64,000 nucleotides of DNA. Source: Nitrosopumilus sp. (GTDB lineage Archaea > Thermoproteota > Nitrososphaeria > Nitrososphaerales > Nitrosopumilaceae). Both the position numbers and the translations under genes were made by a program. This document shows, in pieces, positions 1-64,000 of this stretch; position 1 is the first letter of the stretch, and each line of letters begins with the position of its first letter. The stretch covers positions 352,001 through 416,000 of the forward strand of contig OZ244732.1 of assembly GCA_965219345.1 (NCBI GenBank), given 5' to 3'. The notes beneath the pieces were generated by a model, which had not been told where the DNA came from, did not search any database, and saw only the letters and a program-made list of their open reading frames with translations.

Positions 1-1
1 T

Positions 2-589
2 AGAGCGGCTACTGTACTTGTAAAGTCACTTGCAAAATTAATCAAACTAAAAAACTACAACATTAAAGGAATCCCAACTTCGCTACAAATCAAATTGATT
101 GCAGAAAAAGGAGGAATACCTCTAGTAGAAACTGATCAAGTAGATCACATAGATGTTGTATTTGATGGTGCAGATCAAATTAATTCTCAAAAATTTGTAA
201 TCAAAGGTGGAGGGGGTGCTTTACTACGAGAAAATATTTTGTTTAGTCTTGCAAAAAAAGTGGTAGTTATCGCAGACAAGACAAAGTTTGTAAAAAATTT
301 CACAAGGACTGTTCCAGTAGAAGTTCATCCACTTGCTAGAAATTCAGTAACAAAATCTATCAAAAAACTAGGAGGAAAAGCACAACTACGTTCACTAGAT
401 AGAGGCTATCCATTTTTTACAGAAAATGGCAACATAATTTTAGACTGTGATTTTGGAACAATAAAGAATCCAAAAGTACTTACTCAAAAAATCAAACAAA
501 CAACAGGAGTTCTAGAATCCGGAATTTTTCTTAGAAAGCCAGATGTAATTTACAGAGCCAAAACAGGTGGCAATTTTGATATTCTATAA
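2..589 (+). CDS. rpiA: Ribose-5-phosphate isomerase A (5' end outside window)
   Basis: DGAD and KGGGGALLRE motifs; frame stays open back to base 2 (..GIPTSLQ..). Confidence 0.95.
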   Translation, partial: RAATVLVKSLAKLIKLKNYNIKGIPTSLQIKLIAEKGGIPLVETDQVDHIDVVFDGADQINSQKFVIKGGGGALLRENILFSLAKKVVVIADKTKFVKNFTRTVPVEVHPLARNSVTKSIKKLGGKAQLRSLDRGYPFFTENGNIILDCDFGTIKNPKVLTQKIKQTTGVLESGIFLRKPDVIYRAKTGGNFDIL

Positions 590-604
590 AATTTTTCATA
601 AAAT

Positions 605-1270
605 CTATTTTTTGCCAAATTTTCCAAGAAGTGGAACAAAAACATAGTTTGATTGGTTTTTAATTTCAATAATTCCTTTAGAGGTCTTTTTTAACAAAAT
701 TAGAGACTGAGATAAGTCGCCTACAGGAGCGATTATGAGTCCATTTTCACCCAATTGTTCAAGCAATGGCAAAGGAATTTCTGTGCATGCTGCAGTAACA
801 ATGATTCTATCATATGGAGATGCATTTGGATAACCTAGACTACCATCATCTAAAATCACATGAACATTGTCTATTCCTAATTTCTCCAAATTTTCTTGTG
901 CAAAGTCTGCAAGTTCTGGATGTCTTTCAACAGAATAAACAGTTCCTGTTCCTACCAGGTAAGAAAGAATTGCAGATTGCCAACCAGAACCAGTACCAAT
1001 TTCAAGAATTTTTTGCCCATCTTTGATATCTAGCCATTCAGTCATTCTTGATACAACTCCTGGTTGAGAGATAGTCTGATCTTTCATAATTGGAATAGGT
1101 TCATTGCAATATGCTCCATCTAATTCGGATGTTGGAACAAACTCATGTCTAGGAATATTTCTGAATGCAGATTCAACTTTACCATCAGTGAGAAATCCTG
1201 AATCTTTTAGAGAATAGATCAAATCATTTAATGCAATATCATATTTTTTTTCAATACTAATTCTGTTCAA
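605..1270 (-). CDS. pcm: Protein-L-isoaspartate O-methyltransferase
   Basis: QTISQP, LEIGTGSGW, PYDRIIVTAA motifs. Confidence 0.95.
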   Translation of the reverse strand: MNRISIEKKYDIALNDLIYSLKDSGFLTDGKVESAFRNIPRHEFVPTSELDGAYCNEPIPIMKDQTISQPGVVSRMTEWLDIKDGQKILEIGTGSGWQSAILSYLVGTGTVYSVERHPELADFAQENLEKLGIDNVHVILDDGSLGYPNASPYDRIIVTAACTEIPLPLLEQLGENGLIIAPVGDLSQSLILLKKTSKGIIEIKNQSNYVFVPLLGKFGKK

Positions 1271-1322
1271 CTAATATAGATAATACTTTTAATGATTTAA
1301 ATCCAATTCGTTATTTTAAGAA

Positions 1323-2714
1323 TTAGTTAATTTTTCGTTCAACTAGTTTTCCATGACCAAGTTTTCCAATCACTTCAAAGTCATCAGCAACTATTTCTCC
1401 TCTAACAATTGTTTTAACAGGCCATCCTTTTAGATTTCTTCCTTCATACACGATATAATCAGAAAAACCTCCAAACAAATCAGATGTTACTTTTTTTTCT
1501 TTTTTCAAATCTATCATAGTTATATCTGCATCAGAGTTCTTTTCCAATGTTCCTTTTTGCGGATACATTCCAAAAATTTTAGCAGCATTTTGACTTGTAA
1601 ATTGAACAAACTGTTCAAGTGTGATTCTGTTCTGATTTACACCATCATTTAGTAATATTGGAATTACGGTTCCGATTCCTGGAAATCCAGCCAATGCCCC
1701 CCAAACATCATCTCCAGCTAGTTTTAGTTTAAGTTGATTCGCAACATGATCTGTACCAATAGTATCAATTCGATTCTCAGAAAGAGCATTCCAGACTGCC
1801 TTGTTGTCATTTTCTGTTCTTATTGGAGGCATAACTTTGGCAAGATATCCTTCTTGTTTGTCAAAAGATAATGAAAGATAGTGGGGACATGTCTCAACAA
1901 AAATTTTTGTTCCGAGTTTTTTCTCTTCTTCAATTTGTGCTAGTGCCAGCTCTGAGCCAATGTGAGCAAAGTAGATTACACAGTCATAATCTCTTCCATA
2001 CTTTGAAATAGTCTTGATTGCCTTTGCCTCAAATTCAGGGGAACGACTGTTAGACCAGGCAGATAATCCATCTTGATTTTTTTCTTTTGCAGTTTTAATT
2101 CCACATCCACATGATTCATAGTCTTCCGCATGAACAAGTACCGGACAGCCAAGCGGAGCTGCAGTCTTTACAGTCTGTTCAACTATTTCATCAGTTACAT
2201 TTACTTGGGATTCAACAAGTTTGGAGGAATTTGGTGGCATGTCCATGTATACATGACCAACTTCACCACCTAGATTCATGTAAATTTTGAAAGATGTGAT
2301 TCCTTTTTCAACACAAAAATTCATCTCGTTGATTTGTTGCGGAGTGAAAACAGATGCATGAATTGCATAGTCAATATAATGACTTTGGGATGATGCATCA
2401 AGCTGAGCTTGTAATAAGCTAGAAAATGGACCTTCCAATCGAAGCATTCGCATCATAGTAGTTATTCCACCAATTGCTGCGGCATGGGATTCAGTTTTTG
2501 CTGCTTTGTTTATCGGGGAATATACACCATAGTGAACATGAGTGTCTATTGGACCTGGAACAGAGATCAATCCATTGCCATTGATTTTGTTATCACACGC
2601 TGGAGTATCATTTGTAAACCCAACAATTTTTCCCTCATCAATTAGAATATTTTTGTCTAACATTCCCTGAGGAAGTATAATGTGCGAATCTGTAATCACA
2701 GTATCATACGTCAT
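1323..2714 (-). CDS. Cyclic amidohydrolase (dihydroorotase/hydantoinase/allantoinase family)
   Basis: DTHVH metal motif, SFKIYM, ETCPHYL, GTDH. Confidence 0.85.
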   Translation of the reverse strand: MTYDTVITDSHIILPQGMLDKNILIDEGKIVGFTNDTPACDNKINGNGLISVPGPIDTHVHYGVYSPINKAAKTESHAAAIGGITTMMRMLRLEGPFSSLLQAQLDASSQSHYIDYAIHASVFTPQQINEMNFCVEKGITSFKIYMNLGGEVGHVYMDMPPNSSKLVESQVNVTDEIVEQTVKTAAPLGCPVLVHAEDYESCGCGIKTAKEKNQDGLSAWSNSRSPEFEAKAIKTISKYGRDYDCVIYFAHIGSELALAQIEEEKKLGTKIFVETCPHYLSLSFDKQEGYLAKVMPPIRTENDNKAVWNALSENRIDTIGTDHVANQLKLKLAGDDVWGALAGFPGIGTVIPILLNDGVNQNRITLEQFVQFTSQNAAKIFGMYPQKGTLEKNSDADITMIDLKKEKKVTSDLFGGFSDYIVYEGRNLKGWPVKTIVRGEIVADDFEVIGKLGHGKLVERKIN

Positions 2715-3020
2715 CTGAAAATTTTATACTTGGCAGTCTATTATGCGTTGAGATGATTTATTCTTGCATTTCCATTTTAATTATTCGTTCATCAGAGTCT
2801 TCTTCATCTGTTGTTCTTCTACATGGCTTAATGGGAACAAAGAGTATTGCCTTGTGGCTTATCATACTAGTAGAACGTATGTGCATAACATAAAGACTGA
2901 GGAATTTTTTCTATATTCTTTGACCCAAAGTGGCATTTCCATGTTTTATGAACAAAAACATCTTTGTTATTGTGTTTATCAAGAAAATGAATAAAAAGAC
3001 AACTAAAAGAATGGATTCAA

Positions 3021-3092
3021 GGGCCGGTGGTTTAGGGGTATAATGCCTCGTTCGCAACGAGGATGTCGAGGGTTCGATTCCCTCCCGGTCCA
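3021..3092 (+). tRNA. tRNA-Ala(CGC)
   Basis: Cloverleaf GGGCCGG/CCGGTCC with G3:U70; anticodon arm CCTCG-TTCGCAA-CGAGG; TTCGATT T-loop. Confidence 0.95.
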
Positions 3093-3135
3093 CTTTTCCA
3101 GAAACCATTATACATAAACAAAAAATACTTAGGCC

Positions 3136-3495
3136 ATGGAAGTTTTTGACGGTAAAAAAGCTGCACAAGACTACATGTCAACACATACTCTGGCATTCTC
3201 AACTCCGGAATTAACTCTAATGAGATTTGCGTTTTGGTTAGGGGATTCAGTTCCAGATCCAAAAAACGAAGGAAAAGGATTTCCAAGAATGATGACCTTT
3301 TTGACAGAGCAAGATTATGAACCTGTCTTAATCGATGATGATAAATACGAACCATCTGGCGCAGTTAGTAGTTCCGCATTTGTTGGAAACGCCTACAAGG
3401 AAGAAAAGAATGACGGAAAGTTTTGTTCTGAATGTGGTGCAACTCTTTCAACAACAGCAAAGTTTTGTCCTGAATGTGGTACAACACAAGAATGA
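3136..3495 (+). CDS. Zinc-ribbon domain protein
   Basis: C-terminal CSECG..KFCPECG. Confidence 0.8.
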   Translation: MEVFDGKKAAQDYMSTHTLAFSTPELTLMRFAFWLGDSVPDPKNEGKGFPRMMTFLTEQDYEPVLIDDDKYEPSGAVSSSAFVGNAYKEEKNDGKFCSECGATLSTTAKFCPECGTTQE

Positions 3496-3520
3496 GAAAA
3501 TAATTTTTTAATTTCTAATT

Positions 3521-4063
3521 TTATGCTTTAGCTCCACACTTTGTGCAGAACTTTGCATTTGATCTTAGTTCAGCGCCACATGAAGAACATTCATTTCCAC
3601 TGGGTGATGTAACAGTTGTTCTTGGCATCAAACGTGGATCTGGTGACGGTAAAGTTCCAACATCCCCAAATGATTCTTGTGCAGAGACAATTCCTGGCGG
3701 GCCACCAACTGGATTTTCTGCAGTTCCGGCTCTTGGTGGCACTCCCATTCCACCTGCCATCATTCCAGGATTTCCCATTCCTGGCATCAAACCGGGAGAC
3801 TGTGTGTTTCCAGGACCTGAACCTATTGCTTTTTTCATTTCAAATATTACTTTGATAGCTAGAAATTCTAATGCAGAATATGCTACTACATAATCACCTA
3901 GTTTTTGGAAGAATTCTTTGTCGCTGAGTTGACCTTTCTTGTACATGTTGTTAGTATCTAGAAATGTTTCATAGTATCCTTGAGATTCATCAAACAAACT
4001 TTCCAGTTTATCAGATAGCATGTTTAGCGTATCTACTTCACCAAATGACATAAACTCACTCAA
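3521..4063 (-). CDS. Zinc-ribbon domain protein with Gly/Pro/Met-rich linker
   Basis: C-terminal CSSCG..KFCTKCG. Confidence 0.8.
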   Translation of the reverse strand: MSEFMSFGEVDTLNMLSDKLESLFDESQGYYETFLDTNNMYKKGQLSDKEFFQKLGDYVVAYSALEFLAIKVIFEMKKAIGSGPGNTQSPGLMPGMGNPGMMAGGMGVPPRAGTAENPVGGPPGIVSAQESFGDVGTLPSPDPRLMPRTTVTSPSGNECSSCGAELRSNAKFCTKCGAKA

Positions 4064-4118
4064 TTTTAGGAATATTAATTACTTTAGGAACAAAAAAGAG
4101 GAAAAACGAGTTCGGGAC

Positions 4119-4445
4119 TTATGCTAGTGCTCTATCAATCATACTTTTGTATGATTCTTTAGAAGCAGCGCCTACCTGCTGGCTAACTATTTCACCTTTG
4201 TTAAGGATAATTAAGGTTGGAATACTAAAGACATTGTATTTTGATGCCAATTCATTAGCCTCATCAACATTGACCTTAACAAATTTTACTTTACCTTCAT
4301 AGTCATTTGCCAATTCTTCTACTACAGGACTTACCATTCTACATGGACCACACCATTCGGCCCAAAAGTCTACGAATACAGGAATATCAGAGTTTACCAC
4401 ATCGACTTCCCAAGACTTTGCATCTGATACTTGTGTAATTGCCAT
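4119..4445 (-). CDS. trxA: Thioredoxin
   Basis: WCGPC active site. Confidence 0.97.
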   Translation of the reverse strand: MAITQVSDAKSWEVDVVNSDIPVFVDFWAEWCGPCRMVSPVVEELANDYEGKVKFVKVNVDEANELASKYNVFSIPTLIILNKGEIVSQQVGAASKESYKSMIDRALA

Positions 4446-4560
4446 TGTACTATTGTTTTATTGTTCATACCTAAAAATGTTCACCAGAATTAACACCATA
4501 TTTTTTGTTGGAAAATTAATTTTGATACATACTTAAATGACGTTTTGATAAATCTCATAC

Positions 4561-5283
4561 ATGAGTTCAGAACTTAGACTGAAAAAATTAAGAGGTTCCG
4601 GAGGCTATGTTATGGCCAAAGTTACTGATGAACAACAGGTGAAAGGAAATCTTGGCGGTCCTGATCTGTTTTTAGCTCCAATTGGTAGATTAGACTCAGA
4701 AACAATAACTAAACATTTTTGCAATACTTGTGAAAAAGAGTTTGAGGGTCCTCCAAAGATAGAATTTGAGAATCCCAATGAACAAGTTGCAGAAAATCTA
4801 ATTCTTGCAGAAAAAGGACAATACATCTGTAATTCATGTAATTCTGCAATTGCAGAATATAGAGATTTCAAGAAACAAGATGAGACAGAGGAAATTGGAA
4901 ACGCAAAACCAATGGAAGAAGTTCAAAGTGCACCGCAGAAAGTTGAAGAGTCATCAACACAAACTCCACAGGAAGCAGTTACAGAGCCAGGTCCAGCAAC
5001 TTCAGTCAGTTCAATTGAAGGTAGAACAGTATATGATGAAAATGCCAACAAGATTGGAATTGCAAAACAAGTAGGTATTGATTCTACGCAGTCAATGGTT
5101 CTAGTATTAACTAAAAATGATGGCACTGAAGGCAGTATTACATGGAAGAGTATCAAAAAGATTGGCGAAGTAATTCTTCTAGGAAATCCAGAAGCTGTTT
5201 CTCAACCAGGAAAGTGCTCTAATTGTGGATTTGGGAATAAAGAAGGATCCAAATTCTGTGAAGAGTGTGGAACCAAGCTCTAA
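4561..5283 (+). CDS. Zinc-ribbon and PRC-barrel-like domain protein
   Basis: Four CxxC motifs; SIEGRTVYDENANKIG...IKKIGEVILL resembles a PRC barrel. Confidence 0.75.
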   Translation: MSSELRLKKLRGSGGYVMAKVTDEQQVKGNLGGPDLFLAPIGRLDSETITKHFCNTCEKEFEGPPKIEFENPNEQVAENLILAEKGQYICNSCNSAIAEYRDFKKQDETEEIGNAKPMEEVQSAPQKVEESSTQTPQEAVTEPGPATSVSSIEGRTVYDENANKIGIAKQVGIDSTQSMVLVLTKNDGTEGSITWKSIKKIGEVILLGNPEAVSQPGKCSNCGFGNKEGSKFCEECGTKL

Positions 5284-5324
5284 TAGCTAACAAATTTAAT
5301 CAATGAATATAGGCGATGATATAA

Positions 5325-6038
5325 TTGGCAAAAAGATCTATCTCAAAAGGAGTTATCAAAGATATTGTTATCGTTGGGGTAGGTGTTTTAGTAATTTGGT
5401 TAGGATTAACATTAGCATTTGGAACACAAAATCCATTTTATGTAGTTGCAAGTGGAAGTATGATTCCAGAATTAGAAGTATATGATGTTTTGATAGTTCA
5501 AGGACATGAGCCTTTTGAAGAAATTGAGATAGGTGATGTCATTGTATTTAATCGACCTTCAGATCATAACAGGGTAATTGTACATCGAGTAGTTTCAATA
5601 ATTGATGATGAACCTAAAACACTTAGAACGCAAGGAGATGCAAATCCAGCATCAATTCCTGGAACTGACTTTCCAATTACTAAAGAAGAGTACATAGGAA
5701 AAGTAGTACACACACTTCCACAAGTAGGATATGTCACACAGTTAGTAAAACCACCAATAAACTATGTCATAATTGTAGTTGTCATAGGGATAATGGTTGT
5801 AAAACAGATAACAAAGAAGAAAAAGGAGAAAGAGTCTACACTTTCAAATCTATTTGATTCAGAACCAGTAGATTCAGAAAATAAAGACACAGTTGGAGAG
5901 TTATCAGATATTAGTAAGATAGAAAAAGATTCTGAATATTCTGAGCATATAGAAAAAGCAGAGATTGTAGAAGACGAATTAGACATAGAAGAACCTGAAG
6001 AAGAAACTAAAACAGACGATAAAAGTAAAGAAGAATAA
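5325..6038 (+). CDS. Signal peptidase I, archaeal/Sec11 type
   Basis: SGSMxP, IVHRV, TQGDAN motifs; TM helices; acidic tail. Confidence 0.92.
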   Translation: MAKRSISKGVIKDIVIVGVGVLVIWLGLTLAFGTQNPFYVVASGSMIPELEVYDVLIVQGHEPFEEIEIGDVIVFNRPSDHNRVIVHRVVSIIDDEPKTLRTQGDANPASIPGTDFPITKEEYIGKVVHTLPQVGYVTQLVKPPINYVIIVVVIGIMVVKQITKKKKEKESTLSNLFDSEPVDSENKDTVGELSDISKIEKDSEYSEHIEKAEIVEDELDIEEPEEETKTDDKSKEE

Positions 6039-6262
6039 AATAAATCCGCCAAGATTCATGCAAACAGGTTCACATTATGCCAAGAAAAGAGCAATAGATC
6101 GTCCTGTTTGCTTGGTGATATTATTGCGTAAAATTAACTAAAAAAGGATCCTCAGAAATCATCAGTTCCAAGAGTAGAATCATTTATCAGCTGGCACAAA
6201 AAAAATTTCGAATTTAAATTTTATAATCAGATCGTATGAAGACTAAAAAATTATTTCAGAGT

Positions 6263-7789
6263 CTATAGAATAGAATCTTTTGTTTGGAATATTCGTTTAA
6301 AGTAATCAGAAGGTTCCGATGGTTCTTCAATGTCGTTGGTGATGCCAGCTAGCTTCTTTGCAAGATTCTTTTTGTAACCAATCTGCATCTGTCTTTGAAT
6401 TTGGATTCTTTGTGCTTGTGGAGAACCTGCACCATGCATAGATTCTGTAAGATACCCCACAGAATTTCTTCCAAGAGTCATGTTTTCAATTAGTCTAAGA
6501 ATTCTCATTCTGTTTTCAACGTCAACACCTTTTCTTCCTACAAGGAATCTTTTGAGTAATGGTCCAGCTACTGGATGTCTAAAGTCCTTTTCAGATGGAA
6601 GGGTTACTACCAGTCCACCTGCAATATCTTGTGCAAGCCTACTAATCTCATATGGGAATCGAGTAACGTTGTGTTTGCAAACTTGTGCGAGCATATCTTC
6701 ATTTAGATATACACCTGACTTCATCTTATGTCCTAGGTGGGAAGATGCGATTCCTGCAGCAAAGATTGTTTCATTAAGATGTGTCATCTCAACAATTTTG
6801 TCTTTGATATGAGATACCTTTGGTACTCCATTATAGTCAGCAATTGTAGCTGCTGCACCAATGAGTACATCACCAAGTCCTGTTTTGCACACATAACTAC
6901 GTCTATGATAACAAGTAAAACGCTCTATCAGCATAGATGCAAATTCATGTTCCCCATGCATGAAAACTTTGTCCCATGGAATAAACACTCTATCTAAAAT
7001 CATCAAGGCTTCTTGTCCACCATATTTTGCGTTACCATCATCAATGTCACCTTCTTCCATGCTTCTAGTGTCACAAGACTGTCTACCATAGATGTAAGTG
7101 ACTCCTTTTGCATCTGCTGGTATTGCACCGACAATTGCCCAGTCTTTGTCATTTTCTGTTAGTCTAACAGTTGGCATCAAAATTATCCAATGTGAGTTAA
7201 TACAACCAGTTTGGTGTGCTTTTGCACCAGATACATAGATTCCTTTATCATCAGTCTCTACTACTCTAGTAAACATTTCTGGATCATCTTGTTCTGCTGG
7301 TCCTTTACTTCTATCACCCTTAGGATCAGTCATTGCACCGCCAATTACAAGATTTTCTTGTTGAACCATCTTTACAAAATCTAATAATCTTTGATGATAG
7401 TTTGTTCCATGTTTCTCATCTATTTCAAAAGTAACAGAGTGTAAAGAATTCAATGCATCCATTCCAACACATCTCTGGAAACATGTTCCAGTGTTTTGTC
7501 CCAATGTTCTTTGCATCTTATTTTGTAAAACTAAATCTTGTGCACTTTCTGCAATGTGTAAAAATCTGTTAACTCTCAATCCAGTAATTGATGAATCAGC
7601 TGAAGCTAGAGCTTCGTCACGCATTGCAAGATCATAAGTTTCTGCAACTGCGTTAATTGATGGTCTAATCATTGGATGATCTACTGGTTCTTTCACTAGT
7701 TCTCCAAATAGGTAAACTACGAGATCACGACCTCTAAGACTTTGGATATAATCATCGCCACTTCTAATTGTCTTTAAGACATTAGCCAT
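6263..7789 (-). CDS. abfD: 4-hydroxybutyryl-CoA dehydratase (3HP/4HB carbon fixation cycle)
   Basis: TGTCFQRCVGMD, AMTDPKGDRS, HRRSYVCK, ESMHGAGSPQAQ motifs. Confidence 0.95.
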   Translation of the reverse strand: MANVLKTIRSGDDYIQSLRGRDLVVYLFGELVKEPVDHPMIRPSINAVAETYDLAMRDEALASADSSITGLRVNRFLHIAESAQDLVLQNKMQRTLGQNTGTCFQRCVGMDALNSLHSVTFEIDEKHGTNYHQRLLDFVKMVQQENLVIGGAMTDPKGDRSKGPAEQDDPEMFTRVVETDDKGIYVSGAKAHQTGCINSHWIILMPTVRLTENDKDWAIVGAIPADAKGVTYIYGRQSCDTRSMEEGDIDDGNAKYGGQEALMILDRVFIPWDKVFMHGEHEFASMLIERFTCYHRRSYVCKTGLGDVLIGAAATIADYNGVPKVSHIKDKIVEMTHLNETIFAAGIASSHLGHKMKSGVYLNEDMLAQVCKHNVTRFPYEISRLAQDIAGGLVVTLPSEKDFRHPVAGPLLKRFLVGRKGVDVENRMRILRLIENMTLGRNSVGYLTESMHGAGSPQAQRIQIQRQMQIGYKKNLAKKLAGITNDIEEPSEPSDYFKRIFQTKDSIL

Positions 7790-7862
7790 GTAACAATATA
7801 GTCATTTATGATGTATAAATATTCTAGATTGGCCATAGTAAAAATTTAGGAACAAATTATTT

Positions 7863-9959
7863 TTAGAGTCCTATTCGGACATCTAGAATGCGACAACCCT
7901 TTCCCTTCTCCATTACTAATACAGGATTCATATCTAATTCTTTGATCTCTTTAAAGTCAGAAACTAATTGAGATAGTCTCTGAATACATTCAGAGAGTTT
8001 TGATATGTCTGAAGGTTTTTCGCCTCTCACACCTTGTAGGATTTTTTGTGTCTTAATTGATGCTATCATGTCGTCTGCTTCTCTTTCAGTTACAGGCGCT
8101 AGCTTGAATGTTACATCTTTGAGAACTTCTACATAGATTCCTCCCATTCCAAGCATAACCACTGGACCAAATCCAGGCTCGAGTTTTGAACCAATGATTA
8201 GTTCTTTACCACCCTTTACCATCTCTACAATCAAGACACCTTTGATCTCGGCTTTCTTGTTGTAATTTTTAGCATTTTTGATAATTATTTTGAATGCATC
8301 TTTGATCTCAGATTCATTTGTCAAGTTTACTTTAACACCACCTGCATCAGATTTATGAATAATTTGAGGTGATGCAATCTTCATCACTACTGGATAACCA
8401 ATCTTCTTTGCAATTTTTACTGCTTCAGCTTCTGTTGTAGCAAGCGCACTTGATGGTAGCGGTAAACCATATGCTTTGAGAATTTCTTGTCCTTCTTCTT
8501 CCAGTAGATTTGGTCTCTTTTCTTTTTTAGCTTGATCAAAGATTTTCTTGACTTTTTCTTTGTTTACTTTGAATTTGGTAATTTTTCCAGTTGGAGCTTT
8601 AACCCAGTTTGAAAATCTAATCATTGCCGCAAGGGTTCTGATTGCTCCCTCGGCATATGTATAATATGGAACATTTCCTTTTGCCAAAATTTCTCTGTTG
8701 GTAATTCCTTCATCTAATCCCATCAAGCTTGCAAGCATGGTCTTTTTGTATTTCTTTGACATCTCAACAATAACTTCTGCAAGTTTATCATAATCTAGAG
8801 TTCCAGAAGGAGTACACATTGTGATAACAGAACCAACTTTTGGATGTTTGAGTACACGGTCCAAAACATTATTGAATCTGTTAAAATCAGCATCACCTAC
8901 AATGTCAACAGGGTTTCGGGAGCTTCCCCAAGGTGGAATTACCTCGTCAATTTTTTTTCTAATACTTGTAATGTCTGCCATCTTGATTTTTGTCTTAGAA
9001 CATGCATCAGTAGAGATGATTGCAGGGCCACCTGCGTTTGAAACAATTACAAGATCACCAGCTGATGGTAGTGGCTGTTTAGAAAATGCTGTTGCATAAT
9101 CAAAGAGTTCTTCCATAGTATCAACTCTGATTGCACCAGACTGTTTCAGCACAGCATCATAGATTTCATCAGAGCCCATCAAGGCTCCAGTATGAGACAT
9201 TGCAGCCTTTGCGCCTTCTGGGCTACGTCCTGATTTAAGAACAAGAATTGGTTTTTTGAGTTTTTTAGTAATATTTTTACAAACTTTAAGGAATTCCTGA
9301 CCATTTCCCATGTCCTCGAGATACATTACAATAACTTCGGTTTGTTTATGATTTGCAAGTATCTTTAGAATGTCAACTTCGCTCATTGAAGCTTTGTTTC
9401 CAAGACTAATTACTGCAGAAAAGCCAATTCCTTGAGCGCTAGCATCCTCAACCAATGCGGCACATATTGCACCACTCTGAGATACAAGTGCAATTTTTCC
9501 AGATCTTGGTGTAATTTTAAGAAATGTTGAATTCATCATTGTCTTTGGATCAAGATTCATGACACCAAGACAGTTCGGTCCAATGATTTGGACTTTGTAT
9601 TTTTTAGCTATGTCCTTGAGTTCTTGTTCACGTTTTGCGCCTTCTTCATCAACTTCTTTGAATCCAGCTGTGATGATAATGACACCTTTAATTTTTTTCT
9701 TGCCACACTCTTCCACCACTTGTCCAACCAGTGTATTTTTGATAACAATAACTGCAAGATCAATTGGTTTAGGAACATCTAAGACACTCTTGTATGCTTT
9801 TTTGTAAAAGACTGTGTCTCTTGAGGGACTAATTGGATAAACAATTCCTTTGAAACCATTCATAATGTTTGAGGTAATGGTAGCTCCAACACTTCCTCTC
9901 TTGTCAGATGCACCAATTACTGCAATTGATTTTGGTGATAAAAAGACAGATTCAGCCAT
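7863..9959 (-). CDS. ADP-forming acyl-CoA synthetase, probably 4-hydroxybutyrate-CoA ligase
   Basis: CoA-binding N-terminus, GPNCLG, SHTG phospho-His, ATP-grasp C-terminus; directly upstream of the dehydratase. Confidence 0.88.
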   Translation of the reverse strand: MAESVFLSPKSIAVIGASDKRGSVGATITSNIMNGFKGIVYPISPSRDTVFYKKAYKSVLDVPKPIDLAVIVIKNTLVGQVVEECGKKKIKGVIIITAGFKEVDEEGAKREQELKDIAKKYKVQIIGPNCLGVMNLDPKTMMNSTFLKITPRSGKIALVSQSGAICAALVEDASAQGIGFSAVISLGNKASMSEVDILKILANHKQTEVIVMYLEDMGNGQEFLKVCKNITKKLKKPILVLKSGRSPEGAKAAMSHTGALMGSDEIYDAVLKQSGAIRVDTMEELFDYATAFSKQPLPSAGDLVIVSNAGGPAIISTDACSKTKIKMADITSIRKKIDEVIPPWGSSRNPVDIVGDADFNRFNNVLDRVLKHPKVGSVITMCTPSGTLDYDKLAEVIVEMSKKYKKTMLASLMGLDEGITNREILAKGNVPYYTYAEGAIRTLAAMIRFSNWVKAPTGKITKFKVNKEKVKKIFDQAKKEKRPNLLEEEGQEILKAYGLPLPSSALATTEAEAVKIAKKIGYPVVMKIASPQIIHKSDAGGVKVNLTNESEIKDAFKIIIKNAKNYNKKAEIKGVLIVEMVKGGKELIIGSKLEPGFGPVVMLGMGGIYVEVLKDVTFKLAPVTEREADDMIASIKTQKILQGVRGEKPSDISKLSECIQRLSQLVSDFKEIKELDMNPVLVMEKGKGCRILDVRIGL

Positions 9960-10024
9960 GTAAGTTGGATCTAAGGATTTTATATAATAAAGTTATTCAT
10001 AGAAATTTCCGATCTATGATTTTT

Positions 10025-10381
10025 TTAGCTTCCCAACATTTTTCCTGCCAGATTCTCTTTTCTAGGAATCCATACAATTGAAAGATTAGAAAATTTTCCC
10101 ATAATACCCCAAGCCTCTCGTGCCAGAATTCGAAGTTGTTCATTATTAATTGCAAATTCATGATTCAATTGATTTACAGTATTTTTAGAATCACTGTAAA
10201 TAATAATTCCATCATTTGAATCAACAAACTTGTTTAACGCAGAGATTATTGCCAAGTATTCAGCTTGATTGTTTGTTAGCTCTGGTTTTTTTTCATAAAA
10301 TGATTCTCCTGTATCTTTTACAAAGTATCCGTACCCACTATCAGGACCTCCAGAACCATCAACGTAAACGCTAATTCCCAT
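10025..10381 (-). CDS. rnhA: Ribonuclease HI
   Basis: YVDGSG, TNNQAEY, SDS, WIPRKEN motifs. Confidence 0.88.
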   Translation of the reverse strand: MGISVYVDGSGGPDSGYGYFVKDTGESFYEKKPELTNNQAEYLAIISALNKFVDSNDGIIIYSDSKNTVNQLNHEFAINNEQLRILAREAWGIMGKFSNLSIVWIPRKENLAGKMLGS

Positions 10382-10814
10382 CTTTATACAACCTCACTAA
10401 CTTTACATTCAGATTTGCCACTATCAAAAAAATCATTGCCGATATACTTTGTGATATAATTGATGCCATATATGGATCATAGTCTATAGTCAGAAAATAG
10501 TACTGCAAACCCCATCTCGCAATAGTATAAACAACTTCAGCAATTCCAAGAGAGGTAACTAATTTTATGATATCACGTTTTAGTTTTACAGTATCTGTAC
10601 CACCAGATTCAATGCGATATTTTTTTCTGTTATCGAAATAGTATAACGCACAAAAAACTGAAAAGTAAATGGAATAATCTGCAATTGTGGTATATGTTGA
10701 GTTTAGATAGTCTTCTTGATCAGATAAAAGTTGGGCAATTGCTGCAGAAATAATTATTGATGTTAAAATTGCGATTAGAATATTTTTGTTAAGTTTAAGA
10801 TAATCTTGTAACAT
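10371..10814 (-). CDS. Hypothetical membrane protein
   Basis: 147-aa ORF with about 4 hydrophobic segments, overlapping the next gene. Confidence 0.7.
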   Translation of the reverse strand: MLQDYLKLNKNILIAILTSIIISAAIAQLLSDQEDYLNSTYTTIADYSIYFSVFCALYYFDNRKKYRIESGGTDTVKLKRDIIKLVTSLGIAEVVYTIARWGLQYYFLTIDYDPYMASIISQSISAMIFLIVANLNVKLVRLYKDGN

Positions 10815-10849
10815 AATTTTAATTATTTTTTGTCACAATTAAACTAAGA

Positions 10850-11134
10850 TTAGTCCAAGGTAATCTTTAGGAATATTATCAATCCTGCAAGTTCTGCAAT
10901 TCCTACTCCTAACATATATGGGAAAATTTCATTAGAGAAAATCATCTCTATTGAGAAATAAGCTAGACCACCAATGACATTATGCAAAAACAACATAACA
11001 GTAACAACAATCATGCCTAATGGAAGCTGTGCCCGGGTCTTGCCATACATCTTTCCAAATATAGCAATTAGAATTCCAAGTATGCCCATATTTGCAATTG
11101 AGACAATAGACAAGACTAGTGAGGTAGGTTCCAT
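10850..11134 (-). CDS. Small 3-TM membrane protein
   Basis: 94-aa hydrophobic ORF downstream of an HTH regulator. Confidence 0.7.
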   Translation of the reverse strand: MEPTSLVLSIVSIANMGILGILIAIFGKMYGKTRAQLPLGMIVVTVMLFLHNVIGGLAYFSIEMIFSNEIFPYMLGVGIAELAGLIIFLKITLD

Positions 11135-11159
11135 TTAGTGAAAAACACCTCTTGAGCTT

Positions 11160-11462
11160 TTATTTACTTTTGTCCAATTTTAGTTCAATTTCTTCAAAAG
11201 CCTCCATATTTACTTCAAGGAAGGTGGAAATGAAAAATGTAATGCCGTATTTTTCCCCAACCTTAGTGATCATGTTATTTTTTTCAAGTACCCTAACATG
11301 ATGTTGAATAGCCTTGTAATCTAGGCCTAGCTCTTTTGCCAGTTGATTAGTATTAAGTGGATTTTCCTTTAATTTTGAGATAATTTTTAATCGATTCAGT
11401 CCTCCCCGTGAAGCTGCAAATACAAACCAAAGCAGTCTTTTTGAGTCAGGATCATTTGCCAT
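11160..11462 (-). CDS. ArsR-like winged-HTH transcriptional regulator
   Basis: NTNQLAKELGLDYKAIQHHVRVLEKNNMI. Confidence 0.88.
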   Translation of the reverse strand: MANDPDSKRLLWFVFAASRGGLNRLKIISKLKENPLNTNQLAKELGLDYKAIQHHVRVLEKNNMITKVGEKYGITFFISTFLEVNMEAFEEIELKLDKSK

Positions 11463-11564
11463 GAGTAATGAAAATTCTTCTAGTTTACTACTAAAAGGTA
11501 TTTTGTGGTTGAGTCAAAATAGAAACTATAAAAAACATAATCAAGCAAATTTCTTTGAAATTAA

Positions 11565-12446
11565 ATGATGTTAAACTATGATGCCCCATTGTATAGGCCA
11601 CCTTCAGAATCAAGATCATTGATTTTCCAAATAACATTAGGTTGTTCATTTAATGAATGTTCTTTTTGTGATATGTATAGATCAAAAGAGTATTCTGAAA
11701 GAACATGGGATGAGGTAAAAGCAGAAATTGATATGATGGCAAATTATTTGCCTGACACTAAAAGAGTATTTCTTGCAGATGGTGATGCATTGAATCTTGA
11801 TTCTGAGTACATGATAAAAATTGTAAAATACATTAAAGAAAAATTTTCAAAGCTTGAAAGAATTTCATGTTATGCAATGCCAATGAATATTCTAAAGAAA
11901 ACACCTGAAGAATTAAAGAAGATGAATGAAGCTGGGCTGGACATGTTCTATCTAGGAATTGAAAGTGGTTCTGACATTGTTCTGAAAAAAGTAACAAAGG
12001 GAGCTATTGCAAAGACAATTACAAAATCTGTCAACAAGGCAAAAGACGCAGGTTACATAATGTCATGCATGGTAATTTTGGGATTGGGTGGAAGAACATA
12101 TTCTAAAGAACATATCAAAGGTACTGCCGAAGTGATCAGTGCATGTTCACCACAGTATGTGGGAGCTTTGACCCTATATCTGGAAAAGGGAATAAAGCAA
12201 GAATTTCTTGACAAATTTGAAGAACCATTCATTAGAATTAATGATGATGAATCATTAGAAGAACTTCATAATTTGATTAGCCAGATCAAAACTAAAGACG
12301 AGATTATTTTTAGAGCAAATCATGGTTCAAATGCATATACAGTTAAGGGTACTTTCCCACAGGACAAACAAGAAATGTTGGATAGAATAGAATGGATGAA
12401 ACAACATCCAGAAATTATGCGTCCAGAGGGATTACGAGGATTTTAA
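11565..12446 (+). CDS. Radical SAM protein
   Basis: CSFNECSFC variant cluster motif, YRPPSE, FLADGDAL. Confidence 0.9.
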   Translation: MMLNYDAPLYRPPSESRSLIFQITLGCSFNECSFCDMYRSKEYSERTWDEVKAEIDMMANYLPDTKRVFLADGDALNLDSEYMIKIVKYIKEKFSKLERISCYAMPMNILKKTPEELKKMNEAGLDMFYLGIESGSDIVLKKVTKGAIAKTITKSVNKAKDAGYIMSCMVILGLGGRTYSKEHIKGTAEVISACSPQYVGALTLYLEKGIKQEFLDKFEEPFIRINDDESLEELHNLISQIKTKDEIIFRANHGSNAYTVKGTFPQDKQEMLDRIEWMKQHPEIMRPEGLRGF

Positions 12447-12447
12447 A

Positions 12448-12705
12448 TTAAAGATTATCAATTATGGGCTTGAGATTTTCTGGCAGTTCTGGTAATTCAG
12501 TATGGCTTTCGTTGTTTTGAAGGTTTTCAGGTCCTATGCGTCTAACTCGCTGAGTTCCAATTAGAGTGTCAATATTTCTTTGAATGTCTTTTTCAGATAA
12601 AATATCCTTTAATTTTTCAATGACAGTTTCTTCATTTTCATATTTCTTTATTCCATATTGAACAAGAATCATTTTCTCTTCTGAGGAAAATTCTGTCATA
12701 TTCAT
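12448..12705 (-). CDS. Hypothetical protein
   Basis: 85-aa ORF with protein-like composition. Confidence 0.65.
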   Translation of the reverse strand: MNMTEFSSEEKMILVQYGIKKYENEETVIEKLKDILSEKDIQRNIDTLIGTQRVRRIGPENLQNNESHTELPELPENLKPIIDNL

Positions 12706-12758
12706 ACTAAGAGTTTAAGGCTAATAATCGTTGATTAGTGAAAAATAATTAAAATACT

Positions 12759-13271
12759 ATGAATGACAAATTACCATACTTGGAAAGTAAATTACAATTA
12801 ATCTCAAATGTTTTGACTACGAAAAGATATGCCGCAATTGGAGTAATTAGCGGGGTGGGATTAGGAATAATCTATTACTTTTTGACAATGTCAATGCTAC
12901 CTACTCACTTTGATGCTACAATAAAGATAATGCCTTCTTACATTGCTACATCAATTGGGGTAACTATAGTAATTTCAGCCTTGGCTGGAATCAATTTTGC
13001 GTTAATGGCTTTTAAGATAAAGAAGATGAAGATGATGAATTCTGTGAAATCAAACTCTTCAGCTGTATTAGGAGGGGCTTTTGTAGCATTTACTCCAGGA
13101 TGTCCTGCATGTACTGCACCTCTAGCAGTAATTTTAGGCGCAGTTGGAGGATTGTCATTGTTTCCAATGCTGGGATTAGAGTTGAAATTCATCTCAGTAG
13201 CAGTTCTCATATTTTCTATTTATTGGATTACAAGAGGACTGCAAAGCAATAGTTGTTGTAAGATTGGATAG
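12759..13271 (+). CDS. Membrane protein with intramembrane CPAC motif
   Basis: About 4 TM segments, GCPAC, terminal CC. Confidence 0.75.
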   Translation: MNDKLPYLESKLQLISNVLTTKRYAAIGVISGVGLGIIYYFLTMSMLPTHFDATIKIMPSYIATSIGVTIVISALAGINFALMAFKIKKMKMMNSVKSNSSAVLGGAFVAFTPGCPACTAPLAVILGAVGGLSLFPMLGLELKFISVAVLIFSIYWITRGLQSNSCCKIG

Positions 13272-13526
13272 ATTATCACATGGGAATTTTATTTAGATTT
13301 GAACAAAAATTAATCATAGAAAGACGGTAAACACACCGTTCAATCCTTGAGAGAGGCATTGAATGAATTTATTTTGAATATGTTACCGATCTTCTATTGT
13401 TCATTTGTGAAAAATTAATAAGTTAATCTAAGTTAATGCGGGATCCCTTTTATGATAGAATTGATCGCTAAAGCATCCCGCATTTGGAGATATATTGTTA
13501 TATTGTACAAGTAATAATATCATATT

Positions 13527-13670
13527 ATGAGTAGACGTGTTACAATCATGATTGATGAAGATCTTGACAAAAAACTTAGACTCCGTCAAGCAAAAATGAT
13601 TCAACAAGAACAATCATCATATAGCTATTCTAAAGTATTGAATGAAACCCTTCGTAAAACTTTGAAATAG
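13527..13670 (+). CDS. Small ribbon-helix-helix-like protein (47 aa; below the ORF-track cutoff)
   Basis: Manual translation MSRRVTIMIDEDLDKKLRLRQAKMIQQEQSSYSYSKVLNETLRKTLK. Confidence 0.7.
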   Translation: MSRRVTIMIDEDLDKKLRLRQAKMIQQEQSSYSYSKVLNETLRKTLK

Positions 13671-13746
13671 TTTTTCAAATCCTTACAGGTTTGAACTTTT
13701 ATTGATAAGGGATACTTTTTGACGTACAAAATATGGTTAATTTGTT

Positions 13747-13776
13747 CCAATATAGGGGATGGGCCCCACGGGGATT
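13747..13776. repeat. Distal att site (degenerate copy of tRNA-Val 3' end and trailer)
   Basis: CCAATATAGGGGATGGGCCCCACGGGGATT versus CCAATATAGAGGATGGGCCCACGGGGATT at 23403-23431 (1 substitution, 1 insertion). Confidence 0.9.
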
Positions 13777-13819
13777 CAGCCACCTTTTTGGGGATAGAAA
13801 TGGACGCAAATAACTGTAA

Positions 13820-14845
13820 TTATGAAAAAGTATCAGTTTCAGATAGCTTAATTTCTTTCAAACGTTCATAATTTTCAGTTGGTTCATTCCAATAATTAAA
13901 TTCCCAAAAATATGAAAATTGTTTTGCATAATCTTTTTCATCTATCTTATCAGCAGTACTGGATGTTACACAAAATGGAGAACCTGATGTTCGATACATT
14001 GGTTCTAAACCCAGAGGACATGCAATAAGATCCAGCATTGTTGATAGTATTCGATTTCCTGATTGTTGATATGTAGATTGTTCTTTCAGGGATGGAATTT
14101 TTATATCGTTAGGATAAATATCTGGTTTAAAATCATCTTCATTCCATCCCCATATTGAACTTTGTATCCCATCTACCTTGTATACATTAGGCATTATGCA
14201 TGAATCAAATTGTAATTGATCATGATACTTTAGATATAACAAAACTTCTTCTCCGATTTCTGGATCTATGAAATAACCATGTGAAAATTGTTGGCTGTAG
14301 AGTTTAGATTTTTCAATTCCAAACACATCGATTTTATTTTGTGTAACATTTCCTTTGTAAACTGTATCTACCATCATTTCTATCCTAAATGGAATTTTTA
14401 ATTCACTATTTTGGAGAAAATCTTCATTCTCTTTTATTTGTGTAGTAACTCGATCTGGCATATACCACTCCATATGAATGTCCCACCAATAATTTTTCAA
14501 AGATTCAGAAAATGCGGGTTCTAGTAACTTTTCAATATGTTGTAATCTTTCAGACAAAGGTATTGTTTTATTTGCTAACATTGACACAAATTCTTCATTT
14601 GCAGTAAACAAATTACATGGATTTTCTGAATTTGTATCATTATAGTGAGATAATGCATCAGCACCATATGATTTACCAATAATTTTTCCTGATACTATGG
14701 TATCAGACTGAAACCAAATTTCTGCAGACAATACAGCATCACCTGGTGCTCTACACGGATAAGGACCAGCACATCCAGCATCTACATCTAGAATTGGAAA
14801 TAATGCAAATAGAACTAATGGAATTACTACCCAAATTAGTCTCAT
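13820..14845 (-). CDS. Secreted protein with a Cys-pair module
   Basis: Signal peptide; SLKEQ...CPLGLEPMYRTSGSPFCVTSST module. Confidence 0.75.
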   Translation of the reverse strand: MRLIWVVIPLVLFALFPILDVDAGCAGPYPCRAPGDAVLSAEIWFQSDTIVSGKIIGKSYGADALSHYNDTNSENPCNLFTANEEFVSMLANKTIPLSERLQHIEKLLEPAFSESLKNYWWDIHMEWYMPDRVTTQIKENEDFLQNSELKIPFRIEMMVDTVYKGNVTQNKIDVFGIEKSKLYSQQFSHGYFIDPEIGEEVLLYLKYHDQLQFDSCIMPNVYKVDGIQSSIWGWNEDDFKPDIYPNDIKIPSLKEQSTYQQSGNRILSTMLDLIACPLGLEPMYRTSGSPFCVTSSTADKIDEKDYAKQFSYFWEFNYWNEPTENYERLKEIKLSETDTFS

Positions 14846-14900
14846 CCTATTCCCTAACCTCGTTCAATTAATGATACTTTCGTATTTTGTATCACACAAT

Positions 14901-15344
14901 TTAGCCTCCAACACTCCCTCCAATGTGTCTTGCACTTTTCACACCATCAATACTCTCAAAACTTTTAGTTAATAGTTCCTCATCTTTCCAAAAGCCACTA
15001 ATGGTGATAATATACAGGTTATCAAGTGTTTCATTATTTGTGAATGTTCATACTTGCAGAGGATGAGGTAAATTATTTTTATAATCAAAAGCGGATTCTA
15101 TCTTAATTATCTTAAATTTTTCATCATAGATGGTAGTAGTTCCAGAAAACATTTTTTCTAATTTATCTTTTGGAAAAGAGATCATATCATATTCTACAAG
15201 CCAACGTTCTGTATGATGGATTATCTCATCAGACTCTATTGGAATAGCTGAAAAATAAATCCCAATTCCTCCAACTACAAAAATGGCAACAAGTGGAACT
15301 AAAATCAATAATGTTTTCAAGATATTATCAAATTTAACAATCAT
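14901..15344 (-). pseudogene. Membrane-anchored protein with in-frame TGA at 15048-15050
   Basis: Frame stays open 48 codons past the TGA (TFTNNETLDNLYIITISGFWKDEELL...GSVGG*). Confidence 0.6.
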
Positions 15345-15407
15345 TTATTCATAAAGTATACTATTTTTGCGTGATCTAACTACAGATTACGAAGAAATCA
15401 CATCAGA

Positions 15408-15872
15408 CTAAAGATAAGGACCACAATCAGGATTACAGAAGACAAATGCCACAGCATAGTAATTTCCTTCATATGTAATATGATATCCAAATGCCTCAGG
15501 ATTTTCAATATAATTTTCTGATATATTCTCAAATGCTATAATTAATTCTCGAGCATCAGAATTTTTTAAACTAGTAATAGATGCAGAAATAATTTCTCCA
15601 TATCTTTGTGATTCTGGCATACTTTTAACATCATCCAAACTATCTCGAAGTATTGGATAATTTCTTACCAAATTATCCACTTGAACGTATTGTTTAGTTG
15701 AATCGTATTTGGCTTGATCAACTAATAGATGTACAGTGCTAAAATAATCAACAGGAGTAAGAGACCCTAGTATGTATCCCATGAATAATACTGAAATTAT
15801 CACAGACGCTAAAATTATTATGATTGAAATTTTTTTCTTAGACATCATATGTGCTAACTCCTTTAATTTCAA
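15408..15872 (-). CDS. Membrane-anchored hypothetical protein
   Basis: N-terminal TM helix, 154-aa ORF. Confidence 0.65.
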   Translation of the reverse strand: MKLKELAHMMSKKKISIIIILASVIISVLFMGYILGSLTPVDYFSTVHLLVDQAKYDSTKQYVQVDNLVRNYPILRDSLDDVKSMPESQRYGEIISASITSLKNSDARELIIAFENISENYIENPEAFGYHITYEGNYYAVAFVFCNPDCGPYL

Positions 15873-15908
15873 TTAATCGTGATTCAGGTATAAAATTGAT
15901 TAATAATT

Positions 15909-16785
15909 TCATGAATTATTCTCCTTTCTAGCTTTTAATTTTCTTTTAACAATAAAGACAACAATTCCTGCAACTAATAGTATTGGCATTACAAGTATTA
16001 CAAAATAGGATCTGAGAAAAAAATTCAAGCCATTAACTGCTAAATACATATACCAATCATCAGGTTCATCTTTATACTGAGAAAGATCTATTTCTTGAAT
16101 AATATACAAATCATTTTGGCCAAACGAAGTTATAGAAAAATAACCAAAATCAGTATTCATACTTCCTCCAATCATTCCATCGCCTATGAATAAACGTACA
16201 TCTACATAGTTTGGATCTCTTGACGTACCTTTCCAAAGGGAATCAACTACAGAATGCTTGTTTACAGTAATTGATTCACCAAACATATTAAACAAAATTG
16301 TATCAGAATCAAACGCAGTCATATTTACTTTAGCAAATTCATGAAGATTCATATCAGAAGATAATGCTACGTTTTTAGTTTCATTATTATAGATGAATAG
16401 TTCAGAAATTCTCTCAGGAATAATAAAATTTGGTTCAAGAATTACATCATAAGAATCAGTTGGAAACTGACTTTGTATTTCATTTCTAGATAAATAATAA
16501 CTGTATACATTACGATTTTCTCTTTTATCTGTTACCCATTCTTTAAGTACCTTTTTCTAACGCTTGATTCATTTCAATTTTTTTTGTTTCCATCCAATCT
16601 GCACCTTTGTAATCATAATATCCATACCATGCATTATAAAATTCAGAGTGACTAAATGGATTTGTATCAATGCATGGAGCAGATGGCCAATCTTTATCCT
16701 CTACACACAATGCAAAACCATCTTGCATTCCAATTATTCCAATCAAAACCAATGAAATTACTAGCCAAACTAATCTAAATTGCAT
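15909..16785 (-). pseudogene. Secreted, C-terminally anchored protein split by a frameshift near 16545
   Basis: ORF 16785-16543 continues in a shifted frame (LKEWVTDKRENRNVYSYY...ALSSD) without stops into ORF 16352-15909. Confidence 0.75.
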
Positions 16786-16943
16786 AATATGATCCTCTAG
16801 TTTTACATCATAATTTTTGATACAATTTAATTTTTACCAATCTAAAGTTCTAATCTTTAGAGGTTTGAACCATTTATGGGGAATAAAGTGGACATCATTG
16901 TTTAATTCCACATCACGGGAACCACCTATCTAGGCAATAATTT

Positions 16944-18077
16944 TTAGTTTGAAAAAATTTCTTTGATTAAGAAGATCTGTTCAACTGGTGTTTGATTGAG
17001 AATATTTTTGTTAAAATTAAGATCAGGCATAGAATTAAGAAGATTTATTCTTAATTCATTTTTATCATCTGCATCATATCCAAGAATTTCTAAATATGAT
17101 TTCATTACAGATGAAATTTTGGCAACTATTTCATTTTTTGAATTAGACTCATCAAAAAATTTTTGTAAATAAACGGTATAAAACCATACCAACAAAATAT
17201 CAGAGATATGTTCAGTTTTTTTGTAAGGTTGAGATGTATTGAGATATGTACCTTTGAAAGAACCAAAGATTCCTACATATTCAGTGACAGTAGTAATCTG
17301 AGCATCAAATGATAATAAACTAGGAATTGAAGACTGAATTGTATCAAGAATACTTTTTACATCGTAACGTCCATTATCATAGATTTGGGATTTGAATGTA
17401 GTAAGATTCAAAAAAACCTGAAGAGATTCATCAATATCTTTTTCAGAAGCAAATTTCAATAATGATGCTATATCGTATACTTGTTTTGGAATATCATCGG
17501 ACAAATTTCCAATTTTTGGTTTTAATAATCCAATCTTGTTTAGAGATAAAGTAGTTATTTTATCTCCAATTAATGCACCACGAGTTAAAATCTTTGAAGA
17601 ATAATCAATTTTGAATTCAATTACTTCATCACCATTTGCAGTTGATTGGGTGGGCAGTTCTAAAGGCATATCGCACATATAATCAACTTTTACTGTTTCA
17701 TCACTTCCAAAACAAGAATGGTATTTTACATAATACGTAACTAAATTTGGAATAGGTGCAAGATTTTTAGGATTATGTTTTTTTATATTTACATCAGGTA
17801 AGTTTGAATCTAAGTTTTGCATAATTGATTCAATTTCATCAACTTGTAATCTAGTAAGTAAATCAATATCTATACTTAAACGTCTAATTCCTAACGCAGT
17901 ATGAAAAGGAACACACATACCTCCTCTCAATGTACTATCAATTTCTTGTGATATATGATAATTCATTTCAAAATCCATAATAAATTTCTCAACATATATA
18001 GGATTTGCAAAATTAAATTTAGTTGTAATACTTTCAATATTATTTTTCTCAAGCTCATTTACAAAATGATATACCAT
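16944..18077 (-). CDS. AbiEii/AbiGii-family nucleotidyltransferase (type IV TA toxin-like)
   Basis: LRGG, RRLSIDIDLL, DKI, KQVYDI motifs. Confidence 0.82.
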   Translation of the reverse strand: MVYHFVNELEKNNIESITTKFNFANPIYVEKFIMDFEMNYHISQEIDSTLRGGMCVPFHTALGIRRLSIDIDLLTRLQVDEIESIMQNLDSNLPDVNIKKHNPKNLAPIPNLVTYYVKYHSCFGSDETVKVDYMCDMPLELPTQSTANGDEVIEFKIDYSSKILTRGALIGDKITTLSLNKIGLLKPKIGNLSDDIPKQVYDIASLLKFASEKDIDESLQVFLNLTTFKSQIYDNGRYDVKSILDTIQSSIPSLLSFDAQITTVTEYVGIFGSFKGTYLNTSQPYKKTEHISDILLVWFYTVYLQKFFDESNSKNEIVAKISSVMKSYLEILGYDADDKNELRINLLNSMPDLNFNKNILNQTPVEQIFLIKEIFSN

Positions 18078-19987
18078 CAGTCAACATTTCCAAAGTATTT
18101 TTCTAGATCAGTTAACACGTTCTTGTGTCTACCCATTATTTCTAATCTATGTTGATTTGTTAAGTTATTTTCTAGTAAATAATCTAAAATATTTCCTAAT
18201 TCATCATTCCGAATATGATATGAACCACGTTTAATTTCTAAGAATAAGTCCAACCAAGCTTTATCAGGTGAAGCCCAAGTATCTTTTGACACTCTAGAGT
18301 ATTCTCTTATTACAATAAATTTTGTTTTTTCAGAATATTCTAATGCTTTTTTAATATCTTCGGATTTTGGATTTAGAAGAATAGTAAATTCCATTTCACC
18401 ATAATCAAGTATCAAATCATAAAGAAGTTGTCCAGTATTTCTAACTGCATCAATATTGTATATCATTTTGTTATAGGCATTTTGTAAAAATGGAGAAAGG
18501 GTACTTAATGCTGTAAATTGAAAATTAAATTCAAATTTTTCTTTTAAAAATTCATGTAATTCTCCGAGTTCATCAACCAAAGAATATTTTGGTAATGGGA
18601 TTACTCGTTGAGGTTTTCTTTTTGTTATTTTTTCAGGTTTTTCAGACCAATCCATTACAAACTTATTCCAAGAGGAATTTCTTTCCTTCAAAAAATCTGC
18701 ATATTTTCCATGCTCATTTATGATAGTTTTGACTTCTAATTCGATTAATCCTATCAAAAATAATGGATTTCCAATTACAGTAAAAACAGGACTTTTTCGA
18801 TTTATGATAATTTTAAGTCCATTAGGAATTCTTTCAATGTGATATAATTCATCATTGGAGGTATTCTCGAATTCAAATTGAATGTTTTTTGACTCATATT
18901 GAGTGCTAAAGGATTCAGCTTGATTTAGTAAATATTTTGAATTTGTATTACTCATTCTAAGTTTAATTTTTCCTTTAGTTTTATCATTTCCAATATAATT
19001 GAGAACTGATTGTATTGATGTTGTTGAAGGGTTTTTACTTATTGAGCTTCGTAATACATCAACAACTTCAGAGTTAGTTCTAAATGCATCTACTGCTTCT
19101 TTGTATTCTAAAGATTCTTCAATAAATCCAGTTTTATGAAAATTTACTGGAACATGATCAAGATGCAATTCACCTGTAATTTTTGCGACTTCAGGGTGAT
19201 TTCGAATACCAAATTTATCAAATGCTTTAATCAATCTTTGATTTTTATACAAATGAATTCCATAATCACCTTTTATCGAACGTTTTTCTAATAATCCAAT
19301 CCATCCTTTTAGATAGTAATCATGAGTTAGTTCAATGTCAATTTCTTGTTTACTTCCTTCAAGTATACGAAGTTCAACTGGTTTACATTCTCGTGTGTTA
19401 ATGTATAATGATATTTGGTTTGATTTTATGTAAGAACCATATCTTATACCAAAATTTTTTCTTAATCGAGTTGTTTGATTTGGGTATAATGGAACATTCA
19501 ATTTTGAGATTTTAATGATTGTTCCATTCCAAGGTTGTGTTTTTTTACTGGTCTCAATTTCAAAATTTTTCCATGTTTGAGATGAATCTTTTAACCATTC
19601 TTCTTCATCATAATGAATAAAATATTCTAGATCAGTATTATTTTTGGATGTTGTAATTGTGAATTCTCTTCCAAGAGTTGAACAAGCACTTTTCATTCCT
19701 AATCCAAATTTTCCTAGTTTTTCTTTTTCCAGTTTTGTTCCTTTCGCTATAGTCAATCCTTTTTCTAATTCTTCAAGGTTCATTCCTTGTCCATCGTCAG
19801 ACACTGAGATGGTTTTTCCTCCATAGTCTAACATTACATCAATTCGTTCAAGCTCGTGTGGAATTCTGGCATCTATAGAATTATCTAATAATTCTGAGAT
19901 AGCCTCAGCTGTTCTATATCCAGTGAGTCCTAATTTTTGGATTAGACTTTTGTCAGGTGTAATATCCACGGTTGTTTTCTCTGTCAT
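18077..19987 (-). CDS. GHKL (MORC/HATPase_c_3-like) ATPase with AbiEi-like C-terminal region
   Basis: ELLDNSIDA, DDGQGM, GKFGLGMKSA, GT motifs; S5-like region; C-terminal ASPDKAWLDL. Confidence 0.8.
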   Translation of the reverse strand: MTEKTTVDITPDKSLIQKLGLTGYRTAEAISELLDNSIDARIPHELERIDVMLDYGGKTISVSDDGQGMNLEELEKGLTIAKGTKLEKEKLGKFGLGMKSACSTLGREFTITTSKNNTDLEYFIHYDEEEWLKDSSQTWKNFEIETSKKTQPWNGTIIKISKLNVPLYPNQTTRLRKNFGIRYGSYIKSNQISLYINTRECKPVELRILEGSKQEIDIELTHDYYLKGWIGLLEKRSIKGDYGIHLYKNQRLIKAFDKFGIRNHPEVAKITGELHLDHVPVNFHKTGFIEESLEYKEAVDAFRTNSEVVDVLRSSISKNPSTTSIQSVLNYIGNDKTKGKIKLRMSNTNSKYLLNQAESFSTQYESKNIQFEFENTSNDELYHIERIPNGLKIIINRKSPVFTVIGNPLFLIGLIELEVKTIINEHGKYADFLKERNSSWNKFVMDWSEKPEKITKRKPQRVIPLPKYSLVDELGELHEFLKEKFEFNFQFTALSTLSPFLQNAYNKMIYNIDAVRNTGQLLYDLILDYGEMEFTILLNPKSEDIKKALEYSEKTKFIVIREYSRVSKDTWASPDKAWLDLFLEIKRGSYHIRNDELGNILDYLLENNLTNQHRLEIMGRHKNVLTDLEKYFGNVD

Positions 19988-19988
19988 G

Positions 19989-20102
19989 TCAAGATCTTAC
20001 GGCGCTATTTGTAGCATATTTTAGCAATATAACATATACATTATAAAATTTGACAAATGTTATATGCTAAATTGATCACAGATTAGCAATGTAAGATCTT
20101 GA
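19989..20102. promoter_or_regulatory. Long imperfect palindrome in a divergent promoter region
   Basis: TCAAGATCTTAC (19989-20000)/GTAAGATCTTGA (20091-20102) and TTTAGCAATATAACAT (20020-20035)/ATGTTATATGCTAAA (20057-20071) share one centre. Confidence 0.65.
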
Positions 20103-20179
20103 TCACAATGTATAAGCAGAGTTATAATTCTTAGCTCATTTGTATAATCAGGGAATTAAGCCTGATTTAAGGAATAAAA

Positions 20180-21007
20180 ATGCGTAAAATACAAATTTGT
20201 ATTTTACGCAAAAATAGTATGGATGTTGAGCTCAAAAACAGATTATTAGAAATTTTTTTCGATAGCTCAAACCGTCCAAAAAAGACTCCAAGACATGAAT
20301 CATCCATACAGATAATGTTAGAAAAAAGATATTCAGTAAGTCAGGTAAAAAATGCACTAAATAATTTAGAAGAAGTAGGAATTCTGCAATCTTTCAAGTA
20401 TGATATTAGAGATGTAGGTAATGCAAGATTCTATTTTCCAGCAAAACTATCAATGGAATTTGTGGAAAAAAATATGGTAAAAAAAATGGAAAAAGCAGCA
20501 TATTGGATTTCCAGATACTCTGATGTCAAGACAGTAAAGATGGTAGGTGAACAGCTTCATTATCTTGTTAAAAATGAGTTACGTGCAAATGGATTTGAAA
20601 TTCTGAAAGAAAAACATGCTAGATCATACAGAGGAAAAGAATGGTTTAGAACTAAACACACATTAGATATTATTGCAGAACATAAAATAAAAAAAATAGC
20701 AATAGGCGTAGAAATAAAAAATATGTTAAGTCAAACGCCAAAATCAGAGATTGTCGCTAAATTAGAGATGTGTAAAGTTTTAGGAATATATCCAATATTT
20801 GCATGTAGATGGCAAGAAATACATCTAGATATAATTCAGGAAGAAGAAGGATTGTTATGGCAATTTAAAGATCAGATCTATCCATTTGGACAAGAAAATT
20901 TAGTATTAGAATTACAAAAAAGATTTGAATTACCAGTTATTGTTAAAGGGGAACTACCAAAAGAGTCAATAGATATTTTTCATAAATGGATGAAGAAATT
21001 TGAATAG
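20180..21007 (+). CDS. Winged-HTH plus PD-(D/E)xK nuclease-like protein
   Basis: N-terminal QVKNALNNLEEVGIL; C-terminal LDIIAE...GVEIKN. Confidence 0.65.
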   Translation: MRKIQICILRKNSMDVELKNRLLEIFFDSSNRPKKTPRHESSIQIMLEKRYSVSQVKNALNNLEEVGILQSFKYDIRDVGNARFYFPAKLSMEFVEKNMVKKMEKAAYWISRYSDVKTVKMVGEQLHYLVKNELRANGFEILKEKHARSYRGKEWFRTKHTLDIIAEHKIKKIAIGVEIKNMLSQTPKSEIVAKLEMCKVLGIYPIFACRWQEIHLDIIQEEEGLLWQFKDQIYPFGQENLVLELQKRFELPVIVKGELPKESIDIFHKWMKKFE

Positions 21008-21182
21008 AGTATAGATAAAAAAAAGAAACATACCTAGGTACCTTCAAAATTACTTCGTCACAAGAGCAGAAGAGTTGTTTGAATATGAATCCCATCTACA
21101 AAATGACACTCCTTTTTTTATAAAGAGGGGGGTGGGGGTGTTTTGTTGTCGTTTTAACAATAGGACTAGTTTTTTGAAATCA

Positions 21183-21743
21183 TCATGTGCCTTTATTTGT
21201 AAATATCACTAACCGTCCATTACATTTCTCTTTACAAAATGGAGATTCAGAACATGTTATCATCTTAAGTGCACTATCAATGATTTGTGAACCATGCCTA
21301 AATTTCTTGTAGCATAGATAAGTTATGGAATCTCGTGCATCATTGTAATCCAATTCATTATCAATTGAAGGTCTATCACCACACGGTAAAAGACGCTCAA
21401 TCAAATACAATTCTGTTACTTGAGATGCTTCTCTGTTTGCATCTATCTGCTCGTTTGGTTGTGTTTCTTTGTTTATTTTCCCCTCTTCCTCTCCCAGAGA
21501 TGCAGAAACCCATTTTTTGTTAGAGATTATTTTATCATGTGCAATAGTCTGTAATTCTGCACTGTATTTCTTGAGTTGATTGCATCTAGCATGGGACCAA
21601 GCTAGATTCCAGTCAGGATCATCATCAATGAAGGGCTGATCATCAAATATGCAAGTATGTTCTGCATTACTAGAATAATCACGTTCAATAATTATAGGAG
21701 TAAGTTTTGCTTTTTTGTTTAGTGTTAGTTGCTTAGTATTCAT
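21183..21743 (-). CDS. Hypothetical element protein with a degenerate HNH-like segment
   Basis: CIFDDQPF..NLAWSHARCNQLK. Confidence 0.55.
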   Translation of the reverse strand: MNTKQLTLNKKAKLTPIIIERDYSSNAEHTCIFDDQPFIDDDPDWNLAWSHARCNQLKKYSAELQTIAHDKIISNKKWVSASLGEEEGKINKETQPNEQIDANREASQVTELYLIERLLPCGDRPSIDNELDYNDARDSITYLCYKKFRHGSQIIDSALKMITCSESPFCKEKCNGRLVIFTNKGT

Positions 21744-21764
21744 GACGCATTACTTGTTTTTGTC

Positions 21765-21956
21765 TTAGGGGGAAAAATTTGAAAGAATTAGTTTTTTCTG
21801 AATGATAAACATCCGAAATTCTTCATTAGATTCATTTGTAAAACAACTTTTGCAAATCTTTAAGATTTGATGATCAACATCAGAACCACAATTGTAAGAA
21901 ATTTTAAAATCTGCATCATTATTGCAAGTTTTTAGTTGGCAATAATCACTCGTCAA
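21765..21956 (-). CDS. Small zinc-finger protein
   Basis: CQLKTC...CKSC. Confidence 0.6.
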   Translation of the reverse strand: MTSDYCQLKTCNNDADFKISYNCGSDVDHQILKICKSCFTNESNEEFRMFIIQKKLILSNFSP

Positions 21957-22131
21957 TTTCTTCAGAGTCAGTAATATTTGGAATTAAAGAACCATGTACA
22001 ATATCAAGTGCTGTTCTTAACAAGATTTGACATGCTTGACTTTTAGTTAGATAACCGCGTTTAGAATTAATTTCTTTAACTAAATTTGGTGGAAGAGAAA
22101 TTGTAATACAAATAGATTTATTGTTATTCAA
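21946..22131 (-). CDS. Ribbon-helix-helix DNA-binding protein
   Basis: ITISLPPNLVKEINSKRGYLTKSQ pattern. Confidence 0.65.
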   Translation of the reverse strand: MNNNKSICITISLPPNLVKEINSKRGYLTKSQACQILLRTALDIVHGSLIPNITDSEEIDE

Positions 22132-22144
22132 TAAAAAATAAATT

Positions 22145-23371
22145 CTACTTAGAATTTATGTATATTGATTTTAAGAAATGTTTAAGATATTTACTTTTTT
22201 CGGTCTTAAGACTTCTTAATTCAGTAAATTTTTTCATAAGTTTAGTTTCAATTTCTTTTATCGATTGTTTTTTCCAAATTGAAAATTCAGTTGAAATTTT
22301 TTCTAATTCAATTTGTTTTTGTGCAGCAGCAGAAATAGTCAGAAATGGAATTGCCTTTTGATATTCTGGAAATCGCTCAAAATCTTCTTCCTGATAGCGT
22401 TCATAATGCTTTTCAAGCCCAATTTTATGACCCATCATATCTTCCTTATCCAGATAGTCTACTTTTGCGCGTCTAAGCATTGTATTGAAATATTTTCTGA
22501 ACCCATGGTCAAGCTGGACTTCATGTCTTCTTACCCCAAGAGGTAATTTAGGTCTCAAATCAATATCAGTTACAATTTTGTCTATTCTCTTTCTTACTCC
22601 TTTTTGAGCAAGTCTTCTAATCACAGGAGTTGCTACTGTTTTGATTAAAGGATCATCTGGTTTTGGATATACACTAATGTCAATCTTCCATCTTTCTCTA
22701 TAAATCTCAAGTATCTTACAAGTTTCAGGAGTGATAAATGTGAAATAACTTTCAGGATCTCCTCTGTAAATTAACAGTGCAGCACCTTTGTATGTTCCAT
22801 CATCATTTTTGAAAAAGATAACATCTTTCCATGTAAAATAATCCCAAGATTCCAGACGAAATCCTCCAGATAAAAACATCAAGATTAAAACCTTGTCTGT
22901 AATGTCATTTGCAACTTCGATCATCTGTTGAATTTCCTCCTTTGTGTATGCTCTGTCTTTTGATTTTGCTTCTATGCGTGGAAGTAATTTGTTTAATGAC
23001 TTCCAATGGATCGGAACACGATTTGCGTCAAGTAGAACTTTGATTGGTTTGATATGGTTTAGAATTGTTTGAGAACTAATCTCACCTAAAGTTACGCGTT
23101 TTCGATCTTCTTTGATAAATGTGGCAATAACATCTAATGCCAAATCCATATCTTTTCTTGCAAGTTCTATAAAGAATTTTGCTAGAGTTACAGCATCTCT
23201 GTTCTTTGGAGTTTTACCAAGTGAGTCTGTATAGATTTGATTTGGAATTAATTTAAGAAATGAATGGAGATGATTCTTGTAACGTCTAAGAGTTGCAGGA
23301 CTTCGAATTGAATCTAAGAATAATTAGTAAGGATCAGAACGAGTTTTGATCTTATCAAGTGAAATTTCCAT
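22145..23371 (-). pseudogene. Tyrosine recombinase/integrase with a premature TAA at codon 16
   Basis: GGFR, HGFRK, MMGH, HY catalytic motifs; N-terminus reads MEISLDKIKTRSDPY*LFLDSIRSPATLRRY in frame (TAA at 23324-23326). Confidence 0.88.
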
Positions 23372-23415
23372 ACTATAGGCATGAATGCATCCTATTTGAG
23401 TCCCAATATAGAGGA

Positions 23416-23490
23416 TGGGCCCACGGGGATTTGAACCCCGGACCTTCGCCGTGTAAGGGCGACGTCATAACCGACCTGGACCATGAGCCC
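23416..23490 (-). tRNA. tRNA-Val(UAC)
   Basis: GGGCTCA...TGGGCCCA; anticodon arm TCGCC-CTTACAC-GGCGA; TTCAAAT T-loop. Confidence 0.95.
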
Positions 23491-23569
23491 AGAGACTTAC
23501 CTTGTTAAAATCCATTTAAACTTTGAGACACAGGAAAATCTAGAAATTTGACAAAAAGTTAAGAAATTC

Positions 23570-24586
23570 ATGAATGTTTTTGATTTTTTTTCTAGTCCAA
23601 TTGGATTAGGTCATGTCACTCGAGATATCGCAATTGCAAACAATTTTGAGAATAATTCAACAAATTTTGTGTCAGGCAGTGGAGCTGCAAAAATTCTAAA
23701 AAATTTAGATTTCAAAGTACAAGATGTATACAAGCCACCTTCGTTTATTGTTGAAAATGGTACATTAAAGAGCCCAGCAAAATGGCTATGGAATTATTAT
23801 CAATACTATAAAGATTGTAAAAAAATTTCACAAAAGATTCTTCAAGAAGATAATCCAAATTTGGTAATTAGTGACGAGGATTTTGCATCATTAACTGTTG
23901 CACAAAAAATGAAAATTCCAACTGTACTTATCACAGATGTTTTAGAGACTCGCTTCACTAAAGGATTAATATCATTTATTGAAAAAAAGATGAATAAATC
24001 AATGCAAGAAATTATAAAAAAATGTGACATAGTTATTCTTCCTGAGAACGGAAATGATGAAGACAACATCAAAAAAGTAGGACCAATAGTTAGACAAACA
24101 AACTTTTCAAGAGAAGATCTACGAAAAAAATTTTCGTTTGAGAAAAAAACAATAGTTATTTCAATTGGAGGAACTGATGTAGGATTATTTCTTATTAAAA
24201 AAGCATTAGAATCTATTTCAAAAATCAATCAAGACATCGAAGTTGTTCTAGTGTCAGGTCCAGCAATTAGTAAAAAATTTGAGAATGTTAGAAATTTTGG
24301 ATTTGTTGATAATTTACACGAGTTGATTTTTGCTGCAGATTTAATAATTTCTCTGGCCGGAAAATCAACCATAGATGAGGCTAACGCCTATGGGACCCCT
24401 GCAATATTCATACCCATAAAGGGTCATTTTGAGCAAGAAGACAACGCAAGAGAAGAAGGATTTGCTTTTGATGATATTAAAAGACTGGATGTGCTAATTT
24501 TAGAAAAACTTGAACAAAAAAGAAATAGAGTAAACACTAATGGTGCAAAAAATGCATCTAATATAATTAGAGAATTGATGAATTGA
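23570..24586 (+). CDS. GT-B glycosyltransferase (MurG/GT28-like)
   Basis: GLGHVTR, SIGG, AGKSTIDEA, HFEQ motifs. Confidence 0.85.
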   Translation: MNVFDFFSSPIGLGHVTRDIAIANNFENNSTNFVSGSGAAKILKNLDFKVQDVYKPPSFIVENGTLKSPAKWLWNYYQYYKDCKKISQKILQEDNPNLVISDEDFASLTVAQKMKIPTVLITDVLETRFTKGLISFIEKKMNKSMQEIIKKCDIVILPENGNDEDNIKKVGPIVRQTNFSREDLRKKFSFEKKTIVISIGGTDVGLFLIKKALESISKINQDIEVVLVSGPAISKKFENVRNFGFVDNLHELIFAADLIISLAGKSTIDEANAYGTPAIFIPIKGHFEQEDNAREEGFAFDDIKRLDVLILEKLEQKRNRVNTNGAKNASNIIRELMN

Positions 24587-24631
24587 CGATCAAATGCTTA
24601 ATAGATAGCCATTGAATTTTGATAAAGTACT

Positions 24632-26047
24632 ATGACAAAGCTGGTAGTAGTCAAATTTGGCGGAAGTGCAATAGGTTCAGATGGAGCATCTATTCCAGAA
24701 ATTGTTAAACGAATTAATGATTTAAAAAAAGATTCTAAAGTAATTGCTATTTTTTCAGCTCCATTAACAATGCATAATGAAAAAATGCGTTCTCTTACTG
24801 ATGTGGTTTTAGAACAAGGCAGAAATGCAGAGAATGGAATTAATCCATCAATAGATATTGTAAAATCAACTTATCAAAAAATTCTGGAAAGGGTAAATTC
24901 AGAAAATAAAGAAAAATGTAAGAATATTATTGACTCACATCTAGAAAAGACACAAAATGCACTGGATGAGGCATTTGGAAACAAAGAATTTGCAGATGAG
25001 ATACGTTCAAGAGCATTAGCATTCTCTGGAGAGATCTTGATGTCTCATGTGATGAACTATATCCTGAGGAGTGATGGCATAAAGGCTGATGCTATAGAAT
25101 TTGATGATTGGCCAATTATTACAGATAACAACATAGAATCAACAAATTTTCTCACATCAGAATCTAGGGAAAAAATGGGTAAAACAGCAGAATTGGTAGA
25201 AGAAAATGAGGTAGTTTCAATTGGCGGGTTCATTGGGAAAACAGTAGATAGTGTTACAACTACATATGAGCGAGGAGGCTCGGATAGGACTGCAGCAGAT
25301 CTAGGAATATTATTTCATAAAAAATATGAAACCAGTATCGACTTTGAGAAAGATAGTGCAGTAGTTTCTGCCGATCCAAAAATTGTGAGATCTGGATTAA
25401 GTGAAGTAATTCAATTGTCATACAATGAAGCAAGATTAGCAGGAATGTTTGGAATGAAAATTTTAGATCCTATTGCAATAAAAGAAATGGTAGAAAATGG
25501 AGTAGATATGCCAATTACCGTTACAAACATGAAAAATCCGGAAAAAGTAACCACAATTAAGAGAGTATTAGATGAACAAAAGGGACATCCAATTAAGATA
25601 GTTACAGGAAAAGAGAATTGTGCAATTTTTAGAATTGAAACAAGCTGTATTCAAAAATTGTTAACATCGTTAGAAAAAGACAAACGTTACAGTGAGTTTA
25701 TAATTTTATCACCATTTACAAAAGATGGAATTGAATTCTCTAGAATATTGTTCTTAGATGGGGATTATGTTAAAAGAAATGAAAAATATTTGTTAGGATT
25801 TGATTCTCTTGCTACAATTACATACAATAGGGGAGTAATTACGTTAATTGGAGACGAGATGTGGAGAGTTCAACAAGTTGCTTCAAGAACTAGTACAAAG
25901 ATTGGTGAGTCAGGATTAAACATTTTGAATATGGATGCACAAGAAGAAACATCACGAATAATTATTGTTGTAGAAGATGCAGAAGACAACATAAGTAAGG
26001 CCATCAATGCAGTACACGAAGAAATTTCAAAAATAAATTTTGTTTAA
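24632..26047 (+). CDS. lysC: Aspartate kinase
   Basis: VVKFGGS, RGGSDRTA, SADPKIV, SYNEA motifs; ACT-like C-terminus. Confidence 0.9.
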   Translation: MTKLVVVKFGGSAIGSDGASIPEIVKRINDLKKDSKVIAIFSAPLTMHNEKMRSLTDVVLEQGRNAENGINPSIDIVKSTYQKILERVNSENKEKCKNIIDSHLEKTQNALDEAFGNKEFADEIRSRALAFSGEILMSHVMNYILRSDGIKADAIEFDDWPIITDNNIESTNFLTSESREKMGKTAELVEENEVVSIGGFIGKTVDSVTTTYERGGSDRTAADLGILFHKKYETSIDFEKDSAVVSADPKIVRSGLSEVIQLSYNEARLAGMFGMKILDPIAIKEMVENGVDMPITVTNMKNPEKVTTIKRVLDEQKGHPIKIVTGKENCAIFRIETSCIQKLLTSLEKDKRYSEFIILSPFTKDGIEFSRILFLDGDYVKRNEKYLLGFDSLATITYNRGVITLIGDEMWRVQQVASRTSTKIGESGLNILNMDAQEETSRIIIVVEDAEDNISKAINAVHEEISKINFV

Positions 26048-26057
26048 TGGAAAGATT

Positions 26058-26149
26058 GGCATTACGGGCTTTCACCGTAAACGCCATCATGGGTTTGTTC
26101 TTGGACCATTATCTAGATTCAGTCCGGCGTTACCCAAAACACGCGATAC
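26058..26149 (-). ncRNA. Candidate structured non-coding RNA (strand uncertain)
   Basis: GC-rich intergenic segment with several complementary blocks; see findings. Confidence 0.4.
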
Positions 26150-26196
26150 TTTATGTTGAATTTTCTAGTATTTAGAGCTGATCTATATAGATCATC

Positions 26197-26418
26197 TTAC
26201 ATACGCTCAGCTACATACCAAAGAATTATTCCAATCCCAAGAAATGCATACCATTTCAAGTTCTTCTTATTCATGAAAATATTTGCTGAGGCCAATTCTT
26301 CATCTTTGTATGTAGTCAAGCGAATTTTTCTCATTTCAAATGCTTGACCAACCAAGCCTACTATAAGAAGAACTATTGCAGAAAAACCCAAAATCCATTC
26401 CACATTATCATTTGTCAT
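26197..26418 (-). CDS. Small 2-TM membrane protein
   Basis: 73-aa ORF, two hydrophobic segments. Confidence 0.7.
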   Translation of the reverse strand: MTNDNVEWILGFSAIVLLIVGLVGQAFEMRKIRLTTYKDEELASANIFMNKKNLKWYAFLGIGIILWYVAERM

Positions 26419-26500
26419 TTGTATGATATGTAGTTTCCAAATTTAGAAAAACTAGAATAAAAAATAATTCTTTAAATTAGCATAGTCTTTTCTCTCTCCT

Positions 26501-27415
26501 ATGAAAGAGATTGGTAAAATTTGGATGAATGGGAAGTTAGTACCGTTCAAAGATGCCAAAGTTCATGTACTAACTCACGCATTACACTATTCAACATCAA
26601 TCTTTGAGGGAATCAGATGCTATAACACACCAAATGGCTCTGCGATGTTTAGATTGCCAGAACATGTTGATAGATTCTTCAAATCTGCAAAATTATATTC
26701 AATGAAAATGCAATTTTCAAAAAAACAAATTTCAGACGCCATAGTAAAAACTACAAAGTCTAGTGGACTCAAAGAATGCTACATTAGACCACTGGCATAT
26801 TACGGTTATGGGACGATGGGACTTACTCCTACTCAAAATAAAGTAGACGTTTCAATTGCATGTTGGGCATGGAAGATGGGAGAATCAAAAGCTGGTAAAT
26901 TTTCTGGAGCGAAATGCAAAATATCAAATTGGATAAAAATTGATTCAAGATCTCAACCAATGCAAGCAAAAGCGGCAGCAAATTACTCAAATGCAGCACT
27001 TGCAAGAATTGAAGCATTAGATAATGGATATGATGAGGCAATTATGTTAAATTATTTTGGAAAGATTGCAGAAGGAAGTGCTGAAAATATCTTTGTTATA
27101 AAAGACAATATTATTCAAACACCGCCTCTTTCGGCGGGAGGATTAGAGGGAATTACAAGAGACAGTGTAATTCAAATTATTGAAGAAAACGGTGGCTTTG
27201 TAATAGAACAAGATCTAGAAAGAGATGATCTCTATGCAGCTGATGAAATTTTTATGACAGGAACCGCTGCGGAGGTTAAATCAGTAACGCAGGTAGACAA
27301 AGTGAAGATTGGAAATGGAAAGATGGGAAACATTACAAAAGCATTACAGAAATCATTTACCAAGGCAGCTATGGGTGAAGATGAAAGATTTTTGCCATGG
27401 TTGACATTCATCTAA
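26501..27415 (+). CDS. ilvE: Branched-chain amino acid aminotransferase
   Basis: ALHYSTSIFEGIR, YIRP, AEGSAENIF, LEGITRDS, TGTAAE. Confidence 0.95.
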   Translation: MKEIGKIWMNGKLVPFKDAKVHVLTHALHYSTSIFEGIRCYNTPNGSAMFRLPEHVDRFFKSAKLYSMKMQFSKKQISDAIVKTTKSSGLKECYIRPLAYYGYGTMGLTPTQNKVDVSIACWAWKMGESKAGKFSGAKCKISNWIKIDSRSQPMQAKAAANYSNAALARIEALDNGYDEAIMLNYFGKIAEGSAENIFVIKDNIIQTPPLSAGGLEGITRDSVIQIIEENGGFVIEQDLERDDLYAADEIFMTGTAAEVKSVTQVDKVKIGNGKMGNITKALQKSFTKAAMGEDERFLPWLTFI

Positions 27416-27456
27416 TTTTCCACGAAGTTTTTTACCCACAAATATGACTAGAGACT

Positions 27457-27618
27457 ATGGATTCATGTGCTACGGGTGATACCCAGGAAATCTGCTGGTT
27501 TTGCAGAAAAGGGCGTCATGAGGACTGTATGAAAGAGATTCCGACACATGGAAAATCGGATGGGCCAGATGATTGTACTTTTGATACAAAACTTGTTCCA
27601 TGCAAGTGTCAGCACTAA
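27457..27618 (+). CDS. Small Cys/His-rich protein (53 aa; below the ORF-track cutoff)
   Basis: Manual translation MDSCATGDTQEICWFCRKGRHEDCMKEIPTHGKSDGPDDCTFDTKLVPCKCQH. Confidence 0.6.
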   Translation: MDSCATGDTQEICWFCRKGRHEDCMKEIPTHGKSDGPDDCTFDTKLVPCKCQH

Positions 27619-27658
27619 ACAATTAGTATCAAATACAGCTATGTTTGAAAAATTCTAT

Positions 27659-28213
27659 ATGAATTACAATAAAGAATTTTGGAATAAATATGCAGATGAG
27701 AATGAAGTAAGATACAATGAAGAATTTGCAAAATATACAAGGGATTTGGCTACTTCTTTAAAATGTACAAGTATTCTAGAGATTGGATGTGGAACTGGAA
27801 TTGACTTGAGATTATTTACTGATGAATGCCAAATTCATGGAATTGATCTAAACGATAATGCTTTGAATATGGCAAAAGAAAAATGTCCCATTGTAAATTT
27901 TAAGAAAGGAACTATCACTGATTTGCCATTTGAAGATTCGTCTATAGACTTTGTTTTTACACACCAATTATTGAATTATTTAGATGATGATACATTAGAA
28001 AAAGGAGTTGCAGAAATGTATAGAGTAGCTGGAAAATACATAATGAATTGTGAAAAATTTGAAGAAACAGAAAAACAAATTGATGAGAATCACAAATTTC
28101 GTAACATGTACAAAAGATGGATAAATTATAAGGTAAAAATTGTAAGTGACGTAGATATGCATGAAGATATAGAACCTGACAAAGCTAGATTTACTCTATT
28201 AAGAAAACTGTAA
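27659..28213 (+). CDS. Class I SAM-dependent methyltransferase
   Basis: ILEIGCGTG, LPFEDSSIDFVF; start at 27659 preferred over 27548. Confidence 0.85.
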   Translation: MNYNKEFWNKYADENEVRYNEEFAKYTRDLATSLKCTSILEIGCGTGIDLRLFTDECQIHGIDLNDNALNMAKEKCPIVNFKKGTITDLPFEDSSIDFVFTHQLLNYLDDDTLEKGVAEMYRVAGKYIMNCEKFEETEKQIDENHKFRNMYKRWINYKVKIVSDVDMHEDIEPDKARFTLLRKL

Positions 28214-28219
28214 TTTTAT

Positions 28220-28906
28220 TTATTTTTGAGTTGATACAGATAACATTGATATAGATTTTGGCAGTTTAATGGTAAAAGTAGTAGGATTATTTTTTATAGA
28301 AATTTCACCCTGATGTTGCTCTATAATGTTCTTACAGCTTGCCAAACCAAGACCGGTACCTCTTTGTTTAGTAGTAAATAGAGGCTCAAACACTTTAGCA
28401 AGATTATCATTAGGAATCCCTTCGCCGGAATCAACAAACTGCAAAATTACCATATTATTTTTTTCATCAATTTTAATCTCAATTTTTCCACCTTCATGCA
28501 TTGCCTGAATTGAGTTTACAATAAGATTAATGAATACAGCATCCAGTTTGTCTACATCGCAATCAGTTTGTACATCATTACTAGAAATAGTAAATCCAAC
28601 ATCATCTGGAACATTAATTTTTTGCATAGAATTTTCAACAAGTTAGCGTACAGAAACAGTTACTAATTTTAGTGGAGAAGTTCGTACATATCCCAAAACA
28701 TCATCTACTTGATGAGATATTCTATCAATGCTTTTTTCTATTAAATTAATACGATTAACTATTGTTGGTTCAGAGATTTTTGAATCTGCAGAGGTTTGTT
28801 TAATCATATCTACAGACATTTTCATAACAGATAATGGATTTCTCAAGTCATGTGCAAGACGTCCAGATAATTCTCTAATTGCCGATAAACGTTCTGATTT
28901 TAATAC
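28220..28906 (-). pseudogene. Truncated sensor histidine kinase (HisKA + HATPase) with an internal stop
   Basis: KSERLSAIRELSGRLAHDLRNPL H-box; in-frame TAA at 28643-28645; NSIQA, DSGEGI, FEPLFTTK, GTGLGL; no sensor domain. Confidence 0.85.
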
Positions 28907-29186
28907 CTTGTTTTTTCAGTGTTTTAATATCTTTATTTGGAATAACTATTGAATTGAGACTAACGCCTCTAAAAGGGATATTTGAATCTATGAGATATGA
29001 AAGTGTCTTTTTTTTATCCTCATCACTTGCAAAAGTGACAGTAGATGCTCCGTTTTCTATTATATTCATAATATCAATTATATTTCTTATAATCATTATA
29101 AAACCTTGTTCCCTTTTGGGAACATAAATTACGCCTAAACTAAACGATCTAGACATAATATTAAAACAATATAATATAATTTTCAA
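28875..29186 (-). CDS. Hypothetical protein running into the kinase relic
   Basis: 103-aa ORF, start uncertain. Confidence 0.4.
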   Translation of the reverse strand: MKIILYCFNIMSRSFSLGVIYVPKREQGFIMIIRNIIDIMNIIENGASTVTFASDEDKKKTLSYLIDSNIPFRGVSLNSIVIPNKDIKTLKKQGIKIRTFIGN

Positions 29187-29457
29187 ATTAGATTCATAAT
29201 TTAAGAAGATTATTCAGGATTAAACCTTCTGTAAAAAATAGATCATATAAAATAGAGTTAAGAATTAAAAGATCAAAAATGTCCACTTTGTAACTGTAAT
29301 AGTATCAGAGAAATCACCATTAGAAACAGTAATTACATTAGAATCAAGTTTATTAACCAAATCAACCCCACGAACCATTAACTTGTTAGAACTTACAATT
29401 TTAGAACAATTAACAAAAACACTACATCCCTGTAATCATTATTTTAAGAATTAAAAA

Positions 29458-31518
29458 ATGAAACCTGTAATAATTATTGCAATAGCATTTGTCATTCTGT
29501 TTGTGCCGATTACCACTTTTGCAGAAACTGAATCATTTACAGTTGCTGCAAGAAATTATTATGATTATCAAATTTTTATGAATAACGGAGACGAGATAAG
29601 TTTTGCAATGGTAGTAAATGGTGGCTCTAATGACGATATTTATTTTACACTTTACTCCCCAACTGGTTCAAAATTAATTGATGGTGTTGTCTATGATTAT
29701 TTTTCAGATAATTTTCCAGCCATTAATTCTGGAACGTACACTTTTAGATTTGACAATACTGGTTCTATAATATCAAACAAAGGTGTAGAGTTTTCCTATG
29801 AAGTTCAAACAAACACATACTATGTCTATGTAAATCCATTACCTAGTTTGAATCATTATGCTGGAGATGCTGTTTTTGATTCCACCGAAGCATGGAAAGA
29901 TGCAAATCCCAATCTAAATTTCTATAAAGCAGATACCCCTCAGGATGCAAATCTAAAAATACAATGGGTTAAGGAATTTGGAGTAGAGCATGTTGGTTAT
30001 GCATATGGTAGTCATTTTATCGAAGTTGGATTAGGGGATAGTAATTGTACTGGTGATTGGCAACCATTTTCAGCTAATCATATTAATTGGATAATGAAGC
30101 ATGAAATTGGGCATGTTTTAGGGTTGGAACATAGTTCTGATCCTTCATCCATAATGTATCCAACTGCACCTAGTGCACAATATGGTCTAATAGAACAACA
30201 AGTTACAATGACAGAAGGATATGTTCAATTTGTTCCCTTTTGTAATAGTAAAACCATTACTGATTTTAGTTACAACGTAAATTCAGATGATCCTACATAT
30301 GGTTTTGATGTGTATGTAGTGCCATCAGTAAATGAATTCCATAAAGCAGTAGATGGAAATTCTTTTAGTCATTATTCATCAAGTGAATGCTTTGGTGAAG
30401 GGTATTTGGAATATTCTGGGACATGTAAAGGACTTTCTCAAGGAAGTGGGTTACTTGTTGTCCTCGATAATAGGCAAACAAGTGGTCTGACAACATTAAC
30501 TATCAAACAGCAAGAAGCATCAATATCTTCAACTAGTTTGCAATTCACAAAAACTGCAACTATTTCATATGATTATCCTACAGTTTATGAAGAAAATCAA
30601 CAAGCATTAGAGGATATATTTTCTCAATTACAAGATGAACAAATTAACGCTGAAAATGAAAAAAAGATCCTAGAAGATAAACTTGCAAAGATATTGGAAG
30701 AGAAAGAAACACCTGCACCAAAAACATCTAAACCAGAACTAGAAATGATTTGTGAAGACTTTACTTTTGGTAAATATACTGACCTTGAAGATTATTCATT
30801 GTTATCTGAACTAGCCTTCCAAGGATTAACAGAAAGTAATCTAGACACTAGTGAAATTTTAGTTGAATATGAAGGAAATACTTTATACGATTTTGAATGT
30901 CAAACTTTTTACAAAAAGTGGAAACAAGTTACAGCCGAAGCAGAAAGATGGAATAATTCATGTTCCCATTTAGGTAAATTTCCTAATGCAGATAAAATTA
31001 GAGAAATGTATAATTTCTTTCCTGTTTGTCGGTTTGCGGATCTTGATCAATTAGCTGATCCAGCACCGACACAAAAAAATGAGATAGTTTGTGGATCTGG
31101 AACAATAGAAAAGAATGGTCAATGTGTTCCAGATACTAAATCTAAAGGCGGTGGTTGTCTAATTGCCACTGCAACATACGGCTCAGAACTAGCACCACAA
31201 GTACAACAACTACGAGAGCTTAGAGATAATTCATTACTAAACACAGAATCAGGATCTGCATTTATGGAATCATTCAATAATTTTTACTACTCATTTAGTC
31301 CAATTATTGCTGATTATGAACGTGAAAATCCAATATTTCGAGAAGCAGTAAAAATTGCAATCACTCTGATGATTACTAGTTTATCTATTTTGAATTATGT
31401 TGAAATGGATTCAGAAGCTAAAGTGTTAGGGTATGGGGTATTTTTGATTTTATTGAATATTGGAATGTATTTTGTAACACCAATTGCAATATTCTTAAGA
31501 ATTAGAAAATTAATTTAA
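29458..31518 (+). CDS. Secreted matrixin-like zinc metalloprotease with CFI-box-CTERM domain
   Basis: Signal peptide; HEIGHVLGLEH and SIMYP Met-turn; GGGCLIATATYGSELAPQVQQLRELRD plus TM tail. Confidence 0.88.
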   Translation: MKPVIIIAIAFVILFVPITTFAETESFTVAARNYYDYQIFMNNGDEISFAMVVNGGSNDDIYFTLYSPTGSKLIDGVVYDYFSDNFPAINSGTYTFRFDNTGSIISNKGVEFSYEVQTNTYYVYVNPLPSLNHYAGDAVFDSTEAWKDANPNLNFYKADTPQDANLKIQWVKEFGVEHVGYAYGSHFIEVGLGDSNCTGDWQPFSANHINWIMKHEIGHVLGLEHSSDPSSIMYPTAPSAQYGLIEQQVTMTEGYVQFVPFCNSKTITDFSYNVNSDDPTYGFDVYVVPSVNEFHKAVDGNSFSHYSSSECFGEGYLEYSGTCKGLSQGSGLLVVLDNRQTSGLTTLTIKQQEASISSTSLQFTKTATISYDYPTVYEENQQALEDIFSQLQDEQINAENEKKILEDKLAKILEEKETPAPKTSKPELEMICEDFTFGKYTDLEDYSLLSELAFQGLTESNLDTSEILVEYEGNTLYDFECQTFYKKWKQVTAEAERWNNSCSHLGKFPNADKIREMYNFFPVCRFADLDQLADPAPTQKNEIVCGSGTIEKNGQCVPDTKSKGGGCLIATATYGSELAPQVQQLRELRDNSLLNTESGSAFMESFNNFYYSFSPIIADYERENPIFREAVKIAITLMITSLSILNYVEMDSEAKVLGYGVFLILLNIGMYFVTPIAIFLRIRKLI

Positions 31519-31522
31519 TTTA

Positions 31523-32305
31523 TCATTTTAATTTTTTTACCAATTCTTTCAATGAAATAATCTCATGTTCATCTAACATTTTCTTTATTTGTTCTTTGAG
31601 ATCATCAGACATTGAAAAACAAAGACCTTCAGTACACAATTTTGTGTCAAAAACACCTTCCATAGCTTCACTTCGTAATTCAGTAAGTTGATGTAGATCA
31701 CCTTCACTTCGTTTTAGAATTTCTAGTTGAATGCTTTGCTTGAATCCTCCTATTTCCTCATAAGCTTTTTCCTGTTCACTAGGTGAGAATGTTTCTGCAA
31801 GTTTTGATAAAGCTCCAATTCCTGTTGGCCCGTCTGATGTTGTTAGTTTATCTTGTAATGTGGAAGAAAGATTTAGAAGAGTCAAATATTTTTTTATTGT
31901 AGAAACAGAAACTCCAGTTTCTCGTGCAACTTTTGTATAATCATTATATTTTTCATAAATTGTTTTATAGGCTTTAGCTTTATCGAGTGGATTCATATCT
32001 GCACGTTGAACATTTTCAATAAGAGAAATTATTGTTGCATCTGTATCATTTATGTCAGATCTTATGATTGCCGAAATTGTATTTAAGCCAATTTTTTTAC
32101 TAGCAAGAAATCTTCTCTGTCCAGCAATCAAATCATATTTTCCATCTTTACTCTTTCTTACCATAATTGGATTTAGAAGTCCTTTTTCTCTAATACTATT
32201 TGCTAAATCATCCAAACTCGTTTCTTCGGTTCCTGCTCCTAAATCTTTTCTAGTGTTAAATTCAGATATGTTAATTTCACTAAGACTCAACTCTTTGATA
32301 TCCAT
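31523..32305 (-). CDS. ParB/RepB/Spo0J family protein
   Basis: LANSIREKGLLNPI, IAGQRRF, ENVQR, HTH. Confidence 0.9.
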   Translation of the reverse strand: MDIKELSLSEINISEFNTRKDLGAGTEETSLDDLANSIREKGLLNPIMVRKSKDGKYDLIAGQRRFLASKKIGLNTISAIIRSDINDTDATIISLIENVQRADMNPLDKAKAYKTIYEKYNDYTKVARETGVSVSTIKKYLTLLNLSSTLQDKLTTSDGPTGIGALSKLAETFSPSEQEKAYEEIGGFKQSIQLEILKRSEGDLHQLTELRSEAMEGVFDTKLCTEGLCFSMSDDLKEQIKKMLDEHEIISLKELVKKLK

Positions 32306-32512
32306 ACACGAAATTAAGCTATAGTGATTTAAAGTTAAATTATTTTTGATTTTTTATAATTTTATGCCTAATTATAGTCGGAGTGTCAATGTGATCTGAC
32401 AAATCGTCCGCCCAGATTCAAAATTCTCATTAGGAGCATTGTTACTTTGGTTCAAATCTCTCTCAAAATGTAGAATTGTTTGGATTAGAACCAATTTTTC
32501 TAAATTTAGATT

Positions 32513-32704
32513 CTATTTATCAACAGGATGAGTTTCAATAGCACTCTTGAGTTGATCAAGTAGATGTATATCATCAAGATATTTTATAATCGCAGTTTTT
32601 GCCAAGTCAGATTTACTAGAAAAAAGCCCCATTTCCACTGTATTTTTAACAACCTCAGAAATTCGTTTTGGGAGAGTAACTTTGATTATTTCCCCTTCAG
32701 TCAT
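32513..32704 (-). CDS. Ribbon-helix-helix (CopG-like) protein
   Basis: IKVTLP...GLFSSKSDLAKTAI. Confidence 0.75.
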   Translation of the reverse strand: MTEGEIIKVTLPKRISEVVKNTVEMGLFSSKSDLAKTAIIKYLDDIHLLDQLKSAIETHPVDK

Positions 32705-32867
32705 CTAACATTTATTTCCATAATGATTTAAATATGTACCCAATATAGGTCTAATATAGTCATATTAAGACCCTTATTAGGTACTGATAAATATTGTGAA
32801 TGGTTACATAGTCAATTAACAACAAAATTGAGCTTTGAAATGAAAAAACAAAATTTGGAAGTTTGAT

Positions 32868-33902
32868 ATGATGTTTAATTTAACTAATAAGGTTCTCTGT
32901 GGAGATTCATCAAAAATTCTTAAAAAAATTCCTGATAATCATGTAAATTTGATATATCTAGATCCACCCTTTTTTGCTGAACGTATATTCGAAGCTAAAG
33001 GAAAACACGGGAAAATTAATTCGTTTTCAGATATATGGGATCGTAATCTAGACTCTTATCTTGATTCAATGATTGAGGTTTTACAAGAATGTCACAGAAT
33101 TTTGAATGATACTGGTTCGTTATACCTTCATTGTGATTGGCATGCAGTACATTATCTAAAAGTAGAATTAGACAAAATATTTGGAAGAAAGAATTTCCAA
33201 AATGAAATTATTTGGAGGAGGCATAACGTACATAATAATTCTCGACATGGAACAAAGTCTTTTGGCCGTGTACATGACTCTATTCTGTTCTATTCCAAAT
33301 CAAAAAAATATACCTGGAATCCAATATACCAACCTTATTCAGAAAAATATGTGAAAAAAACATACAGACATGTAGAACCAGAAACTGGAAGATTATATGC
33401 ACTAGGAGATTTGTCAGGTCCGGGAGGTAGGTCAAAATCTAATCCTAGGTACAAGTTCATGGGATTTACCAAATATTGGAGATATTGTGAATCAAGCATG
33501 AAACGATTACAGAAAGAAAATAGAATTAGTCAAAGTAAACCAGGAAATGTACCTCTGTTGAAAAGATATCTAGATGAAATGCCTGGAATTATACTTCAAG
33601 ATGTATGGGACGATGTTCAAAGCGTCCAGGTTTCAAAGAAGGAACATGTAGGATATCCTACACAGAAACCTGAAAGATTACTAGAACGAATTATTCAAAT
33701 TTCAAGTAATGAAAATGATCTTGTTCTGGATGCATTTTTAGGCAGCGGAACTACAGCTATAGCAGCAAAAAATCTAGGGAGAAATTTCATAGGTATAGAT
33801 TCAAACAAACAGGCATGTAAAATTGCTAAAATGAGAATTAAAAAACGTAAACAAAATTCAAATGTAATATTGAAACCCATGATTTTACCTAAAAACAGAT
33901 GA
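32868..33902 (+). CDS. DNA amino-methyltransferase (N6-A/N4-C, beta class)
   Basis: DPPF motif IV precedes YPTQKP and DAFLGSGTT motif I. Confidence 0.92.
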   Translation: MMFNLTNKVLCGDSSKILKKIPDNHVNLIYLDPPFFAERIFEAKGKHGKINSFSDIWDRNLDSYLDSMIEVLQECHRILNDTGSLYLHCDWHAVHYLKVELDKIFGRKNFQNEIIWRRHNVHNNSRHGTKSFGRVHDSILFYSKSKKYTWNPIYQPYSEKYVKKTYRHVEPETGRLYALGDLSGPGGRSKSNPRYKFMGFTKYWRYCESSMKRLQKENRISQSKPGNVPLLKRYLDEMPGIILQDVWDDVQSVQVSKKEHVGYPTQKPERLLERIIQISSNENDLVLDAFLGSGTTAIAAKNLGRNFIGIDSNKQACKIAKMRIKKRKQNSNVILKPMILPKNR

Positions 33903-34811
33903 TAATTCTTTTTTTCTTTCATAGAATTCTTTAAAATCATCTTCAGTTTGTAATGCATCTAAATAACTAGCTGATTGTTCTAATTCATAATATTCAGATT
34001 CAGGTATCAATTTATGTTTGAGTTCAAAATCTTTTAGCAGACCTTTTAATTTTTCAAATAATTCTAAAAATTCTTTATTTTTTGATTTTGATTTTTTCTT
34101 AAATTCTTGTTTATTTGCTAGCGTATATCCGTATTCATAGTCAGATTTTTTTGAAATTACACATAATTGCATTGCAGCAGAAAGTTGTGATATCAAAGTT
34201 TCACCGAGTTCATCACGAAATTTTTTTCTTTTATCTACATCATCAAGTGAATTTGTGATTGATTCTACAGTATATTGTAAATCACGTATTGAATCACGTA
34301 TCTTTTCCCATTGAACATATTCTCTTCCTTTAATATCCACAATTATTTTGTGGAATTCTTCTGCACTTAATGCAAGAATTGAATCATTTGCTATTTGGTT
34401 TTCAAGTTTTTTTCTTTTTGCATCAGATAGTGTAGATGATGAATTTTTTGAATAAATTGAAACTAAATATCTTAGATCTCTTTTTCGGAATCGATTATTT
34501 TTACCATCTCTAAATCCTGCATACTTACAAATTTTTAAGAAATATTCCTTCTCTTGAAAACTAATTACCCAATCATAAGCGTAATCTGACCAGGATTTTT
34601 TCTTACCCAAAATTTTCCAGTCAAAATCTCTAACAATTTTCCTGTTTTGTTCACCTGAATTTTTAGTAATTCCTATGATTTCTTTAACTAATAATCCAAG
34701 TTCCCAAATCTTATGTACGTCTCTAAATTCTGTTATAGTTCCAACCACTGTTGTATTTGATTTAATATCTTCTAAAATAGAAGTTATCTTATCACTATCA
34801 GATTTTTTCAT
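33885..34811 (-). CDS. Hypothetical protein coupled to the ATPase gene
   Basis: 308-aa ORF; ATGA overlap with the upstream gene. Confidence 0.75.
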   Translation of the reverse strand: MKKSDSDKITSILEDIKSNTTVVGTITEFRDVHKIWELGLLVKEIIGITKNSGEQNRKIVRDFDWKILGKKKSWSDYAYDWVISFQEKEYFLKICKYAGFRDGKNNRFRKRDLRYLVSIYSKNSSSTLSDAKRKKLENQIANDSILALSAEEFHKIIVDIKGREYVQWEKIRDSIRDLQYTVESITNSLDDVDKRKKFRDELGETLISQLSAAMQLCVISKKSDYEYGYTLANKQEFKKKSKSKNKEFLELFEKLKGLLKDFELKHKLIPESEYYELEQSASYLDALQTEDDFKEFYERKKELSSVFR

Positions 34812-36907
34812 TCTTCTTCTTTTTTATGTAAGAAAAATTTGTATTTTGCTTCCCAAAATATTCGATCTTTTTCATCAGGATCTAAATCTTTTGCACATTT
34901 TTGTATTACATGCCACAAATATGATTCTTGAATCAAATGTTCCTGTTTTATTGAATATACTTTTGTTTCATATTTTTTAGAAGATTTTCTATCTTCTTCA
35001 TAGTCCAAATAGATTTCATGTTGTTCATTAATCAAGACTTTGTAATTTGATTCATCCCATTTTGACATATTTCGATCAAATTTTCCTCTATAGGTATCAA
35101 GACCTGGACCAACAAATGATTTTTTTCTAATCCTTCCATCTTTACTTCCCAAATTTGGATTAACCAAAACTGTTTTTGTAGATCTTCCATCTTCAGATGG
35201 AAGAGTAACTTCTTTCCTTATCACTTTCTGAAATTCTTCATCTTCTGTACTTTCTTCATCTGTAGTTTTAGTAGTTGTATCCACTTTTTTCTTGTGTTTC
35301 TTCTTCTTATACAAAATGACTGTTTTAATTCCTTCTTTAGTTACTTTCCCTTCATTTTCTGTACCATCAATATTTGAGATTTTTTCGATATTTTCATCAC
35401 CTGCATCTGAACTTGAAAACATATCACCTAATTCTCCAGTATCAATTAAATCAAATTTAATATCGGACATTTGGTTTTTTAGAAATGATTGAACCTGTAA
35501 ACTAAGTTTATCATTTTCTTCTGATTTATCACTGGCTCTAAAAGCATCTTCATAATCTTTTACCTGAGGAGCTAGTTCTTTTTCAAGAATTATATCCATA
35601 TGAGCATAAAATTGTGTTAATTCCTCACCAGGTTTTGGAGACAATCTTAATGAATCTGGGTTAAGAAAGTTTGCAACTACGTAGCCAGTAACATATGGAC
35701 TTCTTAAAACCCGCTTATTCTCAAAATGTTCCATTTTATGGATGATGGAGTTTCCTAATGGTCTATTTCCAACTAAAAGAAATGGAGATTTGTAAGTATG
35801 ATAATAGTTAGGTGATGCTTGATACAGTTGTATTTGTAAAGTTCCAATCACTTCTTTTGTATAAGGATTTTTAATTTCACGATCAGGAATATCATACAAT
35901 TCTAATTCTTCCATAACTCCCTGTTCGTTTTTTGCTTCAAATTCACGTACAGGAATACATTGCAAATTTTTATTTATTTTTAAATTAATTTTTAATATTT
36001 CTTTTTCAAGTGGTACTCTAAAATGATGTTGTATTCTTTCAAAAATTTTGATTGGGTCTTTGATAAATTCTTTAAATTCCCCTTCTAACCAATTAGAAAA
36101 AATTGCAATGGTCCCATTCTCTGCATTTGAATATTTTTTAAATTTATCGTTTTTAATTGGTTCATAATTAGTTTGAATTGCAGTTTGAACTTTTTTTGAA
36201 TTTTGATTTAATTTTTTAAAAGTTTGTCTAGTCTTTCCTTCAAAAACTGTTTCCCATATGTCTTCTTTAGATAAAGAAAGTTTTAAACATCTTCCATCAA
36301 TTCTATGTTTTTTTGCAATCTCTAATTTTTCTTTAGAAGTAAGATGATTCCATTCAGATTTATTTACTTCTGATCTTAATGTAATGTAAGTCAAAGTGGT
36401 TGCAAATCCTCTAAACCCCTGTAATCCTCTTCCATACTGACCTATTTGGTGAGACTCTCCAGACTTTCGACTTTTTAGTGGATTCTTCATAACATGTACA
36501 GGATCAACCATCCCAGAACCATTATCTTTGATAATTAATTTTTCAAAATCCTTATCAATTATAACATCAATTTTTCCTGGATACTTTTTTAATTTTTTTA
36601 TTTTCATTAGATCTTCAATTGCATCAATTCCATTTTCTACATGTTCAGTTAACATTAAACCCGCACCACCATGAGCACGGAATGCATCACCAACACTATC
36701 TAACGCTGCTTTGACTTGACTAGGATCAGTTAATTGTACTTCAAAATTTCCTGAAAATTCATTTTTAATTGTTGAAGAAACAGATTGTATGTGTTGTGTT
36801 GTAGAACGATTTTTGCAATTAGGGCAAATCGGTCTACTAAATTCTGTAGGATTACATTTGAATTCTTTTTCACAAAAAATACAAAATGCATCTAATTTCT
36901 GACTCAT
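34808..36907 (-). CDS. GHKL (MORC-like) ATPase with N-terminal zinc ribbon
   Basis: CIFC..CPNC; EHVENGIDA, DNGSGM, GQYGRGLQG, GT motifs. Confidence 0.82.
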   Translation of the reverse strand: MSQKLDAFCIFCEKEFKCNPTEFSRPICPNCKNRSTTQHIQSVSSTIKNEFSGNFEVQLTDPSQVKAALDSVGDAFRAHGGAGLMLTEHVENGIDAIEDLMKIKKLKKYPGKIDVIIDKDFEKLIIKDNGSGMVDPVHVMKNPLKSRKSGESHQIGQYGRGLQGFRGFATTLTYITLRSEVNKSEWNHLTSKEKLEIAKKHRIDGRCLKLSLSKEDIWETVFEGKTRQTFKKLNQNSKKVQTAIQTNYEPIKNDKFKKYSNAENGTIAIFSNWLEGEFKEFIKDPIKIFERIQHHFRVPLEKEILKINLKINKNLQCIPVREFEAKNEQGVMEELELYDIPDREIKNPYTKEVIGTLQIQLYQASPNYYHTYKSPFLLVGNRPLGNSIIHKMEHFENKRVLRSPYVTGYVVANFLNPDSLRLSPKPGEELTQFYAHMDIILEKELAPQVKDYEDAFRASDKSEENDKLSLQVQSFLKNQMSDIKFDLIDTGELGDMFSSSDAGDENIEKISNIDGTENEGKVTKEGIKTVILYKKKKHKKKVDTTTKTTDEESTEDEEFQKVIRKEVTLPSEDGRSTKTVLVNPNLGSKDGRIRKKSFVGPGLDTYRGKFDRNMSKWDESNYKVLINEQHEIYLDYEEDRKSSKKYETKVYSIKQEHLIQESYLWHVIQKCAKDLDPDEKDRIFWEAKYKFFLHKKEEE

Positions 36908-37259
36908 TTAGTTCCCTCCAAGCAACCATATTCACGTTCAACTTGATTAAAAATTGGATCTACAGACTCACATCTGATAGAAAATAGAGTATTCAATAGA
37001 ATTCCTCCATGTCTTCTTCTATTGGTTTTTTCATAGATTCAATTGCCTCATCTTTTACTTTGTGATAATCACATAAATCAACTTCAAATCTGTAAAATAA
37101 TCCATCAAGGCCCCCACTTAGTGATAGTAGAAATTCAGCAATTTGTTCAGGTGGTAATCTGAAAATAGTACTGATAATTTCTGATCCACTTTGATAGTCA
37201 TGTTCTAGTAAAGAATACATGAAATGTCTTGATATGTTTGGAATTAGATTACTAAACAT
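36904..37259 (-). pseudogene. About 118-aa first gene of the ATPase operon, frameshifted in an A6 tract
   Basis: Adding one A at 37026-37031 extends the 88-aa ORF to a TGA overlapping the ATPase ATG. Confidence 0.55.
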
Positions 37260-37376
37260 GTTTATCTTCCCAATATTCCTTTAAGCAATCTGAATTCCAG
37301 GAAAACACATCTAGTATTGAATGGCACACACGACACATAACTATAATAATATAAATAATTTAAGTGATGTCTTTTT

Positions 37377-38504
37377 ATGCGTCTCGTTCATCTATCTGAC
37401 ACACACTTAGGATATTCAGCCTACAACAAAACAGATTCTAGTGGAATCAACCAAAGAGAAGCAGATGTCTATTCAGCATTTAACGAGATAATCGAATACA
37501 TACTCAAAACTAAACCTGATTTGGTTATTCATTCAGGAGACCTTTTTGATAGCGTAAGGCCATCAAACAGGGCGATTCATGAGGCATTTAGACAACTTGT
37601 GAGACTCTCTCGTGCAGAAATTCCAACGGTTGTAATCTCTGGCAATCATTCAACACCAAGACAAAAAGCAACGGGTTCTATTTTTCGTCTTTTAGAATTT
37701 CTTGAATATATCTATCCAGTTTTTGAAGGCGAGTATAAAACATTAGAAATTGGAGATGCAAAAATTCATGCAATTCCTCACCCTTACAATGAAGAAATGT
37801 TTGAGAAAAACTTTAGCAAAAGTAAACTTAAGGCTGATAAGAAATTTCTCTATAACATTCTTGTTACTCATGCAACAGTAATTGGTGTTACGGGTTTTGC
37901 TGGTGCTGAATTTAAAGAATTATCAATACCGCCAAGTGTATTATCAAAAGAATTTGATTATATTGCTCTAGGACATCTTCACAAATTCATTAAAGTTTCA
38001 GATAACGCTTACTATTCAGGTTCACCAGAAAGATTAAGTTTTGGTGAAGCAAATTACAAAAAAGGTTTTCTTGACGTTACCCTCGATAATCTACAAGTAA
38101 AACACATCAAAACAAATGCTAGAGAAATGGTTGACATAAAACCAATTGATTGTTCTAATCTTGATGCAACACAAGTAATGAGAGAAGTTGAAAATTCAAT
38201 ACCTTCAGGTATATCTGGAAAAATAATACGTCTTATATTCCAAGACATACCACATCACGTTTACTCATCTCTTGATTTCAAAAAAATCGATGATATTACA
38301 TCCGAAGCATTACATTGTGATAAGCAGTTTAAAAAAAAATCTGCAATTGGAAATGTTGTAGAAGCAAGCAGTATTGGAGCATTGGGAGAGGAATTCATAT
38401 CTTTTGTCAAAAATCAACAGATTGCACCTAGTCTTCAAAAGAAATTACAAAAGAAAGGCCTAGAGTATTTGGAAGATGCCCTACAAATGGTGGAGGAAGA
38501 TTAG
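37377..38504 (+). CDS. mre11: Mre11/SbcD metallophosphoesterase nuclease
   Basis: SDTHLG, SGDLFD, GNHS, ALGHLH, YSGSPER. Confidence 0.93.
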   Translation: MRLVHLSDTHLGYSAYNKTDSSGINQREADVYSAFNEIIEYILKTKPDLVIHSGDLFDSVRPSNRAIHEAFRQLVRLSRAEIPTVVISGNHSTPRQKATGSIFRLLEFLEYIYPVFEGEYKTLEIGDAKIHAIPHPYNEEMFEKNFSKSKLKADKKFLYNILVTHATVIGVTGFAGAEFKELSIPPSVLSKEFDYIALGHLHKFIKVSDNAYYSGSPERLSFGEANYKKGFLDVTLDNLQVKHIKTNAREMVDIKPIDCSNLDATQVMREVENSIPSGISGKIIRLIFQDIPHHVYSSLDFKKIDDITSEALHCDKQFKKKSAIGNVVEASSIGALGEEFISFVKNQQIAPSLQKKLQKKGLEYLEDALQMVEED

Positions 38505-40928
38505 ATGATTATCCATTCTCTGAAACTGAAAAACTATAGAAAATACAAAGATGAATTTATAGAATTTCCAGAAGGTCTATTTGGAATTGTAGGAAATAAT
38601 GGTGCTGGAAAAACTTCACTAATAGAAGCACTAGCATGGGCAATTTATGGAACGAAGGGATCAAAAACGGAAAAAGAACTGATAAAGCGAGAAGAGGCCG
38701 ATCTTGACTCTGATTGTAGCGTAGAACTTGAATTTACACTGGGTTCTGATTCCTATCGTGTTTTGCGAGAACTTAGAGGGAGAAGACAAACTGCTTATTC
38801 AGCCCTTATCATGAACAACCAGCCCCAAGTAGAGGGAATAAATGCTGTAACACAGTATCTTTCTAATAAACTTGGAATGGACTATAATTCCTTCTTTACG
38901 TCCATTTTTACAAAACAAAAAGAACTTGATGCACTTTCTGACCTAACACCAGCAACAAGAAAGAAAAGAATACTAAAACTTCTTCGTATAGATAGTATCG
39001 ATGTTGCTATTAAGAAGTTGAGAGCAGACAAGAAAGATAGTGACAAGATAATAGAAGGAATAAAAGTAACTTTCCAAAACATTGATGGACTAAATTCTAA
39101 ACTAGATAATCTAAAGGAAGATAAGATAGTAAAAAGTAAAAATGTAAAGTTAGAAACGAATGCAGTAACACAAGCAAAAGATAAGAGAGTAAAAGTAAAG
39201 AAACTTAGAGAGTTACAGGAAAAAAAATACACACAATATCAATTACTCGATAAAAAACTAAAAGTTTATGAAAACACTAAATCATTGAAAACAAAAAACC
39301 TTAGAGAAAATGAAACTGAATTAAAAGAATTACTAGATGCAAAGATGGATGTAACAAAAATTTTACCAAGACTTAAACTATTAAAATTGATAAAAACAAA
39401 AAAAGAAAATCTTGATGCACTACGTGAAAAGTTCTTACAAAAATCTGTATTTGAAGATCAAATAGAAGAGATCGATAAAAGTATAAGTGAATTAAAGGAA
39501 GACAGGATCAAAGTATTAGATAAACTAAAAAAATCAAAAGGACTTGATGCACAACAAAAATCCATTGAAAATAAAATACAAACACATGATAAAGAATCAA
39601 AAGAACTTCTGAAAAAAGTAGAAAGAAAAAAAGAATCAGTAAGAGGATACAAAAATCAAAGAAAAGAACTGAAGGATGAATTTGGAAAAATCGAAAAGTT
39701 AGGCCCTCGAAGCAAGTGCCCTACATGTAAAAAAACAATAGGAGATGATTTACCTCAAATCATTAAACATTTTAAAAATGAAATTGAAAAGTTTAATGCT
39801 AAAATCAAGTCTGGGACTGCATTAATTGGTAAATTATCTGAGATTCATAATAAATCAATTGAATCATTAGAAGAGGCAAAACGGGAAAAGAGGACGTTGG
39901 ACAATCTGATAAAGCAAAAGGTAAAGAATCTTGAAGCAAAAACCAGCCTAGATAGGCAATTAAAGAATGAAGTCAGGCAAAAACAGAAAATTCAGGAGAA
40001 AATCATCAAAATTGGAAAGGTAAAGTATGACAAAAACGTGCATTCTAGAATCAAGAAACGATTAGATGAACTCATTGACCTAGACAAACAGCGTATTTCC
40101 CTCAAAGGTATGGTATCACGTATTCCTTCTGTAAAAAAGTCAATTAATTTATTGAAAACTGGTCTTTCAAAGATAGAAGCCAATATTGATGAAGTTTCAA
40201 AATCCATAAAGTCATTATCGTTTAATGAAGAACATTACCAAAAAACTAAGAAAGAGTATGACGATGCTAATAATAATTTTCACGAAAAAGAAAAAGATCT
40301 CATTAACGCAAATAACGAATTAACTACAAACTTGCAAGAAATTACTAACACTGTTAAACAGATTACAGAAGAGAAAAACAAAAGAAAGAAAATAAAGAAA
40401 GAAGAAGACAAAATTGAAGTTCTAAATATACTTGACAAGATATTTGGGGATTTCCGAATTGAATTAATTTCAAGAATAATTCCAATTCTTTCTGTTAGAT
40501 CTTCAGAACTCTTTAGAAAAATTACCGAAGGAAAATATCCAAGTATAACGCTTGATGAAGACTATGAAATTCTGATAGAAGATGAAGGCAAACGATTCCC
40601 ATTACATCGTTTTTCAGGTGGTGAAGAAGATCTTGCTAGTCTTTGTCTTAGAATAGCAATATCTCAAGTAATAAAGGAGAGAACGGGTTCGGAAGGAATT
40701 AACTTCATTGTACTTGACGAAATATTTGGAAGTCAAGATGAAACAAGAAAGAACAACATTCTCAAGGCATTAAATGATATCTCCTCACAGTTTAAACAAA
40801 TTATTGTAATAACTCATGTAGATAATGTGAAAGATATGTTGCCATATGCATTCAATGTAATTGAAACATCTGATAAGTCAAGTAAAATAATTTCTGAAGG
40901 AACTCTTAGTTTGTCTTTAACTGCATAA
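38505..40928 (+). CDS. rad50: Rad50/SbcC SMC-family ATPase
   Basis: GNNGAGKT Walker A, coiled coils, CPTC zinc hook, FSGGE signature, LDE Walker B, ITH. Confidence 0.93.
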   Translation: MIIHSLKLKNYRKYKDEFIEFPEGLFGIVGNNGAGKTSLIEALAWAIYGTKGSKTEKELIKREEADLDSDCSVELEFTLGSDSYRVLRELRGRRQTAYSALIMNNQPQVEGINAVTQYLSNKLGMDYNSFFTSIFTKQKELDALSDLTPATRKKRILKLLRIDSIDVAIKKLRADKKDSDKIIEGIKVTFQNIDGLNSKLDNLKEDKIVKSKNVKLETNAVTQAKDKRVKVKKLRELQEKKYTQYQLLDKKLKVYENTKSLKTKNLRENETELKELLDAKMDVTKILPRLKLLKLIKTKKENLDALREKFLQKSVFEDQIEEIDKSISELKEDRIKVLDKLKKSKGLDAQQKSIENKIQTHDKESKELLKKVERKKESVRGYKNQRKELKDEFGKIEKLGPRSKCPTCKKTIGDDLPQIIKHFKNEIEKFNAKIKSGTALIGKLSEIHNKSIESLEEAKREKRTLDNLIKQKVKNLEAKTSLDRQLKNEVRQKQKIQEKIIKIGKVKYDKNVHSRIKKRLDELIDLDKQRISLKGMVSRIPSVKKSINLLKTGLSKIEANIDEVSKSIKSLSFNEEHYQKTKKEYDDANNNFHEKEKDLINANNELTTNLQEITNTVKQITEEKNKRKKIKKEEDKIEVLNILDKIFGDFRIELISRIIPILSVRSSELFRKITEGKYPSITLDEDYEILIEDEGKRFPLHRFSGGEEDLASLCLRIAISQVIKERTGSEGINFIVLDEIFGSQDETRKNNILKALNDISSQFKQIIVITHVDNVKDMLPYAFNVIETSDKSSKIISEGTLSLSLTA

Positions 40929-41910
40929 AAAATATAATATTTTGATCGAGTTATTATGTAATTACTTAGCAATTTAACTACTAGAAAATCATTAGTTATT
41001 ACATGTTTTATGAATTTAAAAATAAAAGATTAAGACAGGTAAGAATGGAATGGATCTACATACATTCGAAGTAGAAAATTTACTTTTAGATTCAAATTAT
41101 ACTTTTAAAGCATTAGAAACGGTTGCAGGAAATGAAAAACTTCAATTTCCAATACTCTCGAAAATTGGGATTAACTCATCAAGTGTATGATAGTAAGAAT
41201 GAACACCAAAAGATGTGTGCTCATCTATGTAATAGCCAATTCCCGCCTGATAATGATATGATTCATACAAGTGCAGGATTATCTGCACCAAGAGTTGTGC
41301 CAACTGAAATAACATTGATTACTCTAACTTGAAATTTTTAATAAGATAAAATTTAATATAATTTAGATTATTAATTGATGTAAATGCATTCATTTATTGT
41401 AATACTTGTGGATTTTCTGTAATTTTTAATTTGAATAAAGCAGATGCAATTATACATCAAATTCAAGTATTATTACATAACAAGAAATTAGATCTCGCAA
41501 AAAGAGATAACCACTCCAGTAAAATCTATGTGATACACAAGTGGCTTGCAGGTCAGTATCTAGATACGGTTTATGTGGAACAAAACTTTCTAGGTAAACG
41601 TAAAAAAATTGGATACTATGATATTTGATCTAGAAAGTTTAAGGTACAAAATTACAATATTAATGTGCAAATGATTCAAGCTTTAACTAGTATGAAATTA
41701 GATGATGATGAGATAAGAACACAAAGCATACTAGAGGAATTTGTCTAGTGTTTAGTTGATTTTTGATGTGAGGAAACTAGACATTTTTTGGCTGTGATAA
41801 TTTTAATTGATGTCACATAAATTCCTTTTATACAAGTTTAAAAAACATTAATTTTTTTATAATATTAATAAAGTATTGTTACTACTAGACAATTAGGGTA
41901 AAGAAAAACA

Positions 41911-42810
41911 TTGTCGCTAACAAGTTTATTATCCATTTTAGAAATAAAACAAAAATTCAATGAAACATTTCCTAAACCAAATGCAAAACTTTATGGTGAA
42001 ATTTTAGCTATACCTCAAACAAAAAATTATTCTTTGATAGGTACTGCATTTGATTATTTGGCTAGATTTTACATTAAATCTCAAAACCCTAATGCAGTAA
42101 CTAATAAATGGGTTGCAGAAACTGGACTAGAACGCCTAAAACTATACAGTGGTAAATATGTACATGAATTTGATTCAGATACAAATTCAATAAAACTAGA
42201 ACTAAATGATGAATACAAAATAGATGTTAATAGTTCTATGCACAAAGATTTAGAGTACTCTGAAAAAAACTTTGAGGAGGCTAAACTAAATTGTAAATCA
42301 TATCTTAAATCAGGCAAAATAACAAAATCACTAATCAAATCTAGTATACATTTAGCTCAATTGGATTTTGTGTATCGTTCTGGTCGTATCGTATTTTCAG
42401 ATGTTAATAATCAAGATATATTGGATTTAGAGAATCTTATCAAAGTATTCAAAGACAAAAAACTATTTTCAAGAAATTCTACAATTTACTTGAATCCAAC
42501 TTTTGGTGAGGCATCAAAGATTGTTGGAGGTGCAGACGCAGATTTAATCATAAATGATACACTAATTGATATAAAGACCACAAAATTTCTTAAATTTGAT
42601 CAAAAAATGTACAATCAAATTATTGGTTATTATCTTTTATCTAAAATTGGAAAAATAAATGATACAGCTGAAATAAAGATTAACAATATTGGAATTTATT
42701 TCTCTAGACATGGATTGTTATACACATTACCTGTTAGTGTGATAGAGCATCAAACCAATATCAAAAAGTTTCTTATCTGGTTTATGGAAATATCTCTAAA
42801 ATACAAATAA
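41911..42810 (+). CDS. PD-(D/E)xK nuclease-like protein
   Basis: GTAFDY, GADADLIINDTLIDIKTT, QIIGY. Confidence 0.7.
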   Translation: MSLTSLLSILEIKQKFNETFPKPNAKLYGEILAIPQTKNYSLIGTAFDYLARFYIKSQNPNAVTNKWVAETGLERLKLYSGKYVHEFDSDTNSIKLELNDEYKIDVNSSMHKDLEYSEKNFEEAKLNCKSYLKSGKITKSLIKSSIHLAQLDFVYRSGRIVFSDVNNQDILDLENLIKVFKDKKLFSRNSTIYLNPTFGEASKIVGGADADLIINDTLIDIKTTKFLKFDQKMYNQIIGYYLLSKIGKINDTAEIKINNIGIYFSRHGLLYTLPVSVIEHQTNIKKFLIWFMEISLKYK

Positions 42811-42904
42811 AACTAATTTAAAATATAATTGGTATTTTACCATGTTAGTTTTCTATGCTTTTCATTATTGCAGTTACTTAGAATATGATTCCAATATACT
42901 AAAA

Positions 42905-43096
42905 TTACCAGAGCTTATCTGGTCTGTCTGGCAGTTGCTGAGTAACACAATTAATTATCTCAAACCAGAAAATATGGCCATCATCGTCCTTTATTGCCTT
43001 GACCACACTGTTATTATTAAAAAATGTCAGACGCACTAGTGATTTCAGTTCGTCTTGTATTTGATTTCTGATTAGCGATTCAGTAAACTTTATCAT
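42905..43096 (-). CDS. Small hypothetical protein
   Basis: 63-aa ORF. Confidence 0.4.
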   Translation of the reverse strand: MIKFTESLIRNQIQDELKSLVRLTFFNNNSVVKAIKDDDGHIFWFEIINCVTQQLPDRPDKLW

Positions 43097-43254
43097 TTTA
43101 TCTACATGATGTATAGTGTATTCATGAATTTATGTTATTTGTGTTTTTAGACAACACATAGCCATGTGTATTTTTGTAAAGAAAATTATTTAATCAAACA
43201 ATTACCAAAAATAAACAAAGTCTTTTTTACTATTCGTCATAATTTAATTACTAA

Positions 43255-44055
43255 TTGGCAAAAAGATACACTCCAAAAATATCCTATGTACTGCGAAATA
43301 TTCCTATAAAATACATCAAAGTCTGGAATAAAGCGCAAGCAAGAAAACTAGACAGAGATGGAATAACAGAACTGGCAAAATCAATCAAACATGACGGATT
43401 ACTAAATCCACCTCTAGTACAAAAGATTGTAAAAAACCAATATTATCTAATGTCAGGCCAGCGAAGACTGGCTGCAATGAAGAGACTACACGCAAAGACC
43501 ATTCCCGTTCATTGTATCACAAAGAAATCTCAAATGTCACTAGAGGAGGCCAAGGCCTCATCAGTTGTAGAGAATATCCACAGAAATGACATGAATCATA
43601 CAGATGTGGTAATTGCAGCTACAATACTAACTGAGAAGATGGGAAAAGTAGATGCTGCACGACATTTAGGCATTACACTTGCAACATTATACAAGTATCT
43701 TGGGTACATGGCAGTACCTGACTCTCTAAAGGAATTGGTTCCACAAATAATATCAAGAGATGATATTACAAAACTATACCTTGCCATGCCAAATATTTGT
43801 CGTGCCAAAAGTATATCCATAAAGATTCAACATTTGGATTCTCAGCTAAAAAAGCACTACATCTCTTTACTGGTACGATACCCCAAAATGTCTCACCCTA
43901 AACTGCTCAAGCTTGCCAAATCATCTATGATTCGTCAAAATGTATCTGTAAAACTATCAAAAGGTATGGCCAAAAAGTTAAAGCGATATGCAAAAATAAA
44001 TGATGTATCCATTAATGATATGGCAAAACAGATTTTGGAAAAATATTTGAAATAA
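43255..44055 (+). CDS. ParB/RepB/Spo0J family protein with RHH-like C-terminus
   Basis: LAKSIKHDGLLNPP, SGQRRL, ENIHR, HTH; VSVKLSKGMAKKLKRYA tail. Confidence 0.88.
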   Translation: MAKRYTPKISYVLRNIPIKYIKVWNKAQARKLDRDGITELAKSIKHDGLLNPPLVQKIVKNQYYLMSGQRRLAAMKRLHAKTIPVHCITKKSQMSLEEAKASSVVENIHRNDMNHTDVVIAATILTEKMGKVDAARHLGITLATLYKYLGYMAVPDSLKELVPQIISRDDITKLYLAMPNICRAKSISIKIQHLDSQLKKHYISLLVRYPKMSHPKLLKLAKSSMIRQNVSVKLSKGMAKKLKRYAKINDVSINDMAKQILEKYLK

Positions 44056-44519
44056 GAATTGTATATTATTTTAAAGTGGAATTTTGTGATATGATTACAA
44101 AAAAACTAAAAGAGTAGAAGCAATTTATGAAAGAGAAAAATTTTACACTGTTTAATCTTTGAGTGTTTCTGATGATTTTCAAAGTATATTCATTTAAGGT
44201 GATCCCAGATAAAATGCCATTAACCATTATACTTGAGACAATGTTTACCAAGTTTCAAAATATGGTAGTTCTCTTAAGGAGAACTATCTGAATGGCTCAA
44301 TGCTCTAAGACCTCTTGGTGCTTATTATTGCCTCTCAAAAACCAATCACAACTATGGAATTATTGCAGAAGTTGGAGACTGGCATACGATTGATAAACTC
44401 AAAAAAAAGTTATGTGTAAATTCCTCCTAAGAAAATTTTAGAAATCATAGAATAAATTTTCATGGTATACATGCCAAGAGACACCAAGAAAAAATTTACC
44501 AGATATGAATAATATTTTT

Positions 44520-45047
44520 TTAATAACTCAAAAATCTATTTACGTATCGTTTTAACGTTCTATACCAATGAAGCTTTTCATGATATTTTGTGTCTGCAAA
44601 ACTCTGACCACTAGTGGAGGGAAGTAAATACACATTGGATTTGTTTATTTCTAAATTTTGTTTACCATATTGAAGTTCTATAGTATTATCGCCTACATAA
44701 TATCTAAAACCTGCTTTCCCAACAAAAGCAACCACTTTTGGTGAGTTTTCTCCAACAATACCATCAAGTCTTTTTCTTGAACCTCTTCCATCATCTTTTC
44801 TTAATTCTGATGTAGATCTTGTGGGACGTTTTACTACGTCAGTTAATCCGTAACCGTAATTTGTAATTTTGAAATCAAATTCGGTTCTCAATCTTTCGTT
44901 AGTTAATTTTGATTCATACAAAAGTCTCCAAAACATATTACTTGTTCCTGCAAAATAGTGACCTATTCTTGCAGATTTAATACCTGGATTTGTTCCAACA
45001 AATAGGACATCCATGTTTGGAAAAATATGATCTGGTAACGTTCTCAC
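44520..45047 (-). CDS. mug: Mismatch-specific uracil/thymine DNA glycosylase (MUG/TDG family)
   Basis: FVGTNPG..GHYFAG.SNMFW, GLTDVVKRPT, LPSTSG. Confidence 0.88.
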   Translation of the reverse strand: MRTLPDHIFPNMDVLFVGTNPGIKSARIGHYFAGTSNMFWRLLYESKLTNERLRTEFDFKITNYGYGLTDVVKRPTRSTSELRKDDGRGSRKRLDGIVGENSPKVVAFVGKAGFRYYVGDNTIELQYGKQNLEINKSNVYLLPSTSGQSFADTKYHEKLHWYRTLKRYVNRFLSY

Positions 45048-45159
45048 AATAATTTATTTGATTCTTCTACAAAATATACGTACTGCAAGTTTAATTTTGT
45101 ATCTAATCTTGTTGGGAGTTATTAACAAAATTTTGTAAATTTTTATTTCATGAATTCTT

Positions 45160-45597
45160 ATGAAAAATGTGAAAGTTTACTTATCAACTCCCTTGATATA
45201 CAATAGAGATATTGAATATGCTAAAAAACTTGTTGGGATGTTAAAAGAAATAGATCTAGATATTGTTTCCAAATGGGTCATATGGCAAGATCCTAACCCT
45301 AATTTAGATTCTAAAGAAATCTATCGAAGAGATATTGGTGCCATCTCAACATGTGACATTATAATCGCAGATGTATCTAATCTTAGTATTGGTGTAGGTA
45401 TTGAGATTATGTATGCGCATACTTTAGGGAAAATAATATTTTGTATCCATTCTGGAAGAAAACTATCCAAAATGGTATTGGGAATGCCAGGAATTTCCAT
45501 CATTAATTACGCATCATTTGATGATCTAAAAGTAAAAATTTTGTCAAAAATCGATCAGATAATGAATCTTAGTCCAACCGAATCTTTAATTAAGTGA
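45160..45597 (+). CDS. Nucleoside 2-deoxyribosyltransferase / DNPH1(Rcl)-like N-glycosidase
   Basis: VYLS, IYRRDI..I..CD, SIGVGIEIMYA, LSKMVLG. Confidence 0.8.
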   Translation: MKNVKVYLSTPLIYNRDIEYAKKLVGMLKEIDLDIVSKWVIWQDPNPNLDSKEIYRRDIGAISTCDIIIADVSNLSIGVGIEIMYAHTLGKIIFCIHSGRKLSKMVLGMPGISIINYASFDDLKVKILSKIDQIMNLSPTESLIK

Positions 45598-46097
45598 ATT
45601 TGGTTATGGCAGAAATAATGGCTGAAAATATGGAAAAACTAGCAGTACTTTTCTCTGGAATTGATAAACAAATCTCAATGACTGAATTTGATGACAAGCT
45701 TAAAGTTCAAAAAATTGCTTACTTAGCACAAGAATCTGGTATTGATTTGGGTTATGAATTTGATTGGTATCTTAGAGGTCCATATTGTAAACAAGTTTCG
45801 CAAGATGCCCATAACGTTATTGATCAGCAAGTTGAATCTACATCCGAACAAACAGGATTAAACAAAGAAAAAATTGCTAATTTTGCAAAAAAAATAGAAC
45901 CATATAAACACGATACTGAGTGGTTAGAAATTGCTGCATCATTATATTATCTACGAAAAGAACATTATCATGATAGAGAATTTGGTGAAATTGTAGGATA
46001 TCTATTTCAAGACCTTTCTTATGGATATAAAAATTTTAGTGAATCTTTAGTTCGCAAAGTACTAATTGACTTGGTAAAACTAAATCTAATCCAGTAG
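45594..46097 (+). CDS. YwgA/DUF4065-like protein
   Basis: KVQKIAYLAQ..LGYEFDWYLRGPY, LEIAAS. Confidence 0.65.
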   Translation: MNLVMAEIMAENMEKLAVLFSGIDKQISMTEFDDKLKVQKIAYLAQESGIDLGYEFDWYLRGPYCKQVSQDAHNVIDQQVESTSEQTGLNKEKIANFAKKIEPYKHDTEWLEIAASLYYLRKEHYHDREFGEIVGYLFQDLSYGYKNFSESLVRKVLIDLVKLNLIQ

Positions 46098-46251
46098 TCA
46101 TAATTTCATGATTATTTAGATAATTTGGTGATGATATTTGTGGGACAGACAATGGAGAGATGTGTTATCGGGCATAATCATCCATGGTGAAAAGGTAGCA
46201 AGAAAAGATGTTAAACGTAATATCAAAGAATTAGTCTCCTACAAATTTGAA

Positions 46252-46578
46252 TTACAAAATCCTCGCGATAGACACAAAAACATTCGTAGCATTCATGTTT
46301 ACTAAAATTTCGCGTAGTTGGTTTTCAGTACCATTGATCGTATTAATTAAAACATGTTGTGTTGGAATGAGTTGTTGTTTTGCCGATTGTCCGGCTTTAT
46401 CCGTTATCGTGTTGTATTCTGCTTGCATCTGCTGGATTTTTTCATAAAAACCGGTGTCAAACTTGTACAGATTATTTTCTATTGTTGCATGAGATTCATG
46501 TGTTGAGAAGAGAATTAGCGGAATTACAAAAAGGGTACAGATAATTAAAAAACTACATTCAGTATTTGTTATTTTCAA
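46252..46578 (-). CDS. Secreted protein, probably truncated
   Basis: Signal peptide followed by an abrupt end at 108 aa. Confidence 0.5.
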   Translation of the reverse strand: MKITNTECSFLIICTLFVIPLILFSTHESHATIENNLYKFDTGFYEKIQQMQAEYNTITDKAGQSAKQQLIPTQHVLINTINGTENQLREILVNMNATNVFVSIARIL

Positions 46579-46780
46579 TTAAATATTTTTTTAAATAGTG
46601 TTTTATTAAATGATCATGACAGAATAATTCTGTTTCCTAATTATCGCTAGTCATACCTAAGTGGTTCTAAAGACGGATTAGATCGGGCAGGACAGAAAGA
46701 TGAACACAAACATTTTCAACAAAAAAACCATCATAGGCCTGAGTGTTTACACTAAACGCATGTTAGATCACTGGAATTAT

Positions 46781-47863
46781 TCAAGAGGCTAGAAAACCGC
46801 GCTTTTTCAACTCTTGGATGTGGGATTCTTTAACGCAGACAGGAATCAAGTCATTTTTTAGCATCAAAACCCTATCGCTTCTGCACTGCACCATGTCTGA
46901 AGACACACCATTTATCGTTTGCTGCAGTGGAGAAAGAATCTGCTGCACATGATCTGCAAAGTCGCATGTCACAGGAGGATGTGATTCTGGCTCGGCATAG
47001 CCAGTAGTTCCCGTTATTATCCCCATATATTTTGCATTGGGGGGAATATCTGCTTTAAAAACTTGGCAATGTTTGCTTTGACTTTCAACCATGAGAGTGT
47101 CTCGTTTGACATGTGGTGAAAAAACACTTATAAAAAAATAGTCATCACCATACCAGTCATTGATTTTTGGAAGATAGAAATATGGAACGTCTATGCTTAT
47201 CGTCGAGTTTGTATTTACATGATCAAAATGGACATAAAGAACGCTGTACCCATAACAGATTTTTTTCACGCTTGCGTTGACTGCCTCATGGTCTAATTTA
47301 ATGCCCTGCATACAATCAAACGGAGGATCATATGGTAGAGGATTAAGATTAGAACTGCCGGGTTTAATTTTTTTCCCAGTGCAGGCCAGTGGTTCTGAAC
47401 GGTCAATAGTCTCAAATATGTGAAAATATCCAAAATATGAAATTTTAGGGACAGGCTTGTTCCAACTGAATTTTATTGTCCTTGAATCTGCCGTCTGAGA
47501 GATCTGCACAGATGTTATATTTTGAGAATAGGGCGACTCGTCGGTAAAGCTATGAGTGTTACATGAAGGGTAATCAAATTGTCTGAGATCTAGCTTGTTC
47601 TTTGGAATTGTAATGGTAAGGCTTCCGGGTTCATCGACCTGAAGATCAATATCATACCACATGTGATATGCGTCTCCGCAAAGTCTTTCAAACTTGCCGG
47701 TTGTGATCGAGTGATCTATGGGCTCAATTTCTACATAGTTTACCAAGTCCAAATACCCATCGCATTCGGATTCTGAGGATGCAATTGGCACCATGCTAAA
47801 CAAAATGATTGCCAGCAATGCGAGAATCTCTTTCAAACACTCTCCGTTTTTTGATCCATGCAT
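46781..47863 (-). CDS. Secreted protein with repeated domain and C-terminal Cys-pair module
   Basis: Signal peptide (true start probably slightly downstream); SPLQQ..C..PVCVKE..RGF. Confidence 0.75.
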   Translation of the reverse strand: MHGSKNGECLKEILALLAIILFSMVPIASSESECDGYLDLVNYVEIEPIDHSITTGKFERLCGDAYHMWYDIDLQVDEPGSLTITIPKNKLDLRQFDYPSCNTHSFTDESPYSQNITSVQISQTADSRTIKFSWNKPVPKISYFGYFHIFETIDRSEPLACTGKKIKPGSSNLNPLPYDPPFDCMQGIKLDHEAVNASVKKICYGYSVLYVHFDHVNTNSTISIDVPYFYLPKINDWYGDDYFFISVFSPHVKRDTLMVESQSKHCQVFKADIPPNAKYMGIITGTTGYAEPESHPPVTCDFADHVQQILSPLQQTINGVSSDMVQCRSDRVLMLKNDLIPVCVKESHIQELKKRGFLAS

Positions 47864-48015
47864 TGTATTTCAATGTGCGTGAGATCATAATAGTAGTCTG
47901 GCACTCCTTGCTTGTATTGCGCCATGGGCGTTAAGACGGTATCTGCAAATGCGGGAACGGTGATCAATAATCCAACTGACATGACTGTCAGTCCCAGCAA
48001 TACGGTATTTATCAT
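47833..48015 (-). pseudogene. Truncated secreted-protein gene
   Basis: Signal peptide followed by TPMAQYKQGV (start of the Cys-pair module), then ends. Confidence 0.5.
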
Positions 48016-48061
48016 TGGATTTTTTCAGGTGCTTGTGATAATTAAGCGCATGAGGCGTATA

Positions 48062-48143
48062 CTAGTTTGTTGCATAACTTGGATTCTAGGCACGAAATTT
48101 ACCCAACTTTTGACTGGATTAGGCATGTTATGCAACAAACTAG
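48062..48143. mobile_element. MITE with 17-bp terminal inverted repeats
   Basis: CTAGTTTGTTGCATAAC (48062-48078) / GTTATGCAACAAACTAG (48127-48143). Confidence 0.7.
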
Positions 48144-48630
48144 CACATACCTCACACTATCTTTGAGACCTTATCCATCATGGATTTCCTGCATTCTCCA
48201 TGTAAGCATGCACGTCATAAATCCAAACCATCTCTCCATCCATATCTTTCCTCCCTTGATCCGCTGCTTATCTTTCGTGATACCACGACATGCCGCGGGT
48301 CCCTCAGAGGTGTTGCTTGTAGGCTCGCAGGTTCATGGAGTTTTACGACAAGCGCAAAACAGCGTGTTCCAAAACGGCATGCCTAACCTCGCACTTGCAG
48401 TATAGAAGGCGATCCACTTTGAGGATCGTCTGGTCATTTAATGTACTCAAAGTGAGAACAATCCACGTAAACACGTGTGATTTGCAATTACTGCAAATGC
48501 GGATTTGTAGCCGGTCTGTCCTATCACCAGAATAATATTGATGTATCATAATAGCCTGCAATCACAGCATCAGCTTCTATTACAACAAAACTAACGAGAG
48601 CAACAATAACAAACAATGAAAGAATTATTT

Positions 48631-49758
48631 TCATCGATTAGAATACCTTTCAAATAATTCTGTAACAATGTTTTCATGTTCTTGCATGGTTAATGCATTT
48701 CCACCAGAAGCAATAAGAATATTTGGAGAATGATATGACACGCCATGTTTTGCAGGATCATTTCTTGCAGCATTTACATATTTCACATGCCCATTCCATT
48801 TATTTTCATAAATAATATCTGTTGTAGTACCGTCTCTTGTTATTACATTAATTTCACTTGATGTTTTCATGTAAATTGTTGATTCATTATCTGCAATTAT
48901 AACAGTGATTACATACATGTTGATATCAGTAAACTCTTTGTCGGTAATTTCTTCTGAAAATTCAAGAACTTTTGGAATGTATGTAAGTTTTATCTCTCCT
49001 TTGCCTTCAGAACCAGAATGATATTGATCCTCTGGTTGTGTAATGTCTACCCATTTCAAATAGTATCCTGGTGCAATCCATGTTGGAAGCCATTCTCTAT
49101 AATCAATGGTTGCACCATTATCATCATCACCCGACTCTGAAAAGCTATATGTTGACAGAGGTTGTGGAATGATATGATCAAGAGTCTGTCTGCCCACAAG
49201 ATCATCTTCATTCATTGAATAGTGATTTGGTGCAAAGAAAACACTCATTGGTGCAGGAGCAGGTTGTCTGAGATGAAGGTTCTGATCAAACCCATACAAT
49301 TCCCCCTCAAATGATTCATCACTGACTAGTCCAAACTGTAAAGAATTTAGATAATTATCACGTTCTTGCTGTGAATTTGTTTTAATTGCATTTTGAATGT
49401 TTGGTTCAGAGATGGTACTATTATGATTCTTCAAGATATGTAATTCCACATCATCATCTACAACAATCATTGATTTATCATCATTTGTTGTGATTTGCTG
49501 TGAGGATGCTGATTCTTTTTGTGCAAATTCTGTTGCAATTATGCTCCAACCTGTTTTCTGTGCGGTTGTTTCTTTTACACATGCAGGAGAATCATTGGTG
49601 CGAAGCACAAGTACCCTATTCTCTCTACAAATAACATCTTCATGCAAAACTCCTGATTCTAGCTGTTTTTTTGGGGAGATATATTCAGAGTACGATGGAA
49701 TAATTAATGGAGCAATACCAATTAATAATAACACAAGTATGAATACAATCTTTCTCAT
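48631..49758 (-). CDS. Secreted protein with N-terminal Cys-pair module
   Basis: Signal peptide; SPKKQLESGV..C..SPACVKETTA..GW. Confidence 0.8.
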   Translation of the reverse strand: MRKIVFILVLLLIGIAPLIIPSYSEYISPKKQLESGVLHEDVICRENRVLVLRTNDSPACVKETTAQKTGWSIIATEFAQKESASSQQITTNDDKSMIVVDDDVELHILKNHNSTISEPNIQNAIKTNSQQERDNYLNSLQFGLVSDESFEGELYGFDQNLHLRQPAPAPMSVFFAPNHYSMNEDDLVGRQTLDHIIPQPLSTYSFSESGDDDNGATIDYREWLPTWIAPGYYLKWVDITQPEDQYHSGSEGKGEIKLTYIPKVLEFSEEITDKEFTDINMYVITVIIADNESTIYMKTSSEINVITRDGTTTDIIYENKWNGHVKYVNAARNDPAKHGVSYHSPNILIASGGNALTMQEHENIVTELFERYSNR

Positions 49759-49849
49759 ATGCGATCAGAGATTTTCATATACTAAAAATATGGCGATCAA
49801 TGGTTCTGTGTAATCTTCGGGACTTGAGAAATATGGATCTTCTAAGGAT

Positions 49850-50476
49850 TCATTCAGTAGCCTTGTTTAGTGAGGCATTTTGTATGATCATCTTCCATTT
49901 GTTCTTACCGTCCACTTCAATTAGTGAGGCTTGAGCTGGTGTCTTGCCTTTCAAAGCTCCATGTTTTTTTGTGAAATTGTAATACACTTTCATGCCTTCA
50001 ATTACTGGCGTGTCTATTCTTTTGAGACCCCTAAAGGCTTTCTCTCGGTCTCTGATCTCTCCGTTTAAACGCTCCATCTTGTTGTTGTTCACATCTTTTT
50101 GGATGTGAATATGTCTGATGTGATTTGTCTTTTTTCCAAATATTTTCTTTGATGATTTCATGTATGCTGGTAGACCGTCAGTAACAAAATTTCTAGGTGA
50201 TTTTCCAGCCTGTCTTTTTGTGAATTCTAAGAGGCTGTCTGCATTGTGATGAAACTTGTTATCTGCAACATCAGAAGCTAGCCAAAATCTAGAATCATCA
50301 TCCATACCAGCAAACAGATAACATTGTTTGCCATTTACTTTAATCCATACCTCATCTGCCCTGAACATTAGACCTTTAGTTCTTGGAACTATGCCATTGA
50401 GATAGATCGAGGTCATTTCAGAGCACTTTGATACCCAGTTGTATATGGTTTTAAAAGATACATCAATTCCCATCAT
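49850..50476 (-). pseudogene. IS6-family DDE transposase, N-terminally truncated
   Basis: TIYNWV, ADEVWIKV, VTDGLPAY, NNNKMERLNG. Confidence 0.85.
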
Positions 50477-50482
50477 CTCATA

Positions 50483-50725
50483 ATGGTTGACAGATTTACG
50501 GAAAGATACAATGCTCTCTTTTCTCCTCTACATCCAGTTATACAAGGCAACATAAACAATATGATTGCTCATTTTAGACAAATCAATTTAGAAGTACAAG
50601 AATTAGGCGGTGGTTTTCTAACAGACAATGTAATGCAAATAGCTGTAGACGATAACATTGTGTTTCAAGCTGTTTTAGGAACTAAAAATATTACATTTGA
50701 TCTTTATGATGTAAGACAAATCTAA
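50483..50725 (+). CDS. Passenger ORF inside the IS6 element
   Basis: 80-aa ORF with protein-like composition. Confidence 0.45.
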   Translation: MVDRFTERYNALFSPLHPVIQGNINNMIAHFRQINLEVQELGGGFLTDNVMQIAVDDNIVFQAVLGTKNITFDLYDVRQI

Positions 50726-50805
50726 AAATTGATCAAAAAAATCATTTTTCCATATTTCTCAAGTCCCGAAGATTACACAGAACCACCCTCCGATATAGTT
50801 ATTTA

Positions 50806-50819
50806 CCCCCCCCCCCCCC
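50806..50819 (+). repeat. Poly-C tract (C14) upstream of the cargo gene
   Basis: Direct read. Confidence 0.85.
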
Positions 50820-50830
50820 GTATACAGTCA

Positions 50831-52216
50831 GTGACACTAAAGAAGAGGGACGGCATTGTTGCGGCGATCCTGATGGCTGCAGCGATAACAGTGGTAGCAG
50901 CAGTAGCAGCAGTAGCAGCAGTAGCAGCAGTAGCAGTGACTGCAGGCCATGCGTATGGCCAGTCAGTCAATGATGCTGACGTGGAGATTCTTCCAACACT
51001 GAGATACGATGTCGGATATGGTACGATTGCCCATGATCTGTCCCTGGTAACAGAACGAGTTAACTTTATTCCTATACTTCATAATGCTATTGGTTACAAT
51101 GTCACTGGAAATCCCTGGATTGCCGTATTTCCCGACCCCCTGACCACTGAAGAGGGCGGCAGCCTTGTGGCATCCGGAGATCCCATAAAACCGTACGATT
51201 ACAGTGATGGCAATAGTCCCGAACTTGCCATAACCTGTAATACGGATAATTTTGGCCACGACCCCACAATGCTTGCCGAATTTGACTACATCCCCGGTGC
51301 CACATATACGGGCATCGATACGTTTGACATTGTCATAAAAGAGTTCACCTATACCGGTAATGCCGGGAATGCGACCTGTACTACTACTGGGGCAACCAAG
51401 ACCATACCCGTGGAGATTACGGTAGGTGAAAAGCCATCCGTAACGTTCAGGGATGACTTTACAAAGTTCTCCAACAGTTCCGGCGTAGTCGTGCTTGACC
51501 GTGATGATGACCTGATTGGTTTGCAACCTCCCGGTGATGGCTTCTTCGTCTTCCCGGTTCCATTTCCCTCCTTTGATCCCCCTGTAAGTAATGCAATAGT
51601 TGGACTTGACCTTCCTGAGACGACAGATGACGGATCAGCCATAACCCTCGACGAGGATACTGGAGACCATATCATCAGAGGCGTGTTTACTAATGACACC
51701 TTTGCATACAATGCGACTGCCAGTCTGCCTTACGGTACCGTTGCTGCAAACGGCACTATCGTAGGGTCCCTAAACGAGATTGCATCAAAAACAATTGACG
51801 TCACGCTGGATGCCTCTGGCGCTACTGATGTTCCTATATGCTCAGTCAGGGTATCCGCTGATCTAGACTTTGGCAGTCTGGCATATGGCGATATTTCGGA
51901 TAAAAAGAGAATTGCAACCAAGAATACTGGCACTACTTATGCTACTATGTTAATATCTGGCACTGACTGGCTGGACAGTCATGGTACCCCAATCATGGAT
52001 GTGGGGCAGACAAGGTACACTGATGACCCGGACATTGCATACGCGAATATACTATCAATATCTGAAACAGACAGAGGGTTTACCGCTTTTATCGGTCCTG
52101 ACAGGGAAAATGTCAACTGGCTGCAAGTTCAAATTGGTGGCGACATCAGTCCAGACTTTACAGGTCAGATTACACAGACTGTGACTATATCTGTGTTCTG
52201 TTTTGAGACTGCATAA
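50831..52216 (+). CDS. Secreted beta-rich surface protein, GC-richer than the host
   Basis: Likely GTG start at 50831; signal peptide with GTAGCAGCA repeats; acidic Thr/Gly-rich body. Confidence 0.75.
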   Translation: MTLKKRDGIVAAILMAAAITVVAAVAAVAAVAAVAVTAGHAYGQSVNDADVEILPTLRYDVGYGTIAHDLSLVTERVNFIPILHNAIGYNVTGNPWIAVFPDPLTTEEGGSLVASGDPIKPYDYSDGNSPELAITCNTDNFGHDPTMLAEFDYIPGATYTGIDTFDIVIKEFTYTGNAGNATCTTTGATKTIPVEITVGEKPSVTFRDDFTKFSNSSGVVVLDRDDDLIGLQPPGDGFFVFPVPFPSFDPPVSNAIVGLDLPETTDDGSAITLDEDTGDHIIRGVFTNDTFAYNATASLPYGTVAANGTIVGSLNEIASKTIDVTLDASGATDVPICSVRVSADLDFGSLAYGDISDKKRIATKNTGTTYATMLISGTDWLDSHGTPIMDVGQTRYTDDPDIAYANILSISETDRGFTAFIGPDRENVNWLQVQIGGDISPDFTGQITQTVTISVFCFETA

Positions 52217-52275
52217 TGAAAGGAGTATCCCAATGTGTACAGATTACACAGACTGTGACTATATCTGTGTTCTGT
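52166..52275 (+). repeat. 36-bp direct repeat (end of cargo gene and downstream relic)
   Basis: CAGATTACACAGACTGTGACTATATCTGTGTTCTGT at 52166-52201 and 52240-52275. Confidence 0.9.
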
Positions 52276-52878
52276 CCCTAGCCTTTCTTATTTATTTTGT
52301 AAAAATCCGTCATTGTGAATTAAAAGGGATGCCGGCTGCGTAGCCATTGTCTCTGGCATCATTATGCATCGGCCTTCGCTACTGCTGCTGTTGCTGCTGC
52401 TGCCACACGGTACAGTGGTGATTTTCCATTGGATGAAGGCCGCAGCGGGGATTCCCGGCATCAAAGACTATTGGCATGGATCTGCTGACTTGCAATGCTT
52501 GTGACTCTATCCCACTTGAAGAAGCTAGCTATGTTGCCTTCACCAAGTGGGAATGTATCTTCTAAACAGATGACGGCTTTGGACAAGGATGAATGGAGAA
52601 ACCAGTCCTGACTTGTCCCCCTCGACAACCTGACAGAACCAAATTCCGAAAGGTCTAGATCATAGTATGAGAACTTGCAAGAAGGTTGAATGTCAGACCG
52701 AGTCCCCGTTGCGCTTTTATGTCTCACTAAACAAGGCTACAGAATAACACCCGAAGGTTACACAGAACCCGATCAATTATCTATTAAATCTACATTGGTT
52801 CTGATGCAAAATAGCGATCTGATCACCAAAATATGCCAGAACCGATTATATTGTAGATAAAATGACAAAGAATCACTA

Positions 52879-53175
52879 ATGGGATTCATTGACTTGTTCC
52901 GCAAAAAGAAAAAACTAGAATCAACACCTGAACCAGCTAAGGAAGAACCAGCTAAGGAAGAACCAGCTAAGGAAGAACCAGCTAAGGAAGAACCAGCTAA
53001 GGAAGAACCAGCTAAGGAAGAACCAGCTAAGGAAGAACCAGCTAAGGAAGAACCAGCTAAGGAAGAACCAGCTAAGGAAGAACCAGCTAAGGAAGAACCA
53101 GCTAAGGAAGAACCAGCTAAGGAAGAACCAGCTAAGGAAGAACCAGCTAAGGAAGAACCAGCTAAGGAAGAATAA
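52879..53175 (+). CDS. Low-complexity (EEPAK)n protein
   Basis: 98-aa ORF consisting mostly of the repeat. Confidence 0.55.
   Translation: MGFIDLFRKKKKLESTPEPAKEEPAKEEPAKEEPAKEEPAKEEPAKEEPAKEEPAKEEPAKEEPAKEEPAKEEPAKEEPAKEEPAKEEPAKEEPAKEE
52930..53172 (+). repeat. Perfect 15-bp tandem repeat, about 16 copies
   Basis: (GAACCAGCTAAGGAA)n. Confidence 0.97.
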
Positions 53176-53306
53176 AACCAATAAATTAAACTATCTTTTT
53201 GTTTATCTGTGACAGTGCACCAAAACCGAATAAACAGTTTAAGACATTTTTGATCTCTAAATTGTGAATATAATCATCTAAAAATCAATGTTAAATAATA
53301 TGAGCC

Positions 53307-54190
53307 AACTTATCCCAATACACTCCAATACGTCATAATTGATGCCAAGCAAACAAATGCAAGATAGTTCTCTGAACGTCTTTCATATCTGATTCTGGTT
53401 CCGTGAAATCCATTTTTCAACCGCGCAAGGAATCTCTCTGCAACAGATCCTGTCTTGCCGTAATTGCTGTAACTGTTATTTTGTAAAATAAATTCGGAAT
53501 TACTCTTGCAGGGAATGCAACGTGTGATGCTGCTGTTTCTCGGATAATTCCCGATGCATCCTGCACCATATCCCCTGTCCGCATAAACTGAAACAATCTG
53601 ATTCGTCATGGAATTATCTGTAAAATCTGAAATTGGTTCTGTGACATCCACAAATTTTGCACTATCATGTTCATTTGCAGGACTAATTACAGCTGATTTG
53701 GCAAACTGTTTTGTTCCGCTACAACATGAATCTTTGTGCCCGTAATCCTTTTGAACCCGTCATATCCGGTCACATCCCCCCCCCCCTCTCCCTTTTTTTG
53801 GCAGAAACTAATGGGGAGTCAGCTGATATTTTTTGTAGATTGAGTTCGTTTGATTTATGAGCGGTTCTGATTATACATGACAGAGCCTTTTTCCAGATTC
53901 CCTTTTGCTGCCAAGAGTTTGATCTTCTGCTTGTCGTTGATCTAAAACCATATTTTTTTGGCATTTGGTTCCATCTGCATCGGTTATTGCAACAAACAAA
54001 ATTCCACTGATGATTTTTCTGTCATTACTTCCTGGACGGCCCGCAGGGATGGTTTTGGAACATGCTGTTTCATCACATCCCACTGCTTGTCAGTTAGTTC
54101 TTGAAACTGCATAAAATGGAATCAATTTTGTTTCGAATGGATCTAACTGATCCTTAAAAACTCACTAAATGATCAGTTTTGGGACAAGTT
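53307..54190 (-). mobile_element. Decayed IS5-family element with frameshifted transposase
   Basis: Ends AACTTATCCCAA/TTGGGACAAGTT; fragments MQFQELTDKQW, GRP..DRKIISGILFV, YADRGY, RIRYER. Confidence 0.85.
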
Positions 54191-54599
54191 AATAGTTTCA
54201 GCATCTGCTAATCTATTTGATAAAGAAACAAGTTCGGGTGGCAGTGCAGAAGATGGCTATGATGGTAAAGCAATAGATGAAGAAACATTGGCATTACTTG
54301 GTTTTGATGACTGGCAAAAAGCGTTTAACAAAATAGGAGAATTTCCATGTACACATGAATTTTGTCGTAATCGTATAAAGACTATGGACAAATCAGAATA
54401 TACTCAATGGCAATGGTATATTGATTTACGTAAACATAATGTTTTAGCGTTAACAGATTGGATGAAAATGATTAGGGAATCAGTACAAAATGAGATGGCA
54501 GATTTATCTGTGAACAGAATAAGAAATTCTCCGTATGCTATACTTAATGAATTACTAGTTAAAAATTATGAAGATCCTACAGAAAATTTTGGACAATAA
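54191..54599 (+). pseudogene. 3' remnant of a gene cut off at the IS5 end
   Basis: Frame of the 103-aa ORF stays open back to the IS boundary. Confidence 0.5.
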
Positions 54600-54602
54600 A
54601 TA

Positions 54603-55056
54603 ATGACAAATAAGACATACGAAGTAGTTGACGGATATTATTCTTGGGAGCAAATAATTGCAACAGCACTAGAACATCCAGCTCATACGGATATTCTTGT
54701 TGAGTTTGATATGGTTCCAAAGATTCCATCTAATTTTAAAAAAATACATGCAGATAATGATGGGCAAAAAGATAACTATGGAATTAGTTTATCAGATAAA
54801 CGATGTATTCACATCAAAGTTTATGATAATTATTACAAAGTTCATTGGGACAAACGAAGCTCGTTAACAGATCCTTTGAGACAAACGAAGCTCGTTAACA
54901 GATCCTTTGGGACATCTGTATCATGATGCACCACACTGGTTTGTATTACTTGCTGTTGGTACGGTAGTAGGTCTTGGTGTAGGTACGTATTATGGATACA
55001 AAAAACTCAAAAAAATAAAATCAGAGTCTGAAGAATTACAAGAAACATATCTGTGA
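54603..55056 (+). pseudogene. Membrane-anchored protein frameshifted by a 31-bp tandem duplication
   Basis: 30-bp repeats at 54849-54878 and 54880-54909; removing one unit gives [22 protein letters not shown] plus a TM helix. Confidence 0.75.
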
Positions 55057-55177
55057 TAACAAACTGAAACCATGTCCCGATCCTTGACACTAAGATTGAA
55101 CAGTGTAAAACCCAAGATAATAATATGAACAATTACTTTGTTACACTTAACAAGTATCTAAAATAACAGGCAAAATA

Positions 55178-55254
55178 TGGCGGGTCTAGAGGGATTCGGA
55201 CCCTCGACAACCGGATTAAGAGTCCGGTGCGCTACCTGGCTGCGCCATAGACCC
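55178..55254 (-). tRNA. tRNA-Lys(CUU) with encoded CCA
   Basis: GGGTCTA...TAGACCC-G-CCA; anticodon arm CCGGA-CTCTTAA-TCCGG. Confidence 0.95.
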
Positions 55255-55313
55255 ATCAAAATAAATTAGCCCAGAGTTGTTATTAATCTTAAGATTGTAA
55301 AATAAAGGAAAAT

Positions 55314-55916
55314 CTAGTTTTGTGCTTTTGCTTCAATTTCATTATACTTTTCAAGAATTGCTGTTAGTACAGTTGAAACTGGAACATCATTCATCTTTTT
55401 CTTTTCGACAAGGATCTTTTGGTATGCATCTAGTGTGATGTATACAGGAATTGAACCATTTCCTTCAAGTAGACCTCTGACGTTGTAAAGAGCAGTCTCC
55501 ATGCCTTTCTCAGCAGATTTTGCAAATTTTGCCTTATCCAAAATTGCTCCTAGTGGACCAAATGGCATCGCATAATCTACTGACATGGTTATTCTAGTGA
55601 GATTATCACCTAATGCTTTGAATTCATTGGTAATTTGCCATTTTTTAAAAGGACCTTCAATTTGTTTTGCAGAGATTCTTTCGTTTTTAATAAATTCAGT
55701 TGTTTCACAATCCCATTCTAGACGTTTACCGCCAAAGTCACCAATAATTCTAAAAGTTGTACCCACACCCATTCCTTCTTTGATATCCATAGGAACAACT
55801 GTCATGCCCACTACATCAGTTTTAATCTGGTCAGAGATGTGTTCAGGTCTTGCAAAATAGGTAAAAACATTCTCTACTGGTGTTTTGATATCAATAGACT
55901 TTGTAACTAAGGTCAC
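55314..55916 (-). CDS. SRPBCC/polyketide-cyclase family protein
   Basis: SIDIKTPVENVF, QIEGPFKKW, VDYAMPFGPLG. Confidence 0.85.
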   Translation of the reverse strand: MTLVTKSIDIKTPVENVFTYFARPEHISDQIKTDVVGMTVVPMDIKEGMGVGTTFRIIGDFGGKRLEWDCETTEFIKNERISAKQIEGPFKKWQITNEFKALGDNLTRITMSVDYAMPFGPLGAILDKAKFAKSAEKGMETALYNVRGLLEGNGSIPVYITLDAYQKILVEKKKMNDVPVSTVLTAILEKYNEIEAKAQN

Positions 55917-56012
55917 GACTAAATTTCTCGTCGTTTAGGATTTAAAGGTTTTGAAGATTTTCGTAAAGAAATTGATTTACAATATATTTATCCATTTTCT
56001 ATGACAATCTAA

Positions 56013-56534
56013 ATGTCTAAAAGGCGATCAGTTTTTTTGATCTTTGTTTTACTATCATCTGTCTCAATATTTGATTATGCTTATGCTCATTCAATGTTTA
56101 ATTCTGCTGAGAAATTTGAAGTAGGATATAGAGTACAAGTAGCTACAGCACCAGAGTTTCCGCAAATTGGAGAACCTTCTCAATTCAGAGTAAAAGTAAC
56201 TGAAGGGTTTGACTATGAAGAAGTAGATAGATTTACAATGGGAGTACGAATTTTCTTTAATGATCAACAAGTAGATACAATACCTGTAACACACATAGAA
56301 GGATCTCATTGGGATTTTGATTATGTATGGAAAACTCAAGGAAATCATATTGTATTGATTGATTTGTACAATATTGGAGAAAATCAAGGAATTGTAACTT
56401 ATACATTTAACATGGGAACACAAAATCCGTTTGGATACATCTTCTTTACTGCAATAACTGCAGGTGCTATGGGTCTAGTAATAGTTGTTGGAATTGTTTA
56501 CTTGCCAAAAAAATTTAAAAGATTTAGATTTTAG
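56013..56534 (+). CDS. Exported, C-terminally anchored hypothetical protein
   Basis: Signal peptide ending AYA-H; C-terminal TM. Confidence 0.7.
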   Translation: MSKRRSVFLIFVLLSSVSIFDYAYAHSMFNSAEKFEVGYRVQVATAPEFPQIGEPSQFRVKVTEGFDYEEVDRFTMGVRIFFNDQQVDTIPVTHIEGSHWDFDYVWKTQGNHIVLIDLYNIGENQGIVTYTFNMGTQNPFGYIFFTAITAGAMGLVIVVGIVYLPKKFKRFRF

Positions 56535-56967
56535 ACTCCATGGGAATTCTAGAGATTCTAAATGCAAATAATGTAGTTAACAACACCATTGCAAATAACA
56601 ATATTCCAATTCCCAAATGAACTGCAACTAAAACCGCATGTAGTTTCAGATCAATTACCAAGGCACCAAGAGTGATTTGAGTAATAACAAATACAGTTGC
56701 AAGTGAGCTTGTTACTTTGATCTTCAAGTCAGCATTCTTGTTAATTAGACAGGCAACCATAGTTGCAATTACTAATGCTCCAGTAGTTGCTGCAACTAGC
56801 CTATGAGTCCATTCAATTAGATATTCCTCAGCAGGTAACACCCCACTTGGGCATAATGGCCACTCAGGACAAGTCAGACCAAGTCCAGCTGCGGAGATAT
56901 ATCCTCCAATAAACATTAGAGAATACAAAACAATCATTGTTACTAATGCAAGATACTGGATTGCCAA
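56524..56967 (-). CDS. ctaA: Heme A synthase, short archaeal form
   Basis: GLTCPEWPLC, EWTHR, QITLG, VH motifs. Confidence 0.9.
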   Translation of the reverse strand: MAIQYLALVTMIVLYSLMFIGGYISAAGLGLTCPEWPLCPSGVLPAEEYLIEWTHRLVAATTGALVIATMVACLINKNADLKIKVTSSLATVFVITQITLGALVIDLKLHAVLVAVHLGIGILLFAMVLLTTLFAFRISRIPMESKI

Positions 56968-56969
56968 AA

Positions 56970-57572
56970 CTATTCCACAATAAAGCTACCCTGCATGCCT
57001 TGTAATGCATGTCCTGGAATAGTACAGATGTAGTAATAAGCTCCCGGGGCACCAGCAGTGAAAGTAGTACTATCGCCTTCACCTGGCTTCAGAGGATTGG
57101 ACATGGTAGCAATTGCAGAGTCCCAAATTACACTGTTAAAGTCTTCAGGGTTTGAAACAACTCCAAATGAATGAAATGATTTACCCATGTTATTGGTAGT
57201 AATGGTGACATCATCACCAGAATTAACTCGGATTTCTGGATTATGACCATCCTCACCGGGTAATGCATTAAATGCCAAAGTCCTAAAGTCATCAGACTCT
57301 ACAAAGTCCAAAGTAAATTCATGAGATACGCCTGTTGGAGCTGCCGCTGTTCCTGAAGACCCAGCTGGTGCAGCATGATCGTCTTCTCCTGCCATCATTG
57401 CAACAACTGGAGCAGGTTCTGAAATCCAATAGTCCCACATTGCAAAGAATATCACTCCGCCAACAATACAAATACCCAACATTATGGCCAGCATCTTTCC
57501 AGTTCTGGATGCAGAAGTTCTGTATACTGGATGTGCTGGTTCGTTTGCTGGGTGTTCTGTTTCGTTACTCAT
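56970..57572 (-). CDS. Membrane-anchored blue (type 1) copper protein
   Basis: HSF...YYYICTIPGHALQGM. Confidence 0.92.
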   Translation of the reverse strand: MSNETEHPANEPAHPVYRTSASRTGKMLAIMLGICIVGGVIFFAMWDYWISEPAPVVAMMAGEDDHAAPAGSSGTAAAPTGVSHEFTLDFVESDDFRTLAFNALPGEDGHNPEIRVNSGDDVTITTNNMGKSFHSFGVVSNPEDFNSVIWDSAIATMSNPLKPGEGDSTTFTAGAPGAYYYICTIPGHALQGMQGSFIVE

Positions 57573-57581
57573 TTTTTTATC

Positions 57582-59108
57582 CTAATGATGTGGGTTCTTC
57601 GACTCGAACGGATAGTAGTACTTTCCACCTAGACCGAATGGGTCCTCGGTATTTGCAAGTTTTCCTTTTGCTGAACTGTAAATCATGTTGTACAGGAATA
57701 TTGCCATACTGACGCCAATAATCATTGCACCAACAGATGCAATCTGATTCATGGCAATCCATTCTGGGATTGGCGGATAATCGTAAATTCTCCTTGGCAT
57801 GCCATACAAACCAAGTACGTGTTGTGTAAAGAATACCAATATTGTGCCTACAAATGACAGGAAAAAGTGTACCTTACCCATAGTTTCATTGTACATTCTG
57901 CCCGTGACATATGGGAACATGTAGTAGAGATAACCAATTGAACCAAATGCAATAGTACCCATTACAAAGAGGTGGAAGTGACCGACTACCCAGTATGAAT
58001 CATGTGTTGAAAAGTCTAATGGCATTGCGCTGTTAACTACACCACCTGCACCCGCAGCGAAGAACAATGCGATTCCTCCAACTGCCCACATCATTGGTGT
58101 TGAGAATTTAATTCTGCCATTCCACATTGTTGCAATAAAGTTGAATACGTGCATGGCAGATGCTGGAACAGCTGCAAGAGTTCCTACCATAAAGACCGTT
58201 TTTTCGGTAAATGACATTCCTGTTGCAAACATGTGATGTGCCCATGATGAGAAAGATACTAGCGATAACATTACAAACGCAAAGACTCCAGAGTTGTAGC
58301 TGAAGATTGGCTTTCTTGAGAATCTTGGAATGATTTCATACATCATGCCAATAGCTGGAATTACCAAGACGTATACCTCTGGATGGAATGTAAACCAGAA
58401 CAAGTGTGAATATGCGATTGGATCACCGCCCATTGCAGGATTAAAAAATCCACTAACACCTAGTCTGTCAGTTAGAAGCATCAAGAGTGCTGCTGCAAAT
58501 GTTGGAATTGCAACAATGATAATCAAAGATGTTGCCAAAAATGACCAAGCTAAAAGTGGAACTTGGCCAATTGACATGTCTGGATGCTTACATTTGAGAA
58601 TTGTAACTACAAAGTTGACGGCACCAAGTACTGATGAAACACCCAAAATCTTTAGTCCAAATATCCACATGTCAGCTGCTGGACCTGGAGCACTAATGAT
58701 AGAGTATGGCGGTTGTGCGTACCAGGTAAAGTCTGCAAAGCCTAACCAGACCAGCGCAGCAGCAGGCGGAATCATCCAAAACGCAATTGCGTTAAGTTTT
58801 GGATATGCCATATCCTTGTATCTAACCATTATTGGAACAAAGTAATTACCAACTGCAGATGCAAAAGGAATGATAAACAAGAAGATCAGTGTTGTGCCAT
58901 GAACAGTAAAGATTCTGTTAAAGGTCATAGAATCAGCAATGATTTGTGTGCCAGGCAAGAACAACTCAGCTCTGATAGCAAGTGCTAATGTGCCACCTAA
59001 GAACAAGAATGCTAGCGAGGAGATAAGATAGAGTAAACCAATATCAGTGTGATGTGTCGAGAACATGATTTGCCAGATTGGACGTGGCTTTTGTAATTCT
59101 AGGACCAT
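57582..59108 (-). CDS. coxA: Heme-copper oxidase subunit I
   Basis: TVHG, WFTFHPEVY, WAHH, GHFH. Confidence 0.97.
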   Translation of the reverse strand: MVLELQKPRPIWQIMFSTHHTDIGLLYLISSLAFLFLGGTLALAIRAELFLPGTQIIADSMTFNRIFTVHGTTLIFLFIIPFASAVGNYFVPIMVRYKDMAYPKLNAIAFWMIPPAAALVWLGFADFTWYAQPPYSIISAPGPAADMWIFGLKILGVSSVLGAVNFVVTILKCKHPDMSIGQVPLLAWSFLATSLIIIVAIPTFAAALLMLLTDRLGVSGFFNPAMGGDPIAYSHLFWFTFHPEVYVLVIPAIGMMYEIIPRFSRKPIFSYNSGVFAFVMLSLVSFSSWAHHMFATGMSFTEKTVFMVGTLAAVPASAMHVFNFIATMWNGRIKFSTPMMWAVGGIALFFAAGAGGVVNSAMPLDFSTHDSYWVVGHFHLFVMGTIAFGSIGYLYYMFPYVTGRMYNETMGKVHFFLSFVGTILVFFTQHVLGLYGMPRRIYDYPPIPEWIAMNQIASVGAMIIGVSMAIFLYNMIYSSAKGKLANTEDPFGLGGKYYYPFESKNPHH

Positions 59109-59157
59109 TAGTTAATCTCCTCATTTTGAATGCTAGGAAGTTGTGATAATAATGTTA

Positions 59158-59589
59158 TCAAGCTGACGGTTCCTCCACATATAGTGTTCCGCGCATGTTA
59201 TAATGAATCAGTCCACAGTATTCTCTGCATTGGATATCATGTTCTCCCACTGCATCTGGAGCAAACCATACAACATTGACTCTTCCTGGAATTGCGTCAA
59301 GTAAAACAACATAATCATGAATATTAAAAGAGTGGATTACGTCTTTTGACATAATCTCAAACTTGTATGCCTTTCCGACTTCAACATGTAGTTCGCCGAT
59401 TTCTTTGGTTCCATCTTCATGTTCAAAAGTCCAGAACCATTGTTGTCCAGTTACTTTGATTACTTCAGCACCTTCAGGAACGTGTTCCACAAGTCTCTCT
59501 GCTTCCCATGCTTCTGCTCCAACCCATGCCATTAATGCAATTACAACAGCAACGTAAATCCATTCAGGATAATTAGAGTGTCCACTCAT
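59158..59589 (-). CDS. coxB: Heme-copper oxidase subunit II, CuA domain
   Basis: QQWFW, DVIHSF, CREYCGLIHYNM. Confidence 0.95.
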   Translation of the reverse strand: MSGHSNYPEWIYVAVVIALMAWVGAEAWEAERLVEHVPEGAEVIKVTGQQWFWTFEHEDGTKEIGELHVEVGKAYKFEIMSKDVIHSFNIHDYVVLLDAIPGRVNVVWFAPDAVGEHDIQCREYCGLIHYNMRGTLYVEEPSA

Positions 59590-59591
59590 TC

Positions 59592-59852
59592 CTACCAGTC
59601 AGTTCCCTCATATGCAGTTGGTTTTGCTTTTGGGTGAGATTCTCTAAATCTCCAGACTAACCAGATCATTGTTCCTGCGACTACTGCACCAACTGTGAAC
59701 GCAACAGTCATCATTCTAAAGAACAAGTTCCAGATAATTACTCTGCGATCAAGATATTCCCCAGGTTCGTCACCCGCAGCAAATGCCAAGTCTACTGCCG
59801 GAATTATAACTAAAACTGCCAATACTAAGAGTAATTTGACCATCCCTTTCAT
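59592..59852 (-). CDS. Oxidase subunit II N-terminal TM part (separate gene)
   Basis: IWNLF..TM..WRFRE, directly upstream of coxB. Confidence 0.75.
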   Translation of the reverse strand: MKGMVKLLLVLAVLVIIPAVDLAFAAGDEPGEYLDRRVIIWNLFFRMMTVAFTVGAVVAGTMIWLVWRFRESHPKAKPTAYEGTDW

Positions 59853-59908
59853 TAGCGATTGACTGACGAAACCTATTTTTTCTATTTAAGGGTTTTCAAG
59901 ATTACAAA

Positions 59909-60532
59909 CTACCAACCATGATCGAAACGTGATGGATCCATTACATTAATTCCTGAAAGTGAATATTTTCTATCCTTTTCTCGAAAGATGTTAAGGGAGG
60001 CATTTGCTATTATTAGTTCATAGAGATTGGTAGGAGATAGATCAACAATAGTTGAAAGCATTGCTTTGATTGGGTCCATGTGAGTTACAAGCAATACGTT
60101 CTCATCAGGATGTTTTTCAATAATGTGATCAGTAATCCCTAGAATTCGTTTTTTAACATCGGGAAAAGTTTCTACTCCATTGTGAGCAATCTCAAGTTCG
60201 CCATTATAGAATTTCATAAAGACATTACCGTGACTTTGAAAAATCTCATCATATGGCATTCCAGTAAATTTTCCCATATCAAGTTCATTAAGACGATCAT
60301 CAACCGTAACATCAAGTGAGTTATGTTTTCCAGCAATTTCTGCAGTATGCTTTGCTCTTTCTATTGGGCTTGAATAAATTGCAGAGACATTCATGCGTTC
60401 AAGTAATGTAGCAGTATGTTCAGCTTGTTTTATTCCAGTATCGGTTAATGGGACACCTTCAGTTCTGCCGGCTAAAATTCTTTCAGTGTTATTTTTTGCC
60501 TGACCATGTCTAAGGAAAATCAATTGTCCCAA
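59909..60532 (-). CDS. Histidine phosphatase / phosphoglycerate mutase family
   Basis: LRHG, SSPIERA, VTH. Confidence 0.9.
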   Translation of the reverse strand: MGQLIFLRHGQAKNNTERILAGRTEGVPLTDTGIKQAEHTATLLERMNVSAIYSSPIERAKHTAEIAGKHNSLDVTVDDRLNELDMGKFTGMPYDEIFQSHGNVFMKFYNGELEIAHNGVETFPDVKKRILGITDHIIEKHPDENVLLVTHMDPIKAMLSTIVDLSPTNLYELIIANASLNIFREKDRKYSLSGINVMDPSRFDHGW

Positions 60533-60583
60533 TTTGATCGAACTTCAAATAGAGATAATAATAACATTATCAGATAGATAATT

Positions 60584-61255
60584 ATGAAAGTAGGAATTAT
60601 TGGTGGAACTGGCGGAATGGGTAAAGGTTTTGCTCTAAGATGGTCACAAAACCACGATGTAATTGTTGGTTCCAGAGATGCTTCAAGAGCATCTAATTCG
60701 GCAGTAGAATACACCAGTCTTGCAAAGGAGGCATTTGGGGAAATAAAGGGAACAATTTCTGGGAGTGATAATCTTTCAGTTGCAAAAGAGAGTGATGTTT
60801 TGATTTTATCAATCCCATATGATAATATTGATTCAACATGTTCTGGAATATTACCTGAGATCAAAGATAGTTGTGTTGTTGTGTCTCCAATTGTTCCAAT
60901 GACAAAAACAGATGTTGGATTTGAATGTGTGGCAATTAAGGAAAATAAACCATTTTCATATGAACTAGTATCAAACCACATGAAGGACAAATCAAAACTT
61001 GTTTCAGCATTTCATGTGATTTCTGAAAAAAAGTTAGTCAATCCTACATTGGAACTTGATTATGACATCTTTGTATGTGGAGATGATGATGCATCAGTTC
61101 AGGTGGTTAATGGATTGATTAGTGAGATTAAAGGACTAAGACCAGTTTACTTGGGTCCGGTAGAACTATCTTATTTTGCAGAAATGTCTACGCCACTTCT
61201 CCTGAATGCAATGATAAAAAACAAGATAAAAAATCCCGGCATTAAGATTGTCTAA
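60584..61255 (+). CDS. npdG: NADPH-dependent F420 reductase
   Basis: IIGGTGGMGKG, GSRD, VSAFH, VCGDD. Confidence 0.9.
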   Translation: MKVGIIGGTGGMGKGFALRWSQNHDVIVGSRDASRASNSAVEYTSLAKEAFGEIKGTISGSDNLSVAKESDVLILSIPYDNIDSTCSGILPEIKDSCVVVSPIVPMTKTDVGFECVAIKENKPFSYELVSNHMKDKSKLVSAFHVISEKKLVNPTLELDYDIFVCGDDDASVQVVNGLISEIKGLRPVYLGPVELSYFAEMSTPLLLNAMIKNKIKNPGIKIV

Positions 61256-61275
61256 TTCTGTTTTTTTCATTAATC

Positions 61276-61509
61276 ATGAGTAACGAATACTATAGACGAG
61301 GCAGAAATTGGTTTACAGCAATTGGTACGCTTTTTTCCGTAATGGCAGGAATAGTTCTAATCAGGCAGCTATTCATCTGGGGACCGGAATTTGTTGAAGA
61401 TTTTTTGCTTAATGGAGAAATAACAAATGAAAAAGTTTCAATGGCAATGTTAGGCTTTGGGGTTTTTATGATAGCATTAGGATTTAGAAAACATGAACAA
61501 AAGGGATGA
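61276..61509 (+). CDS. Small 2-TM membrane protein
   Basis: 77-aa ORF in an operon context. Confidence 0.7.
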   Translation: MSNEYYRRGRNWFTAIGTLFSVMAGIVLIRQLFIWGPEFVEDFLLNGEITNEKVSMAMLGFGVFMIALGFRKHEQKG

Positions 61510-61894
61510 ATTTCTAAAATCACAAAAAGTATTACGGCTTGCAACAATTGGCAAAAATAAAACCCCACATATTGCTCCTGTTTGGTATCTGTATAGTGGA
61601 AAAAATATCTACATAGGAACAAACACGAGTACAAATAAGGCAAAAAATGCAAAAAGTAACAAACGCGTTGCCTTTTGTGTTGATGCAGGGGTTAATGCAC
61701 CGAACATTTACGGAGTGATGGGACAAGGCAGTGCCAATTTAATTTTAGAAAACAACAAAGTAAAAACAATTGCAAAAAAAATTCTTTTAAGATACTTTAA
61801 GACACTTGAAAACAAATCTGCGAAAGAATTACTAGAGGATACCGACTGTATTATAGAAATAATTCCTGAAAAATTTTCAGTTTGGAGTTACTGA
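61493..61894 (+). CDS. Pyridoxamine 5'-phosphate oxidase-like (split-barrel flavin/F420-binding) protein
   Basis: LRLATIG..PHIAPVWY, KAKN..N.RVAFCVD. Confidence 0.85.
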   Translation: MNKRDEFLKSQKVLRLATIGKNKTPHIAPVWYLYSGKNIYIGTNTSTNKAKNAKSNKRVAFCVDAGVNAPNIYGVMGQGSANLILENNKVKTIAKKILLRYFKTLENKSAKELLEDTDCIIEIIPEKFSVWSY

Positions 61895-63063
61895 CTAACA
61901 AAATCTTCAATTTTGTTCATTGCAGAATCCAATATCTCAAGACTAGGAAGATAGACAAGTCTGAAATGTCCGCTTCCGTATTGTTTGCCAAATCCAGAAC
62001 CGTGAACTGTCAATACACCTTTTGTTTCTAGAAGTTTTGTAACAAATTCTTTATCTGTACCAAATCTGTCATCTTCAATCTTTGGAAATGCATAAAATGC
62101 ACCTTGCGGGTTGGAACAAGAAATTCCGGGCATTTCATTTAGACGTTTTACGACCAAGTCTCTACGTTTTTTGATTTCAGAAACAAAGCTGTTGATGTAA
62201 TCTTGAGGACCGCGAAGTGATTCCAAAGCTGCATGTTGTACCGGATGACTCGTTGCAATCCTAACTCTTGCCAATTTTGGAAGATGTTCTCTGATTGCTT
62301 CAAGTTGTGGTGATCGGTTAAACGCAATGTATCCAATTCTCCAGCCAGACATGAGATGAACTTTTGAGAATCCATTTAGAACAATTACAGGTGAATCTCC
62401 AGCAACTTTACCAATTCCCACAAACTTTTCATCAAAAATAATTTGATCATAAATTTCATCGCATATTATGTAGAGATTATGTTGGTTTGCAATGTCTACT
62501 AATTCTTTGAGTGAATTTTCATCAAACACCACACCAGTAGGGTTGTTTGGACTAATCAAACAGATTGCAACTGTCTTTGAAGTGATTTTGGATTTAATGT
62601 CATCAATACCAGGTGTAGAATTATTCAAGTCTACTGCAAATTCTACAGGAGTTCCACCATGCAGTCTTACATATGATGCATATGGTGGATAATATGGTCC
62701 TGGTAAAAGTACCTCATCACCATCTTCTACAATTGAGGAGATCACCATATCAAGTCCTTCAGAGACACCATTAGTAACTAGAATTTCTTCAGCTGAAATT
62801 GATAGTCCTTTAGCATTTTCTTTTTTAGCAATCTCTTCTCTCAATTCCAAAAGACCTTCTGATGGAGAGTAATAGTTTTCTCCTTTGTTAATTGCATCAA
62901 TCAAAGCTTGTTTTACATTATCAGGCGGTTGAAAACCAAACTGTACAGGATCACCAATGTTGAGATAATCAACTTGCATTCCTTTTTGTTCCACTTTTTT
63001 TGCAGCCAAAACGATATCTCTAATCGCATATTCAACACCAGTTACTTTTTTTGACACTTTCAA
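61888..63063 (-). CDS. Class I/II PLP aminotransferase (AlaA-like)
   Basis: YAIRD, LNIGDP, PNNPTG, DEIYD, GFSK..GWRIG; TTG at 63063 avoids overlap with the tRNA. Confidence 0.9.
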   Translation of the reverse strand: MKVSKKVTGVEYAIRDIVLAAKKVEQKGMQVDYLNIGDPVQFGFQPPDNVKQALIDAINKGENYYSPSEGLLELREEIAKKENAKGLSISAEEILVTNGVSEGLDMVISSIVEDGDEVLLPGPYYPPYASYVRLHGGTPVEFAVDLNNSTPGIDDIKSKITSKTVAICLISPNNPTGVVFDENSLKELVDIANQHNLYIICDEIYDQIIFDEKFVGIGKVAGDSPVIVLNGFSKVHLMSGWRIGYIAFNRSPQLEAIREHLPKLARVRIATSHPVQHAALESLRGPQDYINSFVSEIKKRRDLVVKRLNEMPGISCSNPQGAFYAFPKIEDDRFGTDKEFVTKLLETKGVLTVHGSGFGKQYGSGHFRLVYLPSLEILDSAMNKIEDFVSQ

Positions 63064-63107
63064 AGTATCTAGACAGATATTTAGACCTGTTAAAATCTTA
63101 CTTCTTT

Positions 63108-63182
63108 GGACTCGTTGCACAGTCTGGATAGTGCGAGCGGCTTCGGACCGCTAGGTCGAGGGATCGAAGCCCTCCGAGTCCT
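63108..63182 (+). tRNA. tRNA-Arg(UCG)
   Basis: GGACTCG/CGAGTCC stem; anticodon arm AGCGG-CTTCGGA-CCGCT. Confidence 0.92.
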
Positions 63183-63224
63183 TTAGATTATCTTATTAGG
63201 TAAATAATTTGTCACTATGATGAA

Positions 63225-63716
63225 GTGAAAATATCACCATTCAAATTGGGATTAGGATTGGTGATTATGGGAATTATTTGGATTTCATTTATTTTTGTTG
63301 AAACTGAAAAAACATATGATGTAATTTTGCTAAAACAATCTGATTCTTTTGAATTAATGTCAGAATTTACAGGCGTAGATATTGGATTTTACAAAGTCTA
63401 CATGCCTGAGTTTACAGGAGAAGGGGTATTTGTCCAAATACTAGATACTAAAGATAATGTAATTCAGGAAGAACGGATTCAGACAAAAATGTCAGTAGGA
63501 TATTTTGATTTTAACGAAGATGGCACACATACTGTAAAAGTTACAAATATTTCAAAAAATCAAATCAATTTACAAGTGGAATTTGGTAATACAAATTCTC
63601 AACAAATGATTCCAGCAGGAGTTTTGGTATTAGCAGGTGCTGTGATTATTATTGTAATGTCATATCTAAAAATTAAAAATTACAATATAGAACAACCTGA
63701 TGAGAATATCTCATAG
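63225..63716 (+). CDS. Hypothetical membrane protein
   Basis: N- and C-terminal TM segments. Confidence 0.7.
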   Translation: MKISPFKLGLGLVIMGIIWISFIFVETEKTYDVILLKQSDSFELMSEFTGVDIGFYKVYMPEFTGEGVFVQILDTKDNVIQEERIQTKMSVGYFDFNEDGTHTVKVTNISKNQINLQVEFGNTNSQQMIPAGVLVLAGAVIIIVMSYLKIKNYNIEQPDENIS

Positions 63717-64000
63717 ACTGGAATACACTGAATGGTATGTCCAAAAACTAGAATCAAGTTGAAGATAAGCCAGGTTGTAAAAAACAAGAATGCCACAATT
63801 GAGAATGGAAGAAATACTTTGAGTCTTGTGTGTTCCCTATTTTTTAATATCAAAACACCCCCTAATGATGCAAGAACAAGTCCGAATTCAAGTGGCTGAT
63901 GGGACCAAGATATCAATCCATCAATTCCAAAGAGATCATGAGATAAGGAATCTCCAAAGCCTGAAATTAATTGGATTACCGAACCAGCTATAACAAGTTG
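63680..64000 (-). CDS. Multi-TM membrane protein (5' end outside window)
   Basis: Frame open to base 64000: ..GFGDSLSHDLFGIDGLISWSHQP.. Confidence 0.7.
   Translation of the reverse strand, partial: QLVIAGSVIQLISGFGDSLSHDLFGIDGLISWSHQPLEFGLVLASLGGVLILKNREHTRLKVFLPFSIVAFLFFTTWLIFNLILVFGHTIQCIPVYEIFSSGCSIL

Follow-up and report, generated by a model that had tools for sequence, protein, structure and literature searches.

The toxin-antitoxin systems closest to the locus described here are AbiE (Lactococcus and Streptococcus agalactiae), MenAT3, and TakA-TglT (M. tuberculosis), which are of the DUF1814-COG5340 kind, classed as type IV and now proposed as type VII. In the sections of the reports that were consulted, TglT is neutralized by TakA through phosphorylation of S78 (PMC7205606), and antitoxin-induced auto-phosphorylation is described for MenT (PMC11375011) and for AbiEii (bioRxiv 10.64898/2026.01.19.700257). 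The window analyzed here, a stretch of 64,000 nucleotides from the ammonia-oxidizing archaeon Nitrosopumilus sp., contains three ORFs for which a preliminary description had proposed a related arrangement: an AbiEii/DUF1814-type nucleotidyltransferase gene (16944–18077, minus strand, 377 aa; the presumed toxin), a MORC-AbiEi fusion gene (18077–19987, minus strand, 636 aa; the presumed antitoxin or regulator), and a divergent gene of an unnamed family (20180–21007, plus strand, 275 aa; an accessory neighbor). All three ORFs were confirmed at their coordinates, as was the TGATG overlap (18075–18079, minus strand) read in the sequence, in which the stop codon of the fusion gene and the start codon of the AbiEii gene have one base in common. 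Both transcription units presumably have their promoters in the divergent intergenic region (19988–20179), for which a raw listing uncorrected for chance gives short direct and inverted repeats, AT-rich and 8–23 nt long. We consider it fairly probable that the locus is a two-gene toxin-antitoxin module of the AbiE/MenAT type, in which a MORC ATPase replaces the winged helix-turn-helix (wHTH) of the antitoxin and which would act in sensor-gated abortive infection.

The C-terminal tail and its nucleotidyltransferase partner

The tail of the 636-aa protein (residues ~472–636; 18080–18574, minus strand), the presumed toxin-neutralizing part, is a DUF6577 domain, the C-terminal domain of an AbiEi-type antitoxin subfamily. 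The window protein itself gave no DUF6577 match in Pfam at E ≤ 1; the link depends on homologs and profiles. A profile of 24 tails aligned with stand-alone DUF6577 proteins over 165 columns (hhalign probability 99.9%, E = 5.3e-36), beginning behind the first ~80 residues of the latter. The same profile found 226 proteins at E ≤ 1e-3; among the 150 matches listed, 26 were 619–676 aa long with the domain at the end, and many were 230–310 aa long with the domain after a short N-terminal part. DUF6577 was matched by 59 of 64 stand-alone relatives and the AbiEi_4 winged helix by 18 of them. Ten of ten close homologs of the fusion, chosen because PF20217 was already listed for them, matched DUF6577 positions ~35–200 of 204 (E = 1e-8 to 2e-5); PF20217 is present in 16 of the 120 homologs listed, out of 431. 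In four of four plasmid cases, the gene immediately downstream of a DUF6577 gene is annotated as an AbiEii/AbiGii toxin gene.

Structural comparison of the tail model (pLDDT 85) with 48,161 solved chains using VIA-align ranked the AbiEi antitoxin 6y8q first (Z = 8.6, rmsd 3.0, 120 residues aligned, chain 57–195), a Z slightly above the best values of 7–8 typical of models without a clear match. The AbiEi-family protein Rv2827c (1zel) gave a Z of 5.2. Sequence profiles of the tail reached no solved AbiEi, and Foldseek returned no match for the model at E ≤ 0.001. The profile alignment, the AbiEi_4 matches, the gene position on plasmids, and the first rank of 6y8q together uphold the AbiEi-like nature that had been claimed for the tail. 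The further claim that MORC takes the place of the HTH also stood, as the tail aligns only behind the wHTH of the stand-alone proteins and no HTH family was detected in the 636-aa protein.

The 377-aa protein matched AbiEii (PF08843) with 30.6 bits (cut-off 22.5) and carries the motifs GG (52–53), RRLSIDID (65–72), DK (172–173), and K198/D202. G52, G53, R66, S68, D70, D72, D172, K173, K198, and D202 are invariant across 16 partners, so that the nucleotidyltransferase signature assigned to this ORF (GG and RxSxDxD) is present, and Ser68 is likely the phospho-acceptor. The predicted complex of the tail with AbiEii gave a median ipSAE of 0.72 (runs 0.00, 0.72, and 0.72) against 0.00 for the best control. 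The pair thereby passed the ipSAE mark, as do 58 of 80 solved complexes but also 2 of 110 mismatched pairs. Contact agreement among the runs was at least 0%, and the partner pLDDT at least 78. Because AbiEi:AbiEii and MenA:MenT complexes are already solved or reported, the pass may mirror likeness only.

The predicted interface on the toxin (residues 259–365) is away from the active site, which counts against the main reading, as does the run that scored 0.00. Such a contact would suit a very improbable reading, in which AbiEii is a working partner of MORC rather than a restrained toxin and forms with the tail a composite enzyme that modifies nucleic acid or MORC, as a restriction-like machine. 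The tail model matches further nucleotidyltransferases, among them MenT1 (Z = 6.9) and ANT(2'') (Z = 6.4) close behind 6y8q, and nucleic-acid enzymes are the usual partners of prokaryotic MORCs (PMC2292703). Against this stand the top rank of AbiEi among the structural matches, the AbiEi_4 wHTH and antitoxin gene position of the stand-alone DUF6577 proteins, and the tail itself, in which none of the nucleotidyltransferase motifs (GG, DxD) is conserved. In addition, no methylase, helicase, or nuclease gene was found as a conserved partner at the genomic and metagenome loci.

The MORC-type ATPase and its possible role

As judged from its sequence, the presumed antitoxin is without the promoter-binding winged helix and has instead ~470 residues taken up by a MORC-type GHKL ATPase, an S5 region, and a middle domain particular to the family. 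The GHKL (Bergerat-fold) ATP-binding domain (residues 24–129; 19601–19918, minus strand) was identified through HATPase_c_3 (E = 3.8e-21, 76 bits; cut-off 25) and MORC4 7k7t (E = 3.2e-9, or 1.2e-16 using a profile); MORC4, MORC3, and MORC2 are the closest solved relatives of the protein by sequence. Across 41 homologs there is little or no variation at E32, D35, N36, D64, G66/G68, G92, G95, G97, and G155/T156, in agreement with the complete set of GHKL motifs reported previously. The S5-fold (MORC S5) region (residues 223–293; 19109–19321, minus strand), also proposed before, scored below the Morc6_S5 cut-off of 26.2 bits in the window protein (21.1 bits, E = 3.3e-4) and above it in the homolog P0011 (29.2 bits), which sustains the assignment. 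The family-specific alpha/beta middle domain (residues ~347–447; 18647–18949, minus strand) is known from a predicted model (pLDDT 75), for which no confident fold match was found among solved structures; the best, 2ejq_B, had a Z of 6.6, in the range common by chance. The whole protein has 431 homologs at E ≤ 1e-3, and query coverage among the 120 listed is mostly 94–100%, with five partial or cut records at 67–89%.

MzaB of the MZA system (PADLOC PDLC02204, NCBIfam NF041932) matched the N-terminal ~100–125 residues of the GHKL part (E = 1.1e-8 and 8.3e-13). Membership was rejected, since the score of 47.5 bits falls short of the cut-off (850), nothing past the ATP-binding domain is matched, and Mza partners are absent.

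Published precedents from AbiE, MenAT3, and TakA/TglT lead us to expect that the tail binds the nucleotidyltransferase and, once bound, drives phosphorylation of the serine in RxSxDxD, which would keep the toxin off. When free, the toxin would modify the acceptor ends of tRNA and so block translation. By analogy with MORC/GHKL modules elsewhere, the ATPase may dimerize on ATP and clamp or sense DNA, and a cue carried by DNA (virus DNA or loss of the element, for instance) may decide whether the tail can neutralize newly made toxin. If a DNA cue does gate neutralization, a plain toxin-antitoxin pair becomes a sensor-gated abortive-infection module. The toxicity, neutralization, DNA sensing, gating, and defence role of the module are what we infer from these relatives.

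Anti-sigma-factor serine kinases of the SpoIIAB/RsbW type have a GHKL fold. The GHKL module might accordingly be a kinase that phosphorylates Ser68 of the toxin, with the DUF6577 tail as a docking adaptor only, an idea that we regard as quite improbable. It would account for the invariance of Ser68 in 16 partners and for the fusion of an intact ATP-binding GHKL domain to a toxin-binding domain, and neutralization in this toxin family works, in the parts of the literature consulted, via phosphorylation of the active-site Ser/Thr. The combination of a MORC-like ATPase with S5 is, however, the architecture of dimerizing ATPases and not of GHKL protein kinases, and the consulted parts of current work favor kinase-free auto-phosphorylation of the toxin (PMC11375011; bioRxiv 10.64898/2026.01.19.700257).

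Conservation, distribution, and genomic context

Among 15 other full-length loci in Nitrosopumilaceae genomes, the downstream AbiEii gene is intact at 10 (counting L007, in which the C-terminal third is aberrant), truncated at 2, and not detected at 3, and where the MORC gene is complete at a metagenome locus, it is present in 9 of 9 cases. The proposed conservation of the pairing is thus confirmed; at the same time, the loci with a truncated or undetectable AbiEii mean that the fusion can persist alone. The two genes are tightly coupled in translation, with gaps of −61 to +7 nt between the MORC stop and the first possible AbiEii start at 18 loci. The pair is kept under purifying selection across the Nitrosopumilaceae (dN/dS of 0.14 for the fusion gene and 0.21 for the AbiEii gene, both against L001). 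The spread of the fusion is mobile and patchy: among 401 genomes that represent the phylum, the 9 that have it belong to a single family, and some genomes have two or three diverged copies (G036).

The preliminary description had envisaged a unit of three genes, of which only the MORC fusion and AbiEii pair held up. The divergent 275-aa gene (dN/dS 0.19) has a homolog at 3 of 24 other loci (L001, L023, and L024, the closest clade), and the module therefore consists of two genes, not three. The wHTH and PD-(D/E)xK reading proposed earlier for its product found no confirmation, as the product matched no Pfam or NCBIfam family; it scored 0.97 in the Atlas to unnamed clusters of 268–290 aa and gave one weak lead, at 0.86, to Mrr_cat.

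The module is carried by an element of ~9.7 kb flanked by 30-nt imperfect direct repeats (28 of 30 positions identical by blastn-short). The left att-like copy (13747–13776, plus strand) includes a copy of the 3' end of tRNA-Val, and the right copy (23403–23431, plus strand) overlaps the 3' end of the tRNA-Val (TAC) gene found by ARAGORN (23413–23491, minus strand), the integration target. In the relative G442 the site is empty, and the genes that flank it at window positions 13271 and 23570 are only ~160 nt apart; G287 has a 54%-identical version at the same tRNA-Val site. The tRNA, the repeats, and the empty site bear out the integration suggested earlier. The tyrosine integrase (22145–23371, minus strand; Phage_integrase, E = 2.6e-4) was rightly called broken, as translation revealed one in-frame stop near its start (23324–23326); it is a pseudogene or is restarted, and tblastn aligned it with the L032 integrase (424 aa) in one piece over 23353–22286.

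This setting, an element with a stop in its integrase and nearby integrases at three loci (window, L005, and L032), would fit a plain addiction (stabilization) module of the element with no virus defence, in which MORC only stands in for the wHTH: as the part that binds DNA or silences, it would autoregulate the operon or keep the antitoxin attached to DNA. According to the consulted parts of the reports, canonical AbiEi autoregulates through its wHTH (PMC7319586), and S. agalactiae AbiE gave E. coli no phage protection (0 of 32 phages; bioRxiv 10.64898/2026.01.19.700257), a finding that also weighs against the main reading. We nevertheless hold this to be unlikely, if a real contender. An ATPase of ~470 residues would be a costly substitute for an 80-residue wHTH, the invariant GHKL motifs suggest that ATP turnover matters, and two or three diverged copies per genome are a pattern seen more in defence genes than in the addiction module of one element. 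The nearest tail-less MORC relatives (L035 and L036, 39% identity over 300 residues) point the same way, since the L035 gene is flanked by genes for a C-5 DNA methylase and an AAA_15 ATPase, a restriction-type context as described in PMC2292703.

Comparison with known systems

Neither PADLOC 2.0.0 nor the published literature searched contained the architecture of a MORC-AbiEi fusion with AbiEii, in line with its earlier designation as a candidate new system; a MORC ATPase in place of the DNA-binding head of an antitoxin is not yet described in the literature and libraries searched. With AbiE, MenAT3, and TakA-TglT, the module shares a bicistron with the antitoxin gene first and an overlapping toxin gene; the toxin is in each case a nucleotidyltransferase of the DUF1814 family that has both GG and RxSxDxD, the latter with the phospho-acceptor serine. 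[quoted passage not shown] Unlike in all three systems, the N-terminal wHTH is replaced by the ATPase, S5, and middle domain, and the host is an archaeon.

Stand-alone DUF6577 (PF20217) proteins from Hymenobacter, Chondrinema, and Bernardetia plasmids have the C-terminal domain in common with the fusion, and their genes are likewise placed directly upstream of an AbiEii-family gene. These proteins are 256–262 aa long, none has the ATPase, and their sole annotation is that of a family of unknown function; profile-search relatives of that size have a short wHTH ahead of DUF6577 (AbiEi_4, matched in 18 of 64).

The GHKL and S5 module with all ATP-binding motifs and the patchy, mobile distribution are shared with prokaryotic MORC/paraMORC proteins (Iyer, Abhiman and Aravind 2008, PMC2292703), and, as in paraMORC3-5, the ATPase module is fused C-terminally to another functional domain. 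In the restriction-modification-like MORC operons of that study the partner is a helicase, nuclease, or methylase, whereas here it is a toxin-antitoxin nucleotidyltransferase; the words "nucleotidyltransferase" and "toxin" are absent from its main text. In the parts of the reports consulted, VcSduA (PMC12137116), a Shedu protein with its GHKL ATPase at the N-terminus, and the paraMORC-HEPN fusions (PMC3710099) resemble the present fusion, since in them, too, the ATPase comes first and is thought to control a conflict domain at the C-terminus. What it controls in both of these is the effector nuclease itself, whereas here it would act on a domain of the antitoxin type, through which a separate toxin is controlled.

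The MORC-type fusion gene and its neighbors

The minus strand of the window encodes a 636-residue protein (18077–19987) followed by a 377-residue AbiEii/DUF1814 nucleotidyltransferase (16944–18077), and a 275-residue protein is encoded divergently on the plus strand (20180–21007). The stop codon of the first gene and the start codon of the second have one base in common (TGATG). The positions of the three ORFs, this overlap, and the GHKL and nucleotidyltransferase signatures, all proposed in the preliminary description, were confirmed by the ORF listing, Pfam, and conservation among homologs. In the 636-residue protein, hereafter the MORC fusion, Pfam detected HATPase_c_3 (E = 3.8e-21, 76 bits against a cut-off of 25). 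Across 41 homologs, little or no variation was seen at the GHKL residues E32/N36, D64–G68, G92–G97, and G155/T156, which we take, by our own assignment, to represent motifs I–IV. With a profile of the 41 sequences, the closest solved structures by sequence were human MORC4, MORC3, and MORC2 (E = 1.2e-16 to 4e-9), the MORC4 and MORC3 chains sharing two matching stretches with the homolog profile; Topo VI-B, PMS1, HtpG, and MutL gave 6e-5 or worse. The Morc6_S5 match of the window protein was weak (E = 3.3e-4, 21.1 bits, below the cut-off of 26.2). Among ten homologs, P0011 alone exceeded this cut-off (29.2 bits), the other nine scoring 13.9–25.7 bits.

The subsequent middle domain (residues ~347–447) was modeled as a four-stranded sheet with helices alongside (pLDDT 75). 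Its best solved match was the zincin-like small protein 2ejq_B (Z 6.6), a value within the usual noise; no HExxH was seen in the sequence, and we assign no fold to this domain. A low-confidence linker (residues ~440–470) connects the middle domain in the model to the last ~165 residues (~472–636), hereafter the tail.

The tail and the AbiEi C-terminal domain

[quoted passage not shown] Pfam found no match in residues 300–636 of the window protein, with no DUF6577 at E ≤ 1. Among the 120 homologs listed, 16 have a precomputed assignment to PF20217 (DUF6577). Ten of these 16, all carrying that assignment beforehand, were rescanned; their last ~165 residues matched DUF6577 positions ~35–200 of 204 (E = 1e-8 to 2e-5), and five exceeded the cut-off of 27.8 bits (P0006, 28.8; P0011, 35.5; P0018, 31.4; P0052, 28.9; P0064, 29.0), as did a further homologous protein, P0157 (41.1 bits). 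A profile built from 24 tails was then compared with 1.84 billion representatives and matched 226 proteins at E ≤ 1e-3. The best 150 of the 226 include 26 proteins of 619–676 residues, in which the domain lies at the extreme C-terminus, and many of 230–310 residues, in which it follows a short N-terminal part. All seven long proteins scanned (five of the 26 and two full-length homologs) possess a GHKL domain. The short proteins were represented by an alignment of 64 stand-alone sequences, from which those under 200 residues and the fragment-like top-scoring rows of 229–278 residues (to P0154) were left out. DUF6577 matched 59 of the 64 and AbiEi_4, the AbiEi wHTH, matched 18, while a handful carried other HTH families. 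Comparison of the two profiles using hhalign gave a probability of 99.9% (E = 5.3e-36, 165 columns), with the tail aligned to columns 80–246 of 283 in the stand-alone alignment, that is, behind the wHTH.

The genomic context of the stand-alone proteins supports the same assignment. A tblastn search of plasmids with the stand-alone protein P0232 found four genes annotated as ‘DUF6577 family protein’, two from Hymenobacter and one each from Chondrinema and Bernardetia, each of them immediately preceding a gene for a ‘nucleotidyl transferase AbiEii/AbiGii toxin family protein’. From this gene order, DUF6577 holds the antitoxin position in AbiE-type pairs. The corresponding plasmid search with another stand-alone protein, P0200, gave no match.

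The structure-based comparison was partly in agreement. The AlphaFold2 model of the tail (pLDDT 85.2, pTM 0.79) was compared with 48,161 chains using VIA-align, and 6y8q_A, the AbiEi antitoxin of Streptococcus agalactiae, ranked first (Z 8.6, rmsd 3.0 over 120 residues), the aligned part (57–195) being the C-terminal part of the chain. The score is modest alone, just above the usual noise level; we give it weight because 6y8q was both the predicted target and the top-ranked chain, in line with what sequence and gene order indicate. The expected resemblance to the AbiEi C-terminal fold was thus recovered by VIA-align and not by Foldseek, which returned nothing from the PDB at E ≤ 0.001. By sequence, the tail profile found only chance-level matches among solved structures (Ral GTPases, E = 0.19 and above) and no AbiEi. 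An Atlas search gave unnamed clusters at 0.88–0.92 and no lead, and a search for shorter homologs gave four matches, which are apparent pieces of the fusion family judging from length and identity. Further VIA-align matches of the tail model (m5442cf64ef69; window 18080–18670) were MenT1 (Z 6.9), ANT(2'') (6.4), MenT4 (5.2), and the AbiEi-family Rv2827c (1zel, 5.2). MenT1 and MenT4, like TglT (4.9), are toxins of the same systems, and these model-based resemblances hint that AbiEi-type antitoxin and toxin domains may share an ancient fold.

The hhalign result, the top rank of 6y8q, and the plasmid gene order together support the conclusion that the tail is an AbiEi C-terminal domain. The accompanying proposal, that a MORC module replaces the usual wHTH, was also upheld: no HTH family passed the Pfam threshold for the 636-residue protein, and the match of the tail to the stand-alone alignment starts only after ~80 columns. 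For these two reasons, we do not file the MORC fusion as a canonical AbiEi.

Recurrence of the pair and its mobile setting

The MORC fusion was found in 9 of 401 genomes of the phylum, all belonging to one family (8 of 56 given there) and none to other families, and in only 2 of the 23 genomes of the genus of the window. Source names, available for 5 of the 120 homologs listed, are Nitrosopumilaceae, Nitrosopumilus, and Thaumarchaeota/Nitrososphaerota, and the sources name the homologs only ‘ATP-binding protein’ or ‘hypothetical protein’. A cluster look-up of ten distant proteins returned no organism names. A family-level search for PF20217 yielded extra loci, every match lying inside a frame of 619–656 residues. 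A contig scan returned L001 alone, its patterns having been taken from a single query. Viral contigs scanned with an alignment reduced to two peptide patterns (A1) showed no relative, and a tblastn search of plasmids with the MORC protein found no fusion and partial GHKL matches in four records.

After merging of duplicates and removal of a fragment (L013), 15 full-length genomic loci besides the window were compared (L001, L003–L012, L014, L016, L017, and L022). An AbiEii homolog lies immediately downstream in ten of them, with an aberrant last third at L007; two of the ten, L012 and L022, are nearly identical to each other. In two further loci (L003 and L009) the homolog is truncated, and in three (L004, L008, and L014) none was detected in the 1.5-kb flank. 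In the metagenomic loci with a complete MORC gene, AbiEii is next in 9/9, a set in which L027 and L028 have identical sequences and L031 is interrupted by the end of its contig; four more loci, which stop within the MORC gene, lie outside this count. The distance from the MORC stop codon to the first possible AbiEii start ranges from −61 to +7 nt (18 loci). Relative to L001, dN/dS was 0.14 for the MORC gene, 0.21 for AbiEii, and 0.19 for the 275-residue gene (dS 0.59–0.93). Chance adjacency of two unrelated genes was rejected, the pairing recurring down to 35% MORC identity. The pairing of MORC and AbiEii elsewhere, which the preliminary description had set out as a check, is seen in both the genomic and the metagenomic loci. 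Three genomes contain two or three diverged copies (L010, L012, and L014 in G036; L017 and L022 in G421; L004 and L011 in G147), whose MORC fusions are 35–59% identical to that of the window, some with an AbiEii partner and some without. The AbiEii partner at L007 (3405–4856, genome G060) extends as a 484-residue ORF; its last third fails to align with the family, which makes a frameshift or fusion likely.

The module lies in an element integrated at tRNA-Val (23413–23491, minus strand). A tyrosine integrase frame (22145–23371) adjoins the 3' end of the tRNA gene and, as proposed, is broken, by one in-frame stop at 23324–23326. In genome G442, the flanking genes are 87–93% identical to those of the window at the protein level, and the tRNA alone separates the homologs of 12759–13271 and 23570–24586, at a distance of ~160 nt, which identifies about 10 kb of the window as inserted DNA. 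An imperfect 30-nt direct repeat (28 of 30 identical), which includes the tRNA 3' end, occurs at 13747–13776 and 23403–23431 and bounds an element of ~9.7 kb. The repeat was detected by blastn-short and missed with a 12-nt seed. The repeat and the empty site bear out the suggested tRNA-integrated element; GC content dips only mildly in the composition profile (27–29% against ~33%). Genome G287, from the same genus, has a 54%-identical MORC–AbiEii pair (L005/L053; G287:C1:1029334–1035837) at the same tRNA-Val site, beside an integrase that falls into three frames. Either related elements reached this site separately, or the pair is an old, vertically inherited one that has since decayed. An integrase also lies upstream of the MORC–AbiEii locus L032.

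Several other features of the element and its relatives were recorded. Between the left flanking gene and the left repeat copy lie ~470 nt (13272–13746) that the empty site in G442 lacks, and the bases immediately to the left of the two repeat copies resemble each other (CCAATATAG.GGA); the segment may be a remnant of an older tandem element at the same tRNA-Val site. Inside the element, five ORFs of 341, 98, 154, 147, and 80 residues lie on the minus strand (13820–16785), several with hydrophobic N- or C-terminal stretches; the 341-residue ORF matched no Pfam family above cut-off. Between the 275-residue gene and the integrase, the minus strand (21183–22131) carries ORFs of 186, 63, and 61 residues without a match in PHROGs; for the 186-residue ORF, in which a Cys/His-rich stretch is apparent by eye, matches to Pfam, NCBIfam, and PADLOC were likewise absent. 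In L001, an 85%-identical relative, the region downstream of the module (9218–11977) has a pair of 96- and 274-residue ORFs in two tandem copies (9218–10329 and 10866–11977), which may be a duplicated mobile unit.

The divergent 275-residue gene had been counted as the third member of the module, and this view could not be maintained. A homolog occurs in only 3 of the 24 other loci (L001, L023, and L024), two of the loci surveyed having less than 800 nt of upstream flank. The MORC genes of these three are the closest among the fetched loci, except for that of L003 (66% identity), which is without a homolog of the 275-residue gene. The protein matched no Pfam or NCBIfam family, its PHROGs matches were weak (best phrog_38181, E = 0.0088, function not known there), and no meaningful relative was found among solved structures (best E = 0.1). 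The PD-(D/E)xK assignment given in the preliminary description was not recovered by these searches and is at most tentative. We regard the gene as an accessory neighbor rather than a core component.

Predicted control of AbiEii and comparison with known systems

The 377-residue partner matched PF08843 (AbiEii) with 30.6 bits (cut-off 22.5). In 16 partners, G52, G53, R66, S68, D70, D72, D172, K173, K198, and D202 are invariant, S68 being the serine of the RxSxDxD motif. Judged by their pattern, the GG, RxS/TxDxD, K, and D motifs correspond to those mutated in TglT (PMC7205606). Complex prediction of AbiEii with the tail gave a median ipSAE of 0.72 (runs 0.00, 0.72, and 0.72), with 0.00 for the best control, and passed a mark attained by 58/80 solved complexes and 2/110 mismatched pairs (rough counts, with own alignments used). 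Agreement of contacts between runs was at least 0%, with a partner pLDDT of at least 78. The predicted interface joins toxin residues 259–365, away from the active site, to tail residues 482–528. As similar complexes are known, this pass may reflect likeness alone.

According to published reports, the AbiEi-family protein TakA neutralizes the DUF1814 toxin TglT through phosphorylation of the active-site residue S78, which lies beside R76 and D82 (PMC7205606); MenA antitoxins induce auto-phosphorylation of MenT (PMC11375011); and AbiEii of S. agalactiae is bound by AbiEi and thereby induced to phosphorylate itself, for which a conserved antitoxin loop is needed (bioRxiv 10.64898/2026.01.19.700257). 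These precedents, the invariance of S68, and the complex prediction led us to propose that the tail would keep AbiEii phosphorylated and inactive. Two other explanations, both improbable, address the same observations: the GHKL part might itself be a serine kinase, or the tail and AbiEii might form a composite enzyme. Returning to the proposal of an inhibitory tail, the MORC head stands in for the autoregulatory wHTH, and its ATP-driven dimerization or DNA clamping might set whether the tail can act, so that toxin release would depend on a DNA cue. In VcSduA (PMC12137116) and the paraMORC–HEPN fusions (PMC3710099), a GHKL head is presumed to control the conflict domain to which it is fused. 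A head-controlled tail would be the most economical reading. The further possibility that the MORC part is a DNA-sensing abortive-infection switch, whose ATP-driven clamping on foreign or missing DNA withdraws the AbiEi-type domain from new AbiEii and so frees a tRNA-modifying toxin, is put forward tentatively, and we consider it rather doubtful. An alternative of low probability is a plain addiction module, in which MORC does no more than substitute for the wHTH in DNA binding or silencing. The fusion loci in which no toxin was found (3/15) fit an orphan antitoxin, and a separate function of MORC would be compatible with them too.

AbiE/MenAT pairs belong to the most common toxin–antitoxin modules, and how they sense a trigger is, to our knowledge, still an open question; a natural variant whose antitoxin has an ATP-driven MORC module where the DNA-binding head would be suggests a testable trigger mechanism. 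DUF6577, a family without a function, gains a concrete role as an antitoxin domain, and a recurrent mobile module is identified in Nitrosopumilaceae, abundant marine nitrifiers whose antiviral defences are poorly known. Should the DNA-sensing switch be real, it would represent the first MORC directly gating a toxin and a widespread, unrecognized innate immune module of ammonia-oxidizing archaea, and it would tie the parts that MORCs play in immunity and silencing in eukaryotes to a toxin–antitoxin circuit of prokaryotes.

The MORC–AbiEii architecture is, as anticipated, not catalogued in PADLOC 2.0.0, which returned only a partial MzaB match for the module and a weak AbiEii match for the 377-residue protein (E = 0.0042). 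Membership in MZA was rejected: the NCBIfam score for MzaB was 47.5 bits against a cut-off of 850, with only residues 18–140 matching. The literature searched contained no description of a MORC/GHKL–AbiE pairing and no paper on DUF6577. The main texts of PMC2292703 and PMC6563490 mention neither a nucleotidyltransferase nor AbiE, and their supplements could list such a pairing. In PMC3632139, DUF1814–COG5340 is described only with HTH antitoxins, and the co-occurrence of AbiE and GHKL/MORC terms, seen among the papers listed only there and in PMC3710099, is incidental. The tail-less relatives nearest to the MORC head (L035:718–4414 and L036) encode MORC proteins of 548 residues, with 39% identity over the first 300 residues. 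At L035, the gene lies between those for a C-5 cytosine DNA methylase and an AAA_15/ABC-type ATPase, and the upstream ORFs of L036 are of the same sizes; the L035 neighborhood is the restriction-like context given for prokaryotic MORCs in PMC2292703. Prokaryotic MORCs being known so far from such restriction-like operons, toxin–antitoxin pairs are an added class of partner. Compared with the known systems, we describe the module, whose function is predicted, as a putative AbiE/MenAT module with a MORC-fused antitoxin that is kept in ammonia-oxidizing archaea.
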